Source of the DNA: a virus
Strand: one strand, 5' to 3'
DNA length: 64,000 nt
IMG/VR virus record: IMGVR_UViG_3300024348_000001
Span: 122,055 to 186,054 of that record
The translations under genes were made by a program, and so were the position numbers. The notes under the pieces are model-generated. The model did not search any database, was not told the origin of the DNA, and saw only the letters and a program-made list of their open reading frames with translations. Below, one piece after another: positions 1-64,000 of this stretch (position 1 is the first letter of the stretch; each line of letters begins with the position of its first letter).

Positions 1-1
1 C

Positions 2-2281
2 CGCCTTAGACTGGGCAAAAGTTTTAAGCGTTGCAATGCTGCCTTTAGCGTATACGCCGCCAGTTGTAAAAATGCTTTTGTTGTCGCCGTAATTAGTAAT
101 GTTGCCCCCAACTAATAGGTTTACTGGAAGGATTGCGCTGGTTGCGTTAAAACTATACGCAAAATTAACGGTACTGTCTTCGTTGGACGGACCTATAAGG
201 AAATCAACGCTTTTATTGCAGAATACAGCTACACGACTACCGTAGAAATTAATTTGACTGCGTCCTTTGTCAGCGTCCAAATTGATTTGTTTATCCGCTG
301 CCGAACGCAAATACACGTCTCCGCCATATGCAGCAACTACGCTGTCGGGAGCTTTAAATACAATTCCATTTGAAACAACGTCTTGGCCAATGTTGTTTTC
401 GTATTCTTGCAACGAGCCCATTCCCTTGCACTCAACAAGTACACCGCCTTGGCCGCCATTACCTGCCAACATGTGCAAATTGCGTTGTGCTTTAATACGC
501 ACGTCGTTATCAGATGCAGAAATGTCTACAGAAGTTTTAGCTCTCAACACAATCTGATTACCCATAACAACTATGTTTCTTCCGGGTACCAGTTCAATAT
601 CCCCAGCACATTCCAATCGAATTTTACCGCCAACCATTTTGATTGCAGAACCAAAACCGTCGGCTAAAACAACACCGCCATCTTCGAGGAAACACAAGAA
701 AGACGTTGTTTGATAGTACAAGACCTCGGCGTAACGATGATCGATACGCATAGAGCGAGGAGACACCGGTGACATGGTGTTAGCCCCGCCCAATTCTGCA
801 AAATTCAAATTGTCCTGCACTTGTGTAAACGTAGTGCCTTCCGATTCTTCCCGTACCCGGTAATCGTTCTTGTGGTAATGGAAGGGATGCACGCGTTTCC
901 AATTAACTGCATAAGCGATTAATTCATCTACGCCCATAACCCGACGAATGCTTGGATTGTCGTCAGGTACGCGTACATCGCCGACACGATGTTGTGTTGC
1001 GTTACCGAAGTAACCTGAATACCGATAATTATCCGCTTTAGCGTCGTCGCCAGTACCGTCAGCTGCATCTTTGCGCTGCTCCGCAATTGGCATGTTAACA
1101 CGCCGACCTATCATGACGGATTTGGCGCTAAATAAATGGTACGATCCGTCTAATCCAATCCATTCCTCAAACACGCCCTCAGGTGAACGTGCAGAAAGTG
1201 TATTTTTTCCGTCAAAAAGTGGTACGGCAACTTCACGCACATGTCCCTGTCCTAGATATCCGCCGTATTCGCGGTAACGGTAGAATGGGCGGGAATCGGC
1301 CGTGTCTTCTGTGGCACGTGACTCCGTCGTCTCGGGTTTACCGCTTACGTCATATGGCGCATACGGCCACGCCCCTTTGTCAGGATCATCTTGCCGTTTA
1401 AACGCATCAGCATTATTTAAACCGTCAGTGTAGTCACTACCAATTTGCGTATCAGGACGTGACAATCCCAGCGCTTCCCACGGATACGTGGCTACGCCCG
1501 CAACAAAAGTAGATTCGCCTTCATCGTTACCTGTATCAAGTTCGTAGGTTGCGGATTCTACCAATAACTGCTGTCCTGCGATACGTAAGTGGCTATCGAT
1601 CAACGAGCCCCAAATACCGCACATTTCGTTAACACGTAATTGGAACATGTAGTCATCAAGCGAAAATAACAAACCTGTAGCGGTACTAAACACCTTTTCT
1701 TGCGACGTTAGGTCTCGAGGACGGCCTGCTGAAAAATCAAGCGCACTGGCGGCGTTTAAAAGACGTTGCACGGGATACGAATGCACTTGCTCTTGAAACA
1801 TGCCCGACATTCCGCCTTGACTGATAAAGTCGGAATAATTTTTACCTTGAGTTAAATCTTCTAACTTTTTGACGGGATACACCGAAGGAATAGAACCAAT
1901 AATATAACCAAATGGTGAATTTCGAGGCGTATATACCAAAACCGTTGAGCCAGCAGGATACACCGTTGCATCACGTACACCAAACGGCATAAAACTAGCC
2001 GTACTGAGCGAACAACAACGCATCACACCGCGACTATCGTTTAATTGAACGCGATGCCACCCCAGATAAGGAATAGTGTGCGCAACAACACCGATAATGA
2101 GAGATTGACTGCCAAGTACATTGTGTTGTGTCTGCAAAACTCGATTAACGTCTCGCGCGTTAGCGTGAGGACTAATAAACATAGCCTCTAAGTTACGAAG
2201 CGCAGAGTCTAGTTGAGGTACGCTGGAATTGTTGTTATTACCGAAAATATTGTCAGTCGCACCAAGATGCGAGTCATTCAT
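2..2281 (-). CDS. Baseplate spike/hub-like protein (OB-fold N-terminus, gp5/VgrG-like); runs off the window end
   Basis: Absent from the ORF track, consistent with no stop inside the window. Manual translation of both ends from ATG 2281 (or in-frame ATG 2182): ...MFISPHANA...IIGVVAHTIPYLGWHRVQLND...YPAGSTVLVY...GYIIGSIP. It lies directly after the tail tube gene. Confidence 0.55.
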   Translation of the reverse strand, partial: MNDSHLGATDNIFGNNNNSSVPQLDSALRNLEAMFISPHANARDVNRVLQTQHNVLGSQSLIIGVVAHTIPYLGWHRVQLNDSRGVMRCCSLSTASFMPFGVRDATVYPAGSTVLVYTPRNSPFGYIIGSIPSVYPVKKLEDLTQGKNYSDFISQGGMSGMFQEQVHSYPVQRLLNAASALDFSAGRPRDLTSQEKVFSTATGLLFSLDDYMFQLRVNEMCGIWGSLIDSHLRIAGQQLLVESATYELDTGNDEGESTFVAGVATYPWEALGLSRPDTQIGSDYTDGLNNADAFKRQDDPDKGAWPYAPYDVSGKPETTESRATEDTADSRPFYRYREYGGYLGQGHVREVAVPLFDGKNTLSARSPEGVFEEWIGLDGSYHLFSAKSVMIGRRVNMPIAEQRKDAADGTGDDAKADNYRYSGYFGNATQHRVGDVRVPDDNPSIRRVMGVDELIAYAVNWKRVHPFHYHKNDYRVREESEGTTFTQVQDNLNFAELGGANTMSPVSPRSMRIDHRYAEVLYYQTTSFLCFLEDGGVVLADGFGSAIKMVGGKIRLECAGDIELVPGRNIVVMGNQIVLRAKTSVDISASDNDVRIKAQRNLHMLAGNGGQGGVLVECKGMGSLQEYENNIGQDVVSNGIVFKAPDSVVAAYGGDVYLRSAADKQINLDADKGRSQINFYGSRVAVFCNKSVDFLIGPSNEDSTVNFAYSFNATSAILPVNLLVGGNITNYGDNKSIFTTGGVYAKGSIATLKTFAQSKA

Positions 2282-2308
2282 GCAACACCATATAGATCAG
2301 GATAAAGG

Positions 2309-2336
2309 AAAACCCCGTGGTAATAATACCACGGGG
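2309..2336 (-). terminator. Intrinsic terminator after tail tube gene
   Basis: CCCCGTGGTA-ataa-TACCACGGGG 10-bp perfect stem followed by TTTT on the minus strand. Confidence 0.65.
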
Positions 2337-2363
2337 CGCATAATAAGTAACAAACTTTTAAAC

Positions 2364-2840
2364 TTAGTCGCCGGTGTAAGACAGGTCGGCAAACTCAAGT
2401 ACTGAGTTTTCGTTGATAATCAAGTTCTGCGCCTGCACGCTCATACCGATTGAACTGATGACGCATGAATTGAGAAGTACCGAAAACACGCCGCTTGAAA
2501 CTGCGCCTGCGGCAGGACATTGCGCCGAACCAACATTAAGTGCCAGTTGTTTTGGCGAGCAAGCATCGCCGTACGCAGCGTAAAAATTGCGTACGGAAAA
2601 GTTAAAACCAACGATGTGTGCAACGTTGACGTTGCCCTGTGGCTTGCCTTCAACGTAATAAACGTTTGCAGCATTACCGGCAACGCCCAATTCGTACACC
2701 TTCGTAATTGGACGCTGATATTGCAGAGTCAAGCTCTGCATCATCAGTCCGCTAAGTCCACCTGCTGCGGTGATAATGCCCTTGTCGGCACGAAAACCGC
2801 CCGCATACTGTTGAACTTCACGATTAAAAATATTGGCCAT
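2364..2840 (-). CDS. Tail tube protein
   Basis: 158 aa, directly downstream of the sheath gene; QYQRPITKVYELG...YYVEGKPQG pattern typical of tube proteins. Confidence 0.6.
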   Translation of the reverse strand: MANIFNREVQQYAGGFRADKGIITAAGGLSGLMMQSLTLQYQRPITKVYELGVAGNAANVYYVEGKPQGNVNVAHIVGFNFSVRNFYAAYGDACSPKQLALNVGSAQCPAAGAVSSGVFSVLLNSCVISSIGMSVQAQNLIINENSVLEFADLSYTGD

Positions 2841-2868
2841 GTCAAACCTCCTGCCGCGGTAATTCGGA

Positions 2869-5703
2869 TCAAACGATCAGACGTACGGCAATGTTGTTGA
2901 GGGCATACGGAACCGAAATATTGACCGTGACGTTCAACTTGTCCTTAAGCAAACTGTCTTGTACAACGGCAAGATCCGCGTACGCAATCAGCACAGGACC
3001 CGTAGTTGTGGTATTTACAGTAAATGTATCCAGCGATTCACGCAGCGCCAAAGATACACGGTTGATGATGTTTTGGTTGATATTGTAGATGCCGATGAAT
3101 GGATCAAGCACATCGCGTACAGCGTAACTGACATAGTCCACATTACGTGTAACCGATTCTTCACGCTGATTGATGTCGGTATATGCACCGGTCGTGAGTG
3201 CGTGCCGTGCAAAAATCTGGCCGTTGTTACCGTTCTGCGTCACAATGAATACGCCGGAAGCTGCCAACGTATCCAATTGCGCACGGTTGAACTTTACCGT
3301 GGTGCGCGCAGCCCGAGAGTAACCAACGATTTCAACGCGAGTCATTGGTTGCTGTGGAAGCAAGCCGGCAGACAAACCAGCCAAAGACGCTGCAAGGAAA
3401 TAACCTTCCATGACAGTGCCGCTGGATTCGATCGTGTCAGGCCATACTGCGCGAATGCGACGAGAGCCCCAGCTACCAGCATCCAACGCAATTTCAGCCG
3501 CTTCAGCTGTTGCACTGAGTGAACGCCAGATTTCAATCTTAGCCGCGGAATTAACTGGAGCAGCAGGCCCCGAAACAAGTCGCAACTGATCTTCTGACAC
3601 AACTTCAGCAATTGTGTATTCTGAGTAAGTGACGCCACCAAAACCATCGCCTACGTAAACGGCGCGTACAATGTCACCTACACGCACATCGTTGGTGACA
3701 AAATTACCATTAGCGTTAGTGTTGCTGACGATAGTGAATTGAGAACCTGAAGTGTCAGGATCGTCAACAATCGTAGCCAAGCATTCTTCGCCGTCAGAAG
3801 TAGTGGCTGCAATGTGGTTGACTACGGTCGAACCAGCGGACACTACAGGAATCTCTGGAATACCTGCGAGGTTTACCCACAGTACGCGCCACAGTCCGCG
3901 CTCAGGCGACGACAAAGCCGTTACGTGTGCAGCGTAAAGATCCAATACCGTACGGTTGCGGGTCAGCGGCACAAGGTTGTAAACATCGTCGCGACCAAGC
4001 AATGCTTCCAGCACATCGGCCCACGTTGTAGCATCGTCTGGATTACTAACAGCCGTATACCCTACAGCGGTACCATTGCTGTTTTCAAGCGCCTTGAACA
4101 CCCCCCACTTAAGTGGATTGTCTGGGTCAAGTGGTCCAGAAATCGCATCATCAATTTCACCAACGTTGTTAATAAAATTCACTTCGTTAGTAAGAGTTTG
4201 CACCCACGCGCGGTATTCTACATACACAGCGCCGTAATCCTTAGATGCTTCGGAAACAACATCCAAAGGCAATTCAACACCGGAATCGGTCCAAGTTGAA
4301 TCGTAAGCAACCATGCCAGAGTACACACTGAGTTCTGTTTCGCTGGTTTCCCAGTTAATCAGAGGTGCGAATCCAATGCGGTTCTTCGTGACGTTCAACA
4401 CCGGTTTGCGAATGTACAAAGTGACTTCGACGGGATCACCAGCAGCAATACCTGAGTCAAGACTGTGACCAAGTTCGATGGTTTTATAGGCACCCGCAGA
4501 TTCACCTGTGCACGAAATGTAATAACGGTCGCCCTTAACAAGGCCGCGAGATTGACCGAAAGTCAGGGTTACGCCTTTGGTACCAATATTAACAGTGGTG
4601 TTGCTCACCCAGTTTACAAGCACTGTCGTAGGCCCTGAGACATCGCTGCCGTCGTTTGTGGTGACGGAGATTTGTGGGGGCAGTGTATCGATAGCCTTAC
4701 CGCCACGGGTCACCGTAATAATGTAAGTCGTGTCTTTACTTGCGGCATAAGTACCGCCAGCTGTGACACTAACAGCGGCAATGAAGTCAGAAACACTTGC
4801 ACGCCAACGCTGACCGATGATTAAATCATCCGCAGATACGGCGTCAGCCGTAGCCGACGCTGAGCATCCGCCAGCCGCCGAATTGTAAAATTCAACGCGA
4901 AATCCGCGTGTACCGATTGCGGTGCTTTGACCGACTGCTGCGGGCGTAACTTCGGCTACGTCGTCACGGCCAGAGCCTGAGATCACGCGCAATTTAGCGG
5001 TGGTCAAGTCTCCGTTAACAGATCCGCCGGTTACAAGGATGTCATATGTTTCGTTGACATCACCGCTGGCGCGACCTTCGTAGTCGTGAGCAGCGACAAC
5101 GGGGTATACGCAATTGTCAGGGCCAGAAAGTTTAACGATAGATGCGGCATCACTCTGCCACGGTGCGTTGCTTGCGTCAACTTCTACAGTGCCGACAGAA
5201 GAAGCAACAACGTTAGGAACTAATTTCTTGACGTAGGTCCACAATGTCACGGACTGACCGCCGCTGATACCACGAACTTTAACTACGTCGCCGGTTTTAA
5301 CGTCGCGATCGTAGAAATCGGCTGAACGTGGGTAGGCCGTGCCGTTGCTGGCGAACGACTTGGTGTCAGAGATGATGCGGTTGCTAAAACCGTCAACTTT
5401 GGTAATGACTGAACCAGACGACAATCCGTCTTCGTAATATTTAAGAAGAGCGTCTTTGATGTAGACCTTAACGTAACCTTCGTCTACTATGGCGCCAGCA
5501 GGGAGAGTAGGCCACGCATAATTGTTGTCAAGAACGGTATCGTAGTAGCCCAGAAGGCCCTTAGACCGTTCACTTTCTTCCGCATAACGCAATAGATATG
5601 CGTGCGGGCCGGAGATATGGGCGTTCAATGGATTACCATTGGCAACCACAGCTGCTTGAAAATCTTGAAAAACCTGAACTTGCGGAAGAACGTACGTAGC
5701 CAT
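2869..5703 (-). CDS. Contractile tail sheath protein with large inserted beta-rich domains
   Basis: About 945 aa. The C-terminus is sheath-like (LASLAGLSAG, LDTLAASGVFIV, ESVTRNVDYVSYAVR, LNNIAVRL). GGAGG RBS supports ATG 5703. Confidence 0.75.
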   Translation of the reverse strand: MATYVLPQVQVFQDFQAAVVANGNPLNAHISGPHAYLLRYAEESERSKGLLGYYDTVLDNNYAWPTLPAGAIVDEGYVKVYIKDALLKYYEDGLSSGSVITKVDGFSNRIISDTKSFASNGTAYPRSADFYDRDVKTGDVVKVRGISGGQSVTLWTYVKKLVPNVVASSVGTVEVDASNAPWQSDAASIVKLSGPDNCVYPVVAAHDYEGRASGDVNETYDILVTGGSVNGDLTTAKLRVISGSGRDDVAEVTPAAVGQSTAIGTRGFRVEFYNSAAGGCSASATADAVSADDLIIGQRWRASVSDFIAAVSVTAGGTYAASKDTTYIITVTRGGKAIDTLPPQISVTTNDGSDVSGPTTVLVNWVSNTTVNIGTKGVTLTFGQSRGLVKGDRYYISCTGESAGAYKTIELGHSLDSGIAAGDPVEVTLYIRKPVLNVTKNRIGFAPLINWETSETELSVYSGMVAYDSTWTDSGVELPLDVVSEASKDYGAVYVEYRAWVQTLTNEVNFINNVGEIDDAISGPLDPDNPLKWGVFKALENSNGTAVGYTAVSNPDDATTWADVLEALLGRDDVYNLVPLTRNRTVLDLYAAHVTALSSPERGLWRVLWVNLAGIPEIPVVSAGSTVVNHIAATTSDGEECLATIVDDPDTSGSQFTIVSNTNANGNFVTNDVRVGDIVRAVYVGDGFGGVTYSEYTIAEVVSEDQLRLVSGPAAPVNSAAKIEIWRSLSATAEAAEIALDAGSWGSRRIRAVWPDTIESSGTVMEGYFLAASLAGLSAGLLPQQPMTRVEIVGYSRAARTTVKFNRAQLDTLAASGVFIVTQNGNNGQIFARHALTTGAYTDINQREESVTRNVDYVSYAVRDVLDPFIGIYNINQNIINRVSLALRESLDTFTVNTTTTGPVLIAYADLAVVQDSLLKDKLNVTVNISVPYALNNIAVRLIV

Positions 5704-5749
5704 TTTCTGTACCTCCAAGCCTGTATTCGTTATACAACCAAGGCAAAAC

Positions 5750-6463
5750 CTAAGTCAAATTTACGCCGTCCAACAAAGTACTAAGTTTAATACCTTGCAG
5801 ACGCAACGCTTCCTGCCGAATCTTCCATGCTTCCTGATACGCCCAGCCGATAGTCACAGGAATCACAAATGATTCTTTAGCTTCCTCGATTTCGGCAATC
5901 GGTCCAACATCTGTGACAACTAATCTAAATAAATTCAATGTATCCATCAGAACGGGTGCAAACTGTGTAATCTCGCGCTGCACCTCTGTAGCTAAAATTT
6001 CAGCACTTGCACCGGATGCATGAATGCAAAATAACGTATGTGACCCCGCCCACCAAGTTGCGTAACAACTATTACCGTAATCGTCTACACCTGCTTGATC
6101 ACCAACCAACATACGTGTATTTGAATACTGGTTGCGCTTAATCAAAATAGCGGGACGCTTCTCGGCAAGATCACCACGCCAACGGTGAATGCTCTCTATC
6201 AATATACCCGTTGTTAAATCTTCCTTCCAAATGTAACGACGCAAATCGTGCTGTTCTATATTTTCTGCCTGAAAATGCCGCGTTAATAAATCTCTAAAAA
6301 ATCCTGTCAACATGATGGGCTGCAAACCCATCTGACACAGCGAATTAATTTGCAAACCATCTGTCGCACGAGAGCTACGACCTTTGGCCTGTTCGTTATT
6401 ACCGAAGCCCGTACCCTGACTGAGGGAATCCGGCGGGCACCAATTGTCCGGTGTCTGGGTCAC
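5750..6463 (-). CDS. Putative tail completion/terminator protein
   Basis: 237 aa between neck and sheath genes; RPAILIKRN...SHTLFCI...AEILATEV pattern. Confidence 0.45.
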   Translation of the reverse strand: MTQTPDNWCPPDSLSQGTGFGNNEQAKGRSSRATDGLQINSLCQMGLQPIMLTGFFRDLLTRHFQAENIEQHDLRRYIWKEDLTTGILIESIHRWRGDLAEKRPAILIKRNQYSNTRMLVGDQAGVDDYGNSCYATWWAGSHTLFCIHASGASAEILATEVQREITQFAPVLMDTLNLFRLVVTDVGPIAEIEEAKESFVIPVTIGWAYQEAWKIRQEALRLQGIKLSTLLDGVNLT

Positions 6464-6614
6464 GTGTCGTTCCCTTTCCTAGAAGACGCTCCATCAAACG
6501 TTCGTTATCAGGTTCAAACTCTTTCATTCGCATTGTCTCTAGACCAAATTTTAACGCATCACCAGTTTTTTGGGATGCGTTTGCTGCGTTAGTATTATTT
6601 GCGGAACTTGCCAT
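6399..6614 (-). CDS. Small hypothetical protein
   Basis: 71-aa ORF, co-oriented, fills the gap between neck genes. Confidence 0.4.
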   Translation of the reverse strand: MASSANNTNAANASQKTGDALKFGLETMRMKEFEPDNERLMERLLGKGTTRDPDTGQLVPAGFPQSGYGLR

Positions 6615-6620
6615 ATAGCC

Positions 6621-7520
6621 TCACACACAATGAATGCTTTGAAAATCACGTGGAATTTCAATCGTATAAACCGGACTGGTGTACGCAATTGGACGCATTT
6701 CTACTTGCGCCAACAACGGTACTCCACGAATCTCAGCAATGTTTTGCACCGAGTGAATGTAATATCTGTCGTCAGTCTTATCTGAAACCCAAATATCATC
6801 TTCCGACATTAAATCTATTGCGATCATACGCGCCTGTACAATCACGTCGTTAATCGTACCTCTAGCTTGCCCCGCATCTAGTTCGATGTGCCGACGTGCC
6901 GGACTAAGTTCAGCCCAAATACAACTCATCGGATAATAATAGCCACAACGAAAACCAGTACCGTAACAGGTTGGACAATATGCGTCTCGTGGTTCATTAG
7001 TTTGTAAATCTGTGCACACAGGACATCGTTGCCCCGTCCAACGGCGTTTAAGCAGATAACCTTCTTGACCGCCCGGACCCACACGGAAAGCCAAACGATT
7101 TTGTCGGATAATCTCTCGTGCGTGTCGCCATCCACGTCTATCCAGTACACCCAATCCAAAAACAGGCGCAGAGTAATACGTACCCAATGGCGTTGTTAAT
7201 TTTACCCTGTAGTGCGTGTATTGAGTTTTACCCCACACACGTTGTTCTGGATCGATGGCGCAATACTGGTTTTCAACAGGAAGACCTACATTTTCCCAAG
7301 CATCAGTATCGGCGCCAGAAATTGAAGCTACCTGCAATTGAAATACTAACGGACCCGGATCAATAAACGTTTGTAGCAATTCCCACATGATCTTGGAACC
7401 GCCACGGATAACATGACTGACGATAACGCGATCAAATACCGCAGGACATGTCGTACTGCACGGTTGACACGAATTACGATCATCACTTTGTGCGGCATCC
7501 CAGTACATGGTGACCTCCAT
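6621..7520 (-). CDS. Neck/head-closure protein with Cys4 zinc finger
   Basis: LLKRRWTGQRCPVCTD...CPTCYGTGF motif; position in head-tail junction cluster. Confidence 0.55.
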   Translation of the reverse strand: MEVTMYWDAAQSDDRNSCQPCSTTCPAVFDRVIVSHVIRGGSKIMWELLQTFIDPGPLVFQLQVASISGADTDAWENVGLPVENQYCAIDPEQRVWGKTQYTHYRVKLTTPLGTYYSAPVFGLGVLDRRGWRHAREIIRQNRLAFRVGPGGQEGYLLKRRWTGQRCPVCTDLQTNEPRDAYCPTCYGTGFRCGYYYPMSCIWAELSPARRHIELDAGQARGTINDVIVQARMIAIDLMSEDDIWVSDKTDDRYYIHSVQNIAEIRGVPLLAQVEMRPIAYTSPVYTIEIPRDFQSIHCV

Positions 7521-7533
7521 TCAATAAGTGTTT

Positions 7534-8727
7534 TTACCAACCGTATCGAATGGTGTACGAAGATTCCTGAATTCCATAAATTAGTTTAGTGTTAATTTCA
7601 ATTTTCTTGGTCTGACACCATACAGCATATTCTTGCAATAAACGTTGACCTTCTGCCATGTATTCGCGTTCTTTGTTTTTATCGTCAATAGCAACACCAC
7701 CCGCCTGATGCGCTAATCGATTTCGGCGATAATGGTTGGCAGACATTACGTGTAAATGCCCTGCAATAGCTCTGAGCCAAGGTTCACGGTAAGGAAAACT
7801 GCGTGTCGTGTGATAGGCAGAACTGATAGGGGGAGACATTAAATTCCAGTCTTCTACAGGCTTAGTCATGGCGTGCAGAATTTGATCGTCGGAAAACTCT
7901 ACGTCATCTAGAAGGATGTTTTCACTGGCAGACGAATCCATGATCTGTTGTCTAATTTCTTTGATGGTGGGAGGGCCAAAATCCGCAAAAAGGGTTTCGT
8001 TATCTGACGGAAACAAAGACCTTTCTACCAATACGAAAGAATCATCGACGCCAAGAAGTTTGTCTTTACTAGAAAAAACACCCCACGAAATACGATACAA
8101 GCCCGAGTTCTCAACAAGAGCAGCAGGAAGAACGGCCTGCAAAACACCATTAACGGGATCAGGCGAAGTTACAGTCAATTCCCAGTTTGGATTAACGGTA
8201 TCAGACGGACCACTTGCCATAGCTTCTTTGGCTCTGAGTTTGCCGTAGCCTGTAGGACTAGCACTAAGACTTGCCGAATCAGCAATTACAACAATCTCAG
8301 GAAAAATTGAACTTAAATTCATAGGGTTGCCTTTACGGTCCCTGAATATGTGTTCGAGTGTTGCTGTCATACCTTGGGGCACGATGAATGCCTTGGATCT
8401 GGTGGCTATCTTGCAGTCATCAAGTTCAGGAATACCTGCCGTGATGATGGTGCTAAGTTCGCTGACGTCAAACGTGCCTTCGGAAATAATCTGAGTAGCA
8501 GCATTACCCTTCCACTGATAATAGTGCGTGCCGGGTTGAGTTGTCACGAAATCGTACTGGTATTCACCAAAAGCCTTACGCGTAATGGTGCCGGGATAAT
8601 TGGCGTTCTCAAAAGATGTATCAGGCTGCTTAATCGCCAAGATCACTGTGGTGGGGTCTACAGCAATGCCAAGAGCATCCCTGAAAACCACAAGCAGCCT
8701 GACTGTATTTCCAACCATGTAATTCAT
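7534..8727 (-). CDS. Head-tail adaptor with N-terminal Ig-like domain
   Basis: N-terminal ~90 aa are paralogous to 8782..9066. The helical C-terminus (IRQQIMD...LLDDVEFSDDQI) is adaptor-like. Confidence 0.5.
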   Translation of the reverse strand: MNYMVGNTVRLLVVFRDALGIAVDPTTVILAIKQPDTSFENANYPGTITRKAFGEYQYDFVTTQPGTHYYQWKGNAATQIISEGTFDVSELSTIITAGIPELDDCKIATRSKAFIVPQGMTATLEHIFRDRKGNPMNLSSIFPEIVVIADSASLSASPTGYGKLRAKEAMASGPSDTVNPNWELTVTSPDPVNGVLQAVLPAALVENSGLYRISWGVFSSKDKLLGVDDSFVLVERSLFPSDNETLFADFGPPTIKEIRQQIMDSSASENILLDDVEFSDDQILHAMTKPVEDWNLMSPPISSAYHTTRSFPYREPWLRAIAGHLHVMSANHYRRNRLAHQAGGVAIDDKNKEREYMAEGQRLLQEYAVWCQTKKIEINTKLIYGIQESSYTIRYGW

Positions 8728-8781
8728 AGGACGCTCCCTTTGTAGTTACCTAATCCTACCACGGTTGAATTCTTTAAGTAC

Positions 8782-9066
8782 TTACACAAAAGCCGACTCT
8801 GCGACTTTGAACGAACCCTCTACGGCACCTTGCGCCGTTCCAGTTCCTTCCCAGCGATATTTGTGTGTACCCGCTGCCGTGGAAAGAAAATCGTAGTGAA
8901 ATTTACCCGTAGCTGTTTGAGTAATATCCCCGGGATACGTCCATTCAATTACAGTACTGTCAGGCAATTTAATCCTCAGTGTTAAACCCGTAGGATCAAT
9001 AAATGCGCCCGCAGTATTTTGAAACGTCACAAGTAACCGAATTAAATCACCAATCGTGTAATTCAT
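8782..9066 (-). CDS. Stand-alone Ig-like virion domain
   Basis: MNYTIGDLIRLLVTF...DPTGLTLRIKLPD...YPGDIT...GKFHYDF...GTHKYRWEG aligns with the start of 7534..8727. Confidence 0.6.
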   Translation of the reverse strand: MNYTIGDLIRLLVTFQNTAGAFIDPTGLTLRIKLPDSTVIEWTYPGDITQTATGKFHYDFLSTAAGTHKYRWEGTGTAQGAVEGSFKVAESAFV

Positions 9067-9123
9067 GACGCACCTGTTTGTTGTCGGCTGCTGCCTTTTG
9101 TCATGATAATCGCTAAACGGGAA

Positions 9124-12100
9124 TTACACACCAGTAACTGTTGATTGTGACGGTATCGTAGAAACCACGCGCGTAGTAGATGACGTGGATGCCACCCGTG
9201 TCGCCTGTGTTGTTTGGACTAGAGATGTTTTGGAAACAACACTTCTTACAGACGAGACAGCTTGAGTTTTATTCTTTACAGCAATACTTGTGGATGTCTG
9301 ACTTTTAGTTGAAACAACAGGCCGAGTTGCCGATGTAACAATTGTAGGAGGCACAACGTCTATTCTGACTGTAGACGCATGTACCCGCGTAACGTTAGTG
9401 TCTGCAATGTTAACGTCTAAAACAGTGTTGGTTGTCGCCGCAAGTTTGATCAATAATTCTGTGTAAGCGGCGGCACTGGCGGCAGATAAATAACCGTTAC
9501 CAAACCCAAGCCCATCTAAAGGTACAACGTCAACATTAAACAAAGGTACGCTGACGTTTGCCGTACCCGTTGCTGTGCCTTGTGCCGCATAGATCGTAAT
9601 AGTAGGTAGTGTTACACCAACAGATCCATAAGCAGAACCATCAAGAGGCTCAACCGTGATTTCGTTGCTTGGACCTTCAGCCGCAGCACTAATGGTTATT
9701 TCACAAGCAAAACCTGTCAGCGCAAAGGTAGCAGGTGCCGCCGAAACTAAACGATCAACAAGAAGAAACGCACCAATACGATTTTCATTAAACGTTGCGG
9801 TTTGTACACGTAATGGATGATCGTGCGTAAATAGTACAGAGACACCGGTTAAGTTTAAGGTCCCCGTGGCGCCATAAAGTCTTCTACCGACGTATCCTTG
9901 AGCGTCGTATTCAGTTTTAAAGAACACGCCCGTTTCAGCAATAAATGCTCTGCCGTAAAGTAGATTGGCGTCTTGTGTTGTGTATGTGAAAGCTTGAGTT
10001 ACAGGTGAAAGTAAATGGCTGTGACTTAAGTTGGCAGCATTACTTGTAAACGCATATGTTCGTAAAACAGCAAGTAATTTACGTGCAGTACGTGAACCCG
10101 CAGATGTGCCTGTAAGTGTGTACGTTTGAACCGCAGCCGTGACTTTATACCCAAAAGCAAGCCCGGTAATTGTTCCTGTCAGCGTGTAAGTTTGAACTGC
10201 GGCTGTAAGTTTACGCGTAGTACTTGAACCTGCGGCTATTCCTGTCAGTGCGTACGTTCTAATCGCCGCAGTAAGTTTACGAGTTACAGTTAAACCCGCA
10301 GATGCGCCCGTTAGTGTGTAAGTTTGTGTCGCACCGGTAAATTTGTGCGCGCCGACAAAATTAGTTGTCGTTCCGCTCAGTGTGTAAGTCCGAACCGCAC
10401 CAGTAAGTTTTCGTGCCGCAGTTAAACTTGTGTTGTTTCCAAGCGCCTCAAAACCGCGGTATTCTGCTGTAAGCCGTGCATTTAAACGCAAACCGGCAGA
10501 AATACCATTCAACGCAAAAGACTGAACCGTTGGCGTTATGTTGTGATCAGATCTAAGAAAAACATCAATACCCGTTAGTGCAAACGTAACAGTTGTTGTG
10601 GGTAACTGCGCCGTACGCCGAAGATTTGCAGAAATACCTGTAAACGTAAGATCATCTGTGGTAATTGAAAGCGTATATGCAGATGCGCGCGTTATTAAAA
10701 ACCCAACATCGTGATGCCCGACTGTGAACGCAGATACCGTTGCAGTTAACGTGTAACCGCGTAAAAGATTGCTGTCGTTTCCTGTTAATGTTCCGGTATT
10801 TGTTGTTGCTGTAAGTTTTCGAGTAACAAGCGTGTTTGCGGCTATGGTTGTGTATGTGCAAGTTTGAGTGGTGCCACTGATTGCGCGCCCGACAAAGAAA
10901 GCCGTAAGGTTAGATCCAATGTGGTAGTAAGTTTGCGGTTCTACCGTAATTTTTCGAGTTAAAGAAAAATTTGTATCGTTTGTGGTAATTGCATAAGTAC
11001 TTATAGAAGCGGTGAGTGTGTGCGCTGGCGTTAGGGTTGCGGGATTAAGTGTCAGTGCATACGTTTGAGTCGTAGCCGAAATTTTGCGTGCACTGGTAAT
11101 TGCAGCAGCGGTGGTTGAAATGACATAAGTTTGAAAAGTAGCAGTAAGTTTACGTGCTGATGTTAAACCAATTTCTGTTCCTGTTAAGGCATAGGTCTGA
11201 AGAGTAGCTGTAAGTTTACGTGCAGCAGTTAGTCCAGTCGTTGTTCCTGTAATTGAATAAGATTGAACAACGGCTGCAAGTTTATGGCCAAAGGCTAAAC
11301 CAGTTGCTGTTCCTGTTAAGGCATAAGTTTGAAGCGTAGCCGCAAGCGTACGTGTTGCTTTAGGTGTAGCCGCTATGCCTGTTAATGCATAGGTTTGAAG
11401 AGTAGCCGTGAGTTTACGTGCCGGGATTAAACCAGTTGTTGTTCCTGTGAGTGCATAGGTTTGAAGAGTAGCCGTGAGTTTACGTGCTGATGTTAAACCA
11501 GTTGCTGTTCCTGTTAAGGCATAGGTTTGAAGCGTAGCCGTGAGTTTACGTGCCGCTTTAGGTGTTGCGGCTATTCCTGTTAAAGCAAATGAGCTTGCTG
11601 CGGCTGTCAGTGTGTAGTTGTTTAGCGTGGCAAGTGTTTGAGTTAGTGTGGTGGTTTGACCGGTTTCAGAATAAGCGCCGGCTGTAGTGGTGAGGGTGTA
11701 ATTTATGCCGGCAACTGCTTGAGTTAAAGTGGCAGCATTTCCTGTCAATGCAAACGACGCTTCGGGCGTGGCGGACATGAAGTATTTTGATACTCTAAAC
11801 GCAACAGCATTAACGGCCGATGCTTGAAAATCGGGTGGTGCTGCATAACGGCTTCCATAACCGGACGCAGTCGTAAACGGATAGGCTAACGTGTAAGGTG
11901 ATTGCGTGCCTGAACCAAAAACTACTACGTCTGGTCCAGCAGCAACCGATGTGGCTGTTCCTGAAATTTCATCTACCGGATCGGCATATTTTGTACCAAA
12001 ACCTGTGCTGTCAGACCATGGATACGCTACCTGTCGAGGTGCGCTATCCACCGCTCCAATAAGCGCATCACCTGTAAGTGAAAACGCAAGACGGCGCGGC

Positions 12101-15030
12101 ATGTTTGCGGGTAATGTTGTCGGATTAGAAAATTTTGTACCAAATCCTGTAGTGTTCGACCACGTATACGCAAATATATACGGCGTGACCAGACAACCAA
12201 ATGCGACAATATTAGGACGTATGGCCAGACCATAACCACGCGGTGACCCTGACGGCAGTGTCGGATAATTTGTATAGCGCGTGCCAAAGCCAGAAACAGA
12301 TGACCACGCATATGCGGAAAGATACGGCGTACTATATTCCGCTAAGAAAACGGCTTGACCGTCTTCTGCAAATTTAACATTATTTACGTAAAATGTAGGT
12401 GCCGACGCAGGAGTTGTAAAGCGTGTACCGAATCCTGTACCTGTTGTCCACGGGTAAGCGCCTATAGACGGCGCCGTACTAACGTTTCCGCCGACAATGA
12501 CAGCATCGTTTTGCCGGGTTACCGCAATACCGCCGGTAGTAGTTCCCGTATTTACGCCAAAAGGCCCAGTTACTGGATTAGTGTATTTTGTGCCAGATCC
12601 GGAAGCCGCTGTCCAACTGTATGCGTGAATACACGGTGAACTGTCATTCAAAAAGAAAATATCAGTCGCAGAAAAAGTTACGTCGCACGCTTTTGCGGCT
12701 AGCAACGTAGCCGGATTGGCATATTTTGCACCAAACCCGCCGGACGTCCACTGGTACGCATTTAAAAACGGTGAAGCTGCTGGACACGAAGCGATTTGAT
12801 ACGCGCCTGTATAATTAAACGCCGTATTTGTGCCTGTTTGCGTAAAACTGCTGCTGTCTGCAACAAGCCGGTACGCCTTGGACTGCACAGTAGCAATGCT
12901 ACTAACAGCGGAGGTGGGCAGTGTCAAGTATGTAGCGGTTTTAGTACCAAACGAACTGCGACCCGCGTCTAATAACGAATAAATAGAAATGAATGGTGTA
13001 GTGCTGTGCCCAACAAGCAAACTTAAATCGTTAAACGTATTAAGTGCGGCCAGCGATTGACCTGCTCCGGCAGGTAAAGAACTAGGATTACTGTATTTAA
13101 TGCCAAAACCGGAACTGTTATTCCATATGTATCCAGATACGTATGGCGATGCCGTTCCCGCATAAAATAACCGATCACCTGTGCTTAAAAAGAAAGGCGC
13201 ATTTGCCGATGGGGAAGACACCGGATCTGTGTATGCCGTACCAAAACCGCTGGCAGCTGAAAATGGATAAGCTCTTGTTCCGGAAGAACCACATGCAACT
13301 ACAAGAGTAGTTCCATCAGGATTAAATGCTGCTCCCCCTGAGTTAGATGGCGGCAATGTTAACGGATTAGCGTATTTTGTGCCAAAACCACTAACTGACC
13401 ACGGATATGCCGACACAAAAGGCGAAGTATTATGCGCCACGGCAATCGCAGCGCCGGTCGGACTAAAAACAACTTGTGCCGATATTCCGGTAGGCAACGT
13501 TACAGGATTAGTGTATTTTGTGCCAAAGCCACTTACAGACCAAGGATAAGCAGCTATAAACGGTGTTGTGCTTGACGAAACCGCTATAGCGGAACCGTCT
13601 GGTGTGAAACTAACGCCGCGCCCAGTTGTTGCCGGAACCGTGACTGGGTTTGTAAACCGCGCACCAAAACCCGTACGATACGTCCACGCGTACGCAGATA
13701 CGAATGGCGTATTACTATGGGCTACAGCTATGACATCGGATTTCATAGCAACGCCACTACCAGCGCCGGTAGGTAACGTGCTTGGATTGGTATATTTTGT
13801 TGCTAAGGTATTTGTGTCAGCCCAGTCAAAAACTTCTACGTACGGTGTTAACCCTTGCGCCGTAGCGACTACGGCGGGAGATTTTGCATACAACAACGAA
13901 GCTGCAATTCCGGTCTGAGTAAATGCCGCCGTTGTGCACGGCATACTGTAAGCAATTGGCGGTACAAACGAAGTCTGCGCCGGCGGCAGTGTAAATGCCG
14001 CAACGGTTGCGGGCATGTAATAGTAACCTGTGGCCAGAACCGCATCATTAATTGTACCGCCTGTGCCAAAATTTGAAGCGGTAGCCGATGACGGTGGCGT
14101 ACCAAATCCTGAAACCGATGACCACGGATACACAAGAACGTTTGGACCGCCTGAGCTTGAACTTACCGTTAAAGTATCCGCCGTAAACCGCGCGGAGAAT
14201 GCGCCAGTAAGCAACAATGTTGTGGGGTTAGAATACTTTGTTCCAAACCCTGAACCAGCTGTCCACGCATAAGCAGTTACATACGGCGTTGTCGCCGAAG
14301 CAAGGGCAATCGCGTCGCCTGCCGGCGAAAAGTCAACGTGTACGCTTGCACCGGGCAATACCGGACTAGGATTGGCATACCGTGTACCAATTCCCGATAC
14401 AGTATTAAACGGATAAACTGAAACAAACGGACTTGTCGTTTGTGCAACAGCTACGGCAGTAGCTGTAAAAGCAATGCCATTACCTGCGCCTGCGGGCAGC
14501 GTTGCAGGGTTGGCGTATCTTGTACCGAAACCAGTTCCAGTAGTAAACGGATACACACTAAAAAATGATGTGCTGCCTGTTGCAACACCAACCGTTGCGT
14601 TATCGGGCGTAAGAGCAACATCATTACCCGTGGCGTTAGGTATTGTTAAAGGATTTGCATATCTAGTACCAAACCCGGATGCCGCCGTAAAAGGATATGC
14701 GTACAAATACGCCGAACTGCCGGTAGCTACAAAAATATCAGTTGTCGAAAAAGTAACGTCGTTACCCGTAGCAGCGGGTAATACAGCAGGGTCGGTGTAT
14801 CTTGTACCAAAACCGTTTACAGACCACGGATACGCACTAAGACGCGGGCTAGTACTGTGCGCAACAGCAATGGCCGTAGGCTTTGTACCGCCAAACCACG
14901 CAATGCCGTTCCCTGCGCTAGCTGGAAGTGACGCAGGGTTAGAAAAAAACGTGCCTGTTCCGGTGGATGGATGCCAACCGCAAACACCTATATACGGACT
15001 ACCTGAATGCGCTAATGCAAGATGTGCCAT
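9124..15030 (-). CDS. Very large fibre/receptor-binding protein: beta-propeller repeats plus 22-aa repeat stalk
   Basis: 1968 aa. About 45-aa repeats (AVA..TSPF.SAYPW...GFGT[KR]Y.NP..LP..G..V.F) span residues ~1-1075, followed by RKLTATLQTYALTG repeats. Confidence 0.7.
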   Translation of the reverse strand: MAHLALAHSGSPYIGVCGWHPSTGTGTFFSNPASLPASAGNGIAWFGGTKPTAIAVAHSTSPRLSAYPWSVNGFGTRYTDPAVLPAATGNDVTFSTTDIFVATGSSAYLYAYPFTAASGFGTRYANPLTIPNATGNDVALTPDNATVGVATGSTSFFSVYPFTTGTGFGTRYANPATLPAGAGNGIAFTATAVAVAQTTSPFVSVYPFNTVSGIGTRYANPSPVLPGASVHVDFSPAGDAIALASATTPYVTAYAWTAGSGFGTKYSNPTTLLLTGAFSARFTADTLTVSSSSGGPNVLVYPWSSVSGFGTPPSSATASNFGTGGTINDAVLATGYYYMPATVAAFTLPPAQTSFVPPIAYSMPCTTAAFTQTGIAASLLYAKSPAVVATAQGLTPYVEVFDWADTNTLATKYTNPSTLPTGAGSGVAMKSDVIAVAHSNTPFVSAYAWTYRTGFGARFTNPVTVPATTGRGVSFTPDGSAIAVSSSTTPFIAAYPWSVSGFGTKYTNPVTLPTGISAQVVFSPTGAAIAVAHNTSPFVSAYPWSVSGFGTKYANPLTLPPSNSGGAAFNPDGTTLVVACGSSGTRAYPFSAASGFGTAYTDPVSSPSANAPFFLSTGDRLFYAGTASPYVSGYIWNNSSGFGIKYSNPSSLPAGAGQSLAALNTFNDLSLLVGHSTTPFISIYSLLDAGRSSFGTKTATYLTLPTSAVSSIATVQSKAYRLVADSSSFTQTGTNTAFNYTGAYQIASCPAASPFLNAYQWTSGGFGAKYANPATLLAAKACDVTFSATDIFFLNDSSPCIHAYSWTAASGSGTKYTNPVTGPFGVNTGTTTGGIAVTRQNDAVIVGGNVSTAPSIGAYPWTTGTGFGTRFTTPASAPTFYVNNVKFAEDGQAVFLAEYSTPYLSAYAWSSVSGFGTRYTNYPTLPSGSPRGYGLAIRPNIVAFGCLVTPYIFAYTWSNTTGFGTKFSNPTTLPANMPRRLAFSLTGDALIGAVDSAPRQVAYPWSDSTGFGTKYADPVDEISGTATSVAAGPDVVVFGSGTQSPYTLAYPFTTASGYGSRYAAPPDFQASAVNAVAFRVSKYFMSATPEASFALTGNAATLTQAVAGINYTLTTTAGAYSETGQTTTLTQTLATLNNYTLTAAASSFALTGIAATPKAARKLTATLQTYALTGTATGLTSARKLTATLQTYALTGTTTGLIPARKLTATLQTYALTGIAATPKATRTLAATLQTYALTGTATGLAFGHKLAAVVQSYSITGTTTGLTAARKLTATLQTYALTGTEIGLTSARKLTATFQTYVISTTAAAITSARKISATTQTYALTLNPATLTPAHTLTASISTYAITTNDTNFSLTRKITVEPQTYYHIGSNLTAFFVGRAISGTTQTCTYTTIAANTLVTRKLTATTNTGTLTGNDSNLLRGYTLTATVSAFTVGHHDVGFLITRASAYTLSITTDDLTFTGISANLRRTAQLPTTTVTFALTGIDVFLRSDHNITPTVQSFALNGISAGLRLNARLTAEYRGFEALGNNTSLTAARKLTGAVRTYTLSGTTTNFVGAHKFTGATQTYTLTGASAGLTVTRKLTAAIRTYALTGIAAGSSTTRKLTAAVQTYTLTGTITGLAFGYKVTAAVQTYTLTGTSAGSRTARKLLAVLRTYAFTSNAANLSHSHLLSPVTQAFTYTTQDANLLYGRAFIAETGVFFKTEYDAQGYVGRRLYGATGTLNLTGVSVLFTHDHPLRVQTATFNENRIGAFLLVDRLVSAAPATFALTGFACEITISAAAEGPSNEITVEPLDGSAYGSVGVTLPTITIYAAQGTATGTANVSVPLFNVDVVPLDGLGFGNGYLSAASAAAYTELLIKLAATTNTVLDVNIADTNVTRVHASTVRIDVVPPTIVTSATRPVVSTKSQTSTSIAVKNKTQAVSSVRSVVSKTSLVQTTQATRVASTSSTTRVVSTIPSQSTVTGV
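9700..11760 (-). repeat. Degenerate 66-nt (22-aa) tandem coding repeats, best conserved 11090-11600
   Basis: Recurring RKLTATLQTYALTGTATGLTSA units, visible in the DNA (gtgagtttacgtg...cctgttaaggcataggtttgaag). Confidence 0.85.
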
Positions 15031-15043
15031 AGCGCACCCCTAA

Positions 15044-15487
15044 TTAGACGGCTGCCTGTACCCGAGCCGCTTTAATTTCAGCAATCAATTCGCGCATTTT
15101 GGCCATATCTGTCACTTGTGCTTCAAACGTAGCCAAAATCATTTTAGCTTTGCGCTGTTCCATTTTTTCCGAACGAATACGCATTTTCAGCTCGTCACGG
15201 AAAGCCAACCGCGAAACTGTATCAAGCTCGTCGTCATCAACAATTGACGCAGCAAGTTGATCGCGCCCCATGCCTTTGTATTTTGTTAATTCATTAGGCC
15301 ATGTAAGTGGCAAGTCAGCAAACGTGGCAATCATCGCTTCAAAGTTATTAATGTTTACCTGATACTGATACACTTCGTTTTCGCGCATTTCAATTGCTTG
15401 CGCCACATTACGGTCATGTTCGGTTTGCGTAATGCCTCCGTTGTTTGATGGAAATACATTACCGCTACCCATGTCGATGTCCGGCAT
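15044..15487 (-). CDS. Helical hypothetical protein, possible fibre chaperone
   Basis: 147 aa, coiled-coil-like, immediately upstream of the fibre gene. Confidence 0.4.
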   Translation of the reverse strand: MPDIDMGSGNVFPSNNGGITQTEHDRNVAQAIEMRENEVYQYQVNINNFEAMIATFADLPLTWPNELTKYKGMGRDQLAASIVDDDELDTVSRLAFRDELKMRIRSEKMEQRKAKMILATFEAQVTDMAKMRELIAEIKAARVQAAV

Positions 15488-15495
15488 AACGCCTC

Positions 15496-16554
15496 CTAAG
15501 TTACAGTCAAAACACCACCAGAGCCGTCAAAATCAATTGTAAACGTGTCACCGTTTGCCAAAGTAACGCTGCTGGCATAATCGTAATAAGCAATTAAATT
15601 TTTACTGGCCGCCGTGTCATTATACAACACGACGTATCTAAAAGGCCCAACTGTTCCACTAGCGGTAAGAACCAAGTCAGCGCACACTAATTTGTATGTT
15701 CCCGAAGTTTGCGCGCTTGTAGACGTCGTAATGTTGCGTGTCGAACAGTTGGTGTAGGAGATTTCGCTGATGTCCGTCAACACAGCATTAGCCGCAGAAG
15801 GTGCCGTATTGGTAAGAGCTACCTTTAACTGATCCGATCCCAAATTGTGAACTTTTTCCATTGCCGCTTCTACAAATGGTTGGAATTTGTAGAAAGCTGA
15901 CGTGACTGGGGAAGGGCTACCTCCGCCACCGCCACTGTCAGATTGAGTGCCCGTACCTGAGTTGTAGATGCGTGCTATTTCAGTCGCATCAATTGCCGTG
16001 TCGTAAATACGGAGATCGTCGATGAGGGTGTTGCTATACGACTGGTTAAAGATTTGAAACGGAGACGAGGAGTCGTAGCCCCCCGCACCCGGCCCAGTAG
16101 TTGTTGATCCGCTAATGGTGGCAGACGAGCCGTTGATGTAAATGGACCAGTTGGTGCCATCCCAGCGAATCACCGTGTGCGTCCATACGCTGGCGCTCTG
16201 CGCACCGCTGACAGACATGTAGAAATATGGCGAAAACGCTAGCGACTCGATAAAGAGCCCTGTCGGTGTCGAGTAGCCGATGTAAAACCCGGTCATTGAA
16301 AAAATCCGTATCGCCGGACCATCAATAGACGCCTTCCACCAATACGCAATCGTGAATGCGCCTGACGTGGGAAGGAGGTTGGTGGACGTGTATGCGTTTA
16401 CCCCGTCCATCAGGTTGTAAAATGCGGTTTGGTAGCACTGGTTTACTTTCCCACTACTACCGATTGAGCCGTAGACATTCGTAAAATTTGTCGTGCCCGT
16501 AGCATCGTTGTACGTGCCTGAGGTGTCAAACAAGTAATGATGCGTTTGCGCCAT
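15496..16554 (-). CDS. LamG/concanavalin A-like domain fused to a virion structural domain
   Basis: FTIAYWWK...WTHTVIRWDG...YING...IDDLRIYD is a LamG signature. A GGGGGS linker follows, and the C-terminal ~130 aa are paralogous to 16628..17068. Confidence 0.75.
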   Translation of the reverse strand: MAQTHHYLFDTSGTYNDATGTTNFTNVYGSIGSSGKVNQCYQTAFYNLMDGVNAYTSTNLLPTSGAFTIAYWWKASIDGPAIRIFSMTGFYIGYSTPTGLFIESLAFSPYFYMSVSGAQSASVWTHTVIRWDGTNWSIYINGSSATISGSTTTGPGAGGYDSSSPFQIFNQSYSNTLIDDLRIYDTAIDATEIARIYNSGTGTQSDSGGGGGSPSPVTSAFYKFQPFVEAAMEKVHNLGSDQLKVALTNTAPSAANAVLTDISEISYTNCSTRNITTSTSAQTSGTYKLVCADLVLTASGTVGPFRYVVLYNDTAASKNLIAYYDYASSVTLANGDTFTIDFDGSGGVLTVT

Positions 16555-16569
16555 TGCAAATTCCTAAGT

Positions 16570-16602
16570 AAAAAGTTCTGAACGCATTGCACGTTCAGAA
16601 CT
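16570..16602 (-). terminator. Intrinsic terminator
   Basis: AGTTCTGAACG-cattgca-CGTTCAGAACT 11-bp perfect stem, then TTTT on the minus strand. Confidence 0.6.
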
Positions 16603-16627
16603 TACTAAATTTGCGACATTTATACTG

Positions 16628-17068
16628 TTACGCCAACGTCAAAACACCACTCACGTTATCAAAGTCAATTGTAAATGTTTCGCCCGATGCCAACGTAATG
16701 GAACTACCGTAATCGTAGTACCCAATCAGAGGGTTGGTGGCTAGTGTCGCAGAACTGTTGTAAATGTAAACGTAACGGAAAGGCCCTACAGTTCCGGTTG
16801 CAGTCAAAACCAAGTCCGCCAAAACCAGAGCATACGTTCCTGATGACTGCGAACTCGTAGTTGTGGTCAAGTTACGTGAGGAACAGTTGGTGTAAGAGAT
16901 CTGACTGACGTTAGCCAAAATGCAGTTAGCCGTCAAAAGATCAGGACGCGTACTTTCTGCGGATGGCGCCGTGTTACTCAAAGCGACGACAAGTTGATCT
17001 GCACCGAGGTTATGCATCTTTTCGGCAAGATGCTCAACAAAACCGTATACCTTATTGAACGTTGCCAT
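16628..17068 (-). CDS. Conserved phage virion protein (fibre-base-like beta domain)
   Basis: HNLGADQLVVALSNTAP...GPFRYV...LIGYYDYG...GETFTIDF, a pattern seen next to fibre genes in many phages. Confidence 0.6.
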   Translation of the reverse strand: MATFNKVYGFVEHLAEKMHNLGADQLVVALSNTAPSAESTRPDLLTANCILANVSQISYTNCSSRNLTTTTSSQSSGTYALVLADLVLTATGTVGPFRYVYIYNSSATLATNPLIGYYDYGSSITLASGETFTIDFDNVSGVLTLA

Positions 17069-17080
17069 GAATCAAACTCC

Positions 17081-17500
17081 TTAGTTCTGGAACTTCAGTG
17101 GTGTCGTAACCGTAACCGCAAATGTACCGTTTGTTGAGGAAATGTCATTACCAAAATCGACATATCCTACAAGTTCGTCAGCAGATGATGCGCCACCTCT
17201 GGACTTGTATATTACCCCACCTTTTGCGGTGATGGTAGCCGACGTCCACGAAGTTACGACAAAAGACAGCTCAATGTCGTTGTTAACATTGTCTACGGCC
17301 GCAACGGTAACAACACAAGCATTGCCGCCTGCCGTATAACCGACGCCCGTAACTTCGTTCGTGACATCATTGCGCTTGGAATGAGACTTGGCCGCACCGT
17401 AAGCCGATGTCACCAAAGCCAGCTTGAACGTGTCTGTGCTGAAGTTGATGTTTCCTACCAACCCATCACGAATACACGAGTTGTACACAAGACTTGCCAT
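17081..17500 (-). CDS. Conserved phage virion protein, distant relative of 16628..17068
   Basis: DTFKLALVTS...EVTGVGYTAGG...LVGYVDFG. ATG 17500 overlaps the upstream TAA (TAATG). Confidence 0.6.
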   Translation of the reverse strand: MASLVYNSCIRDGLVGNINFSTDTFKLALVTSAYGAAKSHSKRNDVTNEVTGVGYTAGGNACVVTVAAVDNVNNDIELSFVVTSWTSATITAKGGVIYKSRGGASSADELVGYVDFGNDISSTNGTFAVTVTTPLKFQN

Positions 17501-18015
17501 TAAGTTAACTCCCATGCAAGCCAATTTCCGGCAGTAGAATCATAAATTACTTCAAGCGCATGTTTGGACGTTAACGTTTTATCTGTGCCAGTAGTGTCAA
17601 TCCTGTTGGCAGCATCAGACGACGTAGACATGTGTTTAATTGTAACTGTGTCTGTTCCGACGTTGACAATACGAATCATTCTGCCGTCCGCATGCGCTGA
17701 TCCGTTGGGTGGAGCTATTCCTGTAAGTTGACTGGCTTTCGTACAATTCAGCCGTTGAAACGCTGAACTGCTAAACGCCAAATTGTTTGTATTAGTACTT
17801 ATATTAACTGTGCTGGACGGATGCGCAAACGACCCTCCGGCACCAGTACTTCCAATCGTCAATATCGTGGCACCCGAACAACCAGCTTCAACCACAGTCG
17901 TCATGGTGCTGAATCCCGCAGGACCGCCAGCCGCTGTAGTTGCCGTCATGTCTGTTTTGACAGGTACCCGAGAACTGAGTTGATCTATTCTTAAACCTGA
18001 CATAGTTAAATCCAC
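17500..18015 (-). CDS. Hypothetical beta-rich virion/fibre protein
   Basis: 171 aa; DGRMIRIVNVG...VIYDSTAGNW pattern of fibre-associated domains. Confidence 0.45.
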   Translation of the reverse strand: MDLTMSGLRIDQLSSRVPVKTDMTATTAAGGPAGFSTMTTVVEAGCSGATILTIGSTGAGGSFAHPSSTVNISTNTNNLAFSSSAFQRLNCTKASQLTGIAPPNGSAHADGRMIRIVNVGTDTVTIKHMSTSSDAANRIDTTGTDKTLTSKHALEVIYDSTAGNWLAWELT

Positions 18016-18149
18016 AAAAGATAATCGGTTGCGCCACTATTCCACATAATATGATCTGATACCGTATCCCACAACAATTGTTCAATGGGTCCGTCGTTAT
18101 TAGACGGACGCCAGTACAAAGGAATTTGTGTGCCGATGTCTGGCATATG

Positions 18150-18419
18150 TCACCAAATAGCTACGATGTTGGTTGCACTGGTACTTGACGATTTTACGCG
18201 CGAAACACGTAAAGGAAGCAACGTACCGGCTTGAATACCTGCGAACAATACAGTCTGTCCGCCAGCCAATACAACGTTAACACTACCTGCACCGCCAACC
18301 CACAAACCACGCGTCACGTATGTAAGGTCGGTGTCGTTGTTGGGTGTGACAATTTCAGCGTTGTCGCACGGGCTTGATAATATTTCGGGTTGTCCTGCGC
18401 ACGTATCAATTGCAGCCAT
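18150..18419 (-). CDS. Conserved small phage structural protein
   Basis: TPNNDTDLTYVTRGLWVGGAG...GTLLPLRVSRV...TNIVAIW, a widespread phage motif; GGAGG RBS. Confidence 0.6.
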   Translation of the reverse strand: MAAIDTCAGQPEILSSPCDNAEIVTPNNDTDLTYVTRGLWVGGAGSVNVVLAGGQTVLFAGIQAGTLLPLRVSRVKSSSTSATNIVAIW

Positions 18420-18428
18420 AATAACCTC

Positions 18429-18464
18429 CTAAAAAAAAAGCACGCCGTTACCGACATGCTTTTA
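18429..18464 (-). terminator. Probable intrinsic terminator
   Basis: Imperfect AAAAGCATG/CGTGCTTTT stem followed by a long T run on the minus strand. Confidence 0.45.
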
Positions 18465-18591
18465 GTAAAATTAAAATATCAGCCGTAGTGGCGGTTGGCG
18501 CTGTTAATCTTCACCAGCCACTTAAACATTCGCCCGAGCAGGAAACAGCAAAAACACTCCGCATCGAATGACCGGCTGATTACATGTTAAA

Positions 18592-18930
18592 TCAAACCAA
18601 CGATTCCCAGCAAGGATCTGACAAGCTGAGGTTGTTGGCGCGGTCAATACGCACCATCTTGGACTGACCCACACCGTTCAGAAGAATCGGGTTGGGAGTC
18701 TTGACGATTTCCAATGTGCCGTTAGCTAAGGCATTCTGGAAAGCAGTGATATTACGGCGGCTGGCATTACGATCAAGGCCAGTCTGGATGGCTTCGAGGA
18801 TATTCCCGAAAACCGAGAACTCTTCGTTAGCTGCCAACTTGCGTCCGTGAGGAGGCAGGAAGCCAAACGTACGGCTACCGCCGCTAATGTTCTTTACTGT
18901 GCTGAAGAGGCAGGCCGTACTGTAAGCCAT
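18592..18930 (-). CDS. Hypothetical protein, capsid operon
   Basis: 112-aa ORF with AAGGAG RBS. Confidence 0.55.
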   Translation of the reverse strand: MAYSTACLFSTVKNISGGSRTFGFLPPHGRKLAANEEFSVFGNILEAIQTGLDRNASRRNITAFQNALANGTLEIVKTPNPILLNGVGQSKMVRIDRANNLSLSDPCWESLV

Positions 18931-18955
18931 GTCCTAGTCTCCTTTGTATAAGTAC

Positions 18956-19342
18956 TTACTGGTTGCGAAGAGCGGCCTGAAGCTCCATAGCTTCGGCGGC
19001 CTTCAGGGAAACGACCGAGTCGTAGATCTCAGGATTCTGCATCAAAGCAGCCGCAAGATCGCTAGGTGCCGAAACAGGCGCACTGGCAGTCTTGTTAAAC
19101 CCAAGAACATTTTGAAGCGCGTCCTTGGCGTTAGCAATTGGATCATACGCTTCGCTAGCAGTTTTGATCTGGCCCTGCTGATGCATGGCAAACAGCATTT
19201 CAGCTGTTTCGAGAAGATCATGCGCTTGCTTTTCGTTTTGCGGTACAAAACCAGTAGCTGCGGCAAATTTCTCAAAAATCAAACCGTTGTGCACGTTGCT
19301 AGCAAGTCGGGCAAAAGCGGTTTCGGGATCAGGCATGCTCAT
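18956..19342 (-). CDS. Hypothetical head-associated protein with K-x-A motifs
   Basis: 128 aa; EKFAA, EKQAH, IKTAS, NKTAS; TAAGGA RBS. Confidence 0.6.
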   Translation of the reverse strand: MSMPDPETAFARLASNVHNGLIFEKFAAATGFVPQNEKQAHDLLETAEMLFAMHQQGQIKTASEAYDPIANAKDALQNVLGFNKTASAPVSAPSDLAAALMQNPEIYDSVVSLKAAEAMELQAALRNQ

Positions 19343-19351
19343 GGCAATTCC

Positions 19352-19657
19352 TTATGCTTGGTTGTTAAAGAAAGTTTGGCCTACGGCGCCACCATTAGCA
19401 TACAGATCCCGACCAGTCGCCCAATAGTTTGGTGATTTTGGTGGAGATACTGCGCTTGAATTGGCTGCGGCAATTGAAGCCAGAGTCGTCAAACGACCGG
19501 CGACATTGTAAACGGTGATTTCACCCAGAGTCGTCGGACCCGAAGGTGCAGGAGTCGGCGTACCAGAAGACTGCGAGTAAGGACCTTGCAGTGTCAGTGA
19601 TTGATCGACGTATGGACCGGCAGCGGCAGTGCTAGACATAGGAAATCCTCCCGACAA
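19352..19657 (-). CDS. Hypothetical protein downstream of major capsid gene
   Basis: Co-oriented ORF; likely start at ATG 19639 behind a GGAGG RBS. Confidence 0.5.
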   Translation of the reverse strand: MSGGFPMSSTAAAGPYVDQSLTLQGPYSQSSGTPTPAPSGPTTLGEITVYNVAGRLTTLASIAAANSSAVSPPKSPNYWATGRDLYANGGAVGQTFFNNQA

Positions 19658-19658
19658 A

Positions 19659-19682
19659 CCCGGAGCCCCTAAGAGCTCCGGG
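19659..19682 (-). terminator. Hairpin/terminator after major capsid gene
   Basis: CCCGGAGC-8 nt-GCTCCGGG stem, then TTTG on the minus strand. Confidence 0.5.
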
Positions 19683-19695
19683 CTTGACCGTTTGA

Positions 19696-20634
19696 TCAGG
19701 CAAAGTCAACACGGGCCAGACCGGAAGTGTGTCCGATCGATCCGCCGAGGGTTTCATAAGCGAAGAACTCAATCATGTACGCTTCGCGACGGATGTACAT
19801 GGTGGTGTCTTCGAGAACGTACGACTTGCCGATGAACTTGGGGTCGGCGAAGTGATAGAAGGTGTTGGTTGGAACCAGACCCTTCTTGATGGTGACGACC
19901 CAACGGACACCCATGAATTCTTGAGCGGACCAGCCGTTTTTCATGATGTCTTCGCTGATCTGACCACCCATTTCGTTCCAACCGAACTTGCACACTTCCT
20001 TGATGGTAATGTTGTTCAGAAGGACCGAGTGCACTTCGAGGTTGCTCGGAGTGTTTGGCATGATCTTGAGCGAATCCCAAAGGGTATCGCGAGTGATACC
20101 GCCGGAGATGGTTTCGTACTGGACGGTGCCCGAGGTGGGAACAGTCAGACCAGCGCCTACGAGGGCGGTGTTCACAGCGCGAAGGAACTTGCTGTCTTCT
20201 TCAGCCAGCATGTCCTTGATACTGTTGTCCGACAACACCTGACGGATGTCCATGATCCAAGTTCTTAGTTCATCCACGTCTTTCGTAAAACGTGGGGTAA
20301 CGATACGGTCAAACATAACGCGGTAACGAGGACCACGGATGTAGAGGTTGGTCGGCAGAGTTGCGAAAGGAATCGAGATAGCTGCTGGGCTATCAGGTTC
20401 CTTGTCAACGATCTTTACTGGCTTGTCGGTGTCAACCTGACGATCCAGTTCGTCGTTGGTGATTGGAATCGGCGGCATAATCCGACGATAGAAACCATCT
20501 TCTCTCATTTTCGTGCGGGTAAAGTCATTGACAGCGTCAATAGCTTCCTTTTCCAGCATCGGGTCGCGAGAAGACAACTTCTCGAACACCGCGCGAGAAA
20601 TAAGCTTGCTCTCATCTTGAGTCAAAGCGGCCAT
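19696..20634 (-). CDS. Major capsid protein (HK97-like fold)
   Basis: 312 aa with strongly biased codons and GGAGG RBS, downstream of protease-scaffold-decoration genes. Contains DMLAEEDSKFL and FFAYETLGGSIG...ARVDF. Confidence 0.75.
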   Translation of the reverse strand: MAALTQDESKLISRAVFEKLSSRDPMLEKEAIDAVNDFTRTKMREDGFYRRIMPPIPITNDELDRQVDTDKPVKIVDKEPDSPAAISIPFATLPTNLYIRGPRYRVMFDRIVTPRFTKDVDELRTWIMDIRQVLSDNSIKDMLAEEDSKFLRAVNTALVGAGLTVPTSGTVQYETISGGITRDTLWDSLKIMPNTPSNLEVHSVLLNNITIKEVCKFGWNEMGGQISEDIMKNGWSAQEFMGVRWVVTIKKGLVPTNTFYHFADPKFIGKSYVLEDTTMYIRREAYMIEFFAYETLGGSIGHTSGLARVDFA

Positions 20635-20669
20635 GAGAATCCTCCAGTTAGTTGGTTAAGTCTAATTCC

Positions 20670-21209
20670 TTACGCGTGGAACACAGGGCAAGGCCAGAAC
20701 GCAAGGCCGGTTGAGCCGTACCCGTTGTCCACGAGGCCGCGAGAAACGATACCCACAATCATGTTGGTACCAATTGTACCGCCAACCAACTTGCCAGCAG
20801 TTGTAGAGCCGGAAGTGGACGAAGTCAGCGGAGTATTGGGAGGATAGGAACCGGCAACGTAGGCGGTGCTGACCAACTCGTAAGCGCCGGTGGCGACGAG
20901 GGCCAAAGCCTGACCGGTTGGGTTGATGGCAATCCATACACCCTTTTCGGTTGCGGGATCACCGCTTTCGTTCTGAACGTCAGGATCGCTAGATCCGTTG
21001 AACACGAACAAAGGCATGCGGTTGGTGTTGCCAACGCCCAGTTCGTATTCGCCGCTGCTGTTCAGGTGAACAACAGATCCGGGAAGAACTTCAGTAACAA
21101 TGTCAAAAACACTACTAGCAAACGGAGCACTGTAGTCCAGCGCCGTCATGCTAGGCCAGCCCTTAAGGGCATTCAGCGTGTAAGCGGTAATAGAACGCGG
21201 AGCAGCCAT
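20670..21209 (-). CDS. Capsid decoration/cement protein
   Basis: 179 aa, beta-rich, directly upstream of the major capsid gene. Confidence 0.55.
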   Translation of the reverse strand: MAAPRSITAYTLNALKGWPSMTALDYSAPFASSVFDIVTEVLPGSVVHLNSSGEYELGVGNTNRMPLFVFNGSSDPDVQNESGDPATEKGVWIAINPTGQALALVATGAYELVSTAYVAGSYPPNTPLTSSTSGSTTAGKLVGGTIGTNMIVGIVSRGLVDNGYGSTGLAFWPCPVFHA

Positions 21210-21248
21210 AGTAAAACCTCCAAAGTAAAAGCAACAGGTGTTTTAGAA

Positions 21249-21704
21249 TCAGCCAGCCAATCCGGCTAACTTCATCAGCGGAAGATCAGACGCTTTAATT
21301 TCAGACGTCTTGCCACCTACAACACCGGTAAGTGAGTTGTAAGAACTGCCATTACGTGAAGCAAACCCAGCTTGCTTCTCTTCCCCAACGGCTCTTCCAA
21401 GTTCGCCGGAGGTGGATTCACTAGCTTGCTTGCGGTATCCAGCAGTCTTCTGTGCAAGATTTTCAAGCAATTCCAGTGTGTGGGCGTGCGACGAAAGCAA
21501 TGCAGCCGCTTCCTTTTCGCGTCCTTGGGGCACGAAGCCCAAATTTACAAGCAACTGCAAAGTACCAGAACGCTTTTCAGCGGCCTGTTTCTCGCTGTTC
21601 CTGTACGAGGCGAGTACTGCGTTCGCCTTCTTTTCATACGCACCTGCCACTTCAGCAAGTGTAAGTGCGTTATTCAGTACGACAGCCATATTAGGATCAA
21701 GCAC
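21249..21704 (-). CDS. Scaffold-like head protein
   Basis: Helical 151 aa with six K-x-A motifs (EKKAN, EKQAA, EKEAA, QKTAG, RKQAS, EKQAG). Confidence 0.5.
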   Translation of the reverse strand: MLDPNMAVVLNNALTLAEVAGAYEKKANAVLASYRNSEKQAAEKRSGTLQLLVNLGFVPQGREKEAAALLSSHAHTLELLENLAQKTAGYRKQASESTSGELGRAVGEEKQAGFASRNGSSYNSLTGVVGGKTSEIKASDLPLMKLAGLAG

Positions 21705-21734
21705 TGGATCGTCCTCCTTTAAGACAATGTGTAC

Positions 21735-22991
21735 TTAGCGCTTCTTCGAGCGAGAAAAAACTTCAGTCAAATAGCTTTCGGCCATTTTCGCCAGTGCCCG
21801 TTGCGTACGAGCCGATGACATTTTTTCGGAAGGAGCGGGAGGAAGTCCAGCACCTGCTTCAGCACCTTCATCGCCACCGTGGCCACCTTGCAGCAATGCC
21901 ATGATTTCTTCTTCAGGGATGCCCATTTGCTTGAGGGCTTCAATCAATTGTTCGGCTTTGGCCATTTCGTCGCCGCCTTCGCCGCCACCGTGGCCTTCTG
22001 CGCCCATACCACCGAGTGACGCAAGCATTTCAGCTTCGTTGCCGCCGGGTGCGCCACCCGCGCCACCCATGCCGCCGGGAGGTGCACCGCCGCCACCCTG
22101 AGCAACCGCTTCCTGCAACATGTCAGCTTCGGCCTGCTTACGCAGTTCGGCGCTGTGTGCAAGATGGTATTCAGCAAGCAAGTCAGCCTTCAACGATGCT
22201 GCTTTCACAATGTCGGAAAGCACTGAATGCACCATGTTGTCAGTTGCTTGTTTGTCCGAAATAACATTAGCAAGATCGTAACCAACTAATTGCGCAAGTT
22301 CGCCGTCAACGGCTTCTTTGTGCTCAAAGCGTTCTTGCTTCTTAGTTTCTTTTTTTTCGTGTGCATAGCCGTGGGTGCTTTCGTCTTCTGCCTTCTTAGC
22401 AGTCCACGCCACGTGTGCAATCTGTGCGACAAGCTCGTTGCCAATGTCGTTCATGTACGAAGCCAACTTCTCAAGTGAAGTGTAGTTGTCGTACGAGAAC
22501 TTGTGGCCGTCGAGGCTTTCGTTATCGGTACGGGCGGGATGCGCTGAATCCGAATCCTTCTTCCCGGCTTTGGCCGAGTTGGTTTCGTTAGCTGGATCTT
22601 CGCCGGTGGGTTGTTTGTTGGTACCGATTTGCAATTGGTCATCAGCTGCGCTACCGGGAGTAGAGACAGCGGATTCACTGCGCTTGACGTTGTACGTTGG
22701 CATTGCGGCGTAACGCGAAAGACCAGAAAGAATGTCGCGAGCGGACTTGGCAGTCGCAGCGCTATTAACGCCAACGGCACCCTGATCCTCTTTAACATCC
22801 TTATCGTTCTCGGCGCTGCGCGCACCTTCCTGAGCGACTTCGGTACGATCATCCACATCCTTCACAGGATGCGTTGTACCGCGTTGATAACCGCCAGCTT
22901 CGGTATTAGCTTCCGCACGCTTGACGGAGCCGCCAACGGTTGCCAGAAACTGTTCGATCGTATTGATCGAATTTTGCAATGAGGTGGACAT
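21735..22991 (-). CDS. Scaffold/core protein
   Basis: 418 aa, acidic and low complexity, between protease and major capsid genes; many K-x-A/S motifs and a Gly/Met/Pro tract. Confidence 0.55.
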   Translation of the reverse strand: MSTSLQNSINTIEQFLATVGGSVKRAEANTEAGGYQRGTTHPVKDVDDRTEVAQEGARSAENDKDVKEDQGAVGVNSAATAKSARDILSGLSRYAAMPTYNVKRSESAVSTPGSAADDQLQIGTNKQPTGEDPANETNSAKAGKKDSDSAHPARTDNESLDGHKFSYDNYTSLEKLASYMNDIGNELVAQIAHVAWTAKKAEDESTHGYAHEKKETKKQERFEHKEAVDGELAQLVGYDLANVISDKQATDNMVHSVLSDIVKAASLKADLLAEYHLAHSAELRKQAEADMLQEAVAQGGGGAPPGGMGGAGGAPGGNEAEMLASLGGMGAEGHGGGEGGDEMAKAEQLIEALKQMGIPEEEIMALLQGGHGGDEGAEAGAGLPPAPSEKMSSARTQRALAKMAESYLTEVFSRSKKR

Positions 22992-23066
22992 CTCTTAGTG
23001 GCTCCTCTCGCCGGTTTGGTGTTCCTAAGAACCGCCATCCTCGGGTGGAATAACGAGCGAAAGCTG

Positions 23067-24572
23067 TTACACAACCTGATTTTGGCACAGACTCATCCTG
23101 CAAGTCAACAAAAAGTCAGCATTAGATTCTGTAGAAGCAATTTTAGTAAGAGCAGCAAGTTTATAAATAGCATACTCTCGCGCCAACGTCTCTCCAGAAC
23201 CGCCTACCGCCGCAATTCCATAAGTATCTATTACTTCTGGAACAGGATGCTGCCGCAGTGTAGACAACATACATCGACTATCCACTGCGGTTTTTTCTAA
23301 CGAATAACTTGACACTGCTCTGAGGGCGGCGTCACGTTGTGCTACCGATGATTGTTTTTCCAAAAGGGAATAACGAGAATTGCAAATATGCCGATCCAAA
23401 GAACCATCGGCAAGCATTCGACCATATACTCCCGGAAGTCGTCGCTGTGCATCAACAACAACCTCATGTGCCGTTTTGCAAAATTTAGCGTATTCCCGTA
23501 ATGGTAAAATAATCTTGCGCTCGGCCAAAGCACTTAAGGCCGCAGCTGTCTTTTCTGTGTCATTCACCAGCATCTGCAAATCCGCATAATTCAAACCAGC
23601 CTGTACGTTAGCAGCAAATGCTCTGCGTGTTTCTGAAGGTAACAACGCCCCTTGTTCAAGTACGTCAAGACCATACGCCAATTTTACCTGAACATTGACC
23701 CAAGGCCTATCGTATCTGTTGTGATCTTGCTGCAATACCAAAGATAGTGGCGCAACAACACCAAGAGCTTCTGCGGCCTCGGCTCCAAACTTGTCAAAGA
23801 AACCGCCGTCTGATGCAGCCTTCTGAAGCCAGTCAGCTTTATTGGCATAAGCAATACGGTCTGCGGGACGGAATACAAAAGAAATGTCAAAGTAACCGGG
23901 ATTAGGATTATCGACGTGCAGGTGATGCACGTCGTTACCCACTTTAATTAAGCGTGTGAGATTATCTTTGCATCCGCCTGCCTTGCACATCGAAGACGTG
24001 CAATATTCATCTCGTGTGCGCGCGCTGTGATTGCAGTAACTACAAACATCGTGGGCTACACGACAAGCCATGCTCACAGGGAGGTCTTGGCCCATAGCTA
24101 GTTTTTCAAGTTCTTTGTCCGCAACAAAACCTTTATTGCGTTCGGCAGCTTCTTTGGTTTTGTTAAGTCCTACAAGAAGTTCAACACGACGCATGGTGGG
24201 ATTGTAAGCAGACAGTTTTACAGAACCGTAACTCTGGAGTGGATCTTTGTTCTTGTGGTTGCGGTACCATTTAGCGTGCTTAACAAAAGAATCATGGCAC
24301 GATTTGCAAGTAGCTTCTTTGAATCCATCCCCGTTGCGATTGGGACCATAAGCTTCTGAGGCACCCAAAGCAATAAGATGCACAGGTTCTTCGTCTGCTG
24401 CAAATTTAACTTTGTCTAAGTATGGCAAAAAGATGTTAGCGGCATCTCCAGCCCTTTTAACGAAGTCAGATCTGTCCGCACCAGTAAGGCCACGGGACGC
24501 AATCTTAATCGTCGAAGCGATTGGGGCGTCGAAGTCCCAACCGCTTGGACTGATGATTTTGACCATTGCCAT
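23067..24572 (-). CDS. Prohead (capsid maturation) protease
   Basis: NRNGDGF, YRNHK (candidate catalytic His), PVSMAC (candidate catalytic Ser), followed by a CSYC...C...C zinc ribbon; lies upstream of scaffold and capsid genes. Confidence 0.7.
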   Translation of the reverse strand: MAMVKIISPSGWDFDAPIASTIKIASRGLTGADRSDFVKRAGDAANIFLPYLDKVKFAADEEPVHLIALGASEAYGPNRNGDGFKEATCKSCHDSFVKHAKWYRNHKNKDPLQSYGSVKLSAYNPTMRRVELLVGLNKTKEAAERNKGFVADKELEKLAMGQDLPVSMACRVAHDVCSYCNHSARTRDEYCTSSMCKAGGCKDNLTRLIKVGNDVHHLHVDNPNPGYFDISFVFRPADRIAYANKADWLQKAASDGGFFDKFGAEAAEALGVVAPLSLVLQQDHNRYDRPWVNVQVKLAYGLDVLEQGALLPSETRRAFAANVQAGLNYADLQMLVNDTEKTAAALSALAERKIILPLREYAKFCKTAHEVVVDAQRRLPGVYGRMLADGSLDRHICNSRYSLLEKQSSVAQRDAALRAVSSYSLEKTAVDSRCMLSTLRQHPVPEVIDTYGIAAVGGSGETLAREYAIYKLAALTKIASTESNADFLLTCRMSLCQNQVV

Positions 24573-24589
24573 GGTATTGTCCTCAGTCT

Positions 24590-26344
24590 TTACTTAGATT
24601 GTCCGTCTCTAAACTTTGCCAGCCTTTCGGCGATCAATTTGCGCGCTATTTCATTAAGCGCAGTGCTTTCTCTTGTTTGTTCAAGGAAAGTACCGGGCTG
24701 CTCTGCGGGATTTTTTGGATCGCCGTACAGCAAAGGTTGTACAAGATTTTCATAACCTTTTTCAACAAGATACGGGCCTACGCCTAAAAGAGCTGCCATG
24801 CGCGTGCGTGGTGCTAAATGGTGATGCCACGGCAACAAACCTTTTACGGGTCCTTTAGGATTGTTTACTTCCATTTTTACCTGATCGCGCAATTCCTTCG
24901 GGTTATAAGAACCTCTAGCAACAGCTTCTGCCTGTGCCTTAGTTTGCTCCGTGTGTGCTGCTTCTAGCCGCTCGCTAGTCATAGCTTCATTTCTTGCCAC
25001 TTGTGCTTTAACTTCGGCTTCTCGCAATTCAGCTAATGCCTCTAGACGGGCTTTAACTGATGCACTATTAGACGGTGCTGTTTGTTGTAACAAATTTTGC
25101 TCTGCGGGCGTAAGAGGTGCTAAACCTACGGTAGATTTATAACTTTCAAGTTTTTTACGCAGCGTTTCAAATGTATCAATGTTCGGTTTAAACGCGTCTC
25201 GCGCTGCTTCAATTCTTGCTGCTTCGGTCTTAAACGCTTCTTGTGCCGCAGTCTGACCTTCTCCGACAACAGACGGCATCTTCTTATTACGCCAAGTAAA
25301 AGGATTTTTAGTTCTAGGATTAAGATCGTCGGGTAACGTTACGTTCGACGGAGAGAAATCGGTAATACCTCGAAATGCCGACAAACCATCAACAACTCGG
25401 TTCATTACATTAGTGCGTCGCGCAGCTCGCTCCGCTGGACTACCGTGTGTACCCACAAGTTCATTAATTTTTGTAGCTACCTTTCCTGTGGGCTCTGTAT
25501 TTATAACTTTTTCCAATTCGCGCAAATTTACAGTTCTATCTGTAGATTTGGCTCCCATAACAGCACCTGCGCTCTGTAAACCGGCCTGTATTGTCTTAAA
25601 AGCATTAGCATCAATGTCAGCCGGTCCTCCAAGTCCCTTTAATCCAGTAGCCATATCTTCGTGCATCGTTGGCAATGGTAACGGTTTACCGTCTGAACCG
25701 ACCGGCATCGTGGCGGCTACTTGATCTTGCGTAGTGCCCATATTTTTTATGTTGCCGCTATTTTGCTCGGCCAACACTGCTTCTTGTTCCAATTTTGGCA
25801 CGGTTGCTTGCACAACAGGATCTGGAGACTTGCGTGCAGTATCAAGCTCCTCTCTCTTTTTAGTCGCTGCCGTAGTCGATGCACTGGTGTAATTTGACAC
25901 ATTGTTTTCGTCAGGAGGAAGATACGTGCGATCGCTTGTAACAATGTCTTTGTGCGCTTTTGCTGAATCGGCCGTAGACCGAGGTACATCTTCTTTGGCA
26001 GGATCGGGTGCGCGCAACGCAGAATAACCAAGACCGCCGGCAAGACCCAATGCACCGCCGCCACCGATACCCAACAAAGCATTATTAAAGACGGATTTAC
26101 GGTCTTCCTTTTTGCGGAACAAGTTAGCAGCGGCCGTAGAACCACCACCCAAAACACCGCCCAACAAAGCACCGGCACCTGCGCCAACCGCAGCAGGATT
26201 GTTTTTGAAAGCTGTTACCGCTGTGTCCACAATTCCGGGTTCAGCATTCTTTTCCAAATACCTGTCATAGGCCCGCTTCACACGCGCATGCGCTGCAACG
26301 TTGGCCAAATGTGCCGCAACTTTTTCTAAGATAGCCCGCTGCAT
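24590..26344 (-). CDS. Putative internal/ejection protein with glycine-zipper helices
   Basis: AVGAGAGALLGGVLGGG and GIGGGGALGLAGGLG; N-terminal EKVA, VKRA, EKNA. Confidence 0.5.
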   Translation of the reverse strand: MQRAILEKVAAHLANVAAHARVKRAYDRYLEKNAEPGIVDTAVTAFKNNPAAVGAGAGALLGGVLGGGSTAAANLFRKKEDRKSVFNNALLGIGGGGALGLAGGLGYSALRAPDPAKEDVPRSTADSAKAHKDIVTSDRTYLPPDENNVSNYTSASTTAATKKREELDTARKSPDPVVQATVPKLEQEAVLAEQNSGNIKNMGTTQDQVAATMPVGSDGKPLPLPTMHEDMATGLKGLGGPADIDANAFKTIQAGLQSAGAVMGAKSTDRTVNLRELEKVINTEPTGKVATKINELVGTHGSPAERAARRTNVMNRVVDGLSAFRGITDFSPSNVTLPDDLNPRTKNPFTWRNKKMPSVVGEGQTAAQEAFKTEAARIEAARDAFKPNIDTFETLRKKLESYKSTVGLAPLTPAEQNLLQQTAPSNSASVKARLEALAELREAEVKAQVARNEAMTSERLEAAHTEQTKAQAEAVARGSYNPKELRDQVKMEVNNPKGPVKGLLPWHHHLAPRTRMAALLGVGPYLVEKGYENLVQPLLYGDPKNPAEQPGTFLEQTRESTALNEIARKLIAERLAKFRDGQSK

Positions 26345-26347
26345 GAG

Positions 26348-27727
26348 TCAGCTCCGTTCCTTTTCAGGTGGACGTGAAGGACGCTTAGCCAAAGTAGAAC
26401 CGCCACTACCCAATTCCTTGAGTTTGGTTTCTGTGCCGGTAATTTCTCCCGACTCAAAGGGTTCAACGCGACCAGCTAAACGTCTACGCAATAAAGGCCC
26501 CATAATTCCGGGCTGTTCCGCAGACCGAGGAGCCATAGCCGCAATTTCGTTAAAAGCACTTACCACGCGATCAGGATCATAACCGCTGATAGGATCTTCT
26601 GCATCTGTCATGAACCGATTGAGCATGGCTTGAGTTTTAATTTTACGCATGTCCGTAAGATGGTCTGCACTATCAAGATCCTTCACCATATCAATCGTCT
26701 GGTCTTCTGCGGGACTACCAAATGGCGTCATGGCTGTACGCAACTGGTTGTATGCAAATAATCCCTGTGTGGGAATCACGCCGTTAAACGCTTTTTTTTT
26801 AAAAATACCTTCGTCCTCATCTTCGTCGTCATCTGTATTAATACCACCAGCTTCTTTGTTTACATAAGCGCTTATAACGTCAGCTTCAAGACTCTGAGCG
26901 CATTGAGCAATTTTCAAATACATTTCTTGAGCTTCATGCATTGCGTGCGCCGCTTTAATGTTGTCCCGAATCAAACTGTATGGTGCAGCATTAATGTCGA
27001 TAGGCGCAGCTTGAGGTTTAATTGTTACGGCGGCAGCGCGTTTCTCGCCTGATACCTTAAACGTGCCTACAAACTTTTCCTGCAAACCCAAATGGTTGTA
27101 CACAGAATCCATCAGTGATTTAACGTCAGCTGGATTAAAGAAAGACGATGCGATTTTTTCCACAACCCCAAAAGCTTCTCGATGATCTGCTGGAGTGCGG
27201 AAATATGACACCAGCGATGCAAACTTGCTGTTTACGGCATCTGCTTTAGAAGACAGATCACGCCGTTGTTCTTCTGCTGCAAACTTTAATTTAGTGACGT
27301 GTCCCATTACAGTTTCAAACGTAGGCACAGGAGCGGCTGTCTTTTGAATTTCAGGCAACTTCATGTGCGCTAATTTTTCACGTTCTTTTTCTTTGTACCA
27401 ATTAGATGGAGCCTTGGCGTAGTCCGCGTGCACATCTTCAGCTTTCTTTTCCGATTTACCGTAAATGCGATTAATCACGGCATCAGCATCAGCCAAAGGA
27501 AATTCAGCAAACTTATCAAGGATGTTTTTATTATCTTCTCGTTGTGCTGTTTGTTTGCCCGTGTTGTAGGCAGCGCACACCAACTTAATCTTGCCGGGTG
27601 TGTAGCGTTCGTCTTTAGCAATTTTAGTAATTGCCGCATCAGGTGCCATACCACCGTTAACAAGATCAACGGCTTGTTTAATAGCCGAAAGCAAGTTCTG
27701 CTCTTCGCGTGAATCCAAGGTTTGCAT
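26348..27727 (-). CDS. Putative internal head protein
   Basis: 459 aa helical with more than 10 K-x-A motifs. Confidence 0.55.
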   Translation of the reverse strand: MQTLDSREEQNLLSAIKQAVDLVNGGMAPDAAITKIAKDERYTPGKIKLVCAAYNTGKQTAQREDNKNILDKFAEFPLADADAVINRIYGKSEKKAEDVHADYAKAPSNWYKEKEREKLAHMKLPEIQKTAAPVPTFETVMGHVTKLKFAAEEQRRDLSSKADAVNSKFASLVSYFRTPADHREAFGVVEKIASSFFNPADVKSLMDSVYNHLGLQEKFVGTFKVSGEKRAAAVTIKPQAAPIDINAAPYSLIRDNIKAAHAMHEAQEMYLKIAQCAQSLEADVISAYVNKEAGGINTDDDEDEDEGIFKKKAFNGVIPTQGLFAYNQLRTAMTPFGSPAEDQTIDMVKDLDSADHLTDMRKIKTQAMLNRFMTDAEDPISGYDPDRVVSAFNEIAAMAPRSAEQPGIMGPLLRRRLAGRVEPFESGEITGTETKLKELGSGGSTLAKRPSRPPEKERS

Positions 27728-27738
27728 GACAAGCTCCG

Positions 27739-28806
27739 TTATTTGCTGGTGTGGTCAGCGAGTGCCTTGGTTTGGTCGTCCTTCGTAGGGCGCGGCGGCG
27801 GCAGTGCTGTGCTCTGTATTTCCCTTTGAATATCGTCGTCATCAAACCCAGCCGTTATTTTCAAAACTTCATCCGCACGCAACTCCGCTGCTTCTTCATC
27901 ATAACGTCCAAGTTTCGTCTGCGCCAAAGCCTTCTTGCCCTTATCGCCAATCAACCAGTCAATTCCACCAATCATAGAACTAACAGCCGTCGTCAGATCG
28001 CTGTCATTCTTACGCAAAGAAGTCGCTGATCTATCCAGAGCCAACAACTGAGAGTGTAACCCAAAGATCTCAGCAACGTTGTATCTGTTCAAATCAAACT
28101 TGGTAGCTGCTTGCGCACTTCGTCGCCTGATCGTACCTGTCCAGTACTCGTCCAACCATTCGTTTAGTTTATCAGGTGACTTCAATTTTTTGTCAATTTC
28201 GCACGAAGCAAGGAATGGCTCAAGCACGTGCCTACCGCCAAAATACGCAAACAGCTTTAAAGTCCCATCGTAAAACGGATCGCAAATCGAAATACTGCGA
28301 TCGACAAGATGCTCGTTATGACTATCAGCGTGGCCCGTATTGCGGTTATTAACAAACAGAGACCGCATAATCGAAGGCACGAGGATCATCTTGGTGACCC
28401 AGTCTCGCTTGTCGAGCCTATCACTGACATTAAAAAACAAACGTTCGTACCAGTCGATAGTTTCAAATGTTGTCGGCATCACCTCGGCAATTTCTTCCGA
28501 TGTCATACCCGCCAACAACCGTGCCTGAATAATAAATGGATACGTTGCGTCTTCCGTAGATCGTTCATACAAATCGACTGCGTAATACAGGCCCGGATTC
28601 TCGTAAAACAATTGACGGCGACTTGAATCGTCTTCTTTGTTTTTCCACCTGAGCAAAAAATTACGCGCAACCTTGACGTAATTATCATCCCGCGCGCTGC
28701 ATCTTTTAGGCGCAGGATGATTTTCAAGTAAAGACTTGACGCGATCAAATCTCCATTCCGGTTTACGAAATAGATTAAAGCGTTCAAAATCTGCGTGACC
28801 TAGCAT
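27739..28806 (-). CDS. Hypothetical protein with HTH-like segment
   Basis: ARLLAGMTSEEIAEVM...TIDWYERLFF; largely lacks the K-x-A enrichment of its neighbours. Confidence 0.45.
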   Translation of the reverse strand: MLGHADFERFNLFRKPEWRFDRVKSLLENHPAPKRCSARDDNYVKVARNFLLRWKNKEDDSSRRQLFYENPGLYYAVDLYERSTEDATYPFIIQARLLAGMTSEEIAEVMPTTFETIDWYERLFFNVSDRLDKRDWVTKMILVPSIMRSLFVNNRNTGHADSHNEHLVDRSISICDPFYDGTLKLFAYFGGRHVLEPFLASCEIDKKLKSPDKLNEWLDEYWTGTIRRRSAQAATKFDLNRYNVAEIFGLHSQLLALDRSATSLRKNDSDLTTAVSSMIGGIDWLIGDKGKKALAQTKLGRYDEEAAELRADEVLKITAGFDDDDIQREIQSTALPPPRPTKDDQTKALADHTSK

Positions 28807-28817
28807 TGAATAACCAC

Positions 28818-29285
28818 TTACTTAAAGATTTCCCCAGCAATCGTAACAGCGAAAGTAGCGTTACCTGAAGATCCCGGTACGGTGATCTGGAGGTAAAGCT
28901 TGTGGGGATTACCCAAGCGGTTAGCCATGGTGTCTTTATCTTGATTGAAAAAGACAAAACCACGACCGCCACTGGATGTCTCAGAGAAATATAACAACTT
29001 ACCTGCGGTAGCCGTAAGTGTCGGTGTTACACGGTACAGATCGGGCGGAAGATCGCCTTGGTAATCGCCAACGCTTTCTGACTGATTTGTACCACCAGCA
29101 GCAATAGCGTTGTTAAACAAAATCACTGAGAAGTTTGCTGGAGCACCGTCTGTCTGAATAACGATGATCTTGGAAATCACCGAACGGCTAGGAAAATCAA
29201 TCGTAAAAGTTTCAGTGGCTCCGGCATTTACCACGAAACCACCTTGCGGCGTACATTCATACGGGATAGACATGGCACACTCCAT
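28818..29285 (-). CDS. Hypothetical beta-sandwich virion protein
   Basis: 155 aa beta-rich ORF in the head cluster. Confidence 0.45.
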   Translation of the reverse strand: MECAMSIPYECTPQGGFVVNAGATETFTIDFPSRSVISKIIVIQTDGAPANFSVILFNNAIAAGGTNQSESVGDYQGDLPPDLYRVTPTLTATAGKLLYFSETSSGGRGFVFFNQDKDTMANRLGNPHKLYLQITVPGSSGNATFAVTIAGEIFK

Positions 29286-29293
29286 ACACAGAA

Positions 29294-32200
29294 TTATTCG
29301 CCAGTAGCTGCGTCAATGCTTGGATCAGGACGACCTACGCCGCTATCAAACATCACGCCACTTTGAACCGTCTTTTCCTTAAGGAAGAGTACCAGATCAC
29401 CCAGCACTTCAAACGCATTACGCAACGTATCTTCCAGTTCAGGCAAATCTTGTTTGCCGTACCTGTCCTCAAATTCTTCTTGATGCCAATAGAATAGGAA
29501 CAAGATACGACCTAGCTTGTCAAGAGCTTTCATTAAGTCGCCCAAGTACTTATCAACAAGACTGTCTTGGCGCACGGTCTTCAACATGCCACTAATCATG
29601 GCTGTGTCAAACACTTCTTTTTGCCCGGCTTGCGACGCCTGCTGTCCGACAAACATGGCTTTGGTATCAGGCATGTAGAACGGATCGTAAATCTTTGGAT
29701 CCGTCAGATTACTGTCCATGCCGGGAACCAAAGATGTGTACTCTTCAGGATACCGGGCTGGATACATGCCACGACCCACAGGTTCCTGTCCGTAGAAAGG
29801 CTCAGGGAAACCGGGAGTGTTAGGTCCGCCTGCAAGCACACTGTTGTTAAATGGCGCGGCATGCTTGACGAAATAACTTGTGGCAGAATTGTGCTTAGCA
29901 ACAGCGGATGCTTCCTTGAGCATTACGCGCGCCTGCTTCTCGGCCAAACCATGATCAGCTACGAGGTGAATCACTGCGGCCATTTTCTTAAGACGATGAT
30001 TTCCGTGCGTGGCTGATTGAATGTAGAAATCAGTACCGGTGTCTTGAATCTTAAGTGATGCCATTTTCTCGTACAGCATCAATTGGATATTTACCAAGTT
30101 ACCCAGTTCGATGGGTGAAGGATCAGACCGTGAGCCTGACTGGAAAGGCTTAGATTCGCAGCAAGGCATGAACGTAAAAGGACTATCGTCTTTGCGGCTA
30201 GTATCGTTCTTCTCTCTGACCTTAATCACCTTGTAGTCAGAGGGAATGAACATTTCCCCTGCCACCGTGCGAAGGTTAGTCCCGGGACGATTATTGATTG
30301 TGATCTTAGCGTCCCACGATTTGTAACCGTTCAAATTGTCATTCTGAGGGTGCATGCAAGTACGCGCTGCCAGATTACCGGGACGTGACAAATCAGCGTG
30401 ATCTAACCAACTGACACGATAAGCACCGTTACTCAATACTTCGGTAACTTCAAACGGGCATGTACCCGAGCCAATCTCGTGGATAGCTACATAAGTGTTG
30501 CCTACTTTGCAATCACTGATGTCGCTAAGACCGTTGACCCATTCCCTAAACACCGAGGGCAGTGGACAGTCACACGACTTTACAAACACATTGGTGCGGT
30601 GAGTGTGCAACCACGACCTTGGATCGTCTTTGCGAACAACCAATACAGTGTTTTCACGGCCACGACCTGACGCGGGATTGCTCAGTACAACCATCTCTGT
30701 AAAAGTGCCGGGCTTTTCCAATACCTCGTACACGCCACTCTCATTAGGATTCATCAGTTCCATTTTGACTTGCGTGTTGAACGCCATACTCACGTCTTGG
30801 GAATCACGCTTGTCAGTGATCAGAACGCCATCATCCAAAAGCTTCTTGCGATCATCATCTGTAGAGTTCAGCCTCTTGTTGTCGCCGTCCGTAATGGTCA
30901 CGTCGTTATCAGCTTCGGCTGATCGTTTCATCATGTCAGCAATCTTGTCCTGAATTTCATCAGGCAAAATATTCTTAAGTATGTCACCGTCAAAATCATC
31001 AGCGTCTCCCGACATCTGAATGTTTTGCATGGTGATCTTCAAAGCACCCGTTTTAATAGGATGCGTTTCACGCGCAGCAGGCAAAATGTCAAAAGACTTT
31101 TTTTCTTCCTTTTGTTTGCTGCCTGTCTTGCGACATGAATCATCAGAATATGGTTTCTTGCCGGGAACAGGTTCATATCCTTCCCAACAACGCGATTCTT
31201 TAGTCGAATCTGTAACGTCGTACGCCGTTTTAGGTTTCATCTGCGCCGACACAGGTGTTGTTGGAACCTTGTTCGCTGACGGTAATAATCCAGCAGGTTT
31301 ATTACCCGCAGCTAGTTGCGGCGCATTAGGCGTTGACCGTCCTGTGTTTTGCGCAAACATGGCTCCTGTTTGTGCCCGAGGGGTGCCCGTGCCCGTCAAC
31401 GACATAGAATTAAGATTAGAGTTTGGCTGACTCGCAACGTTTTGTCCCGACTGCGGTGTAAGCGATTGCCCGTTAAAATTCATCATTGATAACGGGAACG
31501 ATCCACCGGACGCACCCGTGTTCATCATCGGCTTATTCATGTCCACAGCGGTAGGCATATTCATCTGCCCACGCGTACGGAAACTAGAAGGATCGGCACT
31601 GGTTTTGACAATGCTCTTTGCGTCTTCCAACGCTACGCTCGCCATGTCAGCCCAGAAATTGGGTCCGTAAAACTTATCAAACCCTTCTTTGATCAAAGGA
31701 TAGGCCTGATACATTTTTTCGTACGCGGCTTTTAACAACGGAAAAGAACGCAACACGTTACGCATATCCAGATTTTCAGCCACCTTGGTATGCCGAGCAA
31801 ACAATATGTCATTACGATCGGCAACAACTGCGGCTAAGAACGGCAAGAATGGTTGTGCCCATTCCGAACAATTAAAACCAAGATCGGAACTAAACTTGGT
31901 AGCTACAGGAGGATTTGCCAAACGATTAAGGTTAGGCAGTAATCCACCTAGCTGGAATGTATTCTTGGCAGACGCTTCACCTAATACGTGAGGCTTGCGA
32001 CTAATGACGTGATTGACCCAGTTCTCTTTCATGGGAACAAACATATCTTGTTTCTTAAGATAAAGAAGTTCGTGTCCCTTGAGATCCCCGTTCAAAAAGA
32101 ATACGGGGGCGTAAAGCCATTGTTCGCCTACTTTAAAGCCAAAGATGCCTACGGCTTTAGTGTTGTCGTCGTTACGTTCGACCAACTGAAAGCCGATGAT

Positions 32201-32407
32201 AAAATCTAGAAGACGTGGAGCTTTGTCCTTTAAATAAGCGTAAGCAAGCGACGAAAATGCCTGCTCAAAACCTTCGGACTGCTCTCCACCAATCGTGGCT
32301 TGTTTCATCCAATGCTTTAAATGCTTATAGTCTGCTTTTTTATCTCGCCAGTACGTACCAACAACTGTAGCGACTTTCTCAAAGGAAAAAGAGAGTGTGC
32401 GTGACAT
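29294..32407 (-). CDS. Large putative head/inner-core protein
   Basis: 1037 aa; ordered-looking N- and C-terminal domains separated by low-complexity segments with K-x-A/S motifs. Confidence 0.5.
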   Translation of the reverse strand: MSRTLSFSFEKVATVVGTYWRDKKADYKHLKHWMKQATIGGEQSEGFEQAFSSLAYAYLKDKAPRLLDFIIGFQLVERNDDNTKAVGIFGFKVGEQWLYAPVFFLNGDLKGHELLYLKKQDMFVPMKENWVNHVISRKPHVLGEASAKNTFQLGGLLPNLNRLANPPVATKFSSDLGFNCSEWAQPFLPFLAAVVADRNDILFARHTKVAENLDMRNVLRSFPLLKAAYEKMYQAYPLIKEGFDKFYGPNFWADMASVALEDAKSIVKTSADPSSFRTRGQMNMPTAVDMNKPMMNTGASGGSFPLSMMNFNGQSLTPQSGQNVASQPNSNLNSMSLTGTGTPRAQTGAMFAQNTGRSTPNAPQLAAGNKPAGLLPSANKVPTTPVSAQMKPKTAYDVTDSTKESRCWEGYEPVPGKKPYSDDSCRKTGSKQKEEKKSFDILPAARETHPIKTGALKITMQNIQMSGDADDFDGDILKNILPDEIQDKIADMMKRSAEADNDVTITDGDNKRLNSTDDDRKKLLDDGVLITDKRDSQDVSMAFNTQVKMELMNPNESGVYEVLEKPGTFTEMVVLSNPASGRGRENTVLVVRKDDPRSWLHTHRTNVFVKSCDCPLPSVFREWVNGLSDISDCKVGNTYVAIHEIGSGTCPFEVTEVLSNGAYRVSWLDHADLSRPGNLAARTCMHPQNDNLNGYKSWDAKITINNRPGTNLRTVAGEMFIPSDYKVIKVREKNDTSRKDDSPFTFMPCCESKPFQSGSRSDPSPIELGNLVNIQLMLYEKMASLKIQDTGTDFYIQSATHGNHRLKKMAAVIHLVADHGLAEKQARVMLKEASAVAKHNSATSYFVKHAAPFNNSVLAGGPNTPGFPEPFYGQEPVGRGMYPARYPEEYTSLVPGMDSNLTDPKIYDPFYMPDTKAMFVGQQASQAGQKEVFDTAMISGMLKTVRQDSLVDKYLGDLMKALDKLGRILFLFYWHQEEFEDRYGKQDLPELEDTLRNAFEVLGDLVLFLKEKTVQSGVMFDSGVGRPDPSIDAATGE

Positions 32408-32489
32408 GCGTGTGTTCCTTAGGTAAGTACATTATTCAAAATTATAACGTAGGAGCGAGGCAAACCAAGACAAATGTCAAACGTTGCGT

Positions 32490-34034
32490 TTATTGCCCCG
32501 CAAGGTCTAAACCTGCGGCTGTCAGTGCGCGAATAATGTCAGGGCTGTTTTTAAGTCGCAACATTAACGGTGACGTCGGGCTAATGTCTAATTTATCGGC
32601 TGCTATCAATTTACTTAATTCTTTTTTAAGTTGCTGCGGATCTTCTAATACAAATTGATTAAGAGTAGCATCTGTTTCAGGTATCACTTTGGCGGCAATC
32701 ATTGCTTTGTAAAGCCTATACCGGTCTGTTTGATCGTTTAGATTTGCTGGAGGTAAGAGGTTGGGTTCTGTTTTCTTTAAATCCGCAGGACGCAATTGCG
32801 ATTCAAGCTCTTTTTTAAGGTATTGCGCTCGTATCGTATCAAGTTGTTGCTCGCTAGCTCCCTGTGCCTGTGCCCGCGCATATTCAGGCGTTCGCTGTAC
32901 CTCGGCATCTGAATAAGCAGCATTTAGCGCTTCTTGTTGCTTAGGATGTAATTGCATAAAGTGGTCGGGGTTTTTATCTATTAATAATTGTGCATGCGCT
33001 TGTATTTTTGCAGGATCATTATTCAACAATACGCCTTGGGTAATTTTTCGTAGCGTCATTTGATTTTGAGCCGCAGGCGTACTCTGATTCGTAATTGTAG
33101 GATCTTCTCGCATAAAATAATCTTGCCATGTTCTTGTTACTTTTGGCGGCGCGTATCCCTTTACGCCATCAGGTAAAAATGCTGGATCCGTTTTAGTAAT
33201 CGGCGCAGTACCGTGCGTTTGCGCTTCTAATGTTTGTCGAATCTTTTCTTTTTGGATTGCATCGGGTGTCAAATTTCTAACAGCCGCTGTATTAGCTAAG
33301 TGCCCTATAGGAGAACTTGCCAAATCAAGCGAAGACCAAAATTGTTTGCGCAACTGATTTGGAACTTCACCAAGCGCTTGCAACATTGTCATTTTTCCGC
33401 CCGGATACCGTTTATTGAACTCTGGATCCATTTGCGGAAATACACCACGTAATGCTGGAATTGTTCTATTCTCGTAATCATGTTGCATTTGTTGTGTTGT
33501 ACGCGGGACCGCCGTTTCCGTTGCCGCATCAATTACCATTCCAGTCACCGGGTGCTTAAAAGGAAATGCCAGTACATTACCCGCAAATCCTACTCCTTTG
33601 CCTATAAGATTTTTACTTAAACGATCAGGCAATCGTATGCCGGGTAACATATCGGGTTCAATAGTTCCGCCCATTAATGCCCCTGCTACGCCGACACCGT
33701 GCGCAAGTCTACCGGCGTCGCGCTGCAATGATGATGCTGGAGATAAAGGCGCCTGAAAAGTTGACTCACTTTTTGGCGTACGCGTTTGATCTGCGAACGT
33801 GCGTATATGTTCAGCGTATGCCGGTGATCCTATTTGCGCTTCAGCTCCGTTGTATAACTTACGGTCTGCTTGAGACATTCCCACAGGTGTAGGCGTTGGT
33901 TTAGGTGCTTTTGGTGCAGGGGGAACGTACGGCAAGCTTGGTCCCGAAATATACGGCGGAATCTTATTAGACGTAGGATCAGCGGCCATCTTTACCCTAG
34001 CCGCTAACTTTCCAAGCTCTGATGCCGTAATCAT
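32490..34034 (-). CDS. Leader-tagged cargo protein 1
   Basis: Begins MITASELGKLAARVKMA; Pro-rich body of unknown family. Confidence 0.7.
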   Translation of the reverse strand: MITASELGKLAARVKMAADPTSNKIPPYISGPSLPYVPPAPKAPKPTPTPVGMSQADRKLYNGAEAQIGSPAYAEHIRTFADQTRTPKSESTFQAPLSPASSLQRDAGRLAHGVGVAGALMGGTIEPDMLPGIRLPDRLSKNLIGKGVGFAGNVLAFPFKHPVTGMVIDAATETAVPRTTQQMQHDYENRTIPALRGVFPQMDPEFNKRYPGGKMTMLQALGEVPNQLRKQFWSSLDLASSPIGHLANTAAVRNLTPDAIQKEKIRQTLEAQTHGTAPITKTDPAFLPDGVKGYAPPKVTRTWQDYFMREDPTITNQSTPAAQNQMTLRKITQGVLLNNDPAKIQAHAQLLIDKNPDHFMQLHPKQQEALNAAYSDAEVQRTPEYARAQAQGASEQQLDTIRAQYLKKELESQLRPADLKKTEPNLLPPANLNDQTDRYRLYKAMIAAKVIPETDATLNQFVLEDPQQLKKELSKLIAADKLDISPTSPLMLRLKNSPDIIRALTAAGLDLAGQ

Positions 34035-34056
34035 GGGTGATTCCTTAAATGCTTAT
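33971..34056 (-). repeat. RBS+leader DNA cassette, copy A
   Basis: 84/86 identical to 42753..42838. Confidence 0.95.
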
Positions 34057-34077
34057 ATTGTTTAAAACTTATTTTAT

Positions 34078-35517
34078 TTATGGAATGGCTTTTCCGTCCG
34101 CATCGTATTTGTTTTGACGCGGGGGTGAAGACGTTGTTGGTTTGTTAATATTGCCCGATGGAATGGCTTTTCCGTCCGCATCGTATTTCCTTTGAGACGG
34201 AGGTGAAGACGTTGTTCGTTTTCCAACAACGCCGGAATACGCCGGCGCCGACCTTTTAGTTTCTTCTCCCCACGCTCCGGGCGGAAGTAAATTATTTAAC
34301 ATGTTTAATGGCGCACTTACGGGTGTTCCCGCTGTTGCCAAAGCAGTTCCTAAAAGAGCAACTCGAGGATTTTGCATAATTCCGTTATAAGCATCTGCTA
34401 GAGCATCTTGCTGCTCAAATTTGCCGTGTTGCACATCTATCATTTTTTGTATTTGCGCGCGGTATTTGGGGTCATTCATGACAGCACTCATTTGAGTAGA
34501 TCCGCCAAGATGTCCACGTCGCCGCAAATCTTCAACAAACGCAGAATACGGCATTCCCATTATTTCGCCCTTTGGCCATTGTCCTGTCGCCTTGTGATAA
34601 GCATCCGCCACGTGAGCACTTTCACTTAATACAGCTGGTAATTCAGCTCCAAATATTGTGCGCGGAACTTCGTCTCGCCGCATTCGTGTTGGCACACTTT
34701 GCGTCGTATGCACGTGTTCGTGCAATCGAGCAGAGTCAGGACCAACCGAAGGATAATTTTTATTTAAAAGTTTAATGGCCGAATTATCTGGCGGATTTTG
34801 CCACGCTGAATCTGGCGGCATGTTCATAATTTGTGCGCTTTCTACGTTGGCGCCGATGGGACCCATTCTAACACCGGGATCCGTAAAATATTCATCGTAA
34901 TAAAACGGTCTTGATGTGCGTTGTTTAAACGCTATGTCTTTCATGTTTTTTAATGTTTTTTCAAATTCTTGTTTTTGCGGTGCTTTTGACGGATCACGGT
35001 ACAGTGCGTTAGCCGCAGAATACGTTTCGTGTCGTTCATCCCCGGGATGGAAACTAAATGCTTGTTGCGGTAAATATTCCGATAGCGGCCCTAACAACGA
35101 AGGCGGCACATTAAACCCAAACGGACGATGATTACTATAATGTTTTGCTAGCAATGTTTGATATGTGCGCATGTCCATCTTAGGACCATCATTTCCTGTC
35201 AAATCTTTGCCTGCGTACGGAAAATCTTTCTGGGGCACAAATTTAGCCGCACTACCGCGAAGCGTAGGATCTCCGTAAGCTTTATTTTCGCTAGGATTAA
35301 ATAAACTTCCAAATATTGGGGCATTTGTGTCAACAGGCTCTCCTATCGGTTTAATGCGTCCTGTCCTTGAACTGGTAGGAAATTTAGGTAAAAGCTCAGA
35401 TTCAAAATCACTAGAAAATTCCGGTATTGGCTTTGGTGTAGCTGCGCCAATAGACGCACTTGCTCCAGCCATCTTTACCCTAGCTGCTAACCGTCCAAGC
35501 TCGGATGCCGTAAGCAT
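34078..35517 (-). CDS. Leader-tagged cargo protein 2, possible zincin metallopeptidase
   Basis: Begins MLTASELGRLAARVKMA; LHEHVH (HExxH) followed by ELPAVLSE; C-terminal 26-aa duplication (TTSSPP...KYDADGKAIP). Confidence 0.65.
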   Translation of the reverse strand: MLTASELGRLAARVKMAGASASIGAATPKPIPEFSSDFESELLPKFPTSSRTGRIKPIGEPVDTNAPIFGSLFNPSENKAYGDPTLRGSAAKFVPQKDFPYAGKDLTGNDGPKMDMRTYQTLLAKHYSNHRPFGFNVPPSLLGPLSEYLPQQAFSFHPGDERHETYSAANALYRDPSKAPQKQEFEKTLKNMKDIAFKQRTSRPFYYDEYFTDPGVRMGPIGANVESAQIMNMPPDSAWQNPPDNSAIKLLNKNYPSVGPDSARLHEHVHTTQSVPTRMRRDEVPRTIFGAELPAVLSESAHVADAYHKATGQWPKGEIMGMPYSAFVEDLRRRGHLGGSTQMSAVMNDPKYRAQIQKMIDVQHGKFEQQDALADAYNGIMQNPRVALLGTALATAGTPVSAPLNMLNNLLPPGAWGEETKRSAPAYSGVVGKRTTSSPPSQRKYDADGKAIPSGNINKPTTSSPPRQNKYDADGKAIP

Positions 35518-35519
35518 AA

Positions 35520-38500
35520 TTACTCTACCTCCTCATCGAGTAACCCCAGATCGGGACTGTACTGGGTTGTCTGCTGCCTTAAAATTTTGTTCGTTTCCAG
35601 TAATTCTTTCAAACGCGCTGCTCGTAATTCTTCTTCTGTAGGTAACGCCGTCTGTGCTACAGAAATTGGTAATTCAGCAGGCTCTGGCGGTTCATAACGG
35701 CGTGCCGCAGCATTCTCAATGTCACGAATTGTTGTTACAGGCGTTGCCTCTCTGATCAAAGAAGCAATATCTGCGGCACGCTTATTACGAGCTCTGGCAA
35801 TACCGTCGGCAATACTATAAACGCTTTTCTTTTCTACCTTTTCAAGTTTGGTGTAGTACTTAAGATCTTCCACCAAATGATCTTTGGAAATGTCCGCAGC
35901 AATGGCAGGATTAGTGGTGTGCTCGGATTCCGTCTTAACACCCTTAGCCATTTCCTTCTTGGGAAAATCAGAGACGTTGTACTTGTCCCCAATGCCCCCC
36001 GGAAGAATGTCATCGGCGTGTTTGTACTGGTTTTTAAAATTGTCTAACAACGAATCAAGATTGTCTGCGCGCGTATTGTGTGTAAGCGTACCGGGCATGT
36101 TTCCAAATCTGCTCATATCTGACTTGTTGGAGTCATACAATTTCCGACCTAACTCAGAACGATATGCTTCAACTTCAGGCGTCCACGGGTTTCCTTTGGC
36201 TTCTACTCTCTGCTTAGTTCTATCTAGTCTTTGTTGCAAAAGCTCTGTTAATGGTGTCGTGACCAAAACACGATGCGGGTATTGCGCTAATTGTTGTTTA
36301 CGCAACGCAGCTAATTGCGTGCCTTCCACAATGGCACCGTCTTTTGCCGAATTAATCGTGTCGAGTGCCATACGTCGAGCTGCATCAAGATAACGCCTAC
36401 GTTCAATCGATCCGGGCGTCATGTGTTTGTTTTCAGGGTCATTCTTAAATATCTGTTTGAGTGCAGGATGATCATCAATACTCGTGACAGGTAAACCCAA
36501 AGCATCACTAAGTTGTTTTGCCACCGTGGATTTGCCTGCGCCACTATGTCCGCTAATTAAAATAACTTTGGATGGATCAGTTTCTGCGCATTTAACAAAA
36601 TACAGGTCGTCACTAGCGTGTTTATCCGTACCAGTACTATTACTTAAAAATCCTCTGTCTGTTCCAAGCATGCTTAAAAGTTTTTGTTTGTGCTCCGGAG
36701 CCATGTCTTTCATGGCTTCATCTTCATCCCTAACACGATATTCTGGGGCCATCGCAGAATACATGGGACGTGTGCCTAAAAGTTGTTCTGCTGCACGACT
36801 GGGGACTGTGCCTGTTAAACCCTTATCTGTAACTGCAAGCCTAAACCGATCAGCCATGTTTTGTTTAAACGTAGCATCGTCGTGCATCGCTGAATCGGAC
36901 GGATCGTACATATTGGACATGCGGTACGCCAAGTGATGTATGGCGTTTAACCTAGCAGCATCTGCGTTCGACAAATTAACTGATGTCATTTGCTGGGGTA
37001 CGGCCAAAGGCGCAAACGTTACAGGTTTGCCTGTTTTTGCTTGGATCCGCGTGGCTAGTTCATCAAAAACATTTTTACGTTGGGCTTCATCGCCGTTAAA
37101 CGCTAATTCGACATTACCTGTTTCTTCGTTGTTGACGCCTAAACCCGATATGCCTTTTTCGTCTAACAAAGCGTGGTACAGCTTTCGCAGACCTACACCC
37201 TGAACACTGTCGCCATTTGCTGTGTACACTTCCGCAAACTTAATGTGTTGCTGAGGCAGAATGTCGTCATTGGCAACTTTGTTGTTAGATTTGTCACCAT
37301 GCCGTTTCAACACAATCCCTGATGTCTGCAACGCGTCCCAAAGGTTTTTAATTTCCTCGACGTTTATAGGCTTCACGGCTTTGCGTGCAATTCTCTCAGT
37401 AGGCATTAACCGAGGATCTTCAGCAAAGTCTGTGGAAGGTAAATGATGTAAGAACCCGCTTTTGCCTTTATAAATCTTTTCAAAGGCACCGGGGTATCGT
37501 TCTTCTAAAACATAAGGTTCGTTGTTAGTACTCCCCAAGGACAAATCAGCATCTGTCCACGGAGCCATAAAACTCAAAGCTAACTCACGATTAGGTGTTC
37601 CAAAAACCGCAGCTTCGTTGTTAATCACACGGCTAGGGCGTGGTTCAATGTTTTTTAATCTTAAAGAAGACCCGTGGTACAACGCGTCACTAGATAACTT
37701 CTCAGTGTCGGTGCTAGGAGTCATAGGCGTGGCTACGGGCGTATTCAAATCAGGCTTTACGCCAGTCTTAGGTTGCTGGATCAAACCAACTCTACCAAAG
37801 TCAACAGTTCTTGCTAATCCGGGTACGAAGCTTGTGCCTGTAGCCGAACTCGTGGAACCTCTGTGTGTAGCATCCAACAAACTACTCTTAAGCCCCGAAC
37901 CATACATCCTCGTCATCCAGTCGGGGTCATGATGCAAATTGTACATCGCCCTAACCATCTCTGGCTGAAACGGCGCAGGCTTGTCGTGAACCGTAACGTC
38001 CTTAACACCAAAGTACGTCATGTCCTTGAGCATGCTTGGCTTTACCTGCGTGCCAATAGAATAATGCAACACAGGTTTCTCTAAATACTTATTCAAAGCT
38101 CTACTGGGTTCTAATGTCTGAAAACCTTCACGGGGTTTGTATCCATGCTCCAACGTTGAATAAGGAATCACGTCATCGGGTACGTGATCTCCGTATTCCT
38201 CTGTCATTCTCACGTGATCTATCAAACCACGACCAATAAGCTCAATGTTCCTTCTGTGGGAACGAAGCCCCATAGATCCCATAGATTCCTTAAAAGCCTT
38301 AACAAAATACTTGCGGCCTTCGCCTATGCCCTTATGTTGCGTAATGATGGAAGGATTGGGCATGCCTTCGCTAATAACATCTCCGGCTTCAACCTCATCT
38401 CCCGGTTTAACGTTAATCTCAAAACCATGACCTACGTACTGGGGTTTGTCATTAATAAATACGTACTTACCGCCAGCAGGAGCGTCTTCTATTTTCTGAA

Positions 38501-39629
38501 CTTTACCGTCTACAAGCGTGTGTGCAGCTCCACCTTTAAATGTCTTGGGTACTTGAATCAATTGGTTGATGTATTGGAAACCACCTACCGTCTTTTCTTG
38601 TCCCGCAACACCACCCGAGTGCTTTGATCCTAATTGTCCTTGGCTGATAGGTTCTGCAATAGCTTGGGCTGCTGTCATGCCCACCATCTCTCCACGCCCC
38701 GGAAGCGTACCTCTTTCCCTAACACCTACGTCACGAGCATAAACACCGCCATCAGGACTGCCACCCGTCATTGGACTGCGCACCAAGATACGATCGAACT
38801 TACGTGCCTTAAGGTCTTTCAGAATCTTAGGCGTTAATACCGTGTTGCGCTTGTAACCACCAAAGTCAAACGCTAACAATGCGCCTTCATTGTCCATGTC
38901 GTCGGTGTCTACGGGTAATCCTCTAATGCCTAAATCTTGACGTGGATCATCTTGATCAACAACGGCAAGCCTGTGTGCTACTTGATTAAGTTGTTTGCCG
39001 AAGAAGCCTGCATCCGCCGTAGCAAACTTAGTTGCAATAACACCCTTACGCGCGCCATATGTACCAGCCCAATACTCGGCAGGAGTTAACCCTTGAGAAT
39101 AGCTTTTAAGTACAGGCACAGGAATGATGTCACCCCTATGATCTTCGTACAACAAGTCGGCACCGCGTAATGATGCCAAATTCATCTTGTTGCCACGAGA
39201 GCCCGACATGATCTGCATAGCGATTGGGTTTTTTTCAGCCAAACTATCTGTGTACACGTCATCCATTAGTTTTTGCTGATATCCGCCAACAGTTTTAATC
39301 ACAAGTTCGTTACGTTGCTTGTCAGTCAGATAAGGGTTAGCCAGCAACTTTTTAACTTTGCCTCTGATTTCGGCCAGAGTTGCTTTAGCTCCGGCTGTTT
39401 GCGTCAATGCGCCTAAACCAAAGCTAAAGCCACCTGTTTCCGTTGCAACCTGTCGTCCGATGTTAGCCAGTTTCTGACTTACCTCTACGTATTTGTCAGG
39501 ATGCTTATCGGCTAATTCTCTTAGCAGTGTCTGCAACGAAGACTTGTTAAAAACCGTATTGCGCCCACGCATGCTTTCAGGCAATGCATCTTCAATCATC
39601 AATTTGCCGACGGTGCTGCGCGTGATCAC
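35520..39629 (-). CDS. RNA polymerase beta' C-terminal subunit fused to ART-like, acylphosphatase-like, P-loop kinase and DUF5661-like domains
   Basis: Bridge helix GARKGVIATKFATADAGFFGKQL and trigger loop AAQAIAEPISQGQLGSKHSGG. After the core come YHGSS, VQGVGLR, GHSGAGKS and ESEHT...DHLVEDLKYYTKL. Confidence 0.85.
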   Translation of the reverse strand: MITRSTVGKLMIEDALPESMRGRNTVFNKSSLQTLLRELADKHPDKYVEVSQKLANIGRQVATETGGFSFGLGALTQTAGAKATLAEIRGKVKKLLANPYLTDKQRNELVIKTVGGYQQKLMDDVYTDSLAEKNPIAMQIMSGSRGNKMNLASLRGADLLYEDHRGDIIPVPVLKSYSQGLTPAEYWAGTYGARKGVIATKFATADAGFFGKQLNQVAHRLAVVDQDDPRQDLGIRGLPVDTDDMDNEGALLAFDFGGYKRNTVLTPKILKDLKARKFDRILVRSPMTGGSPDGGVYARDVGVRERGTLPGRGEMVGMTAAQAIAEPISQGQLGSKHSGGVAGQEKTVGGFQYINQLIQVPKTFKGGAAHTLVDGKVQKIEDAPAGGKYVFINDKPQYVGHGFEINVKPGDEVEAGDVISEGMPNPSIITQHKGIGEGRKYFVKAFKESMGSMGLRSHRRNIELIGRGLIDHVRMTEEYGDHVPDDVIPYSTLEHGYKPREGFQTLEPSRALNKYLEKPVLHYSIGTQVKPSMLKDMTYFGVKDVTVHDKPAPFQPEMVRAMYNLHHDPDWMTRMYGSGLKSSLLDATHRGSTSSATGTSFVPGLARTVDFGRVGLIQQPKTGVKPDLNTPVATPMTPSTDTEKLSSDALYHGSSLRLKNIEPRPSRVINNEAAVFGTPNRELALSFMAPWTDADLSLGSTNNEPYVLEERYPGAFEKIYKGKSGFLHHLPSTDFAEDPRLMPTERIARKAVKPINVEEIKNLWDALQTSGIVLKRHGDKSNNKVANDDILPQQHIKFAEVYTANGDSVQGVGLRKLYHALLDEKGISGLGVNNEETGNVELAFNGDEAQRKNVFDELATRIQAKTGKPVTFAPLAVPQQMTSVNLSNADAARLNAIHHLAYRMSNMYDPSDSAMHDDATFKQNMADRFRLAVTDKGLTGTVPSRAAEQLLGTRPMYSAMAPEYRVRDEDEAMKDMAPEHKQKLLSMLGTDRGFLSNSTGTDKHASDDLYFVKCAETDPSKVILISGHSGAGKSTVAKQLSDALGLPVTSIDDHPALKQIFKNDPENKHMTPGSIERRRYLDAARRMALDTINSAKDGAIVEGTQLAALRKQQLAQYPHRVLVTTPLTELLQQRLDRTKQRVEAKGNPWTPEVEAYRSELGRKLYDSNKSDMSRFGNMPGTLTHNTRADNLDSLLDNFKNQYKHADDILPGGIGDKYNVSDFPKKEMAKGVKTESEHTTNPAIAADISKDHLVEDLKYYTKLEKVEKKSVYSIADGIARARNKRAADIASLIREATPVTTIRDIENAAARRYEPPEPAELPISVAQTALPTEEELRAARLKELLETNKILRQQTTQYSPDLGLLDEEVE

Positions 39630-39642
39630 AGGGAACTCCCGG

Positions 39643-40077
39643 TTATAACACCCTGATGACGCCTTTTTTACCCATATCCAACTGCCCCGTATGCATGTTG
39701 AACAGCCACAACGTCAAACGGGTTCGAGCATGCGCGTCAATAACAGCTCTGACACGCACCAAGTACCGTTCTTCGTCCGCAGCACTCATCAATAATAACA
39801 CGACAGGTGTACGTTTCGTCATGGCGCCATAATACAAGGCCTGACCAATACCTTCCGCCCACTTATGCGCCCAATCTACTTCAATCGCCTCAGTTTGCGT
39901 CAAAATGTCTACCCGCGCTTTATCCGGTAATAGATACTCAGGCATGCCGTTTAAAACTTTGGCAATTAACGCAGCAATTTGCACTTCACCCTTAGGAAGC
40001 ACGACTGTTCGAGAACGTGTAGGCCAGAAAAAAGCTACCCACAGCCTTACACAGAAATCACGGATGAACGCAAACAT
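39643..40077 (-). CDS. PD-(D/E)xK nuclease-like protein
   Basis: EYLLPDKARVDILT...AIEVDWAHKWAEGIGQALYY. Confidence 0.55.
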   Translation of the reverse strand: MFAFIRDFCVRLWVAFFWPTRSRTVVLPKGEVQIAALIAKVLNGMPEYLLPDKARVDILTQTEAIEVDWAHKWAEGIGQALYYGAMTKRTPVVLLLMSAADEERYLVRVRAVIDAHARTRLTLWLFNMHTGQLDMGKKGVIRVL

Positions 40078-40144
40078 GGCTGACTCCTAAAAAAAACAGC
40101 CGACGTGTTTTACCACATCGGCTGCCCCGAGAACATCCGTGTTG

Positions 40145-40543
40145 TCAGGTACCACGGCCGCTACGGTAGGAGCTTCGCCTACCTCGTCCTGATCGACCGG
40201 TGGAAGAAGTGTCAGTGTCCTTTGCTGGGACAGGAACAGTTTCATCCAAAGCGGTCAGCGGATCCGCAACTTGCGCAAAAGCATTTTGCACAGGGGTACT
40301 ATAGGAAACAAGAATCTCATCGTCTAGAGAAGGAAGCGTGGGTTTTGCCGCAATTGGAGGCAATTCAGCAATCGCAGGTGGGATTGCACTGATGCTAGGA
40401 ATCGCAACAGTTGGAGGCAACGCGCAAGCCGAAACAATAGCAGGCGTCGTTACAGGTTTATTAATTCTTGGTGCGCTGCGAACCGGTGTTTTTGCTACAA
40501 CGCGCGTACCCATCCAAATCACAGGAGAAAATTCACTAGCCAC
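40145..40543 (-). CDS. Low-complexity hypothetical protein
   Basis: 132 aa Pro/Ala-rich with basic tail; GAGG RBS. Confidence 0.45.
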   Translation of the reverse strand: MASEFSPVIWMGTRVVAKTPVRSAPRINKPVTTPAIVSACALPPTVAIPSISAIPPAIAELPPIAAKPTLPSLDDEILVSYSTPVQNAFAQVADPLTALDETVPVPAKDTDTSSTGRSGRGRRSSYRSGRGT

Positions 40544-40555
40544 GGTAAATCCTCA

Positions 40556-40822
40556 TCAAGGGGCCGAAATTAACCGAGCACCTGTTGGGGGCTCAGGAAG
40601 TTGTAACGTGTCACAAAGCGTAGTCTCGTGGATGCCTAGTTTTGCCAATACTTCGTTGAAATCGTCATCACCGACATGCGACACGAGCTGACATTTATCC
40701 ATTCCATACTCTGCGGCGACAGCAATAATAGTGTTGTTGTCCTGCCGAATAACAATCTGATTGATATTCAAGCGAATAGGCGCAGAACCAATCCCGGAAT
40801 CAGAAATAATTTCAACAAACAC
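40556..40822 (-). CDS. Hypothetical protein
   Basis: 88 aa; AAGGAG RBS. Confidence 0.55.
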   Translation of the reverse strand: MFVEIISDSGIGSAPIRLNINQIVIRQDNNTIIAVAAEYGMDKCQLVSHVGDDDFNEVLAKLGIHETTLCDTLQLPEPPTGARLISAP

Positions 40823-40832
40823 AAATAACTCC

Positions 40833-41618
40833 TTAGCGACGACCTCGTACAGCAGCGGCTACCCGAGTGGCTCTGTCGTTCGCTTGAAACAACGGCAACG
40901 TCATAGCTTGCCCTGCGGCTTCAGCCTGTTTGATGGTAGGACTGATAAACATGTCACGTACTGTTTGAGCACCTGACTGCATATCACGGCCAGCCTTTTC
41001 GCCACCCGGAGTACCTGCCGGGGTAATGCCTGTAATTCCTTTAATGGCAGAAATGGCGCCACCACCGCTATTACCGGCACCACTGGTAGCGTCACCGCCG
41101 TTAGCCATGGTCATAAGTTTATCTGGCGTAGCGACAAGATCCTGCGCAGGAATCTTGACGTTAAGCGCATCAGCAAGTTTAGCCAACATGTGCTTAATTT
41201 GCATCAATTCTACGTTGACGTCGATCTTAGGTTTCAAGCCACCGCCGCCACCCGAAGCAGCACCAGCACCACCAGCACCCATGGCTTTACGGACTTCGTC
41301 AGCCACAATCTGCTGAATCATGCCGGGATCCATAGGCGAAGGTGGGGGCGGAGCAGGTGGCGCTGGAGGAGCACCACCCATCATCGATGGATCCATAGGT
41401 GGTGCGCCGCCCATCATTGAAGGATCCATAGGCGGAGCACCGCCCATCATTGAAGGATCCATAGGCGGAGCACCACCCATCATTGAAGGATCCATAGGCG
41501 GAGCGCCGCCGGGAGGGGCACCACCGGGAGGAGCACCACCCATAGAAGGGTCTCCTGACGGCACAAAAGCCACCTTATTCAAAACATCCCGCGCCACTTT
41601 GATAAGACTGTAATTCAT
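40833..41618 (-). CDS. Gly/Pro/Met repeat protein with K-x-A motifs
   Basis: Tandem GGAPPMDPSMM repeats; IKVAR, NKVAF, IKQAE; GGAGG RBS. Confidence 0.7.
   Translation of the reverse strand: MNYSLIKVARDVLNKVAFVPSGDPSMGGAPPGGAPPGGAPPMDPSMMGGAPPMDPSMMGGAPPMDPSMMGGAPPMDPSMMGGAPPAPPAPPPPSPMDPGMIQQIVADEVRKAMGAGGAGAASGGGGGLKPKIDVNVELMQIKHMLAKLADALNVKIPAQDLVATPDKLMTMANGGDATSGAGNSGGGAISAIKGITGITPAGTPGGEKAGRDMQSGAQTVRDMFISPTIKQAEAAGQAMTLPLFQANDRATRVAAAVRGRR
41371..41550 (-). repeat. 33-nt tandem repeat (GGAPPMDPSMM x4) plus GGAPP units
   Basis: cccatcattgaaggatccataggcggagca repeated. Confidence 0.9.
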
Positions 41619-41709
41619 GCGTAATCCTCCAAGTGTTCAAGTTAGCATAAACATTTAACGTAAGCCAGAGAAAGCAATTATTCACCGCAAGCGTCAGATA
41701 AAAAACTAA

Positions 41710-42816
41710 TTAAGGCCACAAAGGTGCCGCTGGCGGTATTGCAAAACCAGCAGAGTCAAATTTTTTGTTTTGCATTATTCGGGAATACAGTCTTTCGCCC
41801 GCATCGTCTTCTTCGGAACCAATTGCGGTAGGGTTGTGATAAATGGGTCGCCTGCGCCACGCAGCCGTTTCTTGCGCGGTATCAAACAAATCTTCTTTTT
41901 TCGGTAGTGGCGCTCGCATTTGCGGGCCACTACTGCCAAAATCTTTTGGCGGAATGTGTCCGCGCAAATACGGATTATGTCCAAGTACGCCGGCCTCGCT
42001 TCCGTCAAGTGCTCTATCCAAATTAGCTAAATGTTGCGGCATTAAAAACAAAGGCGTTTTTGGGTCACCGTGAATTAAACCATCTCTAGCAAATTGATGC
42101 GGATCAAAACGACGATCGCCGTTTTCAACTTTCAACGCATTTGCAGGTAAAGATTTTGGTTGTTTTGCATTTGGATTATTTTGTTGAAATCGTAAATTGT
42201 TGCTTGAATGATCTAACATGGCAAGTCCGACATTACCGGGCAAGAAAAAACTTGGAAATCCTTGTTTGTTTTCACCAAATTCATCGTAATCTTGCACTAA
42301 ATCTGGATGATTGCGGGGACGAATTTTACCTTGCGCAAGCGCATCTTGTATATCTTGTTTTGTTGGCTGTCCTTTTTGTCGTTGCATTTTATCGCTTGCG
42401 TCTTGCAACATACGAATTGGGTCTCTTTCACCCGGAAATGCCTCAAACTTCTGGCGAAGACCGCCTGCATTGCGCAATACCGGAACACCTTTTTCTAAGG
42501 TTGAACCGTACAGCATATCTTTTAACGTTTTTTGCGGTGTTGCTGAAAATGCTGGTTGTTTTACAGATTGCAATTGCGTCAATGCTGCCGCAGGCATTTT
42601 TGGCAAAACCACGTTAGGTTTTTGCGGGGCATAATCCCAATTTTCTTTACCACCACCCGGACCTGACTTTGGATTAGGAGCATACGGCGCCACAGAAGGT
42701 TTAGGTGCCGACGACCCCGGCACCGAAGGCATTACGGTATCAGATTTACGAAACGTAGGATCAGCAGCCATCTTTACCCTAGCCGCTAACTTTCCAAGCT
42801 CTGATGCTGTAATCAT
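41710..42816 (-). CDS. Leader-tagged cargo protein 3
   Basis: Begins MITASELGKLAARVKMAADPT, the same as 32490..34034, then diverges. Confidence 0.7.
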   Translation of the reverse strand: MITASELGKLAARVKMAADPTFRKSDTVMPSVPGSSAPKPSVAPYAPNPKSGPGGGKENWDYAPQKPNVVLPKMPAAALTQLQSVKQPAFSATPQKTLKDMLYGSTLEKGVPVLRNAGGLRQKFEAFPGERDPIRMLQDASDKMQRQKGQPTKQDIQDALAQGKIRPRNHPDLVQDYDEFGENKQGFPSFFLPGNVGLAMLDHSSNNLRFQQNNPNAKQPKSLPANALKVENGDRRFDPHQFARDGLIHGDPKTPLFLMPQHLANLDRALDGSEAGVLGHNPYLRGHIPPKDFGSSGPQMRAPLPKKEDLFDTAQETAAWRRRPIYHNPTAIGSEEDDAGERLYSRIMQNKKFDSAGFAIPPAAPLWP

Positions 42817-42840
42817 GGGTGATTCCTTAAATGCTTATTG
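42753..42840 (-). repeat. RBS+leader DNA cassette, copy B
   Basis: Matches copy A (84/86) and copy C (64/65). Confidence 0.95.
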
Positions 42841-43845
42841 CAAGTTAGGGTTTAGTCGCTGCTTGGTGTAAATTTTACGCACCGCAGGGTCAGTTTTTGG
42901 GTTTGCCATTTCTGTGTGAAGCAGTTTTTCACCCTCACGTGTTCGTCCTGTAGTTGGATTTACTGTAAGTGGAAAATATGGATTATCTACAGAAGCCGTG
43001 TTAAACGCGTTCATAACACTCCATGCGTCACTTTTATTTTGCCGCTCAAACGAAGGCCTGTTTCCCCAAAATTTTCTATCGTTAAACTCATCGGTACTTG
43101 CACGCGCAGGTATTGGTGGTTGTTGCGGATATCGCCATGCGTTATATGCATTGTTAACATTAGTTACAATTTTATTCGGCGTTTTGAAACCCGCTAGTAT
43201 ACTAATTCCTGCTTGCGGTCCGGGTGGCAACGCTTCAAAACGATCTATACGGTTGTCTAAACGAATTCTTGGTCTAAACGTTTGAAGGCTAGTGGGCGTT
43301 TGTGCTGCGAAATCATCAGGTTCTAGGCCTTCAACGCGACCGCCTTGCGATTTAGACACACCTGAATACATCTCAGGTTTATACGGAATATTTGAAGGCG
43401 TATAACCGCTTTGTACTGCGTCACGCGGTGTGAACTCAGGCATTTGATTTTTTTGCAAAAAGTCAGAATAATGTGATTCATTAAATGGGTGTAAGTTCAA
43501 ATCTAATTTACGATTAGCTGGATCATTTTCATATTGATGCTTTGCCGTTCTAAATGCATTGGCGTCGTGCACGTTTCTACGTTGAGAAATTGCTTGGGCA
43601 AGTTGATGCTCTGGCGCAGAATTTAATAAATCATTGTAAAAACCTTTACCTCTATATGCAGACGAATAATCTTTTGCTGCTGCCACCGCAGGTTGCGCTA
43701 CTGCTTGCATTGCGCCAAACGGCGAAATCATTGTTTTCATTGCTTTACCAGCTGTAACCGCAGCACCTGCAATAGGTGGTAATTTTTGTTCTTCAGCTAT
43801 CTTCACCCTAGCTGCTAACTTTCCAAGCTCTGATGCTGTAATCAT
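42835..43845 (-). CDS. Leader-tagged cargo protein 4
   Basis: Begins MITASELGKLAARVKIA. Confidence 0.7.
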   Translation of the reverse strand: MITASELGKLAARVKIAEEQKLPPIAGAAVTAGKAMKTMISPFGAMQAVAQPAVAAAKDYSSAYRGKGFYNDLLNSAPEHQLAQAISQRRNVHDANAFRTAKHQYENDPANRKLDLNLHPFNESHYSDFLQKNQMPEFTPRDAVQSGYTPSNIPYKPEMYSGVSKSQGGRVEGLEPDDFAAQTPTSLQTFRPRIRLDNRIDRFEALPPGPQAGISILAGFKTPNKIVTNVNNAYNAWRYPQQPPIPARASTDEFNDRKFWGNRPSFERQNKSDAWSVMNAFNTASVDNPYFPLTVNPTTGRTREGEKLLHTEMANPKTDPAVRKIYTKQRLNPNLQ

Positions 43846-43869
43846 GGGTGATTCCTTAAATGCTTATTG
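43805..43869 (-). repeat. RBS+leader DNA cassette, copy C
   Basis: 64/65 identical to 42776..42840. Confidence 0.95.
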
Positions 43870-46800
43870 AATGATTTCTACAGGATCGTCTGCTTGGATA
43901 TCTCCACGCTTATATGCGGCTATGGCATCTTGTCTTGACGCAAACACACGAGGTCTCCGTGCTGACGTTTGACTCGACGCATGGTACAAGCCTCCAATAT
44001 ACTCGTTAACAGGCCCATGCACGACAGATTTGAAGTCGGCCGGGTGAAATAAGTTCTTAGAAGGCATCATTCTGTCGTAGGCTTCTCTAACGGCAGCTTC
44101 GCTTGTAGGCACGTGAAACTGCATTGCGTCTCCGTCAAAGTCTGCATTGAATCCTTTTACAATCAACGGAGAAATCTGCATAACATCGCCACTGACTAAT
44201 CGTGGTTTAAATGCCATGATGCCAAACCTGTGCAACACGGGCGCACGGTTGATAAACACAGGCCGCGTTTCCATTTCTTTTAACAATGCGTCTTTAGCCA
44301 ATGCCGTCTTATCCTTAACGTGCCTTAACGCTTCACCCATGGGCATACCCAGACGCTTCAATCGCCTAATCAAAAATTTGTTGTAAACTTCAAACGCTTT
44401 ACCTTCAGGAATGCCTACCGTATCCATATCGTAATCGGGGTTAGGCGTAATTACAGCTCGCCCTACGTTGTCCACAGTCGATGACAGCAATTTACGCTGT
44501 ACCGTCCCAAACTTAGGCGAGTTACCGAAAATTGATTTAAGAATGCCTGAAACATTCTTTTCTTGAAGCTTAGGGTGAATAGGATCGCCAAGCCCTGTGA
44601 TTGCTTTAAAAGAATCGTAAATGGCCAACCTTTCCGACCCCGTATCGTTAAGGCCTACCATGTCCTTCATAGACTTAAAATTAGCCGTAGCGTCCAGCAA
44701 TTCTTTGTATAAGTAATTAGGGTCTGCTACCAAAGGAATACCCGAACTGCCCATGACGGTAACAGGTCTAAAGATAGGCGGAAGCACAGGTACAGCGTCA
44801 AGAATCCAATCTTTAGGATGCAGCCCGTATTTCTCTGCACCTTTGAGGTAACCTAACCTGCGAATGGCATTGTCGCGTGCTGCTTTGTTGCTGCCGTTGA
44901 CTTGCGCCCTAGCTACGTCGATCTCACGTTTGACGTTTAGTTCCGCCAAGGCTTTAGCTATTGCTTGAGGCCCTGTGCCATATCTGCCAAGGATATGCTC
45001 TCCGCCAATCGTGTCTCTAAGTTGTTGCTGCGTTAGACCCAACAAACGTCTAGCGGGTTCTTCCATCACAGGATTAAGAGTTGGCTCGGGTAATTCAATC
45101 TTGGCCCATTGTCTGCCGTTGTGTCCTCCAGTTAACTTTGGATCAAACAGACCGCCTGCAATAGGCTCCATGTTTTTATCAAAGCGAACTGTTTCTCCTG
45201 ACCTAACAACACGATCTGCCGTTAATTGTTTAACGTCACTATTGGTCATGGCCATTACATTGGTTTCTTGGCCATTTGATACAACGTTAATACCTGCGGC
45301 TTTAAGTGAGTTTACAAACTTTTCGTAAATCAAAGGCACCTTGGGTTCAATCGGCGTGTGTCCCTGCATGAACTGTGTCCAATACTCTTCGTTCTTTTGC
45401 CCGCGAATAAGCCCTGCGTCTCGAATGGTTTCTGTAGCACCGTGAGACAACAACGCATTAACGTCCAACATGGAAATACGCTTGGACCCTGATTCTCCAC
45501 CCTTTGCAGGAGCATCTTCTGACGAGTATGCGCCTGACCCACGACCTTGCCCTTTTGATTCCGCCGTGTGATGCAACTTCATGTAGAAACGATTACCAGT
45601 AGCAACGTTATTGACGTATTGATTTCTCGTCACGTCCATAATGTTTTCTGTGCCCTTAAGATTGTATTTCTTAAGTTGCTGTTCCGCCCATTCTGTCATG
45701 TCCTCGATGTCTTCAAAGTCGGGTACAGCAATAGATTTACCTGTTAGCTCTGCGATCTTGCCTAGCATCAATTCCACTTTTTGGGCTGGATTGGTTCTTG
45801 TCACAATACCGAGGGGATTTAGCAATACCTCAAATGGTCGGCCTTGGGAATCTGTAGGCATTTGATGGTCAGGAACAATAGCTGCGATAACGCCTTTGTC
45901 GCCATATCTACCACTCATCTTGTCACCCACTTGCGTAGGGACAATTGATTTAACCAACACCACAGGGCCATTCTTGCTTTGTACGATATCTGTTACTACG
46001 CCCGGATCATGGTGTTTCCACAATACAGACACATCTCCAAACGCCCGCGCACCTTGTTTGTGAATCTTGTTCTGTGGAGATTCCTTTTCCTGCGCACCTA
46101 AGATCAAAGGTTGGTCATACGTTACAGTCTGTCCAACCTTGATAATGCCGTCGTCGTCCATCGTATCCAATAATTGCTTATCGTATTTCTGTGGAAACAA
46201 GGATATGTAATTCCTTTTCCCCATTTTATGTTGATCTGTTACTTCAAGTTCGTGTTGATACATATGCTCTGAAGACATGCGCTTAGCCATGCCTTCGGAA
46301 ATGACGTTAGCGTCTTCAAAGTTGTAACCTTTCCATGGCATATAGGCAGTGCGAGCATTCAACCCCAGTGCCATGGCTCCGTCTTTATCCGTAAAGTTAG
46401 ACCTGACGATTGTTTGTCCTTGTTTGAACATATCTCCGGGCTTCAGCGCCGTAGACTGATGCAACATTGTTTTGCGATTAAATGGATGGTTCTGAAACAG
46501 CTCAATTTCGTCTTTGCTTCCATCTGCGTAGCGTAATTTAACAATACCGTCACTTATGTCTGTAATCTGTCCATCTTGGGCCGCTCTAACAGCACCCATG
46601 TGGACGCCAAACTCGTGTTCAAAGTCTTTAGTGCCTTTTGTGCCGGGAAGAGCACCCCGCACAAAAGGAGCTTCTCCGTCTTTCAATGGCAACGCTTGTG
46701 TCAACATACGACTGGCCATAGCCATACGTTGTGCTTTGACCGCAGACTTAATAGGAATCAGATTACCTAGTGCTGAGAATGCATCTTCAAACGCTGGAAG

Positions 46801-48360
46801 TTCGTAATCAATTTCTTCTCTAGGCACATATGTGATTTTGCCTGATTTCATAGCAGGCACGCGGTTATCGTCGCTTTTCAACGCTCCGGGAAACGCTACG
46901 GCGACATCTGCAAGTTCTTGAGGAGAACGCCATACTGTTTCACCTGTCTTCAAATCCCTGAACTGAGCATAGATCTTGCCGTCGGGTCCTTTACGGGCAC
47001 CTCGAGCAATGTGAGTATCTACCCCTGCTCTCATGCTCTCTGGCGTGCGTACAGGATCCATGAATCCCATGTGAGAAGGTTGCACACTGCGAGCTTCATC
47101 GGGAATGGCATCCATGCTTGGGATACCACCTTCTCCCAAACGTGTGATCTTAGTGTGCTTATCAAGGATTTCGGCAGGATTGATTTCTTCAAGGTTCTGT
47201 CCAAGCCCTGAACCAAGAAGTGCCTGTTCAAGTTGAGGTGTCATTACTCCTGTAGGCATGCTTTTTAAACTGCCTTGGAATGATGCTTTGTAAAATGCGG
47301 CTCTGCGCATGCCCGAATGATCTCGTTCAACACGCTCACGCAACAAATCTTCCGGTCCGTGAAAAGTCTGATAGGCCAAATGGTCACGGTCATCCACTTC
47401 TTGTTCACCGCGCGACACCGCTAAGAGTTTTTTAGTCGTAGCAAGAATGGCGTCTTTGTTCATTCTGTCAAAAGCTGTGCCCAATGTTCTTTTAGTAACA
47501 AAGGGATCTAGCTCCATTCTTTCAAACACGTCCGTAAGCTTCTGCCGCGTCGTTGTTTCATCGCCTTCTAGGTCTTTGGCTTTGAGTAATCTGGCTTTAA
47601 GTTTTTGCACAACGGCAGAATCATTCTCTTTGTAATTAGCGGCGTAAATTTGATCTCCCCACGCTTCTTTGATTTCGGCGTCTGTGGCTCCCATAGATTT
47701 AAGCAAAGGCATCAAAGGCAATTCACCCTGTCCCAATTTAAGTTTGTACACATTTGTTTCTGGGTTGAGCATGTACCTGTGAGAAATGCCTTTGCCCGGT
47801 AATACGTTGGCGTGCGCTTCTAATTCTCCGTTAGATTTAATACGCGTGTAGACGCCGGGTTTGAGCCTTTGCTGTGCAGTTAAGGTGTACTCGCTGCCGT
47901 TGTGGACCATGGTGCCGTATTTAGTCACATAAGGCACATTAGCCAACACCTGATCACGGGCATCAATGACTTGGCCCGTGATGTTGTCCATAAGCTCCCA
48001 CGTGCCTTTAAGACGACGGCCCATGGTCTTACCACCCAACACCGCATCTTTGTGCTGTTTGTTGGAATAGAGTTCGGGATCAATGTATCTGACACCATTC
48101 AAACGCAATGTGTGCTTTTCATTAGAAATGGGTTGAATAGCGGATGCCGCAGCTAATACAGAATCGTAAATAGCTTTGCGTGTGGAACTAACGTCCGAAA
48201 ATGATCTGAGTTGATCCATAGACGGTGATGTAAATTGCGGCTTAGGTGGTGCCGGTAAAATCGACATGTCACCGGCCATAGGAGGCACCGGTGACATGGC
48301 ATCTAACTTGGCGGGTAAAGCACTCGCTGTTGGGCGAGCTGGAGGCAATATAGAATCCAT
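43864..48360 (-). CDS. RNA polymerase beta subunit fused to N-terminal (catalytic) part of beta'
   Basis: beta motifs: DPVRTPES, GDKMSGRYGDKG, FYMKLHH, GGESGSKRISMLDVNAL. beta' motifs: LLSSTVDNVGRAVI, NRAPVLH, and catalytic NADFDGD. Confidence 0.92.
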   Translation of the reverse strand: MDSILPPARPTASALPAKLDAMSPVPPMAGDMSILPAPPKPQFTSPSMDQLRSFSDVSSTRKAIYDSVLAAASAIQPISNEKHTLRLNGVRYIDPELYSNKQHKDAVLGGKTMGRRLKGTWELMDNITGQVIDARDQVLANVPYVTKYGTMVHNGSEYTLTAQQRLKPGVYTRIKSNGELEAHANVLPGKGISHRYMLNPETNVYKLKLGQGELPLMPLLKSMGATDAEIKEAWGDQIYAANYKENDSAVVQKLKARLLKAKDLEGDETTTRQKLTDVFERMELDPFVTKRTLGTAFDRMNKDAILATTKKLLAVSRGEQEVDDRDHLAYQTFHGPEDLLRERVERDHSGMRRAAFYKASFQGSLKSMPTGVMTPQLEQALLGSGLGQNLEEINPAEILDKHTKITRLGEGGIPSMDAIPDEARSVQPSHMGFMDPVRTPESMRAGVDTHIARGARKGPDGKIYAQFRDLKTGETVWRSPQELADVAVAFPGALKSDDNRVPAMKSGKITYVPREEIDYELPAFEDAFSALGNLIPIKSAVKAQRMAMASRMLTQALPLKDGEAPFVRGALPGTKGTKDFEHEFGVHMGAVRAAQDGQITDISDGIVKLRYADGSKDEIELFQNHPFNRKTMLHQSTALKPGDMFKQGQTIVRSNFTDKDGAMALGLNARTAYMPWKGYNFEDANVISEGMAKRMSSEHMYQHELEVTDQHKMGKRNYISLFPQKYDKQLLDTMDDDGIIKVGQTVTYDQPLILGAQEKESPQNKIHKQGARAFGDVSVLWKHHDPGVVTDIVQSKNGPVVLVKSIVPTQVGDKMSGRYGDKGVIAAIVPDHQMPTDSQGRPFEVLLNPLGIVTRTNPAQKVELMLGKIAELTGKSIAVPDFEDIEDMTEWAEQQLKKYNLKGTENIMDVTRNQYVNNVATGNRFYMKLHHTAESKGQGRGSGAYSSEDAPAKGGESGSKRISMLDVNALLSHGATETIRDAGLIRGQKNEEYWTQFMQGHTPIEPKVPLIYEKFVNSLKAAGINVVSNGQETNVMAMTNSDVKQLTADRVVRSGETVRFDKNMEPIAGGLFDPKLTGGHNGRQWAKIELPEPTLNPVMEEPARRLLGLTQQQLRDTIGGEHILGRYGTGPQAIAKALAELNVKREIDVARAQVNGSNKAARDNAIRRLGYLKGAEKYGLHPKDWILDAVPVLPPIFRPVTVMGSSGIPLVADPNYLYKELLDATANFKSMKDMVGLNDTGSERLAIYDSFKAITGLGDPIHPKLQEKNVSGILKSIFGNSPKFGTVQRKLLSSTVDNVGRAVITPNPDYDMDTVGIPEGKAFEVYNKFLIRRLKRLGMPMGEALRHVKDKTALAKDALLKEMETRPVFINRAPVLHRFGIMAFKPRLVSGDVMQISPLIVKGFNADFDGDAMQFHVPTSEAAVREAYDRMMPSKNLFHPADFKSVVHGPVNEYIGGLYHASSQTSARRPRVFASRQDAIAAYKRGDIQADDPVEIIQ

Positions 48361-48383
48361 TGTTTACACCGTATTTGAAATGA

Positions 48384-49979
48384 TTACACCACGGCAGAGC
48401 GTTGTTCTTTTCTGGAAACTGGCCTTGAAATGTCAATAGGCTCAGCCGTTGCATACAACTCAGGTGGCGCGTGTTCATATCGAGCGCTGTCACGTTCTCT
48501 CAAAGCACGTTTCAAGGCTTCAGCTTTACTGCCCTTGCGCGTGTAGTCATATGCCAATGCACCTGTACCCAAACCAGAAGCACCTGCATAAAGCAAATAG
48601 AGAGCAGGCAAACCAGCTAAAACATCGTTAACAGCAGATCCCGTAGACACTCCCGGATATTCGGCTACCTTTTGCGTCAACGTCGAATACAACGAATCTA
48701 AAGCCTGTCCAACTTCAGTCATTGTTGCCGTTGAAGATTTTTTCACGTGAGGATCGTGTGACAACGGCGATGCGTAACTACTTAACAAAGCATCATGAAA
48801 ATCACGTTCGGCTTTTTTTCGTTCATCGTCATGTGTTTTTTTAAGCACAGCATCTGTTAAAAGTTGCGTACCTTTGTAACCACCCAACAACCCACCACCA
48901 CCAGCTAATGCTAGTGTCGAAAGCAGTAATGGGTTGTCCAATATTGATGGCGTACGCTCATTCGTACCGAATAAGTAATTAGACCAACCTTGTTCTCCAG
49001 ATTCTTTAATGCGTTCAACGGGGTACGTAAAATCAAAGTTACGATTAATTTTACTTTTGGGTTTAGGCTTGTTAAACATTTTGCTTAATGCGTAAACACC
49101 ACCAAGACCCGCACCGCCGGCAAGCCCTAACAATGCCGCACGACGAACCATGTCATTTTCATACCACGCTTTGACGCCTGCATCATTTTTTGAAGCTAAA
49201 GTTGGAGTAGGCGCACTACTTGTTCCACTTGTTCCATTTGTTTCACTAGGTTTAGACCCTGTTAGTGCTGCCATTGGCGCACCGATTACGCTGCTAATAT
49301 TTTTTGGTGTTACATTGTTTGTAACGCTTTGTCCCCAAGATTTTAATGTATCAGCAATTGCATTTGTGGCGCTCGTAATAAAAGGAGGCGCCCCTGCGCC
49401 ACGCGGAGGAGGAGGAACGGTTTGTGGCGCAGTTAAACCTGTTGCTGCATTGTTTTGTACATTAGGTGTTACTTGAGTTTTTGGCGGTCCGGGATGACTT
49501 GTCGGTAAATTATCAAGTTCGTGATTGCCGCGAAATGGTGGTTTAAATTCCGGCAATCCTTGCATGTCTGGATTTTTAGCTTTTGCTTCTGCGGCTCTGC
49601 GCAATCTAACGCCTTCATCCGACCAGACGTCAAATATTTTTGGCTTACCGTCAGGTCCCACGCCAGTCCGATCTGCTATTTCCTGTTTTGCTTCTCTTTC
49701 TTCAAACAATTTTTTAATTCTTTGTGCTTCTGCGTTTAAATTGTTTTGGACGTTTAAGCCTGCCGGCCCCAGTAAAACAGCGTTGCCTAATGGATTTTCG
49801 TTGTTTGTTGCAAGTAAAGCTTGCGCAATGTCATAAACCGAAGGATTGGATTGATTGTTGCGTACTGCGGCTCCGTCAAAAATAGGAGGAAAGCTGCCGC
49901 CAACCGCCGGAAAATAAGGATTATCACTTTGTTTCTCAAAAATCTTGCTGAGCAACATTCTAGCCATATCACTGTTCAT
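48384..49979 (-). CDS. Putative internal/ejection protein with three glycine-rich hydrophobic helices
   Basis: AALLGLAGGAGLGG, LALAGGGGLLGG, LYAGASGLGTGALA; K-x-A/S motifs. Confidence 0.5.
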   Translation of the reverse strand: MNSDMARMLLSKIFEKQSDNPYFPAVGGSFPPIFDGAAVRNNQSNPSVYDIAQALLATNNENPLGNAVLLGPAGLNVQNNLNAEAQRIKKLFEEREAKQEIADRTGVGPDGKPKIFDVWSDEGVRLRRAAEAKAKNPDMQGLPEFKPPFRGNHELDNLPTSHPGPPKTQVTPNVQNNAATGLTAPQTVPPPPRGAGAPPFITSATNAIADTLKSWGQSVTNNVTPKNISSVIGAPMAALTGSKPSETNGTSGTSSAPTPTLASKNDAGVKAWYENDMVRRAALLGLAGGAGLGGVYALSKMFNKPKPKSKINRNFDFTYPVERIKESGEQGWSNYLFGTNERTPSILDNPLLLSTLALAGGGGLLGGYKGTQLLTDAVLKKTHDDERKKAERDFHDALLSSYASPLSHDPHVKKSSTATMTEVGQALDSLYSTLTQKVAEYPGVSTGSAVNDVLAGLPALYLLYAGASGLGTGALAYDYTRKGSKAEALKRALRERDSARYEHAPPELYATAEPIDISRPVSRKEQRSAVV

Positions 49980-50359
49980 TTGGGAGCTCCCGGCAAAATC
50001 GACGACATGCTCATATTCATCGGAGCGCCGTCTTCCATGTAAAACTCAGCCCATTCAATATAATGCTTGGGTTCCTTATTCACAAAGCGTTCAACATGTA
50101 AACACTTATACCAACCGTTAATGCAAGCATCGAGGACTTTGACGTACTCTGCGTTCTGCTCAGGAATAGTAACGTCAAATATGCCGTTCTTGACGTCGGC
50201 TACCCTGACGGCTCTTGACTCATATTCTTCATCAGGCATAACAGGCGGCTGAATTCCTCTAAAAGGCAATCCGTCCTGTTCAGCCCTTCCCCAAAACAAT
50301 TGTCTTCCGTCCGCTGTTTTTTTCTGTGTCTGCGCGTATTTCACCAAGCTATGCGGCAC
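49976..50359 (-). CDS. Hypothetical protein
   Basis: 127 aa; N-terminal VKYA; AGGAG RBS. Confidence 0.6.
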   Translation of the reverse strand: MPHSLVKYAQTQKKTADGRQLFWGRAEQDGLPFRGIQPPVMPDEEYESRAVRVADVKNGIFDVTIPEQNAEYVKVLDACINGWYKCLHVERFVNKEPKHYIEWAEFYMEDGAPMNMSMSSILPGAPK

Positions 50360-50373
50360 GGCTCACTCCTAGA

Positions 50374-50811
50374 TTAAAGCATCGGTCTACCACCACGACC
50401 CGAATCCTGTTCTCGATACTGGCGTAAGTTCTTCTCGCGTTCAAGCTGTTTAATTTGCCTGCGGTACTCACTCATTAGTTCTTCGTGCTGAATGTCTTTC
50501 ACAGTATCATCTGTTGGCTCCTGCAACTTGGCTAGTGCTCTTCCACCCAAAGCTCCCACAACAGGAGGTGCCATCAACGCCAAAGGAAGGCCAACGTTCT
50601 GAAGCGCAGTACCAGCGCCAGTTAAAGTAGAACCGCCTAATCCCATCAATGTCTTAAAAATACTGTCTTCGGCTTGCTTAACGCGGCTCTGTGCCGTTTT
50701 AACTTTTTCCAATATTTCGTCCGGTGTCAGCCCTTCCTCGGCGCATTTCTCAAGAAACGCCACTTTGAACTGATCCCTTGGCGACAAATCCTTAATCAAA
50801 TCAGAGATCAT
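50374..50811 (-). CDS. Putative internal protein with glycine-rich hydrophobic segment
   Basis: FKVA, EKCA, VKTA, VKQA, then LMGLGG...VVGALGG. Confidence 0.55.
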   Translation of the reverse strand: MISDLIKDLSPRDQFKVAFLEKCAEEGLTPDEILEKVKTAQSRVKQAEDSIFKTLMGLGGSTLTGAGTALQNVGLPLALMAPPVVGALGGRALAKLQEPTDDTVKDIQHEELMSEYRRQIKQLEREKNLRQYREQDSGRGGRPML

Positions 50812-50850
50812 GATAGTTACCTCGTTCGTGAAAAACTAGATTGTTTGGAA

Positions 50851-52029
50851 TTATAACAACTCAATGGCTGGAGTCTTGGGTGGTTTGTCTGTAGGAACAG
50901 GCGCAGGCATTGTTTTAATCCCGTTGCCTTTAGGACCTTTGCCTCGAATAGCCGGCATTAACTCAAAAGGCGGCGGTACTGGGCCTTTAGGTGCGTTACC
51001 GAACCTTGGATCCATTTTGTCCCCGGCCGGATTAGCCGGCATATTAGGTCTAATAGGAAGCCTTGGATTCATTTTGTCACCGGCAGGATTAACCGGCATA
51101 TTAGGTCTAATAGGAAGCCTTGGATCCATCTGACCACCGCCGTTAAATCCCGGCATCACCACAGCCCCACCCATGCCTCGTTGCGGAAGAAATTGATTTC
51201 TACCTCCATTGAGTCCCGGCATTACTACGGGACCACCCATACCTCGCTGTGGTTGTTTGAAAAAAGGATTATTGCCGCCTAAGCTAAATAACCACGACGG
51301 CAAATCAGACCAACCCTCAGCTTGTTTAGTGTGATGCATTTGTGCGGATAATCTTCCCAAGTCGGCCGCAGTGTGCATATTTAATTCGCCAGATTCTTTT
51401 TCAATTTTTGGCTTTTTAAAATACTTTTCGGTTATCACGTCAAGAGGATGTGTCCCGGCAGGAAATGCTTCGTCCCGTTCCATATAATCAGGTGTTTTTA
51501 AACGTAACAATTCAGCCAACCCTGCCCGTGCTTTGCGTGGGTGTTCCATAGAATAGTAATTTGGCATTGAGCTTTCATTTGTATCATCAATTTGCTTTGC
51601 GGCCATGAGCCTTTTTATAGCTTCGTCTGCGGAATACATACTTGAAGGATCAGCATACTGTTCGCCATAAAACTTAACATCGGCTCCGCGTGCTTTTGCT
51701 GCATCTGCCAATGTTTTAGTCATGTCGATAATGCGCTTTCGGCTCCGATGCAAAGGCCTGTCGTCGTAAGCAGGTCCACCATCCAACCAACGATCATATT
51801 CGTATCCAGTGTCACTTCCGCCATACGCCGACTTCTCAACATTTCGTTTTGTTTTATTTGTTTCTTTAAGCCAAGCATGCATGTCATTGCGTATGTCGTG
51901 AAACTCTTCAGGAATGTCCTTAGTCATTTTTTTGTATTCAGCTGCGTCACTTTTAGCTTTGCGCTTTGGCTCAGTGTCCTTAGCTTGCTTTTGTGCGGTA
52001 AGCATTCCCAATTCAGCAGCAGTAAACAT
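50851..52029 (-). CDS. Leader-tagged cargo protein 5 with a second, internal leader
   Basis: MFTAAELGMLTAQKQA at the start; MHTAADLGRLSAQMHHTKQA internally; C-terminal 19-aa repeats (MxPRLPIRPNMPxNPAGDK). Confidence 0.7.
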   Translation of the reverse strand: MFTAAELGMLTAQKQAKDTEPKRKAKSDAAEYKKMTKDIPEEFHDIRNDMHAWLKETNKTKRNVEKSAYGGSDTGYEYDRWLDGGPAYDDRPLHRSRKRIIDMTKTLADAAKARGADVKFYGEQYADPSSMYSADEAIKRLMAAKQIDDTNESSMPNYYSMEHPRKARAGLAELLRLKTPDYMERDEAFPAGTHPLDVITEKYFKKPKIEKESGELNMHTAADLGRLSAQMHHTKQAEGWSDLPSWLFSLGGNNPFFKQPQRGMGGPVVMPGLNGGRNQFLPQRGMGGAVVMPGFNGGGQMDPRLPIRPNMPVNPAGDKMNPRLPIRPNMPANPAGDKMDPRFGNAPKGPVPPPFELMPAIRGKGPKGNGIKTMPAPVPTDKPPKTPAIELL

Positions 52030-52047
52030 GTTTAACCCCTTAAGCAC

Positions 52048-52494
52048 TTATACAGTTGGCCAAGCTGCAATGCCCCAACACTTAAATACTTCGTTGAGAC
52101 GTCCTGTTGTCTTCCACATTCTGTCCCATTTTATCAAAGTTGCGTGCGCATGTCCTATCTGAACATCGTGCATAAAGACTTTATTGTGTTTGACACCTTT
52201 AACTACGACATAGTGAGACACAGCGTCAGGTTCCCAGCACACTAAGCAAATGACAGGTTTATTGGTGTTACAGAAATGCCTAAGATCGGACACAGTCATC
52301 TCACCGGCCAAGACATTGAGCCCAGAAAGCCTAAGAGCGGCCTCCAACTGCCGTGGATCCGCTCCATCTTGGGGCGTGGCAAACTTTTTTTTAGCTGTCG
52401 GAACATCGAAGTACTTGAGGACACAGGCTACCGCCGCTTCTCCGCAATCATGATCTCCCTTTTGTCGTTCGTCAGGTAATGAGATCATGATCAT
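52048..52494 (-). CDS. Peptidase C39-like cysteine protease
   Basis: QKGDHDCGEAAVACVL (Cys), SHYVVV (His), HD (Asp). Confidence 0.75.
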   Translation of the reverse strand: MIMISLPDERQKGDHDCGEAAVACVLKYFDVPTAKKKFATPQDGADPRQLEAALRLSGLNVLAGEMTVSDLRHFCNTNKPVICLVCWEPDAVSHYVVVKGVKHNKVFMHDVQIGHAHATLIKWDRMWKTTGRLNEVFKCWGIAAWPTV

Positions 52495-52518
52495 TCTCCT
52501 AAAAGTGCATATAAATCA

Positions 52519-53259
52519 TCACAGTGCCCCTACCCAGCGTCCCAACCCGTTCAACACCATGGGAATAAACCGCGGAACACCTTCTTGGATTATACCCGCA
52601 CCCAAAATAGGCTTGTATTTCATTGTCCGCCCGTACTTGAAGGCATATGCCGAGTTGTCCACTAAACACCCAACGTTGAATCCCCACCACAGCGATGATT
52701 TGTTCGCTGCATACATAATACCTGCGTGACTATGAATGTGTCCGATCACCGTGGGCCTCATATTGGCTATAGCACAACGACTAGCGCCCAAAGCTCCCGT
52801 AAATCCTTCTCCGTGTTCAAAGACAATACCGTCTATGATCCACTCGTCTGCCCATTTCCAGCCCACAGGTGCCTCTAGGATGTCATGAAGCTCCTTAAGG
52901 ACTCTCTGGGGCAACCCTGAGTCCAAAGCCTTCCTGAATGGCCTCATGGTGTGATTGGATGTGCATATCTTGGCGACGGGAAACAATTCATAGACATCCC
53001 GTAATTGCTCTACGGCTTTATCTAGTTCGTGACCTGCGGATAATCCATCAGGGTCATGCTTGTACTGAGACAAAGCATGACCATCTATTTCGTCGCCTAA
53101 AAACACGACTTCGTCAAAAGCATGTTTGTTTTTTATGGCCCTGAGAAACGCCGTCGTGTCTTTATGCATGAAAGGACAATGTAAATCACCAACGGCAAGA
53201 ATGGTTTTTTTACTGCGTGCGAGGGGTTGGGCCACGAAACGCCTCCCATATCGGGTCAC
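52519..53259 (-). CDS. Calcineurin-like metallophosphoesterase
   Basis: GDLH, GDEID, SNH, EHG, GHIH motifs. Confidence 0.85.
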   Translation of the reverse strand: MTRYGRRFVAQPLARSKKTILAVGDLHCPFMHKDTTAFLRAIKNKHAFDEVVFLGDEIDGHALSQYKHDPDGLSAGHELDKAVEQLRDVYELFPVAKICTSNHTMRPFRKALDSGLPQRVLKELHDILEAPVGWKWADEWIIDGIVFEHGEGFTGALGASRCAIANMRPTVIGHIHSHAGIMYAANKSSLWWGFNVGCLVDNSAYAFKYGRTMKYKPILGAGIIQEGVPRFIPMVLNGLGRWVGAL

Positions 53260-53654
53260 ATGACGCTGTTCTTTCCCGGAACGACAACGGTTACGGGACG
53301 ACGGCGCACTAAATCCCGACGGGCCGAAGCGTCATCAGGAGATCCTTGTTCGCGCGCCTCTTGCACTAAGTTTTCCATTTTATCAATAAACCGCTGCAAA
53401 TCTTCAATGTTGTCCATAGCCATATAAGAATTGTCGCCGGGATTGTCTCTGAGATGCTTGAGGCCGTTCTTAACCATTTCGCTCATGGCGCTCATTCTGG
53501 CTAAGGCTTCTCTGACAGAAAGGATTTGGTAACTGTTGTCGCGAGAATCTTCTATGCGAATAAGACCACGTTCCGCCCACACCCTGAGATGCCTGTATTG
53601 CGCGAGACCGTGATCAAGATTAGTAAAAAGCATGATTACCTCAATAGGACACAA
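53256..53654 (-). CDS. Hypothetical protein
   Basis: Co-oriented ORF; likely start ATG 53633 behind a GAGG RBS. Confidence 0.55.
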   Translation of the reverse strand: MCPIEVIMLFTNLDHGLAQYRHLRVWAERGLIRIEDSRDNSYQILSVREALARMSAMSEMVKNGLKHLRDNPGDNSYMAMDNIEDLQRFIDKMENLVQEAREQGSPDDASARRDLVRRRPVTVVVPGKNSVM

Positions 53655-54195
53655 CGTTACTCGGGGTGATTGTAGTCGGAGTCATTATTTCAATTCTTGG
53701 GTAAATGTCCATCCCCATGTATTTCTCTGTCTGCAACGTACCAGCGTCTTTCGCCGCACGCCAACGTTTTAACGCTTGTTTCAAACCTTTTTCACCAAAA
53801 GTAGTGCGTGATTTGCCTGCGCCTACTACATCAAAAAACGAACTGTTTACGATATTTGGCGCTAATGGAGCTTCGTGCCGATAATCTCCAGTGCCGGGTG
53901 CCCCAAACATTTCATGATCTGCAAGTGTCGCATACAAGAATGAATTGTTGGGATCTGAAGGGACATTGCGCGCGGCCAGACGCTTGTGCAATTCTTTTTC
54001 AAACCAACGTCTTTTGTCTACGTAAGCTTTTACCTTGTCAGGATCGCTTGCCCACCTGCCTTTTGTGCGGTGTGCAGTCAATTCGTCATATGACAATGGT
54101 TTAAGTTGATCACGTTTGTCACGGGCGTAATGGACCAACGTGTAATCTTCTGCATACTTAGCCGCAAGTTGACCGAGTTCGTGTGCAGTAATCAT
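53641..54195 (-). CDS. Leader-tagged cargo protein 6
   Basis: MITAHELGQLAAKYA; AAGGAG RBS. Confidence 0.7.
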   Translation of the reverse strand: MITAHELGQLAAKYAEDYTLVHYARDKRDQLKPLSYDELTAHRTKGRWASDPDKVKAYVDKRRWFEKELHKRLAARNVPSDPNNSFLYATLADHEMFGAPGTGDYRHEAPLAPNIVNSSFFDVVGAGKSRTTFGEKGLKQALKRWRAAKDAGTLQTEKYMGMDIYPRIEIMTPTTITPSNVVSY

Positions 54196-54210
54196 CACTA
54201 ACTCCTTGTG

Positions 54211-54528
54211 TCAACAATTCCATTTACGCAAAGCCTTGTTAATACGGCTGTCAGGATCATTGGCCGTTTCACTACTTGTCAGCTTACTCTTCATGCCACC
54301 CATTCGTGCACAGAAGCTTGCCTTACGTCCTGCGCGCTCTCCTGTGGGTTTGTCTTCCGTCACAGGAGGTTTAATGTCTTGACCCTGTGCTTTGAGGCTA
54401 GCACGTCCTTTGGCGTTTAAGCCACCTGACTCGCTCTTGCCTTCAGCGCGCGTCCATGCACCTTCAGCAGCTTTGATCAAGTTAGCTGTGTGCTGCGCTG
54501 CAAGTACGCCAAGATCGTGTGCAGTCAT
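54211..54528 (-). CDS. Leader-tagged cargo protein 7, DUF6321-like basic protein
   Basis: MTAHDLGVLAAQHTANLIKAA, then AWTRAEGKSESGGLNAKGRAS...RKASFCARM...SRINKALRKWNC. Confidence 0.7.
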   Translation of the reverse strand: MTAHDLGVLAAQHTANLIKAAEGAWTRAEGKSESGGLNAKGRASLKAQGQDIKPPVTEDKPTGERAGRKASFCARMGGMKSKLTSSETANDPDSRINKALRKWNC

Positions 54529-54549
54529 TGTGAGTCACCCCTTAAGTGC

Positions 54550-55716
54550 TTATACGTTTGTTCCGGGTGCCTGTCTTTGTTTGTTTTGCACCACGGACGA
54601 CAAGATCTGAAGAATGGCTTTTCTTTTAAGTTCAGGATTAGACATGATGGTGGGAAGCAATTGTTGAAATTCGGGGTTTACATTTTTTGGTACGGGCTTA
54701 TCGCCGGGTTCTCTGGCAGGATTATAATGTTGCAACAGTGCTTCGGCGGTAGGGATATCATTTAATGCTTTACCGGGATTGTTTTCAATCCAGTGTCGCC
54801 GCAATTCACTTAAATGTGCACCAAATTCAGTTGGCCTTCCGAAATAATCCACACCATATCCACCGGGTTTGCGTAACTCCTCAGGAAATTTACTTTCATA
54901 TCCTTTGAAGATGTCTGGCAACCCAAAGCTCGGAGTCATCGAAAAATCTTGACCTATACGTGACAAACTGTTACTAGCATTATGGTGCATTGCGTGTGTT
55001 AGCTCGTGTCCAAATGTGCTGCGAATCCAAGGGTCTGACGCCGGCCGATTGATCTTGTTCGGGTTCATCATTATTGCATTGGGATTTCGGCTCCAGCCGT
55101 TGCCGGACTGATTAATCGCTTGATATGCACCTGCGTCCCGCGGATTATTTTTATCAGTAAAACCGCCGTGCGTTCCAGTTTCAATAAATGGCGTTTGACG
55201 GTTTTCCCACGGTCCAACAAAACTGCCACCGCGTACGTCAACGGGGTTGTGTAAGTCTTCAGGTTTCCACGTATGCAATCCTTCTCTCTTAGCGTCGTCT
55301 TGCCACCGTTGAGAATGGTCAATTGCTCCCTGATATCCTCCGGGATACTTGTCATACAAAGGTTTAAAGTAAGCGTAAGGTATGATTTGCGTTTTAAAAT
55401 CACCCGTTGGCGGTCGGAAATAATCATACTGCGGTCTTGCGGCTGCTTGTGCAGCTTCTTGAGCTTTAGCCGATCCACTTGCAAATGGGGTTATGGGTTG
55501 TTTTGGATTACCCTTGGGCAAACCCTTAGTTGCACCAAACGGTTGTTCTGATGATTTAGCGTAAGGATTTGGTTGAGCTTGGGGCTTTTGGTCTTTTGTT
55601 AAATTCATCTCTGGTGGTGTAGGTGTAAACCAAGACCGCACAGCTTCCGTTAAATCCGAAGCGCTTTTAATTCTATGCCTAGCACACAGCATTCCTAATT
55701 CACTTGCAGTAATCAT
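54550..55716 (-). CDS. Leader-tagged cargo protein 8, zincin-like metallopeptidase
   Basis: MITASELGMLCARHRIKSA; FGHELTHAMH, then RPTEFGAHLSE; AAGGAG RBS before ATG 55716. Confidence 0.7.
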   Translation of the reverse strand: MITASELGMLCARHRIKSASDLTEAVRSWFTPTPPEMNLTKDQKPQAQPNPYAKSSEQPFGATKGLPKGNPKQPITPFASGSAKAQEAAQAAARPQYDYFRPPTGDFKTQIIPYAYFKPLYDKYPGGYQGAIDHSQRWQDDAKREGLHTWKPEDLHNPVDVRGGSFVGPWENRQTPFIETGTHGGFTDKNNPRDAGAYQAINQSGNGWSRNPNAIMMNPNKINRPASDPWIRSTFGHELTHAMHHNASNSLSRIGQDFSMTPSFGLPDIFKGYESKFPEELRKPGGYGVDYFGRPTEFGAHLSELRRHWIENNPGKALNDIPTAEALLQHYNPAREPGDKPVPKNVNPEFQQLLPTIMSNPELKRKAILQILSSVVQNKQRQAPGTNV

Positions 55717-55726
55717 CGTTGACTCC

Positions 55727-56824
55727 TTACTGCCCAAAGATTTTAGGAATTACTGCGCCGATAACACCTAATGCCACGTTACCCAATCCAAACTGTGGTG
55801 CCGTATAAGGTGTTCCGACAACTTTGTTCAAAGCATATCCAGCCAAAAATCCTGTTGCGTAATTACCCGCAGCGTTGACTGCTAATTTACCTAATTGATC
55901 TCCTGTGACATATCCCGGAATGCGCCTGTCAGAAGGCATGTGAGACGCAGAATACATAGTCGCCAAAGTACCTGCCATCATTTGAGGACTAGCCCCCGTC
56001 TGCCACAGCGTTCTTCCAAGCGCGTCTACATTGACATCAAAAGGCGTAGGCGTGCGGGGAGAAAACGAAGCAGGTCCAAAAGCATCTTCTTCAAATTCGG
56101 CTATCTTTTCGTGTATTAGATCAAATGACAATTTACCAAACATGCTACCGAACATGCTTTTTTTAGGTTTATCCTCGGGGTAAGACACGGGGAATTCTGT
56201 TTCAGGTTTGAACTTAGAATAATCTATTGGGTCAGCGTGGGGCCAATTGCTAAATAAAGACTTACCTTCCATGAGACTAGGATAAGCCCTTAATAAACCT
56301 GCGGCTCCTGTACCTGTTAAGCCACCCAACATAGCTAGACTTGATGGCAATTCATCGCCATAACCTTCAGGCGCAACAGTTTTGATTAATTTGCCCGCAC
56401 CATAACCTAATCCTGCACCGACTAACCCCGACGTAAGCATCGCAGCTAAGGGATTAGGGTGATTAGGGATGGTGCCAAAATATTTACCGGGAATAAAGTT
56501 AAGGTTCTCAGCTATGGTCTTGAGTGTCTGACTATATGCCACTTTAACCCAAGGCTCGCTGTCTAATTCTTCAAGTGTCAATGGCGTTTCTTTGATGTAA
56601 CCGAAGTCACTTGCAAATTTAAGGGCTCTAATTACATCAGCTTCTGGCGTTTTAGGACTAGCGTGTACTGCAAGCTTCTCAATGACAGGTGAGTAGTAAT
56701 AACCTATGTGCCCTGTGGTTGCGACATCTAACGCCGCAACCTTAAGAAGATCCGCGGCGTCTACACACGGCTCCAACCAATCATCAATGGCGGGAATCAC
56801 ATCTGCCCACGTTTGAGGAATCAT
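55727..56824 (-). CDS. Putative internal/ejection protein with glycine zippers
   Basis: LKVA, EKLA, LKFA, VKVA, EKIA; GLVGAGLGYGAG and LGGLTGTGAAG. Confidence 0.55.
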   Translation of the reverse strand: MIPQTWADVIPAIDDWLEPCVDAADLLKVAALDVATTGHIGYYYSPVIEKLAVHASPKTPEADVIRALKFASDFGYIKETPLTLEELDSEPWVKVAYSQTLKTIAENLNFIPGKYFGTIPNHPNPLAAMLTSGLVGAGLGYGAGKLIKTVAPEGYGDELPSSLAMLGGLTGTGAAGLLRAYPSLMEGKSLFSNWPHADPIDYSKFKPETEFPVSYPEDKPKKSMFGSMFGKLSFDLIHEKIAEFEEDAFGPASFSPRTPTPFDVNVDALGRTLWQTGASPQMMAGTLATMYSASHMPSDRRIPGYVTGDQLGKLAVNAAGNYATGFLAGYALNKVVGTPYTAPQFGLGNVALGVIGAVIPKIFGQ

Positions 56825-56868
56825 GGTTTAATCCTTTGAGTACCGTTCCTTTAAACGCTTATGGACAG

Positions 56869-57411
56869 TTAGCGCATCGATCGCATTGCCGCAAGCATAA
56901 GAGCGGAATTATTGTCGGATTGAGTCCTGTCGGCGTCTCTTTGAAAAACAGGATCACTCATGATGTCACGCATACGTGCTCCGGGTGGCAATCGACGCAT
57001 CAATTCTTCTGTGGACTCGTTCTCGGCTTGTCTGCCCCACGCGCCGCCAACACCACCAACAACGCCACCTAACCCCGCCCCAATAAGTCCGCCCGGAAGA
57101 CCGCCTAACGCCAATCCACCGATACCACCTGCGCCGGCACCTAGCAATCCCGTCAGTAATCCTTGTTTGGTGGGACTAGCCATCGTTTCGGCAGGATCGG
57201 TTGCATAGCTCTGGAAAATTCGAGGTATCCAGCGATCTTTACCTTTTTCAATTCGTTCTTGTTCCTCGGGTTCAAATTCTCGTCTTTCATTTATGGGTAG
57301 GTATTGTTGCGCGCCAAATTGCGGCGTTCCATATGGTTTTTCTTTAGCTGTTTTTTCTTGCATGTAAGCGTTGTATGCGACAAAACGTCCAAGATCTGAA
57401 GCTGTGTACAT
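56869..57411 (-). CDS. Leader-tagged cargo protein 9 with glycine zipper
   Basis: MYTASDLGRFVAYNAYMQEKTA; GLLGAGAGGIGGLALGGLPGGLIGAGLGGVVGG; GGAG RBS. Confidence 0.7.
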   Translation of the reverse strand: MYTASDLGRFVAYNAYMQEKTAKEKPYGTPQFGAQQYLPINERREFEPEEQERIEKGKDRWIPRIFQSYATDPAETMASPTKQGLLTGLLGAGAGGIGGLALGGLPGGLIGAGLGGVVGGVGGAWGRQAENESTEELMRRLPPGARMRDIMSDPVFQRDADRTQSDNNSALMLAAMRSMR

Positions 57412-57546
57412 GTGCAGTCTCCGTGCCAAAACATTAAGTGTTTAATATAACATACCACCACAAAAGAACATTATCGCCAAACTCTAAGCAAGATCCTGTC
57501 TGACCGATTCATGACTGGCGTAATAAGGCTGATCATGGGGGCTCCA

Positions 57547-57592
57547 ATAGCTAAAAAAAAGACACCCAAGGCCGAAGCCTCAGGTGTCTTTA
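57547..57592 (-). terminator. Repeated terminator T1
   Basis: GACACC..GGCTTCGGCC..GGTGTC, then TTTTTTTTAGCTAT. Confidence 0.85.
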
Positions 57593-57594
57593 AT

Positions 57595-57735
57595 TTACCA
57601 TCTAATCGACTGACGAACAGTCGTTTGTACGACAGGCGGTCCGTGCCCACCGTAGAACGCCGTTGTCTCAATGTCCATTTGATGCGCTGTGGCACATCCA
57701 CTAGCGCACGCAATCAAAAGCAATAGAAAGCGCAT
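57595..57735 (-). CDS. Small lipoprotein, 46 aa (not in ORF track)
   Basis: GGAGGGG RBS; MRFLLLLIACASGC (signal peptide with lipobox) ATAHQMDIETTAFYGGHGPPVVQTTVRQSIRW*. Confidence 0.65.
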   Translation of the reverse strand: MRFLLLLIACASGCATAHQMDIETTAFYGGHGPPVVQTTVRQSIRW

Positions 57736-57835
57736 TGCCCCTCCATGGTCAATAGTAGCTATTGCTTATGCAGACAGGACTTACGTCGAGTCTGCATTGC
57801 GTCTATAACGTAATCATACGCTATAGACGCCGGAA

Positions 57836-58084
57836 TCAAACACCGATTGGGTATTCCCAATCGGGTTGCCGTTCAATCAAATTAATGATTGAAACGGCTG
57901 CATGGCGGGTAGCCGCCCACCCTGCAAACGGGTGAGGTGCGCCGGAAGAATTTTCCAACGCAGTCAACACTTCGGTGGTAACCGGGTGTTGGGTCTTGCG
58001 GACGAAATTAATCGCCCTCATAAATCTTTGCATAATCTCGTTGTCCGAGACTTCCCCAACGGGTCGCTTATCCAGCGTTGTCAT
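57836..58084 (-). CDS. Early hypothetical protein
   Basis: 82 aa; AGGAG RBS; lies behind promoter P1. Confidence 0.6.
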   Translation of the reverse strand: MTTLDKRPVGEVSDNEIMQRFMRAINFVRKTQHPVTTEVLTALENSSGAPHPFAGWAATRHAAVSIINLIERQPDWEYPIGV

Positions 58085-58111
58085 TAGGTTCTCCTAATTA
58101 AATAGGCGATG

Positions 58112-58145
58112 CATAATATATGACGCATTTAAGCTTTGGATTTAG
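58112..58145 (-). promoter_or_regulatory. Phage-specific promoter motif P1
   Basis: CTAAATCCA-N6-AAATGCGTCATATATTATG. Confidence 0.75.
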
Positions 58146-58153
58146 ATGCTCTG

Positions 58154-58200
58154 ATAGCTAAAAAAAACCCACCCAAGCCCGAAGGCCTGAGTGGGTTAAA
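58154..58200 (-). terminator. Repeated terminator T2
   Basis: CCCAC..GCCTTCGGGC..GTGGG, then T-run and AGCTAT. Confidence 0.85.
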
Positions 58201-58201
58201 T

Positions 58202-58561
58202 TCAATAATCATGTCGTACTGTTATTTCCCCCAAATGGGGAACGAGCCATTTTTCTATGCGGGTGTGCTGACACACTCCGCCGTCAAAATTTCGCTCTGT
58301 AATCGTCCGACGCCCGTATAGGGCGTCGGACATTGATTCTGTTTTGGTTGATATGCGGACAGCCCAGCCAGCCGCAATGGCGGCTTTGGCCAGTCTCTTT
58401 TTGCAAAATCCGGCCGCAATAGCGGCTGGGATGTCGTCAGCAGACGCCAATGTCATGTATTGAATAAATTTCGTATTGACGGTTGGGTAATCGTCAATAC
58501 TTTGTTCTACGGTGTCGTTCCGAGCTGCGTGACTTTTAACATACTCAGTGCAATACAGCAT
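58202..58561 (-). CDS. Early hypothetical protein
   Basis: AGGAG RBS before ATG 58561; lies between P2/hairpin and T2. Confidence 0.6.
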   Translation of the reverse strand: MLYCTEYVKSHAARNDTVEQSIDDYPTVNTKFIQYMTLASADDIPAAIAAGFCKKRLAKAAIAAGWAVRISTKTESMSDALYGRRTITERNFDGGVCQHTRIEKWLVPHLGEITVRHDY

Positions 58562-58627
58562 TTCAGAAACTCCTATTGAATCCACACACCTCTAAACCGA
58601 AATGGCTTAGATAGCGTGTGTCTTCCA

Positions 58628-58661
58628 CATGTAATATGACGCATTTAGGCTTCCAATTTAG
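58628..58661 (-). promoter_or_regulatory. Phage-specific promoter motif P2
   Basis: CTAAATTGG-N6-AAATGCGTCATATTACATG. Confidence 0.75.
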
Positions 58662-58663
58662 GC

Positions 58664-58692
58664 TTGACATTAATTTTCAACAAGACCACAAT
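58664..58692 (+). promoter_or_regulatory. Sigma70-type promoter, divergent from P2
   Basis: TTGACA-17 nt-CACAAT upstream of the plus-strand operon. Confidence 0.55.
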
Positions 58693-58746
58693 CCCTCTTC
58701 GCTAGGCAGGTGATTTGGTTTCTGTTTAGCTTGTTGAGGATTAGTT

Positions 58747-58986
58747 ATGTTGAAGTACGTCGCTCTCGGTTTTATGTGCGTAACCGGTTTTGCCTTTGGT
58801 GGCGAAAAGGGCCAAGATGCTAAGGCTCCCGAAAAGGCCACACTTAAGTCGGCCAACAAGGTCATCGTGGAACAGAAGACCACAGAGTATGCTCCTGTTG
58901 CTAAGAAGAGGAAGTTGCTCTATCGTCCAGTCAGCGTCAAGAAGGTTGTGGGCGAAGTTGAAACCTGCCCTAACTGCAAGAAGTAA
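58747..58986 (+). CDS. Small secreted protein
   Basis: Signal peptide MLKYVALGFMCVTGFAFG; C-terminal CPNCKK; GAGGA RBS. Confidence 0.6.
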   Translation: MLKYVALGFMCVTGFAFGGEKGQDAKAPEKATLKSANKVIVEQKTTEYAPVAKKRKLLYRPVSVKKVVGEVETCPNCKK

Positions 58987-59048
58987 GTATCCTTGTTTAA
59001 TTTAAAATCCTCCTGTTTTGGTTTAAAATCAAAACAGGAGGATTTTCT

Positions 59049-60047
59049 ATGTCACAACTGCTTGGCCCTTATCAGTTTGAGTTGTTTTCATTAAAAGAAG
59101 TGCACATGGATTCATCGCGTAATGTGGTGTTTTCATCTAAGCCTGCGATTGATCGGCGTATTCTTGCGGACAGGATTCAATCTCTGACGCAATCGAAATA
59201 CGAGAGAACAATCAATGACGCCAAAGTAATCGACAATCTTCTAACCGTAAAAATGGACAAAGGACATTACGTTCCAAGTTATCCCGCGTTCTACCACATG
59301 ATGGTTGATGGGTTGCCTCGTACTTTTCCCACATTTGAAAACAAACTTGATTTGATTATCAGCGAGCACAATTTCAATTTATTTAAAGGGCTTAGGGAAG
59401 CTGTTGAACCGTGGTTACCTCATAATTCAATAAGCACTTATGCGGGGAATCCTGAGTTCATACAAGCGGCCGATGGTACGGAACTTTATGGTTCTCGCAA
59501 CAGATTGGAAGCTAACGAACTGTCTTTTTTTTCTGTTAAACATTCTTCTAACTACAACGCTAAAGTCATTAACAAAAGAATTGCGTGTGCTTTCTGGCAA
59601 AAGTTCGCTGTTGATCACTGGATTGACGTTAAGCCAAAACGCAGATTGTTTGTTGCTCGGATGGATCAATACTTCAGATCTATGCGTTGTGGAAACCAAC
59701 CTGAATTGGCAAAGATGCTTAGAAAGAAATATGGCTTTGAACTGTACGAAACAGATAAACACAGCTTCATGGAAAACGCTAAGGCATTTCGCGAAGCTGA
59801 ATTTATCATCGGTGTGCATGGGGCCGCGTTGTCACACATATGCTTCTGCCACCCCGGAATTAAATTCATACAGTTGGCAAGCAAAGATGTGTATAACGTG
59901 TTCTTTGATGTGTTGGCTGAAACGTTGAATTTCAAGTACAGAAACCTATATGGGTTTGATGCGAACAACCAAATTTCCAAAACATACAACGAAGTTTTCC
60001 GCGTGCCTCTACATCACATGGAAAAGGCTATCAGAGGCTTGAAGTAA
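59049..60047 (+). CDS. Glycosyltransferase family 61 (DUF563-like)
   Basis: FYHMMVD, RRLFVAR, FREAEFIIGVHGAALSHICF. Confidence 0.75.
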   Translation: MSQLLGPYQFELFSLKEVHMDSSRNVVFSSKPAIDRRILADRIQSLTQSKYERTINDAKVIDNLLTVKMDKGHYVPSYPAFYHMMVDGLPRTFPTFENKLDLIISEHNFNLFKGLREAVEPWLPHNSISTYAGNPEFIQAADGTELYGSRNRLEANELSFFSVKHSSNYNAKVINKRIACAFWQKFAVDHWIDVKPKRRLFVARMDQYFRSMRCGNQPELAKMLRKKYGFELYETDKHSFMENAKAFREAEFIIGVHGAALSHICFCHPGIKFIQLASKDVYNVFFDVLAETLNFKYRNLYGFDANNQISKTYNEVFRVPLHHMEKAIRGLK

Positions 60048-60048
60048 C

Positions 60049-61134
60049 ATGACTAAAGTTGATTATCTAATTGTCGGATCGGGGCTTACAGGGGCGGTTA
60101 TCGCAAGGTCATTGGTTGACGCGGGTAAAGATGTGCTTGTGGTCGATAGGCGTAACCACATGGGAGGAAACGTACACGACACTGTTCATGAATCTGGCGT
60201 CAGAATCCATACATACGGACCACATTACTTCAGAACGTCATCTAAGAAAATATGGGACTTCGCCACAAGGTTTGCCAAGTTCTATAAGTATGAAGCCGCG
60301 TTACTTTCAAATGTTGACAATGAATTAGTACAGTGGCCAATAGCTGGTTCTTACATCACAAGGAAAGTGGGAATTGATTGGGCGCCCGAGTTTAAAGGTA
60401 AACCCTCAAATCTTGAAGAAGCTGCTTTAGGATTGATGCCTAGATTGATCTACGAAAAATTCATCAAAGAATACAACGAAAAGCAATGGGGCGTGCCTGT
60501 CAAAGATTTGTCAGCAGAGTTGTGCTCCCGCTTTGACGTTAGATATGACGATGAACCAAGACTTAAACCAAATGCTCTGTATCAAGGTATTCCAGAAGAC
60601 GGATATGCCTCGTGGATGGCAGCAATGCTCAATGGCGTAAAAGTCGAATTGGGTTTTGATTATCTAAAAAACAGGAATGAGATCGTTGCCCGTAAATGCC
60701 TGATCTTCACGGGACCAATAGACGAATTCTTTGATTATGAATGCGGTAAGCTCCTGTACAGAGGACAGGTCCGCAAACATACTTACATGCCACTGATTGA
60801 TTTTGTGCAGCCATGTGGGCAGGTCAACAATCCATTACACTCTGGAGGTACACACATAAGAACGTTGGAATGGAAACACATGATGCCAAAACATGTGCAA
60901 CCTCAAATAAAAGGTACCGTGGTTACACAAGAAATTCCCTTCACTCCTGTTACTTCAACTAATTACGAATACCCTTTTCCAGACAATGTGAATAAGCACT
61001 TATACGAAACATACAGAACAAAAGCTGATGGCCTGACAAATACACTCATTTGTGGGAGATTGGGTGAATACAAATACTATGACATGGATCAAGCCATAGG
61101 ACGAGCTTTGACACTAAGTGAGAAGTTTGGTTGA
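60049..61134 (+). CDS. glf: UDP-galactopyranose mutase
   Basis: YLIVGSGLTG (FAD), GGN, HTYGPHYF, FTGPIDEFF, YEYP, GRLGEYKYYDMDQ. Confidence 0.92.
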   Translation: MTKVDYLIVGSGLTGAVIARSLVDAGKDVLVVDRRNHMGGNVHDTVHESGVRIHTYGPHYFRTSSKKIWDFATRFAKFYKYEAALLSNVDNELVQWPIAGSYITRKVGIDWAPEFKGKPSNLEEAALGLMPRLIYEKFIKEYNEKQWGVPVKDLSAELCSRFDVRYDDEPRLKPNALYQGIPEDGYASWMAAMLNGVKVELGFDYLKNRNEIVARKCLIFTGPIDEFFDYECGKLLYRGQVRKHTYMPLIDFVQPCGQVNNPLHSGGTHIRTLEWKHMMPKHVQPQIKGTVVTQEIPFTPVTSTNYEYPFPDNVNKHLYETYRTKADGLTNTLICGRLGEYKYYDMDQAIGRALTLSEKFG

Positions 61135-61187
61135 TAGCTAAAAAAAAGCCCACCCAAGCCCGAAGGCAAGGGTGGGCTTTTTTTATT
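61134..61187. terminator. Repeated terminator T3, bidirectional
   Basis: AAAAAAAAGCCCACCC..GCCCGAAGGC..GGGTGGGCTTTTTTT between convergent genes. Confidence 0.9.
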
Positions 61188-61443
61188 TTCTGGTTTGGCT
61201 GATTTGGTCCAGCGCACCCATGACCGCATACACGGCCCCTCCTACCATATAAATGGTAAATGCCGTAATTGCCGGTACTGGGACTGTTACCCAATACCAC
61301 AGTATCCACTCTGGTCCCTCAAAAATCTGAGGAACCATCAAGAATTCCGCAAGACTTGTTGCCAGAACAATTGCCGCCACAAGGGCGGCAAGTTTTGTCA
61401 CAACGACAATGTTTGTAACATATGCGTTCATGAAATTCTTCAT
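61183..61443 (-). CDS. Small two-TM membrane protein
   Basis: Two hydrophobic helices; lies between P3/hairpin and T3. Confidence 0.6.
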   Translation of the reverse strand: MKNFMNAYVTNIVVVTKLAALVAAIVLATSLAEFLMVPQIFEGPEWILWYWVTVPVPAITAFTIYMVGGAVYAVMGALDQISQTRK

Positions 61444-61506
61444 AACTCAATCCCCCAATAACGACTACGCCACCAAACCGAAGTGGTCTGATGGCGTAGT
61501 CGTCCA

Positions 61507-61540
61507 CATGTTATATGACACATTATTGGGTTGGATTTAG
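61507..61540 (-). promoter_or_regulatory. Phage-specific promoter motif P3
   Basis: CTAAATCCA-N6-TAATGTGTCATATAACATG. Confidence 0.75.
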
Positions 61541-61541
61541 G

Positions 61542-61727
61542 CTAGCTGACTTCCCCTATTCCGGGCAGTAACTCTTCCCTGATGATGTTCAAGGAAGGAT
61601 CAGCCGCTATGCCTATTCTTGCCGTTCTGTCGGGTGCGTCTATGTTCACCAGCATCAGGACAATATCAGGTTTATTGTCCTGCCTGAGAATAATCCTCTG
61701 GCCAATCTTGCGGGTGAGTACAAGCAT
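61542..61727 (-). CDS. csrA: Carbon storage regulator CsrA-like protein
   Basis: MLVLTRKIGQRIIL...ARIGIAAD...IIREEL. Confidence 0.85.
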   Translation of the reverse strand: MLVLTRKIGQRIILRQDNKPDIVLMLVNIDAPDRTARIGIAADPSLNIIREELLPGIGEVS

Positions 61728-61734
61728 CCATACC

Positions 61735-62193
61735 TCACGAAAGAGTTACCATCTGATTGAACTTAAATAGCTTCTTGAAAGACTGCTTGTGCTTTTCCAT
61801 TTCTTTCATGAAGGGTACAAGAGCTTTGGCTATGGCTTGGTCTTCGTAGAAAGAAAAGAGTTGGACCTTGTTGGCAATGGCACCTACAGCGGCAATGACT
61901 ACGTTGTGGGCACTGCAAATCTGATTGTTGATTCTTTTGCCTGTGTTACCAATGATCGTGACTTCAATTCTTTTGCAAGGAACAGAAGCCAAATCAATCT
62001 TGCTGTTAATGCAATGCTTGGGATCTATTACCTCAAACATGTCAGCCAAAGATTTGAAATAATCACAACCAATGCGAGCAGGGCCATCTGTCCAATATTC
62101 AACTCTCCACGTGAAGTAAGGCTTGGAAACTTTAGCTTTAGTTTTGGTTTTGGACTTGGCAATTTTTGGCTTAGACACTTGAACCTGTGACAT
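61735..62193 (-). CDS. Hypothetical protein
   Basis: 152 aa; GGAGG RBS. Confidence 0.6.
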   Translation of the reverse strand: MSQVQVSKPKIAKSKTKTKAKVSKPYFTWRVEYWTDGPARIGCDYFKSLADMFEVIDPKHCINSKIDLASVPCKRIEVTIIGNTGKRINNQICSAHNVVIAAVGAIANKVQLFSFYEDQAIAKALVPFMKEMEKHKQSFKKLFKFNQMVTLS

Positions 62194-62252
62194 GCGACCT
62201 CCATGTGAGAAACAATAAACACTTACAACGAGTTTTAGTTACTCGTGGAGGA

Positions 62253-62281
62253 AGTTTAAAAGTTACAAGGTAAGGAGTCAA
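62253..62281 (-). promoter_or_regulatory. Sigma70-type promoter for the 62193-csrA unit
   Basis: TTGACT-17 nt-TAAACT. Confidence 0.6.
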
Positions 62282-62330
62282 TAGCTAAAAAAAAAGACCC
62301 ACCGTAGCCCTAAGGCACAGGTGGGTTGTT
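62281..62330 (-). terminator. Repeated terminator T4
   Basis: CCCAC..GCCTTAGGGC..GTGGG, then T-run and AGCTAT. Confidence 0.8.
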
Positions 62331-62395
62331 TTGATTTTCTGCACGTCTGGACCTATTACAGTCCAGACGTGCAGAAGCAAGATCAGAAGGTTGGC

Positions 62396-62503
62396 TTAAC
62401 GCCAGCCCTCTAATCTTGCTAGTTCTCCTACGAACCCTGCGGCAAAGTTTGCCGCAAATACCACGGACTCGAACACCGCACCGATAAATAACTCGAATTC
62501 CAT
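62396..62503 (-). CDS. Small hydrophobic peptide, 35 aa (not in ORF track)
   Basis: AGAGG RBS; MEFELFIGAVFESVVFAANFAAGFVGELARLEGWR*. Confidence 0.45.
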   Translation of the reverse strand: MEFELFIGAVFESVVFAANFAAGFVGELARLEGWR

Positions 62504-62567
62504 TTAGGAATCCTCTTGTAACAACTACGCCATCAAACCGAAATGGCCTGATGGCGTATGGCTGTCT

Positions 62568-62601
62568 CATGTTATATGACGCATTTGAGCCGTGGATTTA
62601 G
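62568..62601 (-). promoter_or_regulatory. Phage-specific promoter motif P4
   Basis: CTAAATCCA-N6-AAATGCGTCATATAACATG. Confidence 0.75.
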
Positions 62602-62807
62602 TTCGTGTTTGCGTTGCCACCCTTAGGATCTTCAGCCATGTCAGCTTCCATCCACAGGTTCCATTTCTTGACCACTCTCTTACCTTTGTAGTAAAGCACA
62701 GGCGTGGACAACTTACCCTCAAAGTCTACCCACATCAAAGAATAGTCAGACGTCAATTCAACATCCACACCATCCACACTCAACAACTGATATTTCACGC
62801 CAGACAT
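62598..62807 (-). CDS. Small hypothetical protein
   Basis: 69 aa; GGAGG RBS. Confidence 0.55.
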   Translation of the reverse strand: MSGVKYQLLSVDGVDVELTSDYSLMWVDFEGKLSTPVLYYKGKRVVKKWNLWMEADMAEDPKGGNANTN

Positions 62808-62883
62808 AACACCTCCACAAAAAGCAAACAGGCGGGGAATTGAACCCCCACCTGTAAGAAAAACATACTACTTTTTCTTAGAC

Positions 62884-63999
62884 CTAGAACGCGCAGGCAC
62901 CACCAACACATGCATAATTCTGCGCCGATTCCGTCTGATCGTCATCTTCGTACTGACACAACTTAGACCAATCCACCACAGGGAAATCCTTGGAGAACAT
63001 CGCATACTGATCAGCCGTCAATTCCTCATTAGGTGCGTGCTTGTAAACGCCATTATCCTTGGGGAGGAAACTGAGGCCTGTGATTTCATCGAAGTGATCA
63101 TAGACCCAAGAGCCGACTTGGAACCACTCATAAGGCTCCACATAAATAGTCGCAGATACAGAATGCTCGGCCCAGTTACGTTTCCAGCAGAGCCAGTTTT
63201 CCAATTGTTCAATGGCCGTCATGGAGTTACGCGTGAGACAACCATCAGGAGCAGTCTTGGGGAAACCAAACACATACAAGTCATTAGGCCTTTCGGGAGA
63301 ATCATGGTACGGAACGCCTTGGTCAATTAGGAACTTGGCCACAGGTGAATGCTTTGATTCTCTTACCCACCTGATTTGCCTGTCGGCGTAACGAGGACTA
63401 ACGCCAGAAGCACAATCAAAGAACACGCTGCTGTCGCCTCCCGGTTTGATACACGTGTCAGCCGCCGAACGAGAAATACCAAAGCGCCGAGCTAAAGATT
63501 CATTGGTCGCATTAACAACTGTCTTGAGTTTGCGAAGAAGCTCAGGTCTGTCGGGATGTGATGGATGTAGCAGAGGACAATCAGCATGTCCCGTAATATC
63601 CACACCCAGAAGTGCTTCCTCCTCACAGTTCCTACGCCACTGATCCCTGATGTAATTGAAACGAGTACATGTGGCCTGCATAGTGCCGAAATAAGTCGCA
63701 ACAAGGACTTTCTTCATGAGAGTCGTTTCATTGTCTTCAGGTCTGGCTACAGCAATAGAAAGGTTGCAGAACTCATAGGGCCTAAGTTGAATTTCACCGC
63801 ATGGGTTAAAGCCCCAATCATGTCCCTTCTGCCTACGCTCAGGTGCCTGCATATCCATGGCTTGGCGATTGCAGATACCACGTTCGCCTGAGTAACTACG
63901 GATGAGGGACAGCCACTCATCCATGAACACGTCAGTTGAAGGTTTGGAATGGTACACGGCTGAGTTGTTGGCCATGCTGCGATGCTTGTTGTCTATGTA
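62884..63999 (-). CDS. nrdJ: Class II (B12-dependent) ribonucleotide reductase, C-terminal part; start lies beyond the window
   Basis: RSMANNS, NPCGEI, FCNLS, TCIKPGG, EHSVSAT, terminal CVGGAC; frame is open to the window edge. Confidence 0.9.
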   Translation of the reverse strand, partial: YIDNKHRSMANNSAVYHSKPSTDVFMDEWLSLIRSYSGERGICNRQAMDMQAPERRQKGHDWGFNPCGEIQLRPYEFCNLSIAVARPEDNETTLMKKVLVATYFGTMQATCTRFNYIRDQWRRNCEEEALLGVDITGHADCPLLHPSHPDRPELLRKLKTVVNATNESLARRFGISRSAADTCIKPGGDSSVFFDCASGVSPRYADRQIRWVRESKHSPVAKFLIDQGVPYHDSPERPNDLYVFGFPKTAPDGCLTRNSMTAIEQLENWLCWKRNWAEHSVSATIYVEPYEWFQVGSWVYDHFDEITGLSFLPKDNGVYKHAPNEELTADQYAMFSKDFPVVDWSKLCQYEDDDQTESAQNYACVGGACAF

Positions 64000-64000
64000 C

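Follow-up and report, generated by a model that had tools for sequence, protein, structure and literature searches.

A phage RNA polymerase subunit extended by an exchangeable tail of predicted enzymes with a recurrent linker motif

Introduction

What is a chain of enzyme-like domains doing at the end of an RNA polymerase (RNAP) subunit? The question is raised by a gene in the window, that is, the whole 64,000-nucleotide stretch of DNA analysed here, which comes from a contig deposited as a viral record and represents an uncultured phage of about 200 kb known from metagenomes alone. An earlier note on this DNA had read the subunit's C-terminal portion as a row of passenger domains, each bounded by K-x-A/S, that the prohead protease would release from a polymerase packaged in the virion. 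The domains, the junctions between them, their variation among relatives and the surrounding genes are considered below, together with the explanations that could account for them.

The polymerase gene and its partner subunit

The gene under study and the gene for its partner subunit lie as follows:

35520..39629, minus strand: whole gene for the 1369-aa protein (C-terminal half of RNAP beta' followed by the cassette tail; GTG start)
37710..39629, minus strand: RNAP beta' C-half core, residues 1-640 (Pfam Rpb1_5 and Rpb1_4, PHROGs)
43864..48360, minus strand: partner subunit of 1498 aa, in which RNAP beta and the N-terminal half of beta' are fused (Pfam)

The core was recognized by Pfam as Rpb1_5 (1.3e-18) and Rpb1_4 and by PHROGs as phrog_25354 and phrog_3015, and it shares 57-60% identity with four viral contigs. 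It ends at about residue 640 and is followed by a tail of 730 residues. The partner subunit matches Rpb2_6 (1.1e-51), Rpb1_2 (6.7e-24) and Rpb2_3. A single Rpb2_6 match per genome, in this phage and in three relatives (two of the four genomes being complete, with terminal repeats), indicates one RNAP set in each. The 1369-residue protein's tail is absent from the phage isolate collection, where the isolates found are distant relatives (24-28% identical).

The tail modules

Four recognizable modules and a C-terminal piece make up the tail:

37284..37685, minus strand: module A, ADP-ribosyltransferase (ART)-fold domain, residues 649-782 (AF2, VIA-align, Foldseek)
36627..37265, minus strand: module B, residues 789-1001, an acylphosphatase-like ferredoxin domain followed by a further, alpha/beta subdomain (Pfam, AF2, Foldseek)
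36027..36608, minus strand: module C, P-loop kinase, residues 1008-1201 (Pfam, PDB sequence matches)
35787..36008, minus strand: module D, DUF5661, residues 1208-1281 (Pfam PF18905)
35523..35768, minus strand: C-terminal piece without a family, residues 1288-1369

The four identities agree with those proposed in the earlier note, and they now draw on Pfam, AF2, Foldseek and VIA-align. For module A, no Pfam family was reached at threshold (DUF6886 appeared only below it) and a PDB-sequence profile search gave no match. Its AF2 model (pLDDT 89.4) nevertheless retrieved ADP-ribosyltransferases as nearly all of its best 50 VIA-align matches, with Z-scores from 7.7 down to about 4.2. The best of these was the Tpt1-type structure 9ld3 (Z 7.7, rmsd 2.8, 75 aligned), and others were TreX (7.5), Arr (7.2), PARP16 (7.0) and pertussis S1 (6.7). 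Foldseek paired the module with Arr at a probability of 0.99, and its viral matches include proteins labelled Arr, DarT and PolyVal-ART. Alignment of homologues revealed as conserved residues Y651-H652-G653-S654, F676, E710 and E745, with H652 within Y-H-G-S present in 90% or more of the 23 sequences aligned and E710 invariant. When the catalytic triad of ARTs, H-Y-E or R-S-E, is placed by spacing, its middle position is occupied by the invariant F676 and not by the usual Tyr of H-Y-E. The Z-scores for the ART fold are themselves moderate (up to 7.7). The Pfam family ART-PolyVal matches only one of the 23 homologues, and at an E-value of just 0.026.

Module B scores 23.5 bits with Pfam PF00708 (cut-off 22.5), and its close homologues reach 26.9-28.4 bits. 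The AF2 model (pLDDT 87.6) and the structure searches indicate the ferredoxin-like beta-alpha-beta-beta-alpha-beta fold of acylphosphatases, which were matched by Foldseek with a probability of 0.99-1.0 at 20-29% identity and by VIA-align with Z-scores of 8.4-8.6 (8.6 for both HypF-ACP and the V. cholerae AcP). Of the loop V-x-G-x-V-Q-G-V-x-F-R and the catalytic Asn that mark acylphosphatases, the module retains V-Q-G-V-G-L-R, containing R815, and N833-x3-G-x-V. R815 and N833, which we take from the acylphosphatases to be the catalytic residues, are conserved in at least 90% of 18 aligned sequences. Whereas an acylphosphatase is a single domain of about 90 residues, module B continues into a further alpha/beta part, conserved and about 120 residues long, and the two are predicted together in one confident model.

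In module C the Walker A motif G-H-S-G-A-G-K-S spans residues 1027-1034; Pfam matches are to AAA_18 (2.6e-07) and AAA_33 (7.8e-06), and weak PDB sequence matches point to adenylate, shikimate and deoxynucleoside kinases. Module D scores 29.2 bits with PF18905, against a cut-off of 27, and the literature search found no paper on DUF5661. The C-terminal piece stands where other variants carry low-complexity tails of 700-1000 residues, and an Atlas search with this piece and module D gave no match. The ART, acylphosphatase-like and kinase activities of the modules are predictions from these similarities.

The junctions and their motif

All seven motif strings quoted in the earlier note are present in the protein, beginning at residues 643 (EKLS), 783 (NKVA), 796 (IKFA), 1002 (DKHA), 1012 (VKCA), 1202 (YKHA) and 1266 (EKKS); the nucleotide ranges given for them were 3 nt short at the 5' side. 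The idea that a bare K-x-A/S marks each junction stood in part: the motif does occur there, but K-x-[AS] in itself is not enriched in the tail (8 against 8.5 expected; 16 against 14 in the whole protein) and was rejected as a tail feature, whereas the longer form K-x-[AS]-x-D is significant. The tail contains five such sites, with their Lys at residues 644, 784, 1003, 1203 and 1283:

37686..37703, minus strand: junction 1, E-K-L-S-S-D, residues 643-648, core/tail boundary
37266..37283, minus strand: junction 2, N-K-V-A-N-D, residues 783-788
36609..36626, minus strand: junction 3, D-K-H-A-S-D, residues 1002-1007
36009..36026, minus strand: junction 4, Y-K-H-A-D-D, residues 1202-1207
35769..35786, minus strand: junction 5, N-K-R-A-A-D, residues 1282-1287

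The expectation for the tail was 0.62 sites, or 0.22 for the narrower K-x-[AS]-[ASNDG]-D, which also describes all five; neither count was ever reached in 3000 shuffles, and the 640-residue RNAP core has no K-x-[AS]-x-D. AF2 confidence is low around junctions 1-3 (roughly residues 641-650, 782-796 and 999-1011), and the linkers that hold the sites are read as disordered. A counterpart of junction 5, N-K-K-A-D-D, follows DUF5661 in the unrelated proteins P0041 and P0049.

The possibility that the junctions are DNA-level repeats acting as recombination signals was rejected, because the codons of the four main junctions differ at synonymous sites, which means that what is conserved is the peptide and not a DNA signal.

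Variation of the tail among relatives

The exact protein or close 1369-residue variants of it are carried by at least 40 contigs from four sources (JGI, ENA, Logan and NCBI), so that an assembly artefact, a concern raised when the fusion was first noted, can be rejected and the fusion taken as real. A constant core with variable tails had been anticipated, and this is what the relatives display. Six tail architectures occur on cores that are 86-99% identical, meaning at least five tails besides that of the 1369-residue form, and four more are found in relatives about 59% identical, where the tail is either missing or long and of low complexity.

Every tail variant with a near-identical core joins at junction 1. 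A 1229-residue variant (97% identical) is without exactly module A, the join falling inside the motif shared by junctions 1 and 2, and the variants of 1183, 2106, 1684 and 1615 residues all branch at E-K-L-S-S-D and continue with D-I-L. Other variants reach DUF5661 through the same D-D-I-L-P-G-G join as junction 4, and in the 1183- and 2106-residue forms DUF5661 is itself partly deleted. PHROGs recognized nothing in the long tails of the variants beyond the RNAP core, except for the kinase module of P0169, which weakly matches an ATPase.

The modules are not confined to this position. The ART-like module is joined to RNAP subunits in at least five architectures. In four other proteins it is fused N-terminally to the beta' N-half (one of them also with InPase). 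Homologues of the tail modules are found in other long phage proteins in the company of InPase, NUDIX, Zn_peptidase_2 and LigD_N domains, which bears out the likeness to polyvalent proteins that had been suggested for this subunit.

The motif and the gene context in the head block

The neighbouring genes include several with likely roles in the virion head:

19696..20634, minus strand: putative major capsid protein, motif twice in the N-terminus (weak phrog_2522 match)
21735..22991, minus strand: scaffold-like protein, five K-x-[AS]-x-D sites
23067..24572, minus strand: candidate for the head-maturation protease, with 501 aa and K-x-[AS]-x-D at four sites (language-model lead only)
29294..32407, minus strand: portal-like protein, conserved N-terminal K-x-A-x-[IL]-G-G

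The capsid protein matches phrog_2522 (major head protein) weakly, at 6.5e-4. It has 1633 homologues and no precomputed Pfam domain, and the 120 homologues listed include none with a Pfam family or an informative name; nearly all of these 120 retain both motif sites. The scaffold role is suggested by the position of the gene adjoining that of the capsid protein, and the portal role by size and position, the portal-like protein having no family match. Searches of the head-block proteins with Pfam, PHROGs and PDB sequences were mostly blank.

Across the head-block proteins K-x-[AS]-x-D occurs 36 times, against 8.3 +/- 2.9 expected (about 4-fold), and 31 times against 7.6 when the gene with the RNAP tail is left out. 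The corresponding figures are 7 against 4.9 (1.4-fold) for the tail-structure genes and 24 against 13.2, a mild enrichment, for the early-region proteins. Within residues 9-45 of the head-block proteins K-x-[AS] was counted 39 times (19.7 +/- 4 expected), and the reversed motif showed no enrichment in these N-termini. For the N-terminal sites examined, a complete relative about 59% identical has the motif at the corresponding positions. The proposal that the motif acts like a head-maturation signal gains from both the enrichment and this conservation. The E-K-L-S-S of junction 1 also appears in the N-terminus of the putative capsid protein, with the Asp one residue later.

Stand-alone homologues of modules A-D carry leaders of about 10-25 residues that end in K-x-A. 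A K-x-[AS] lies within 16 residues upstream of the module in 29 of 63 homologues for A, 32 of 36 for B, 14 of 48 for C and 8 of 12 for D, to be read against a background rate of 0.165 and bearing in mind that the homologues are related and the counts not independent. For module B the spacing between the K-x-A and the first strand is constant in those 32 of 36, and a K-x-A so placed could be part of the domain and not a cut site.

In every relative examined the RNAP genes lie, tightly spaced and sharing one strand, among portal-like, capsid and leader-cargo genes; they adjoin the portal-like gene, which is directly downstream of the RNAP gene. The ribosome-binding site of the next gene lies inside the last codons of the 1369-residue reading frame. 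Nine genes nearby share an N-terminal leader with the core E-L-G-x-L-x-A, which is found on neither RNAP subunit.

A proposed packaged cargo array and its alternatives

The explanation that we favour, with a probability of roughly 55%, is that the RNAP tail is a packaged, motif-cleaved array of exchangeable cargo enzymes that is delivered to the host. The beta' C-half of the phage's only multisubunit RNAP would be extended by an array in which an ART-fold domain that uses NAD is followed by an acylphosphatase-like domain, a P-loop kinase and DUF5661. The location of the RNAP genes inside the head-gene block suggests that the polymerase is produced together with the virion proteins and packaged into the capsid, and the tail would be carried along. 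Occurring as it does in the linkers, at the end of the leaders of neighbouring cargo genes and in the scaffold-like, protease-like and capsid proteins, K-x-[AS]-x-D is most likely the recognition site of the head-maturation protease, which would cut the tail inside the head into free enzymes; these would then reach the cell together with the DNA and the polymerase. Because each module brings its own site, modules could be gained, lost or exchanged by recombination within a linker while leaving the polymerase undisturbed. We infer with good support both the packaging and the cleavage of the polymerase tail. Weighing against this explanation are the lack of the shared leader on both RNAP subunits, the mild enrichment of the motif in early-region proteins, the constant spacing at module B and the blank family-level searches for a protease.

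A rather unlikely alternative is that the tail stays attached and that its modules act in cis on nascent RNA, the template or host transcription factors, the ART-fold domain and the kinase modifying RNA ends, for example; the motifs would then be flexible linkers and recombination joints. The best structural match of module A is indeed a Tpt1-type RNA 2'-phosphotransferase, the kinase belongs to the AAA_33/AAA_18 group of small-substrate P-loop kinases, the repeated association of the ART-like module with RNAP subunits could reflect a link to transcription, and the breakpoints of the cassette indels fall inside the motif. However, strong enrichment of the motif is seen in scaffold-like, protease-like, capsid and leader-bearing proteins, where there are no modules to join, and the motif ends the leaders of stand-alone homologues that have no upstream domain. 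In addition, the synonymous codon differences at the junctions speak for a peptide under conservation, and the free dropping or replacement of modules in near-identical phages, down to a half-deleted DUF5661, is more in keeping with accessory cargo than with a core role in transcription.

The polymerase might also be left out of the virion and work as an intracellular middle or late enzyme, with a tail that recruits or modifies host factors and a motif that serves, for instance, turnover by a host protease. We regard this as improbable. The lack of the shared leader on both RNAP subunits and the mild enrichment of the motif in early-region proteins would be in keeping with it, but the RNAP genes are embedded in the block of portal-like, capsid and leader-cargo genes in every relative examined, and the motif is enriched about 4-fold in that block against 1.4-fold in the tail-structure genes. 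Moreover, the families of the tail modules co-occur with polyvalent-protein domains that are predicted to be injected (PMC5512222).

If the packaged-array explanation is true, a multisubunit RNAP of the cellular type would be the chassis for the first-strike enzymes of a phage, and one linker motif would provide a readable rule for finding packaged and processed proteins, a rule that would serve a very abundant and unannotated phage group. The analysis defines an ART-fold family, as yet unnamed, that turns up repeatedly with phage RNAP subunits, and a conserved combination in which an acylphosphatase-like domain is paired with a kinase; the natural near-isogenic phages differing only by single cassettes offer material for testing the passengers. 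A wider generalization is conceivable, although we put it forward tentatively and consider it doubtful as a whole: throughout a clade of phages of about 180-240 kb, K-x-[AS]-x-D might be at once the cut site of the head protease and a universal joint for swapping injected enzymes, motif-flanked modules being movable among leader-tagged genes, polyvalent proteins and the RNAP tail. The polymerase would in that case be the delivery vehicle, and its commonest passenger would be the unnamed ART family, acting on host transcription or RNA ends at entry.

Candidate proteases

The enzyme that would cut the motif may be the 501-residue protein (23067-24572), whose nearest named Atlas clusters are Peptidase_S78 and S77 (0.87-0.89); it has no Pfam or PDB sequence match, and a six-frame search for a prohead protease with the Peptidase_S78 and S77 HMMs gave no match. 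A C39 peptidase gene lies in the same gene block at 52048-52494. It is very unlikely that this peptidase, as the processing enzyme of the cargo leaders, and not the prohead protease, cuts the junctions: its Pfam match is clear (Peptidase_C39, 4.4e-13), its gene lies among the nine that share a leader and E-L-G-x-L-x-A may recall a double-glycine leader helix, but C39 enzymes cleave after Gly-Gly, Gly-Ala or Gly-Ser, which the junctions do not contain, and the gene is missing from four relatives (for three, CheckV puts completeness at 94-100%) that keep K-x-[AS] in their capsid, portal-like, scaffold-like and protease-like proteins. For the same reason C39 is unlikely to be a general K-x-A protease.

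Comparison with known phage systems

In phage T4, Alt and the internal proteins are head-packaged enzymes from which a leader is removed by the prohead protease. The T4 cargo is encoded by separate genes, with N-terminal targeting peptides that are cut after [LI]-x-E. The likeness to Alt, which is summarized in PMC5512222, is that the head of T4 holds a packaged ART whose delivery accompanies that of the DNA, an ART-fold domain being here probably packaged as well; in both systems a short motif recurs in scaffold or scaffold-like, capsid and cargo proteins. Unlike in T4, the putative cargo forms one chain with a polymerase subunit, and K-x-[AS]-x-D is the motif at which it would be cut.

An RNAP with a swappable enzyme tail can be seen as a variant form of two known kinds of protein, polyvalent proteins and virion RNAPs. 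Polyvalent proteins, which occur in phages and conjugative elements, combine 2-15 distinct, mostly enzymatic domains in one polypeptide, have mosaic and fast-varying architectures and are predicted to be injected into the host; MuF, MPTase, ART-PolyVal, InPase and DarB-type helicase/methylase are among their domains (Iyer et al. 2017, PMC5512222). The same authors described virion RNAPs of the N4 type that are joined to ART and metallopeptidase domains, for which proteolytic release of parts was proposed (PMC5512222). The protein studied here resembles the polyvalent proteins in joining an RNAP core and four recognizable modules in one viral polypeptide, in its mosaic architectures among relatives and in the placement of its gene among virion genes, and it resembles the N4-like forms in having an RNA polymerase and an ART on one chain. 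It differs in that the carrier subunit belongs to a multisubunit, cell-type RNAP, the N4 enzyme being single-subunit, in that release would be due to an external protease acting at a linker motif and not to a built-in peptidase, and in that phages with cores 86-99% identical have different cassettes. At Pfam thresholds the 1369-residue protein matches none of the hallmark domains, whether MuF, MPTase, ART-PolyVal, DarB-type or InPase.

Uncultured RNAP-encoding Caudovirales (mReC) have been recovered from metagenomes, some of their contigs exceeding 200 kb and encoding beta and beta' homologues (Weinheimer and Aylward 2020, PMC7481178). In being an uncultured large phage with beta and beta' homologues, the phage analysed here is similar. 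The mReC capsid proteins match the T4-type PF07068 (PMC7481178), unlike the putative capsid protein in the window, which lacks a precomputed Pfam domain. Term searches of the mReC paper (PMC7481178) turned up no mention of subunit tails or virion packaging.

The phiKZ-like jumbo phages encode split beta/beta' homologues in two RNAP sets, virion and non-virion, and the virion polymerase is proposed to be injected with the DNA (PMC7824862). The passages of this review that were consulted report that Bacillus phages have an HD phosphohydrolase fused to part of the beta subunit and that the non-virion beta' bears a C-terminal domain, and describe no swappable enzyme tails (PMC7824862). Like phiKZ, the present phage is large and has its predicted beta/beta' homologues split over several polypeptides. 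Its clade has one RNAP set instead of two, and the split is also different, with beta and the beta' N-half fused and the beta' C-half separate.

The polymerase gene and its genomic setting

An IMG/VR viral contig of 186 kb (completeness 86%, CheckV estimate) has the window as its final 64 kb, and the RNA polymerase (RNAP) genes of the window are the following:

35520-39629, minus strand: C-terminal half of beta' plus tail, 1369 residues, GTG start
43864-48360, minus strand: partner gene, beta fused to the N-terminal half of beta', 1498 aa

The GTG start of the 1369-aa ORF is matched by public gene calls for the same protein, whose residues 1 to ~640 (the core) are the beta' C-half (Pfam Rpb1_5, Rpb1_4; phrog_3015), the remaining ~730 residues forming the tail. 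The partner product is the sole beta homologue in its own genome and in three relatives, and one RNAP set was found per genome, two complete genomes included, so the clade has just one RNAP set, divided between its subunits at an unusual point.

Between the start of the window and ~57 kb, every large gene lies on the minus strand. Since these genes include one for a tail sheath and one weakly matching a major head protein, the RNAP genes can be placed inside a structural block, and they adjoin the portal-like gene (29294-32407, minus strand) in all relatives examined. This position argues for a virion enzyme, short of proof. The gene that follows the 35520-39629 ORF has its ribosome-binding site within the final codons of that ORF. 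A 261-aa protein encoded between the two RNAP genes (40833-41618, minus strand) carries a K-V-A site, after which come F-V-P-S-G-D-P and repeats rich in Pro, Gly and Met; its position is conserved across all relatives, with K-x-[AG] retained.

Several elements of such a system are established: polyvalent proteins, among them the N4-like virion RNAPs that are joined to ADP-ribosyltransferase (ART) and metallopeptidase domains (PMC5512222), virion multisubunit RNAPs of phiKZ-like phages (PMC7824862) and prohead-protease processing of head cargo (PMC10052503). The parts consulted of these papers, and of PMC7481178 on RNAP-encoding metagenomic Caudovirales, describe neither a multisubunit-RNAP subunit carrying exchangeable enzyme cassettes nor a linker motif matching the phage's own head-protein sites.

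Enzyme-like modules and linkers of the tail

The tail, encoded on the minus strand, comprises:

residues 649-782, minus strand: module A, ART fold (AlphaFold model and structural comparison)
residues 789-1001, minus strand: module B, acylphosphatase-like ferredoxin domain, then a second alpha/beta subdomain
between junctions 3 and 4, minus strand: module C, P-loop kinase of AAA_18/AAA_33 type
between junctions 4 and 5, minus strand: module D, DUF5661
residues 644, 784, 1003, 1203 and 1283, minus strand: K-x-[AS]-x-D sites (junctions 1-5), from a motif scan of the tail

The four domain identities proposed in the earlier note were supported by Pfam, AF2, Foldseek and VIA-align. For module A, Pfam assigned no family at threshold, sub-threshold signals being seen for DUF6886 in 5 of 23 homologues and for ART-PolyVal in one. 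The alignment of 23 homologues displays a near-invariant Y-H-G-S, an invariant F within a V-F-[AG]-T strand, and two glutamates that are likewise invariant. In an exhaustive structural comparison, the top 50 matches of the AlphaFold model (pLDDT 89.4) were almost exclusively ADP-ribosyltransferases, among them a Tpt1-type enzyme (Z 7.7), the Rhs toxin TreX (7.5), Arr (7.2), PARP16 (7.0), pertussis S1 (6.7) and diphtheria-type toxins; Foldseek concurs on the fold. Individual Z values are moderate, but the uniformity of the hit list makes the assignment safe. From their spacing, H652, F676 and E710 would be the catalytic residues. The Pfam score of module B is slightly over the cut-off, and Foldseek matched it to acylphosphatases with probability 0.99-1.0 at 20-29% identity (VIA-align Z 8.4-8.6). 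Its phosphate-binding loop (R815) and Asn motif (N833) are conserved, as is the second subdomain. The final 82 residues of the tail are without family assignment.

It had also been claimed that K-x-A/S bounds every module. The quoted sites are present, but the bare motif is at chance level (16 versus 14 expected in the whole protein, 8 versus 8.5 in the tail), and it is the longer K-x-[AS]-x-D, with D or A as the usual next residue and I or L after that, that is enriched: it occurs five times in the tail versus 0.22-0.62 expected, a count reached in 0 of 3000 shuffles, and is absent from the 640-residue core. AF2 predicts disorder around the first three sites (~641-650, 782-796 and 999-1011). 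Between the four main junctions the codons show synonymous differences, meaning that the peptide and not the DNA is conserved.

Tail variation among relatives

The 1369-aa protein, or close variants of the same length, is recorded in at least 40 contigs from four sources (JGI, ENA, Logan, NCBI), which rules out an assembly artefact: the fusion is real. As the earlier note predicted, the tails vary on a core that stays constant, both where cores are 86-99% identical and where they are 57-60% identical. A 1229-aa variant is 97% identical throughout and lacks exactly module A, the join falling within the motif, so that junction 1 continues into the D-I-L that normally follows junction 2. The remaining near-relative architectures sit on cores 86-99% identical and all depart from the core at E-K-L-S-S-D:

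1183 aa: modules B and C, then a half-deleted D
2106 aa: B and C, DUF4269, a remnant of D, long tail
1684 aa: DUF4269, D, long tail
1615 aa: D, long tail

Four viral contigs whose cores are 57-60% identical have either no tail or a long one, Pro/Ala/Gln-rich and without enzyme domains. A long low-complexity extension ends the beta' C-half in most variants and may serve packaging or ejection.

The motif as a probable head-maturation signal

Within the phage's own genome, the head/RNAP block proteins contain 36 copies of K-x-[AS]-x-D versus 8.3 +/- 2.9 expected (31 versus 7.6 without the 1369-aa gene), the figures being 7 versus 4.9 for tail-structure genes and 24 versus 13.2 for the early region. 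Five sites belong to the scaffold-like protein (21735-22991, minus strand), encoded beside the capsid gene, and four to the 501-aa protein upstream of it (23067-24572, minus strand). At residues 9-45 of head-block proteins, K-x-[AS] is enriched twofold (39 versus 19.7 +/- 4 in shuffles); no enrichment was seen there for the reversed motif, nor for N-terminal K-x-[AS] in other gene blocks. The capsid gene is

19696-20634, minus strand: putative major capsid protein, 312 aa, weak major-head-protein match

Its product has two sites within the first 35 residues, the first of which, F-E-K-L-S-S-R-D, has E-K-L-S-S in common with tail junction 1, the D coming one residue later in the capsid. Both sites are retained in nearly all of the 120 homologues listed (81-99% identical) among 1633 at E <= 1e-5. 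These 120, often on 180-240 kb contigs, lack both a Pfam domain and an informative name, and the homologues mark an abundant, essentially unannotated phage clade. A complete relative (G001, ~59% identical), which has neither the leader shared by several window genes nor a C39 gene, retains N-terminal K-x-[AS] at matching positions in its capsid, portal-like, scaffold-like and protease-like proteins; its 216-aa protein has K-Q-G at the matching N-terminal position.

Where homologues of the four modules stand alone, in other phages, they bear short leaders of ~10-25 residues, with K-x-A directly ahead of the domain. The motif lies at most 16 residues upstream of the module in 32/36 cases for B, 8/12 for D, 29/63 for A and 14/48 for C, well above the background of 0.165. 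These counts, like those given above, come from related sequences and are not independent. Given the fixed spacing in family B, K-x-A there could belong to the fold.

The tail is best read as a polyprotein whose passengers would be freed by a protease, with a probability of about 0.55. Its main rival, rather improbable in our estimation, is that the tail stays uncut and acts in cis with the polymerase.

Candidate proteases and leader-bearing genes

As to the protease that would release the passengers, HMMs of HK97-type and T4-type prohead proteases gave zero matches in a six-frame search, and a language-model lead (0.87-0.89) makes the 501-aa protein a candidate for these families. Nine neighbouring genes with unrelated bodies have in common an N-terminal leader in which K-x-A comes after the core T-A-x-[ED]-L-G-x-[LF]:

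32490-34034, minus strand: leader gene
34078-35517, minus strand: leader gene
41710-42816, minus strand: leader gene
42835-43845, minus strand: leader gene
50851-52047, minus strand: leader gene
53641-54198, minus strand: leader gene
54211-54528, minus strand: leader gene
54550-55737, minus strand: leader gene
56869-57429, minus strand: leader gene

A tenth copy is internal, at residue 227 of a 398-aa protein. The leader also occurs in a relative whose RNAP core is 86% identical, its search pattern had no match in G001, and it is found on neither RNAP subunit. Two further genes lie in this region:

52048-52494, minus strand: Peptidase_C39, 148 aa, E 4.4e-13, among leader-bearing genes
52519-53259, minus strand: calcineurin-like phosphoesterase, adjoining the Peptidase_C39 gene

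The leader core E-L-G-x-L-x-A appears to resemble the helix of double-glycine leaders recognised by C39 enzymes, but the residues at the would-be Gly-Gly positions are not small. Four ~59% identical relatives lack C39, though they retain the motif.

Several leader genes have a conserved DNA box, ATAAGCATTTAAGGA or a variant of it, immediately 5' of their start codons (starts at 34034, 42816, 43845, 52029 and 54528); the ribosome-binding site falls inside this box, whose role may be that of a promoter, operator or recombination handle. The beta' C-half terminates (35523-35560, minus strand) in S-P-D-L-G-L-L and an acidic stretch, long-tailed variants terminating differently; this ending echoes the [ED]-L-G-x-L leader core and might represent the leader signal in C-terminal form.

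Modules in other phages

Used as the query in an exhaustive HMMER search, the tail matched 4487 proteins (E <= 0.001). Among the best 150 (110 to 2637 residues), BLASTP at E <= 1e-5 located module A in 72, B in 39, C in 47 and D in 13, with at least two of the modules combined in 20. Partner domains in such proteins include NUDIX, Zn_peptidase_2, LigD_N and InPase, the last listed among the domain types of phage polyvalent proteins in PMC5512222. In four proteins the ART-like module precedes a beta' N-half, once together with InPase and once with an intein; with these four other fusions, the link between the ART family and phage multisubunit RNAPs is recurrent. The 1708-aa protein P0018, from another phage, has a beta' N-half extended N-terminally by the same ART-like module and module B, and a LAGLIDADG domain within its polymerase part, read as an intein.

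The tail-less G001 encodes the kinase module elsewhere (region L019, G001:C1:61795-65397), where ORFs of 486 and 421 aa, both with K-x-A sites, lie in frame with one TAA between them and are followed by a NUDIX-like gene. In the 486-aa ORF, a K-I-A site is immediately followed by the body of a leader protein that measures 105 aa in the window.
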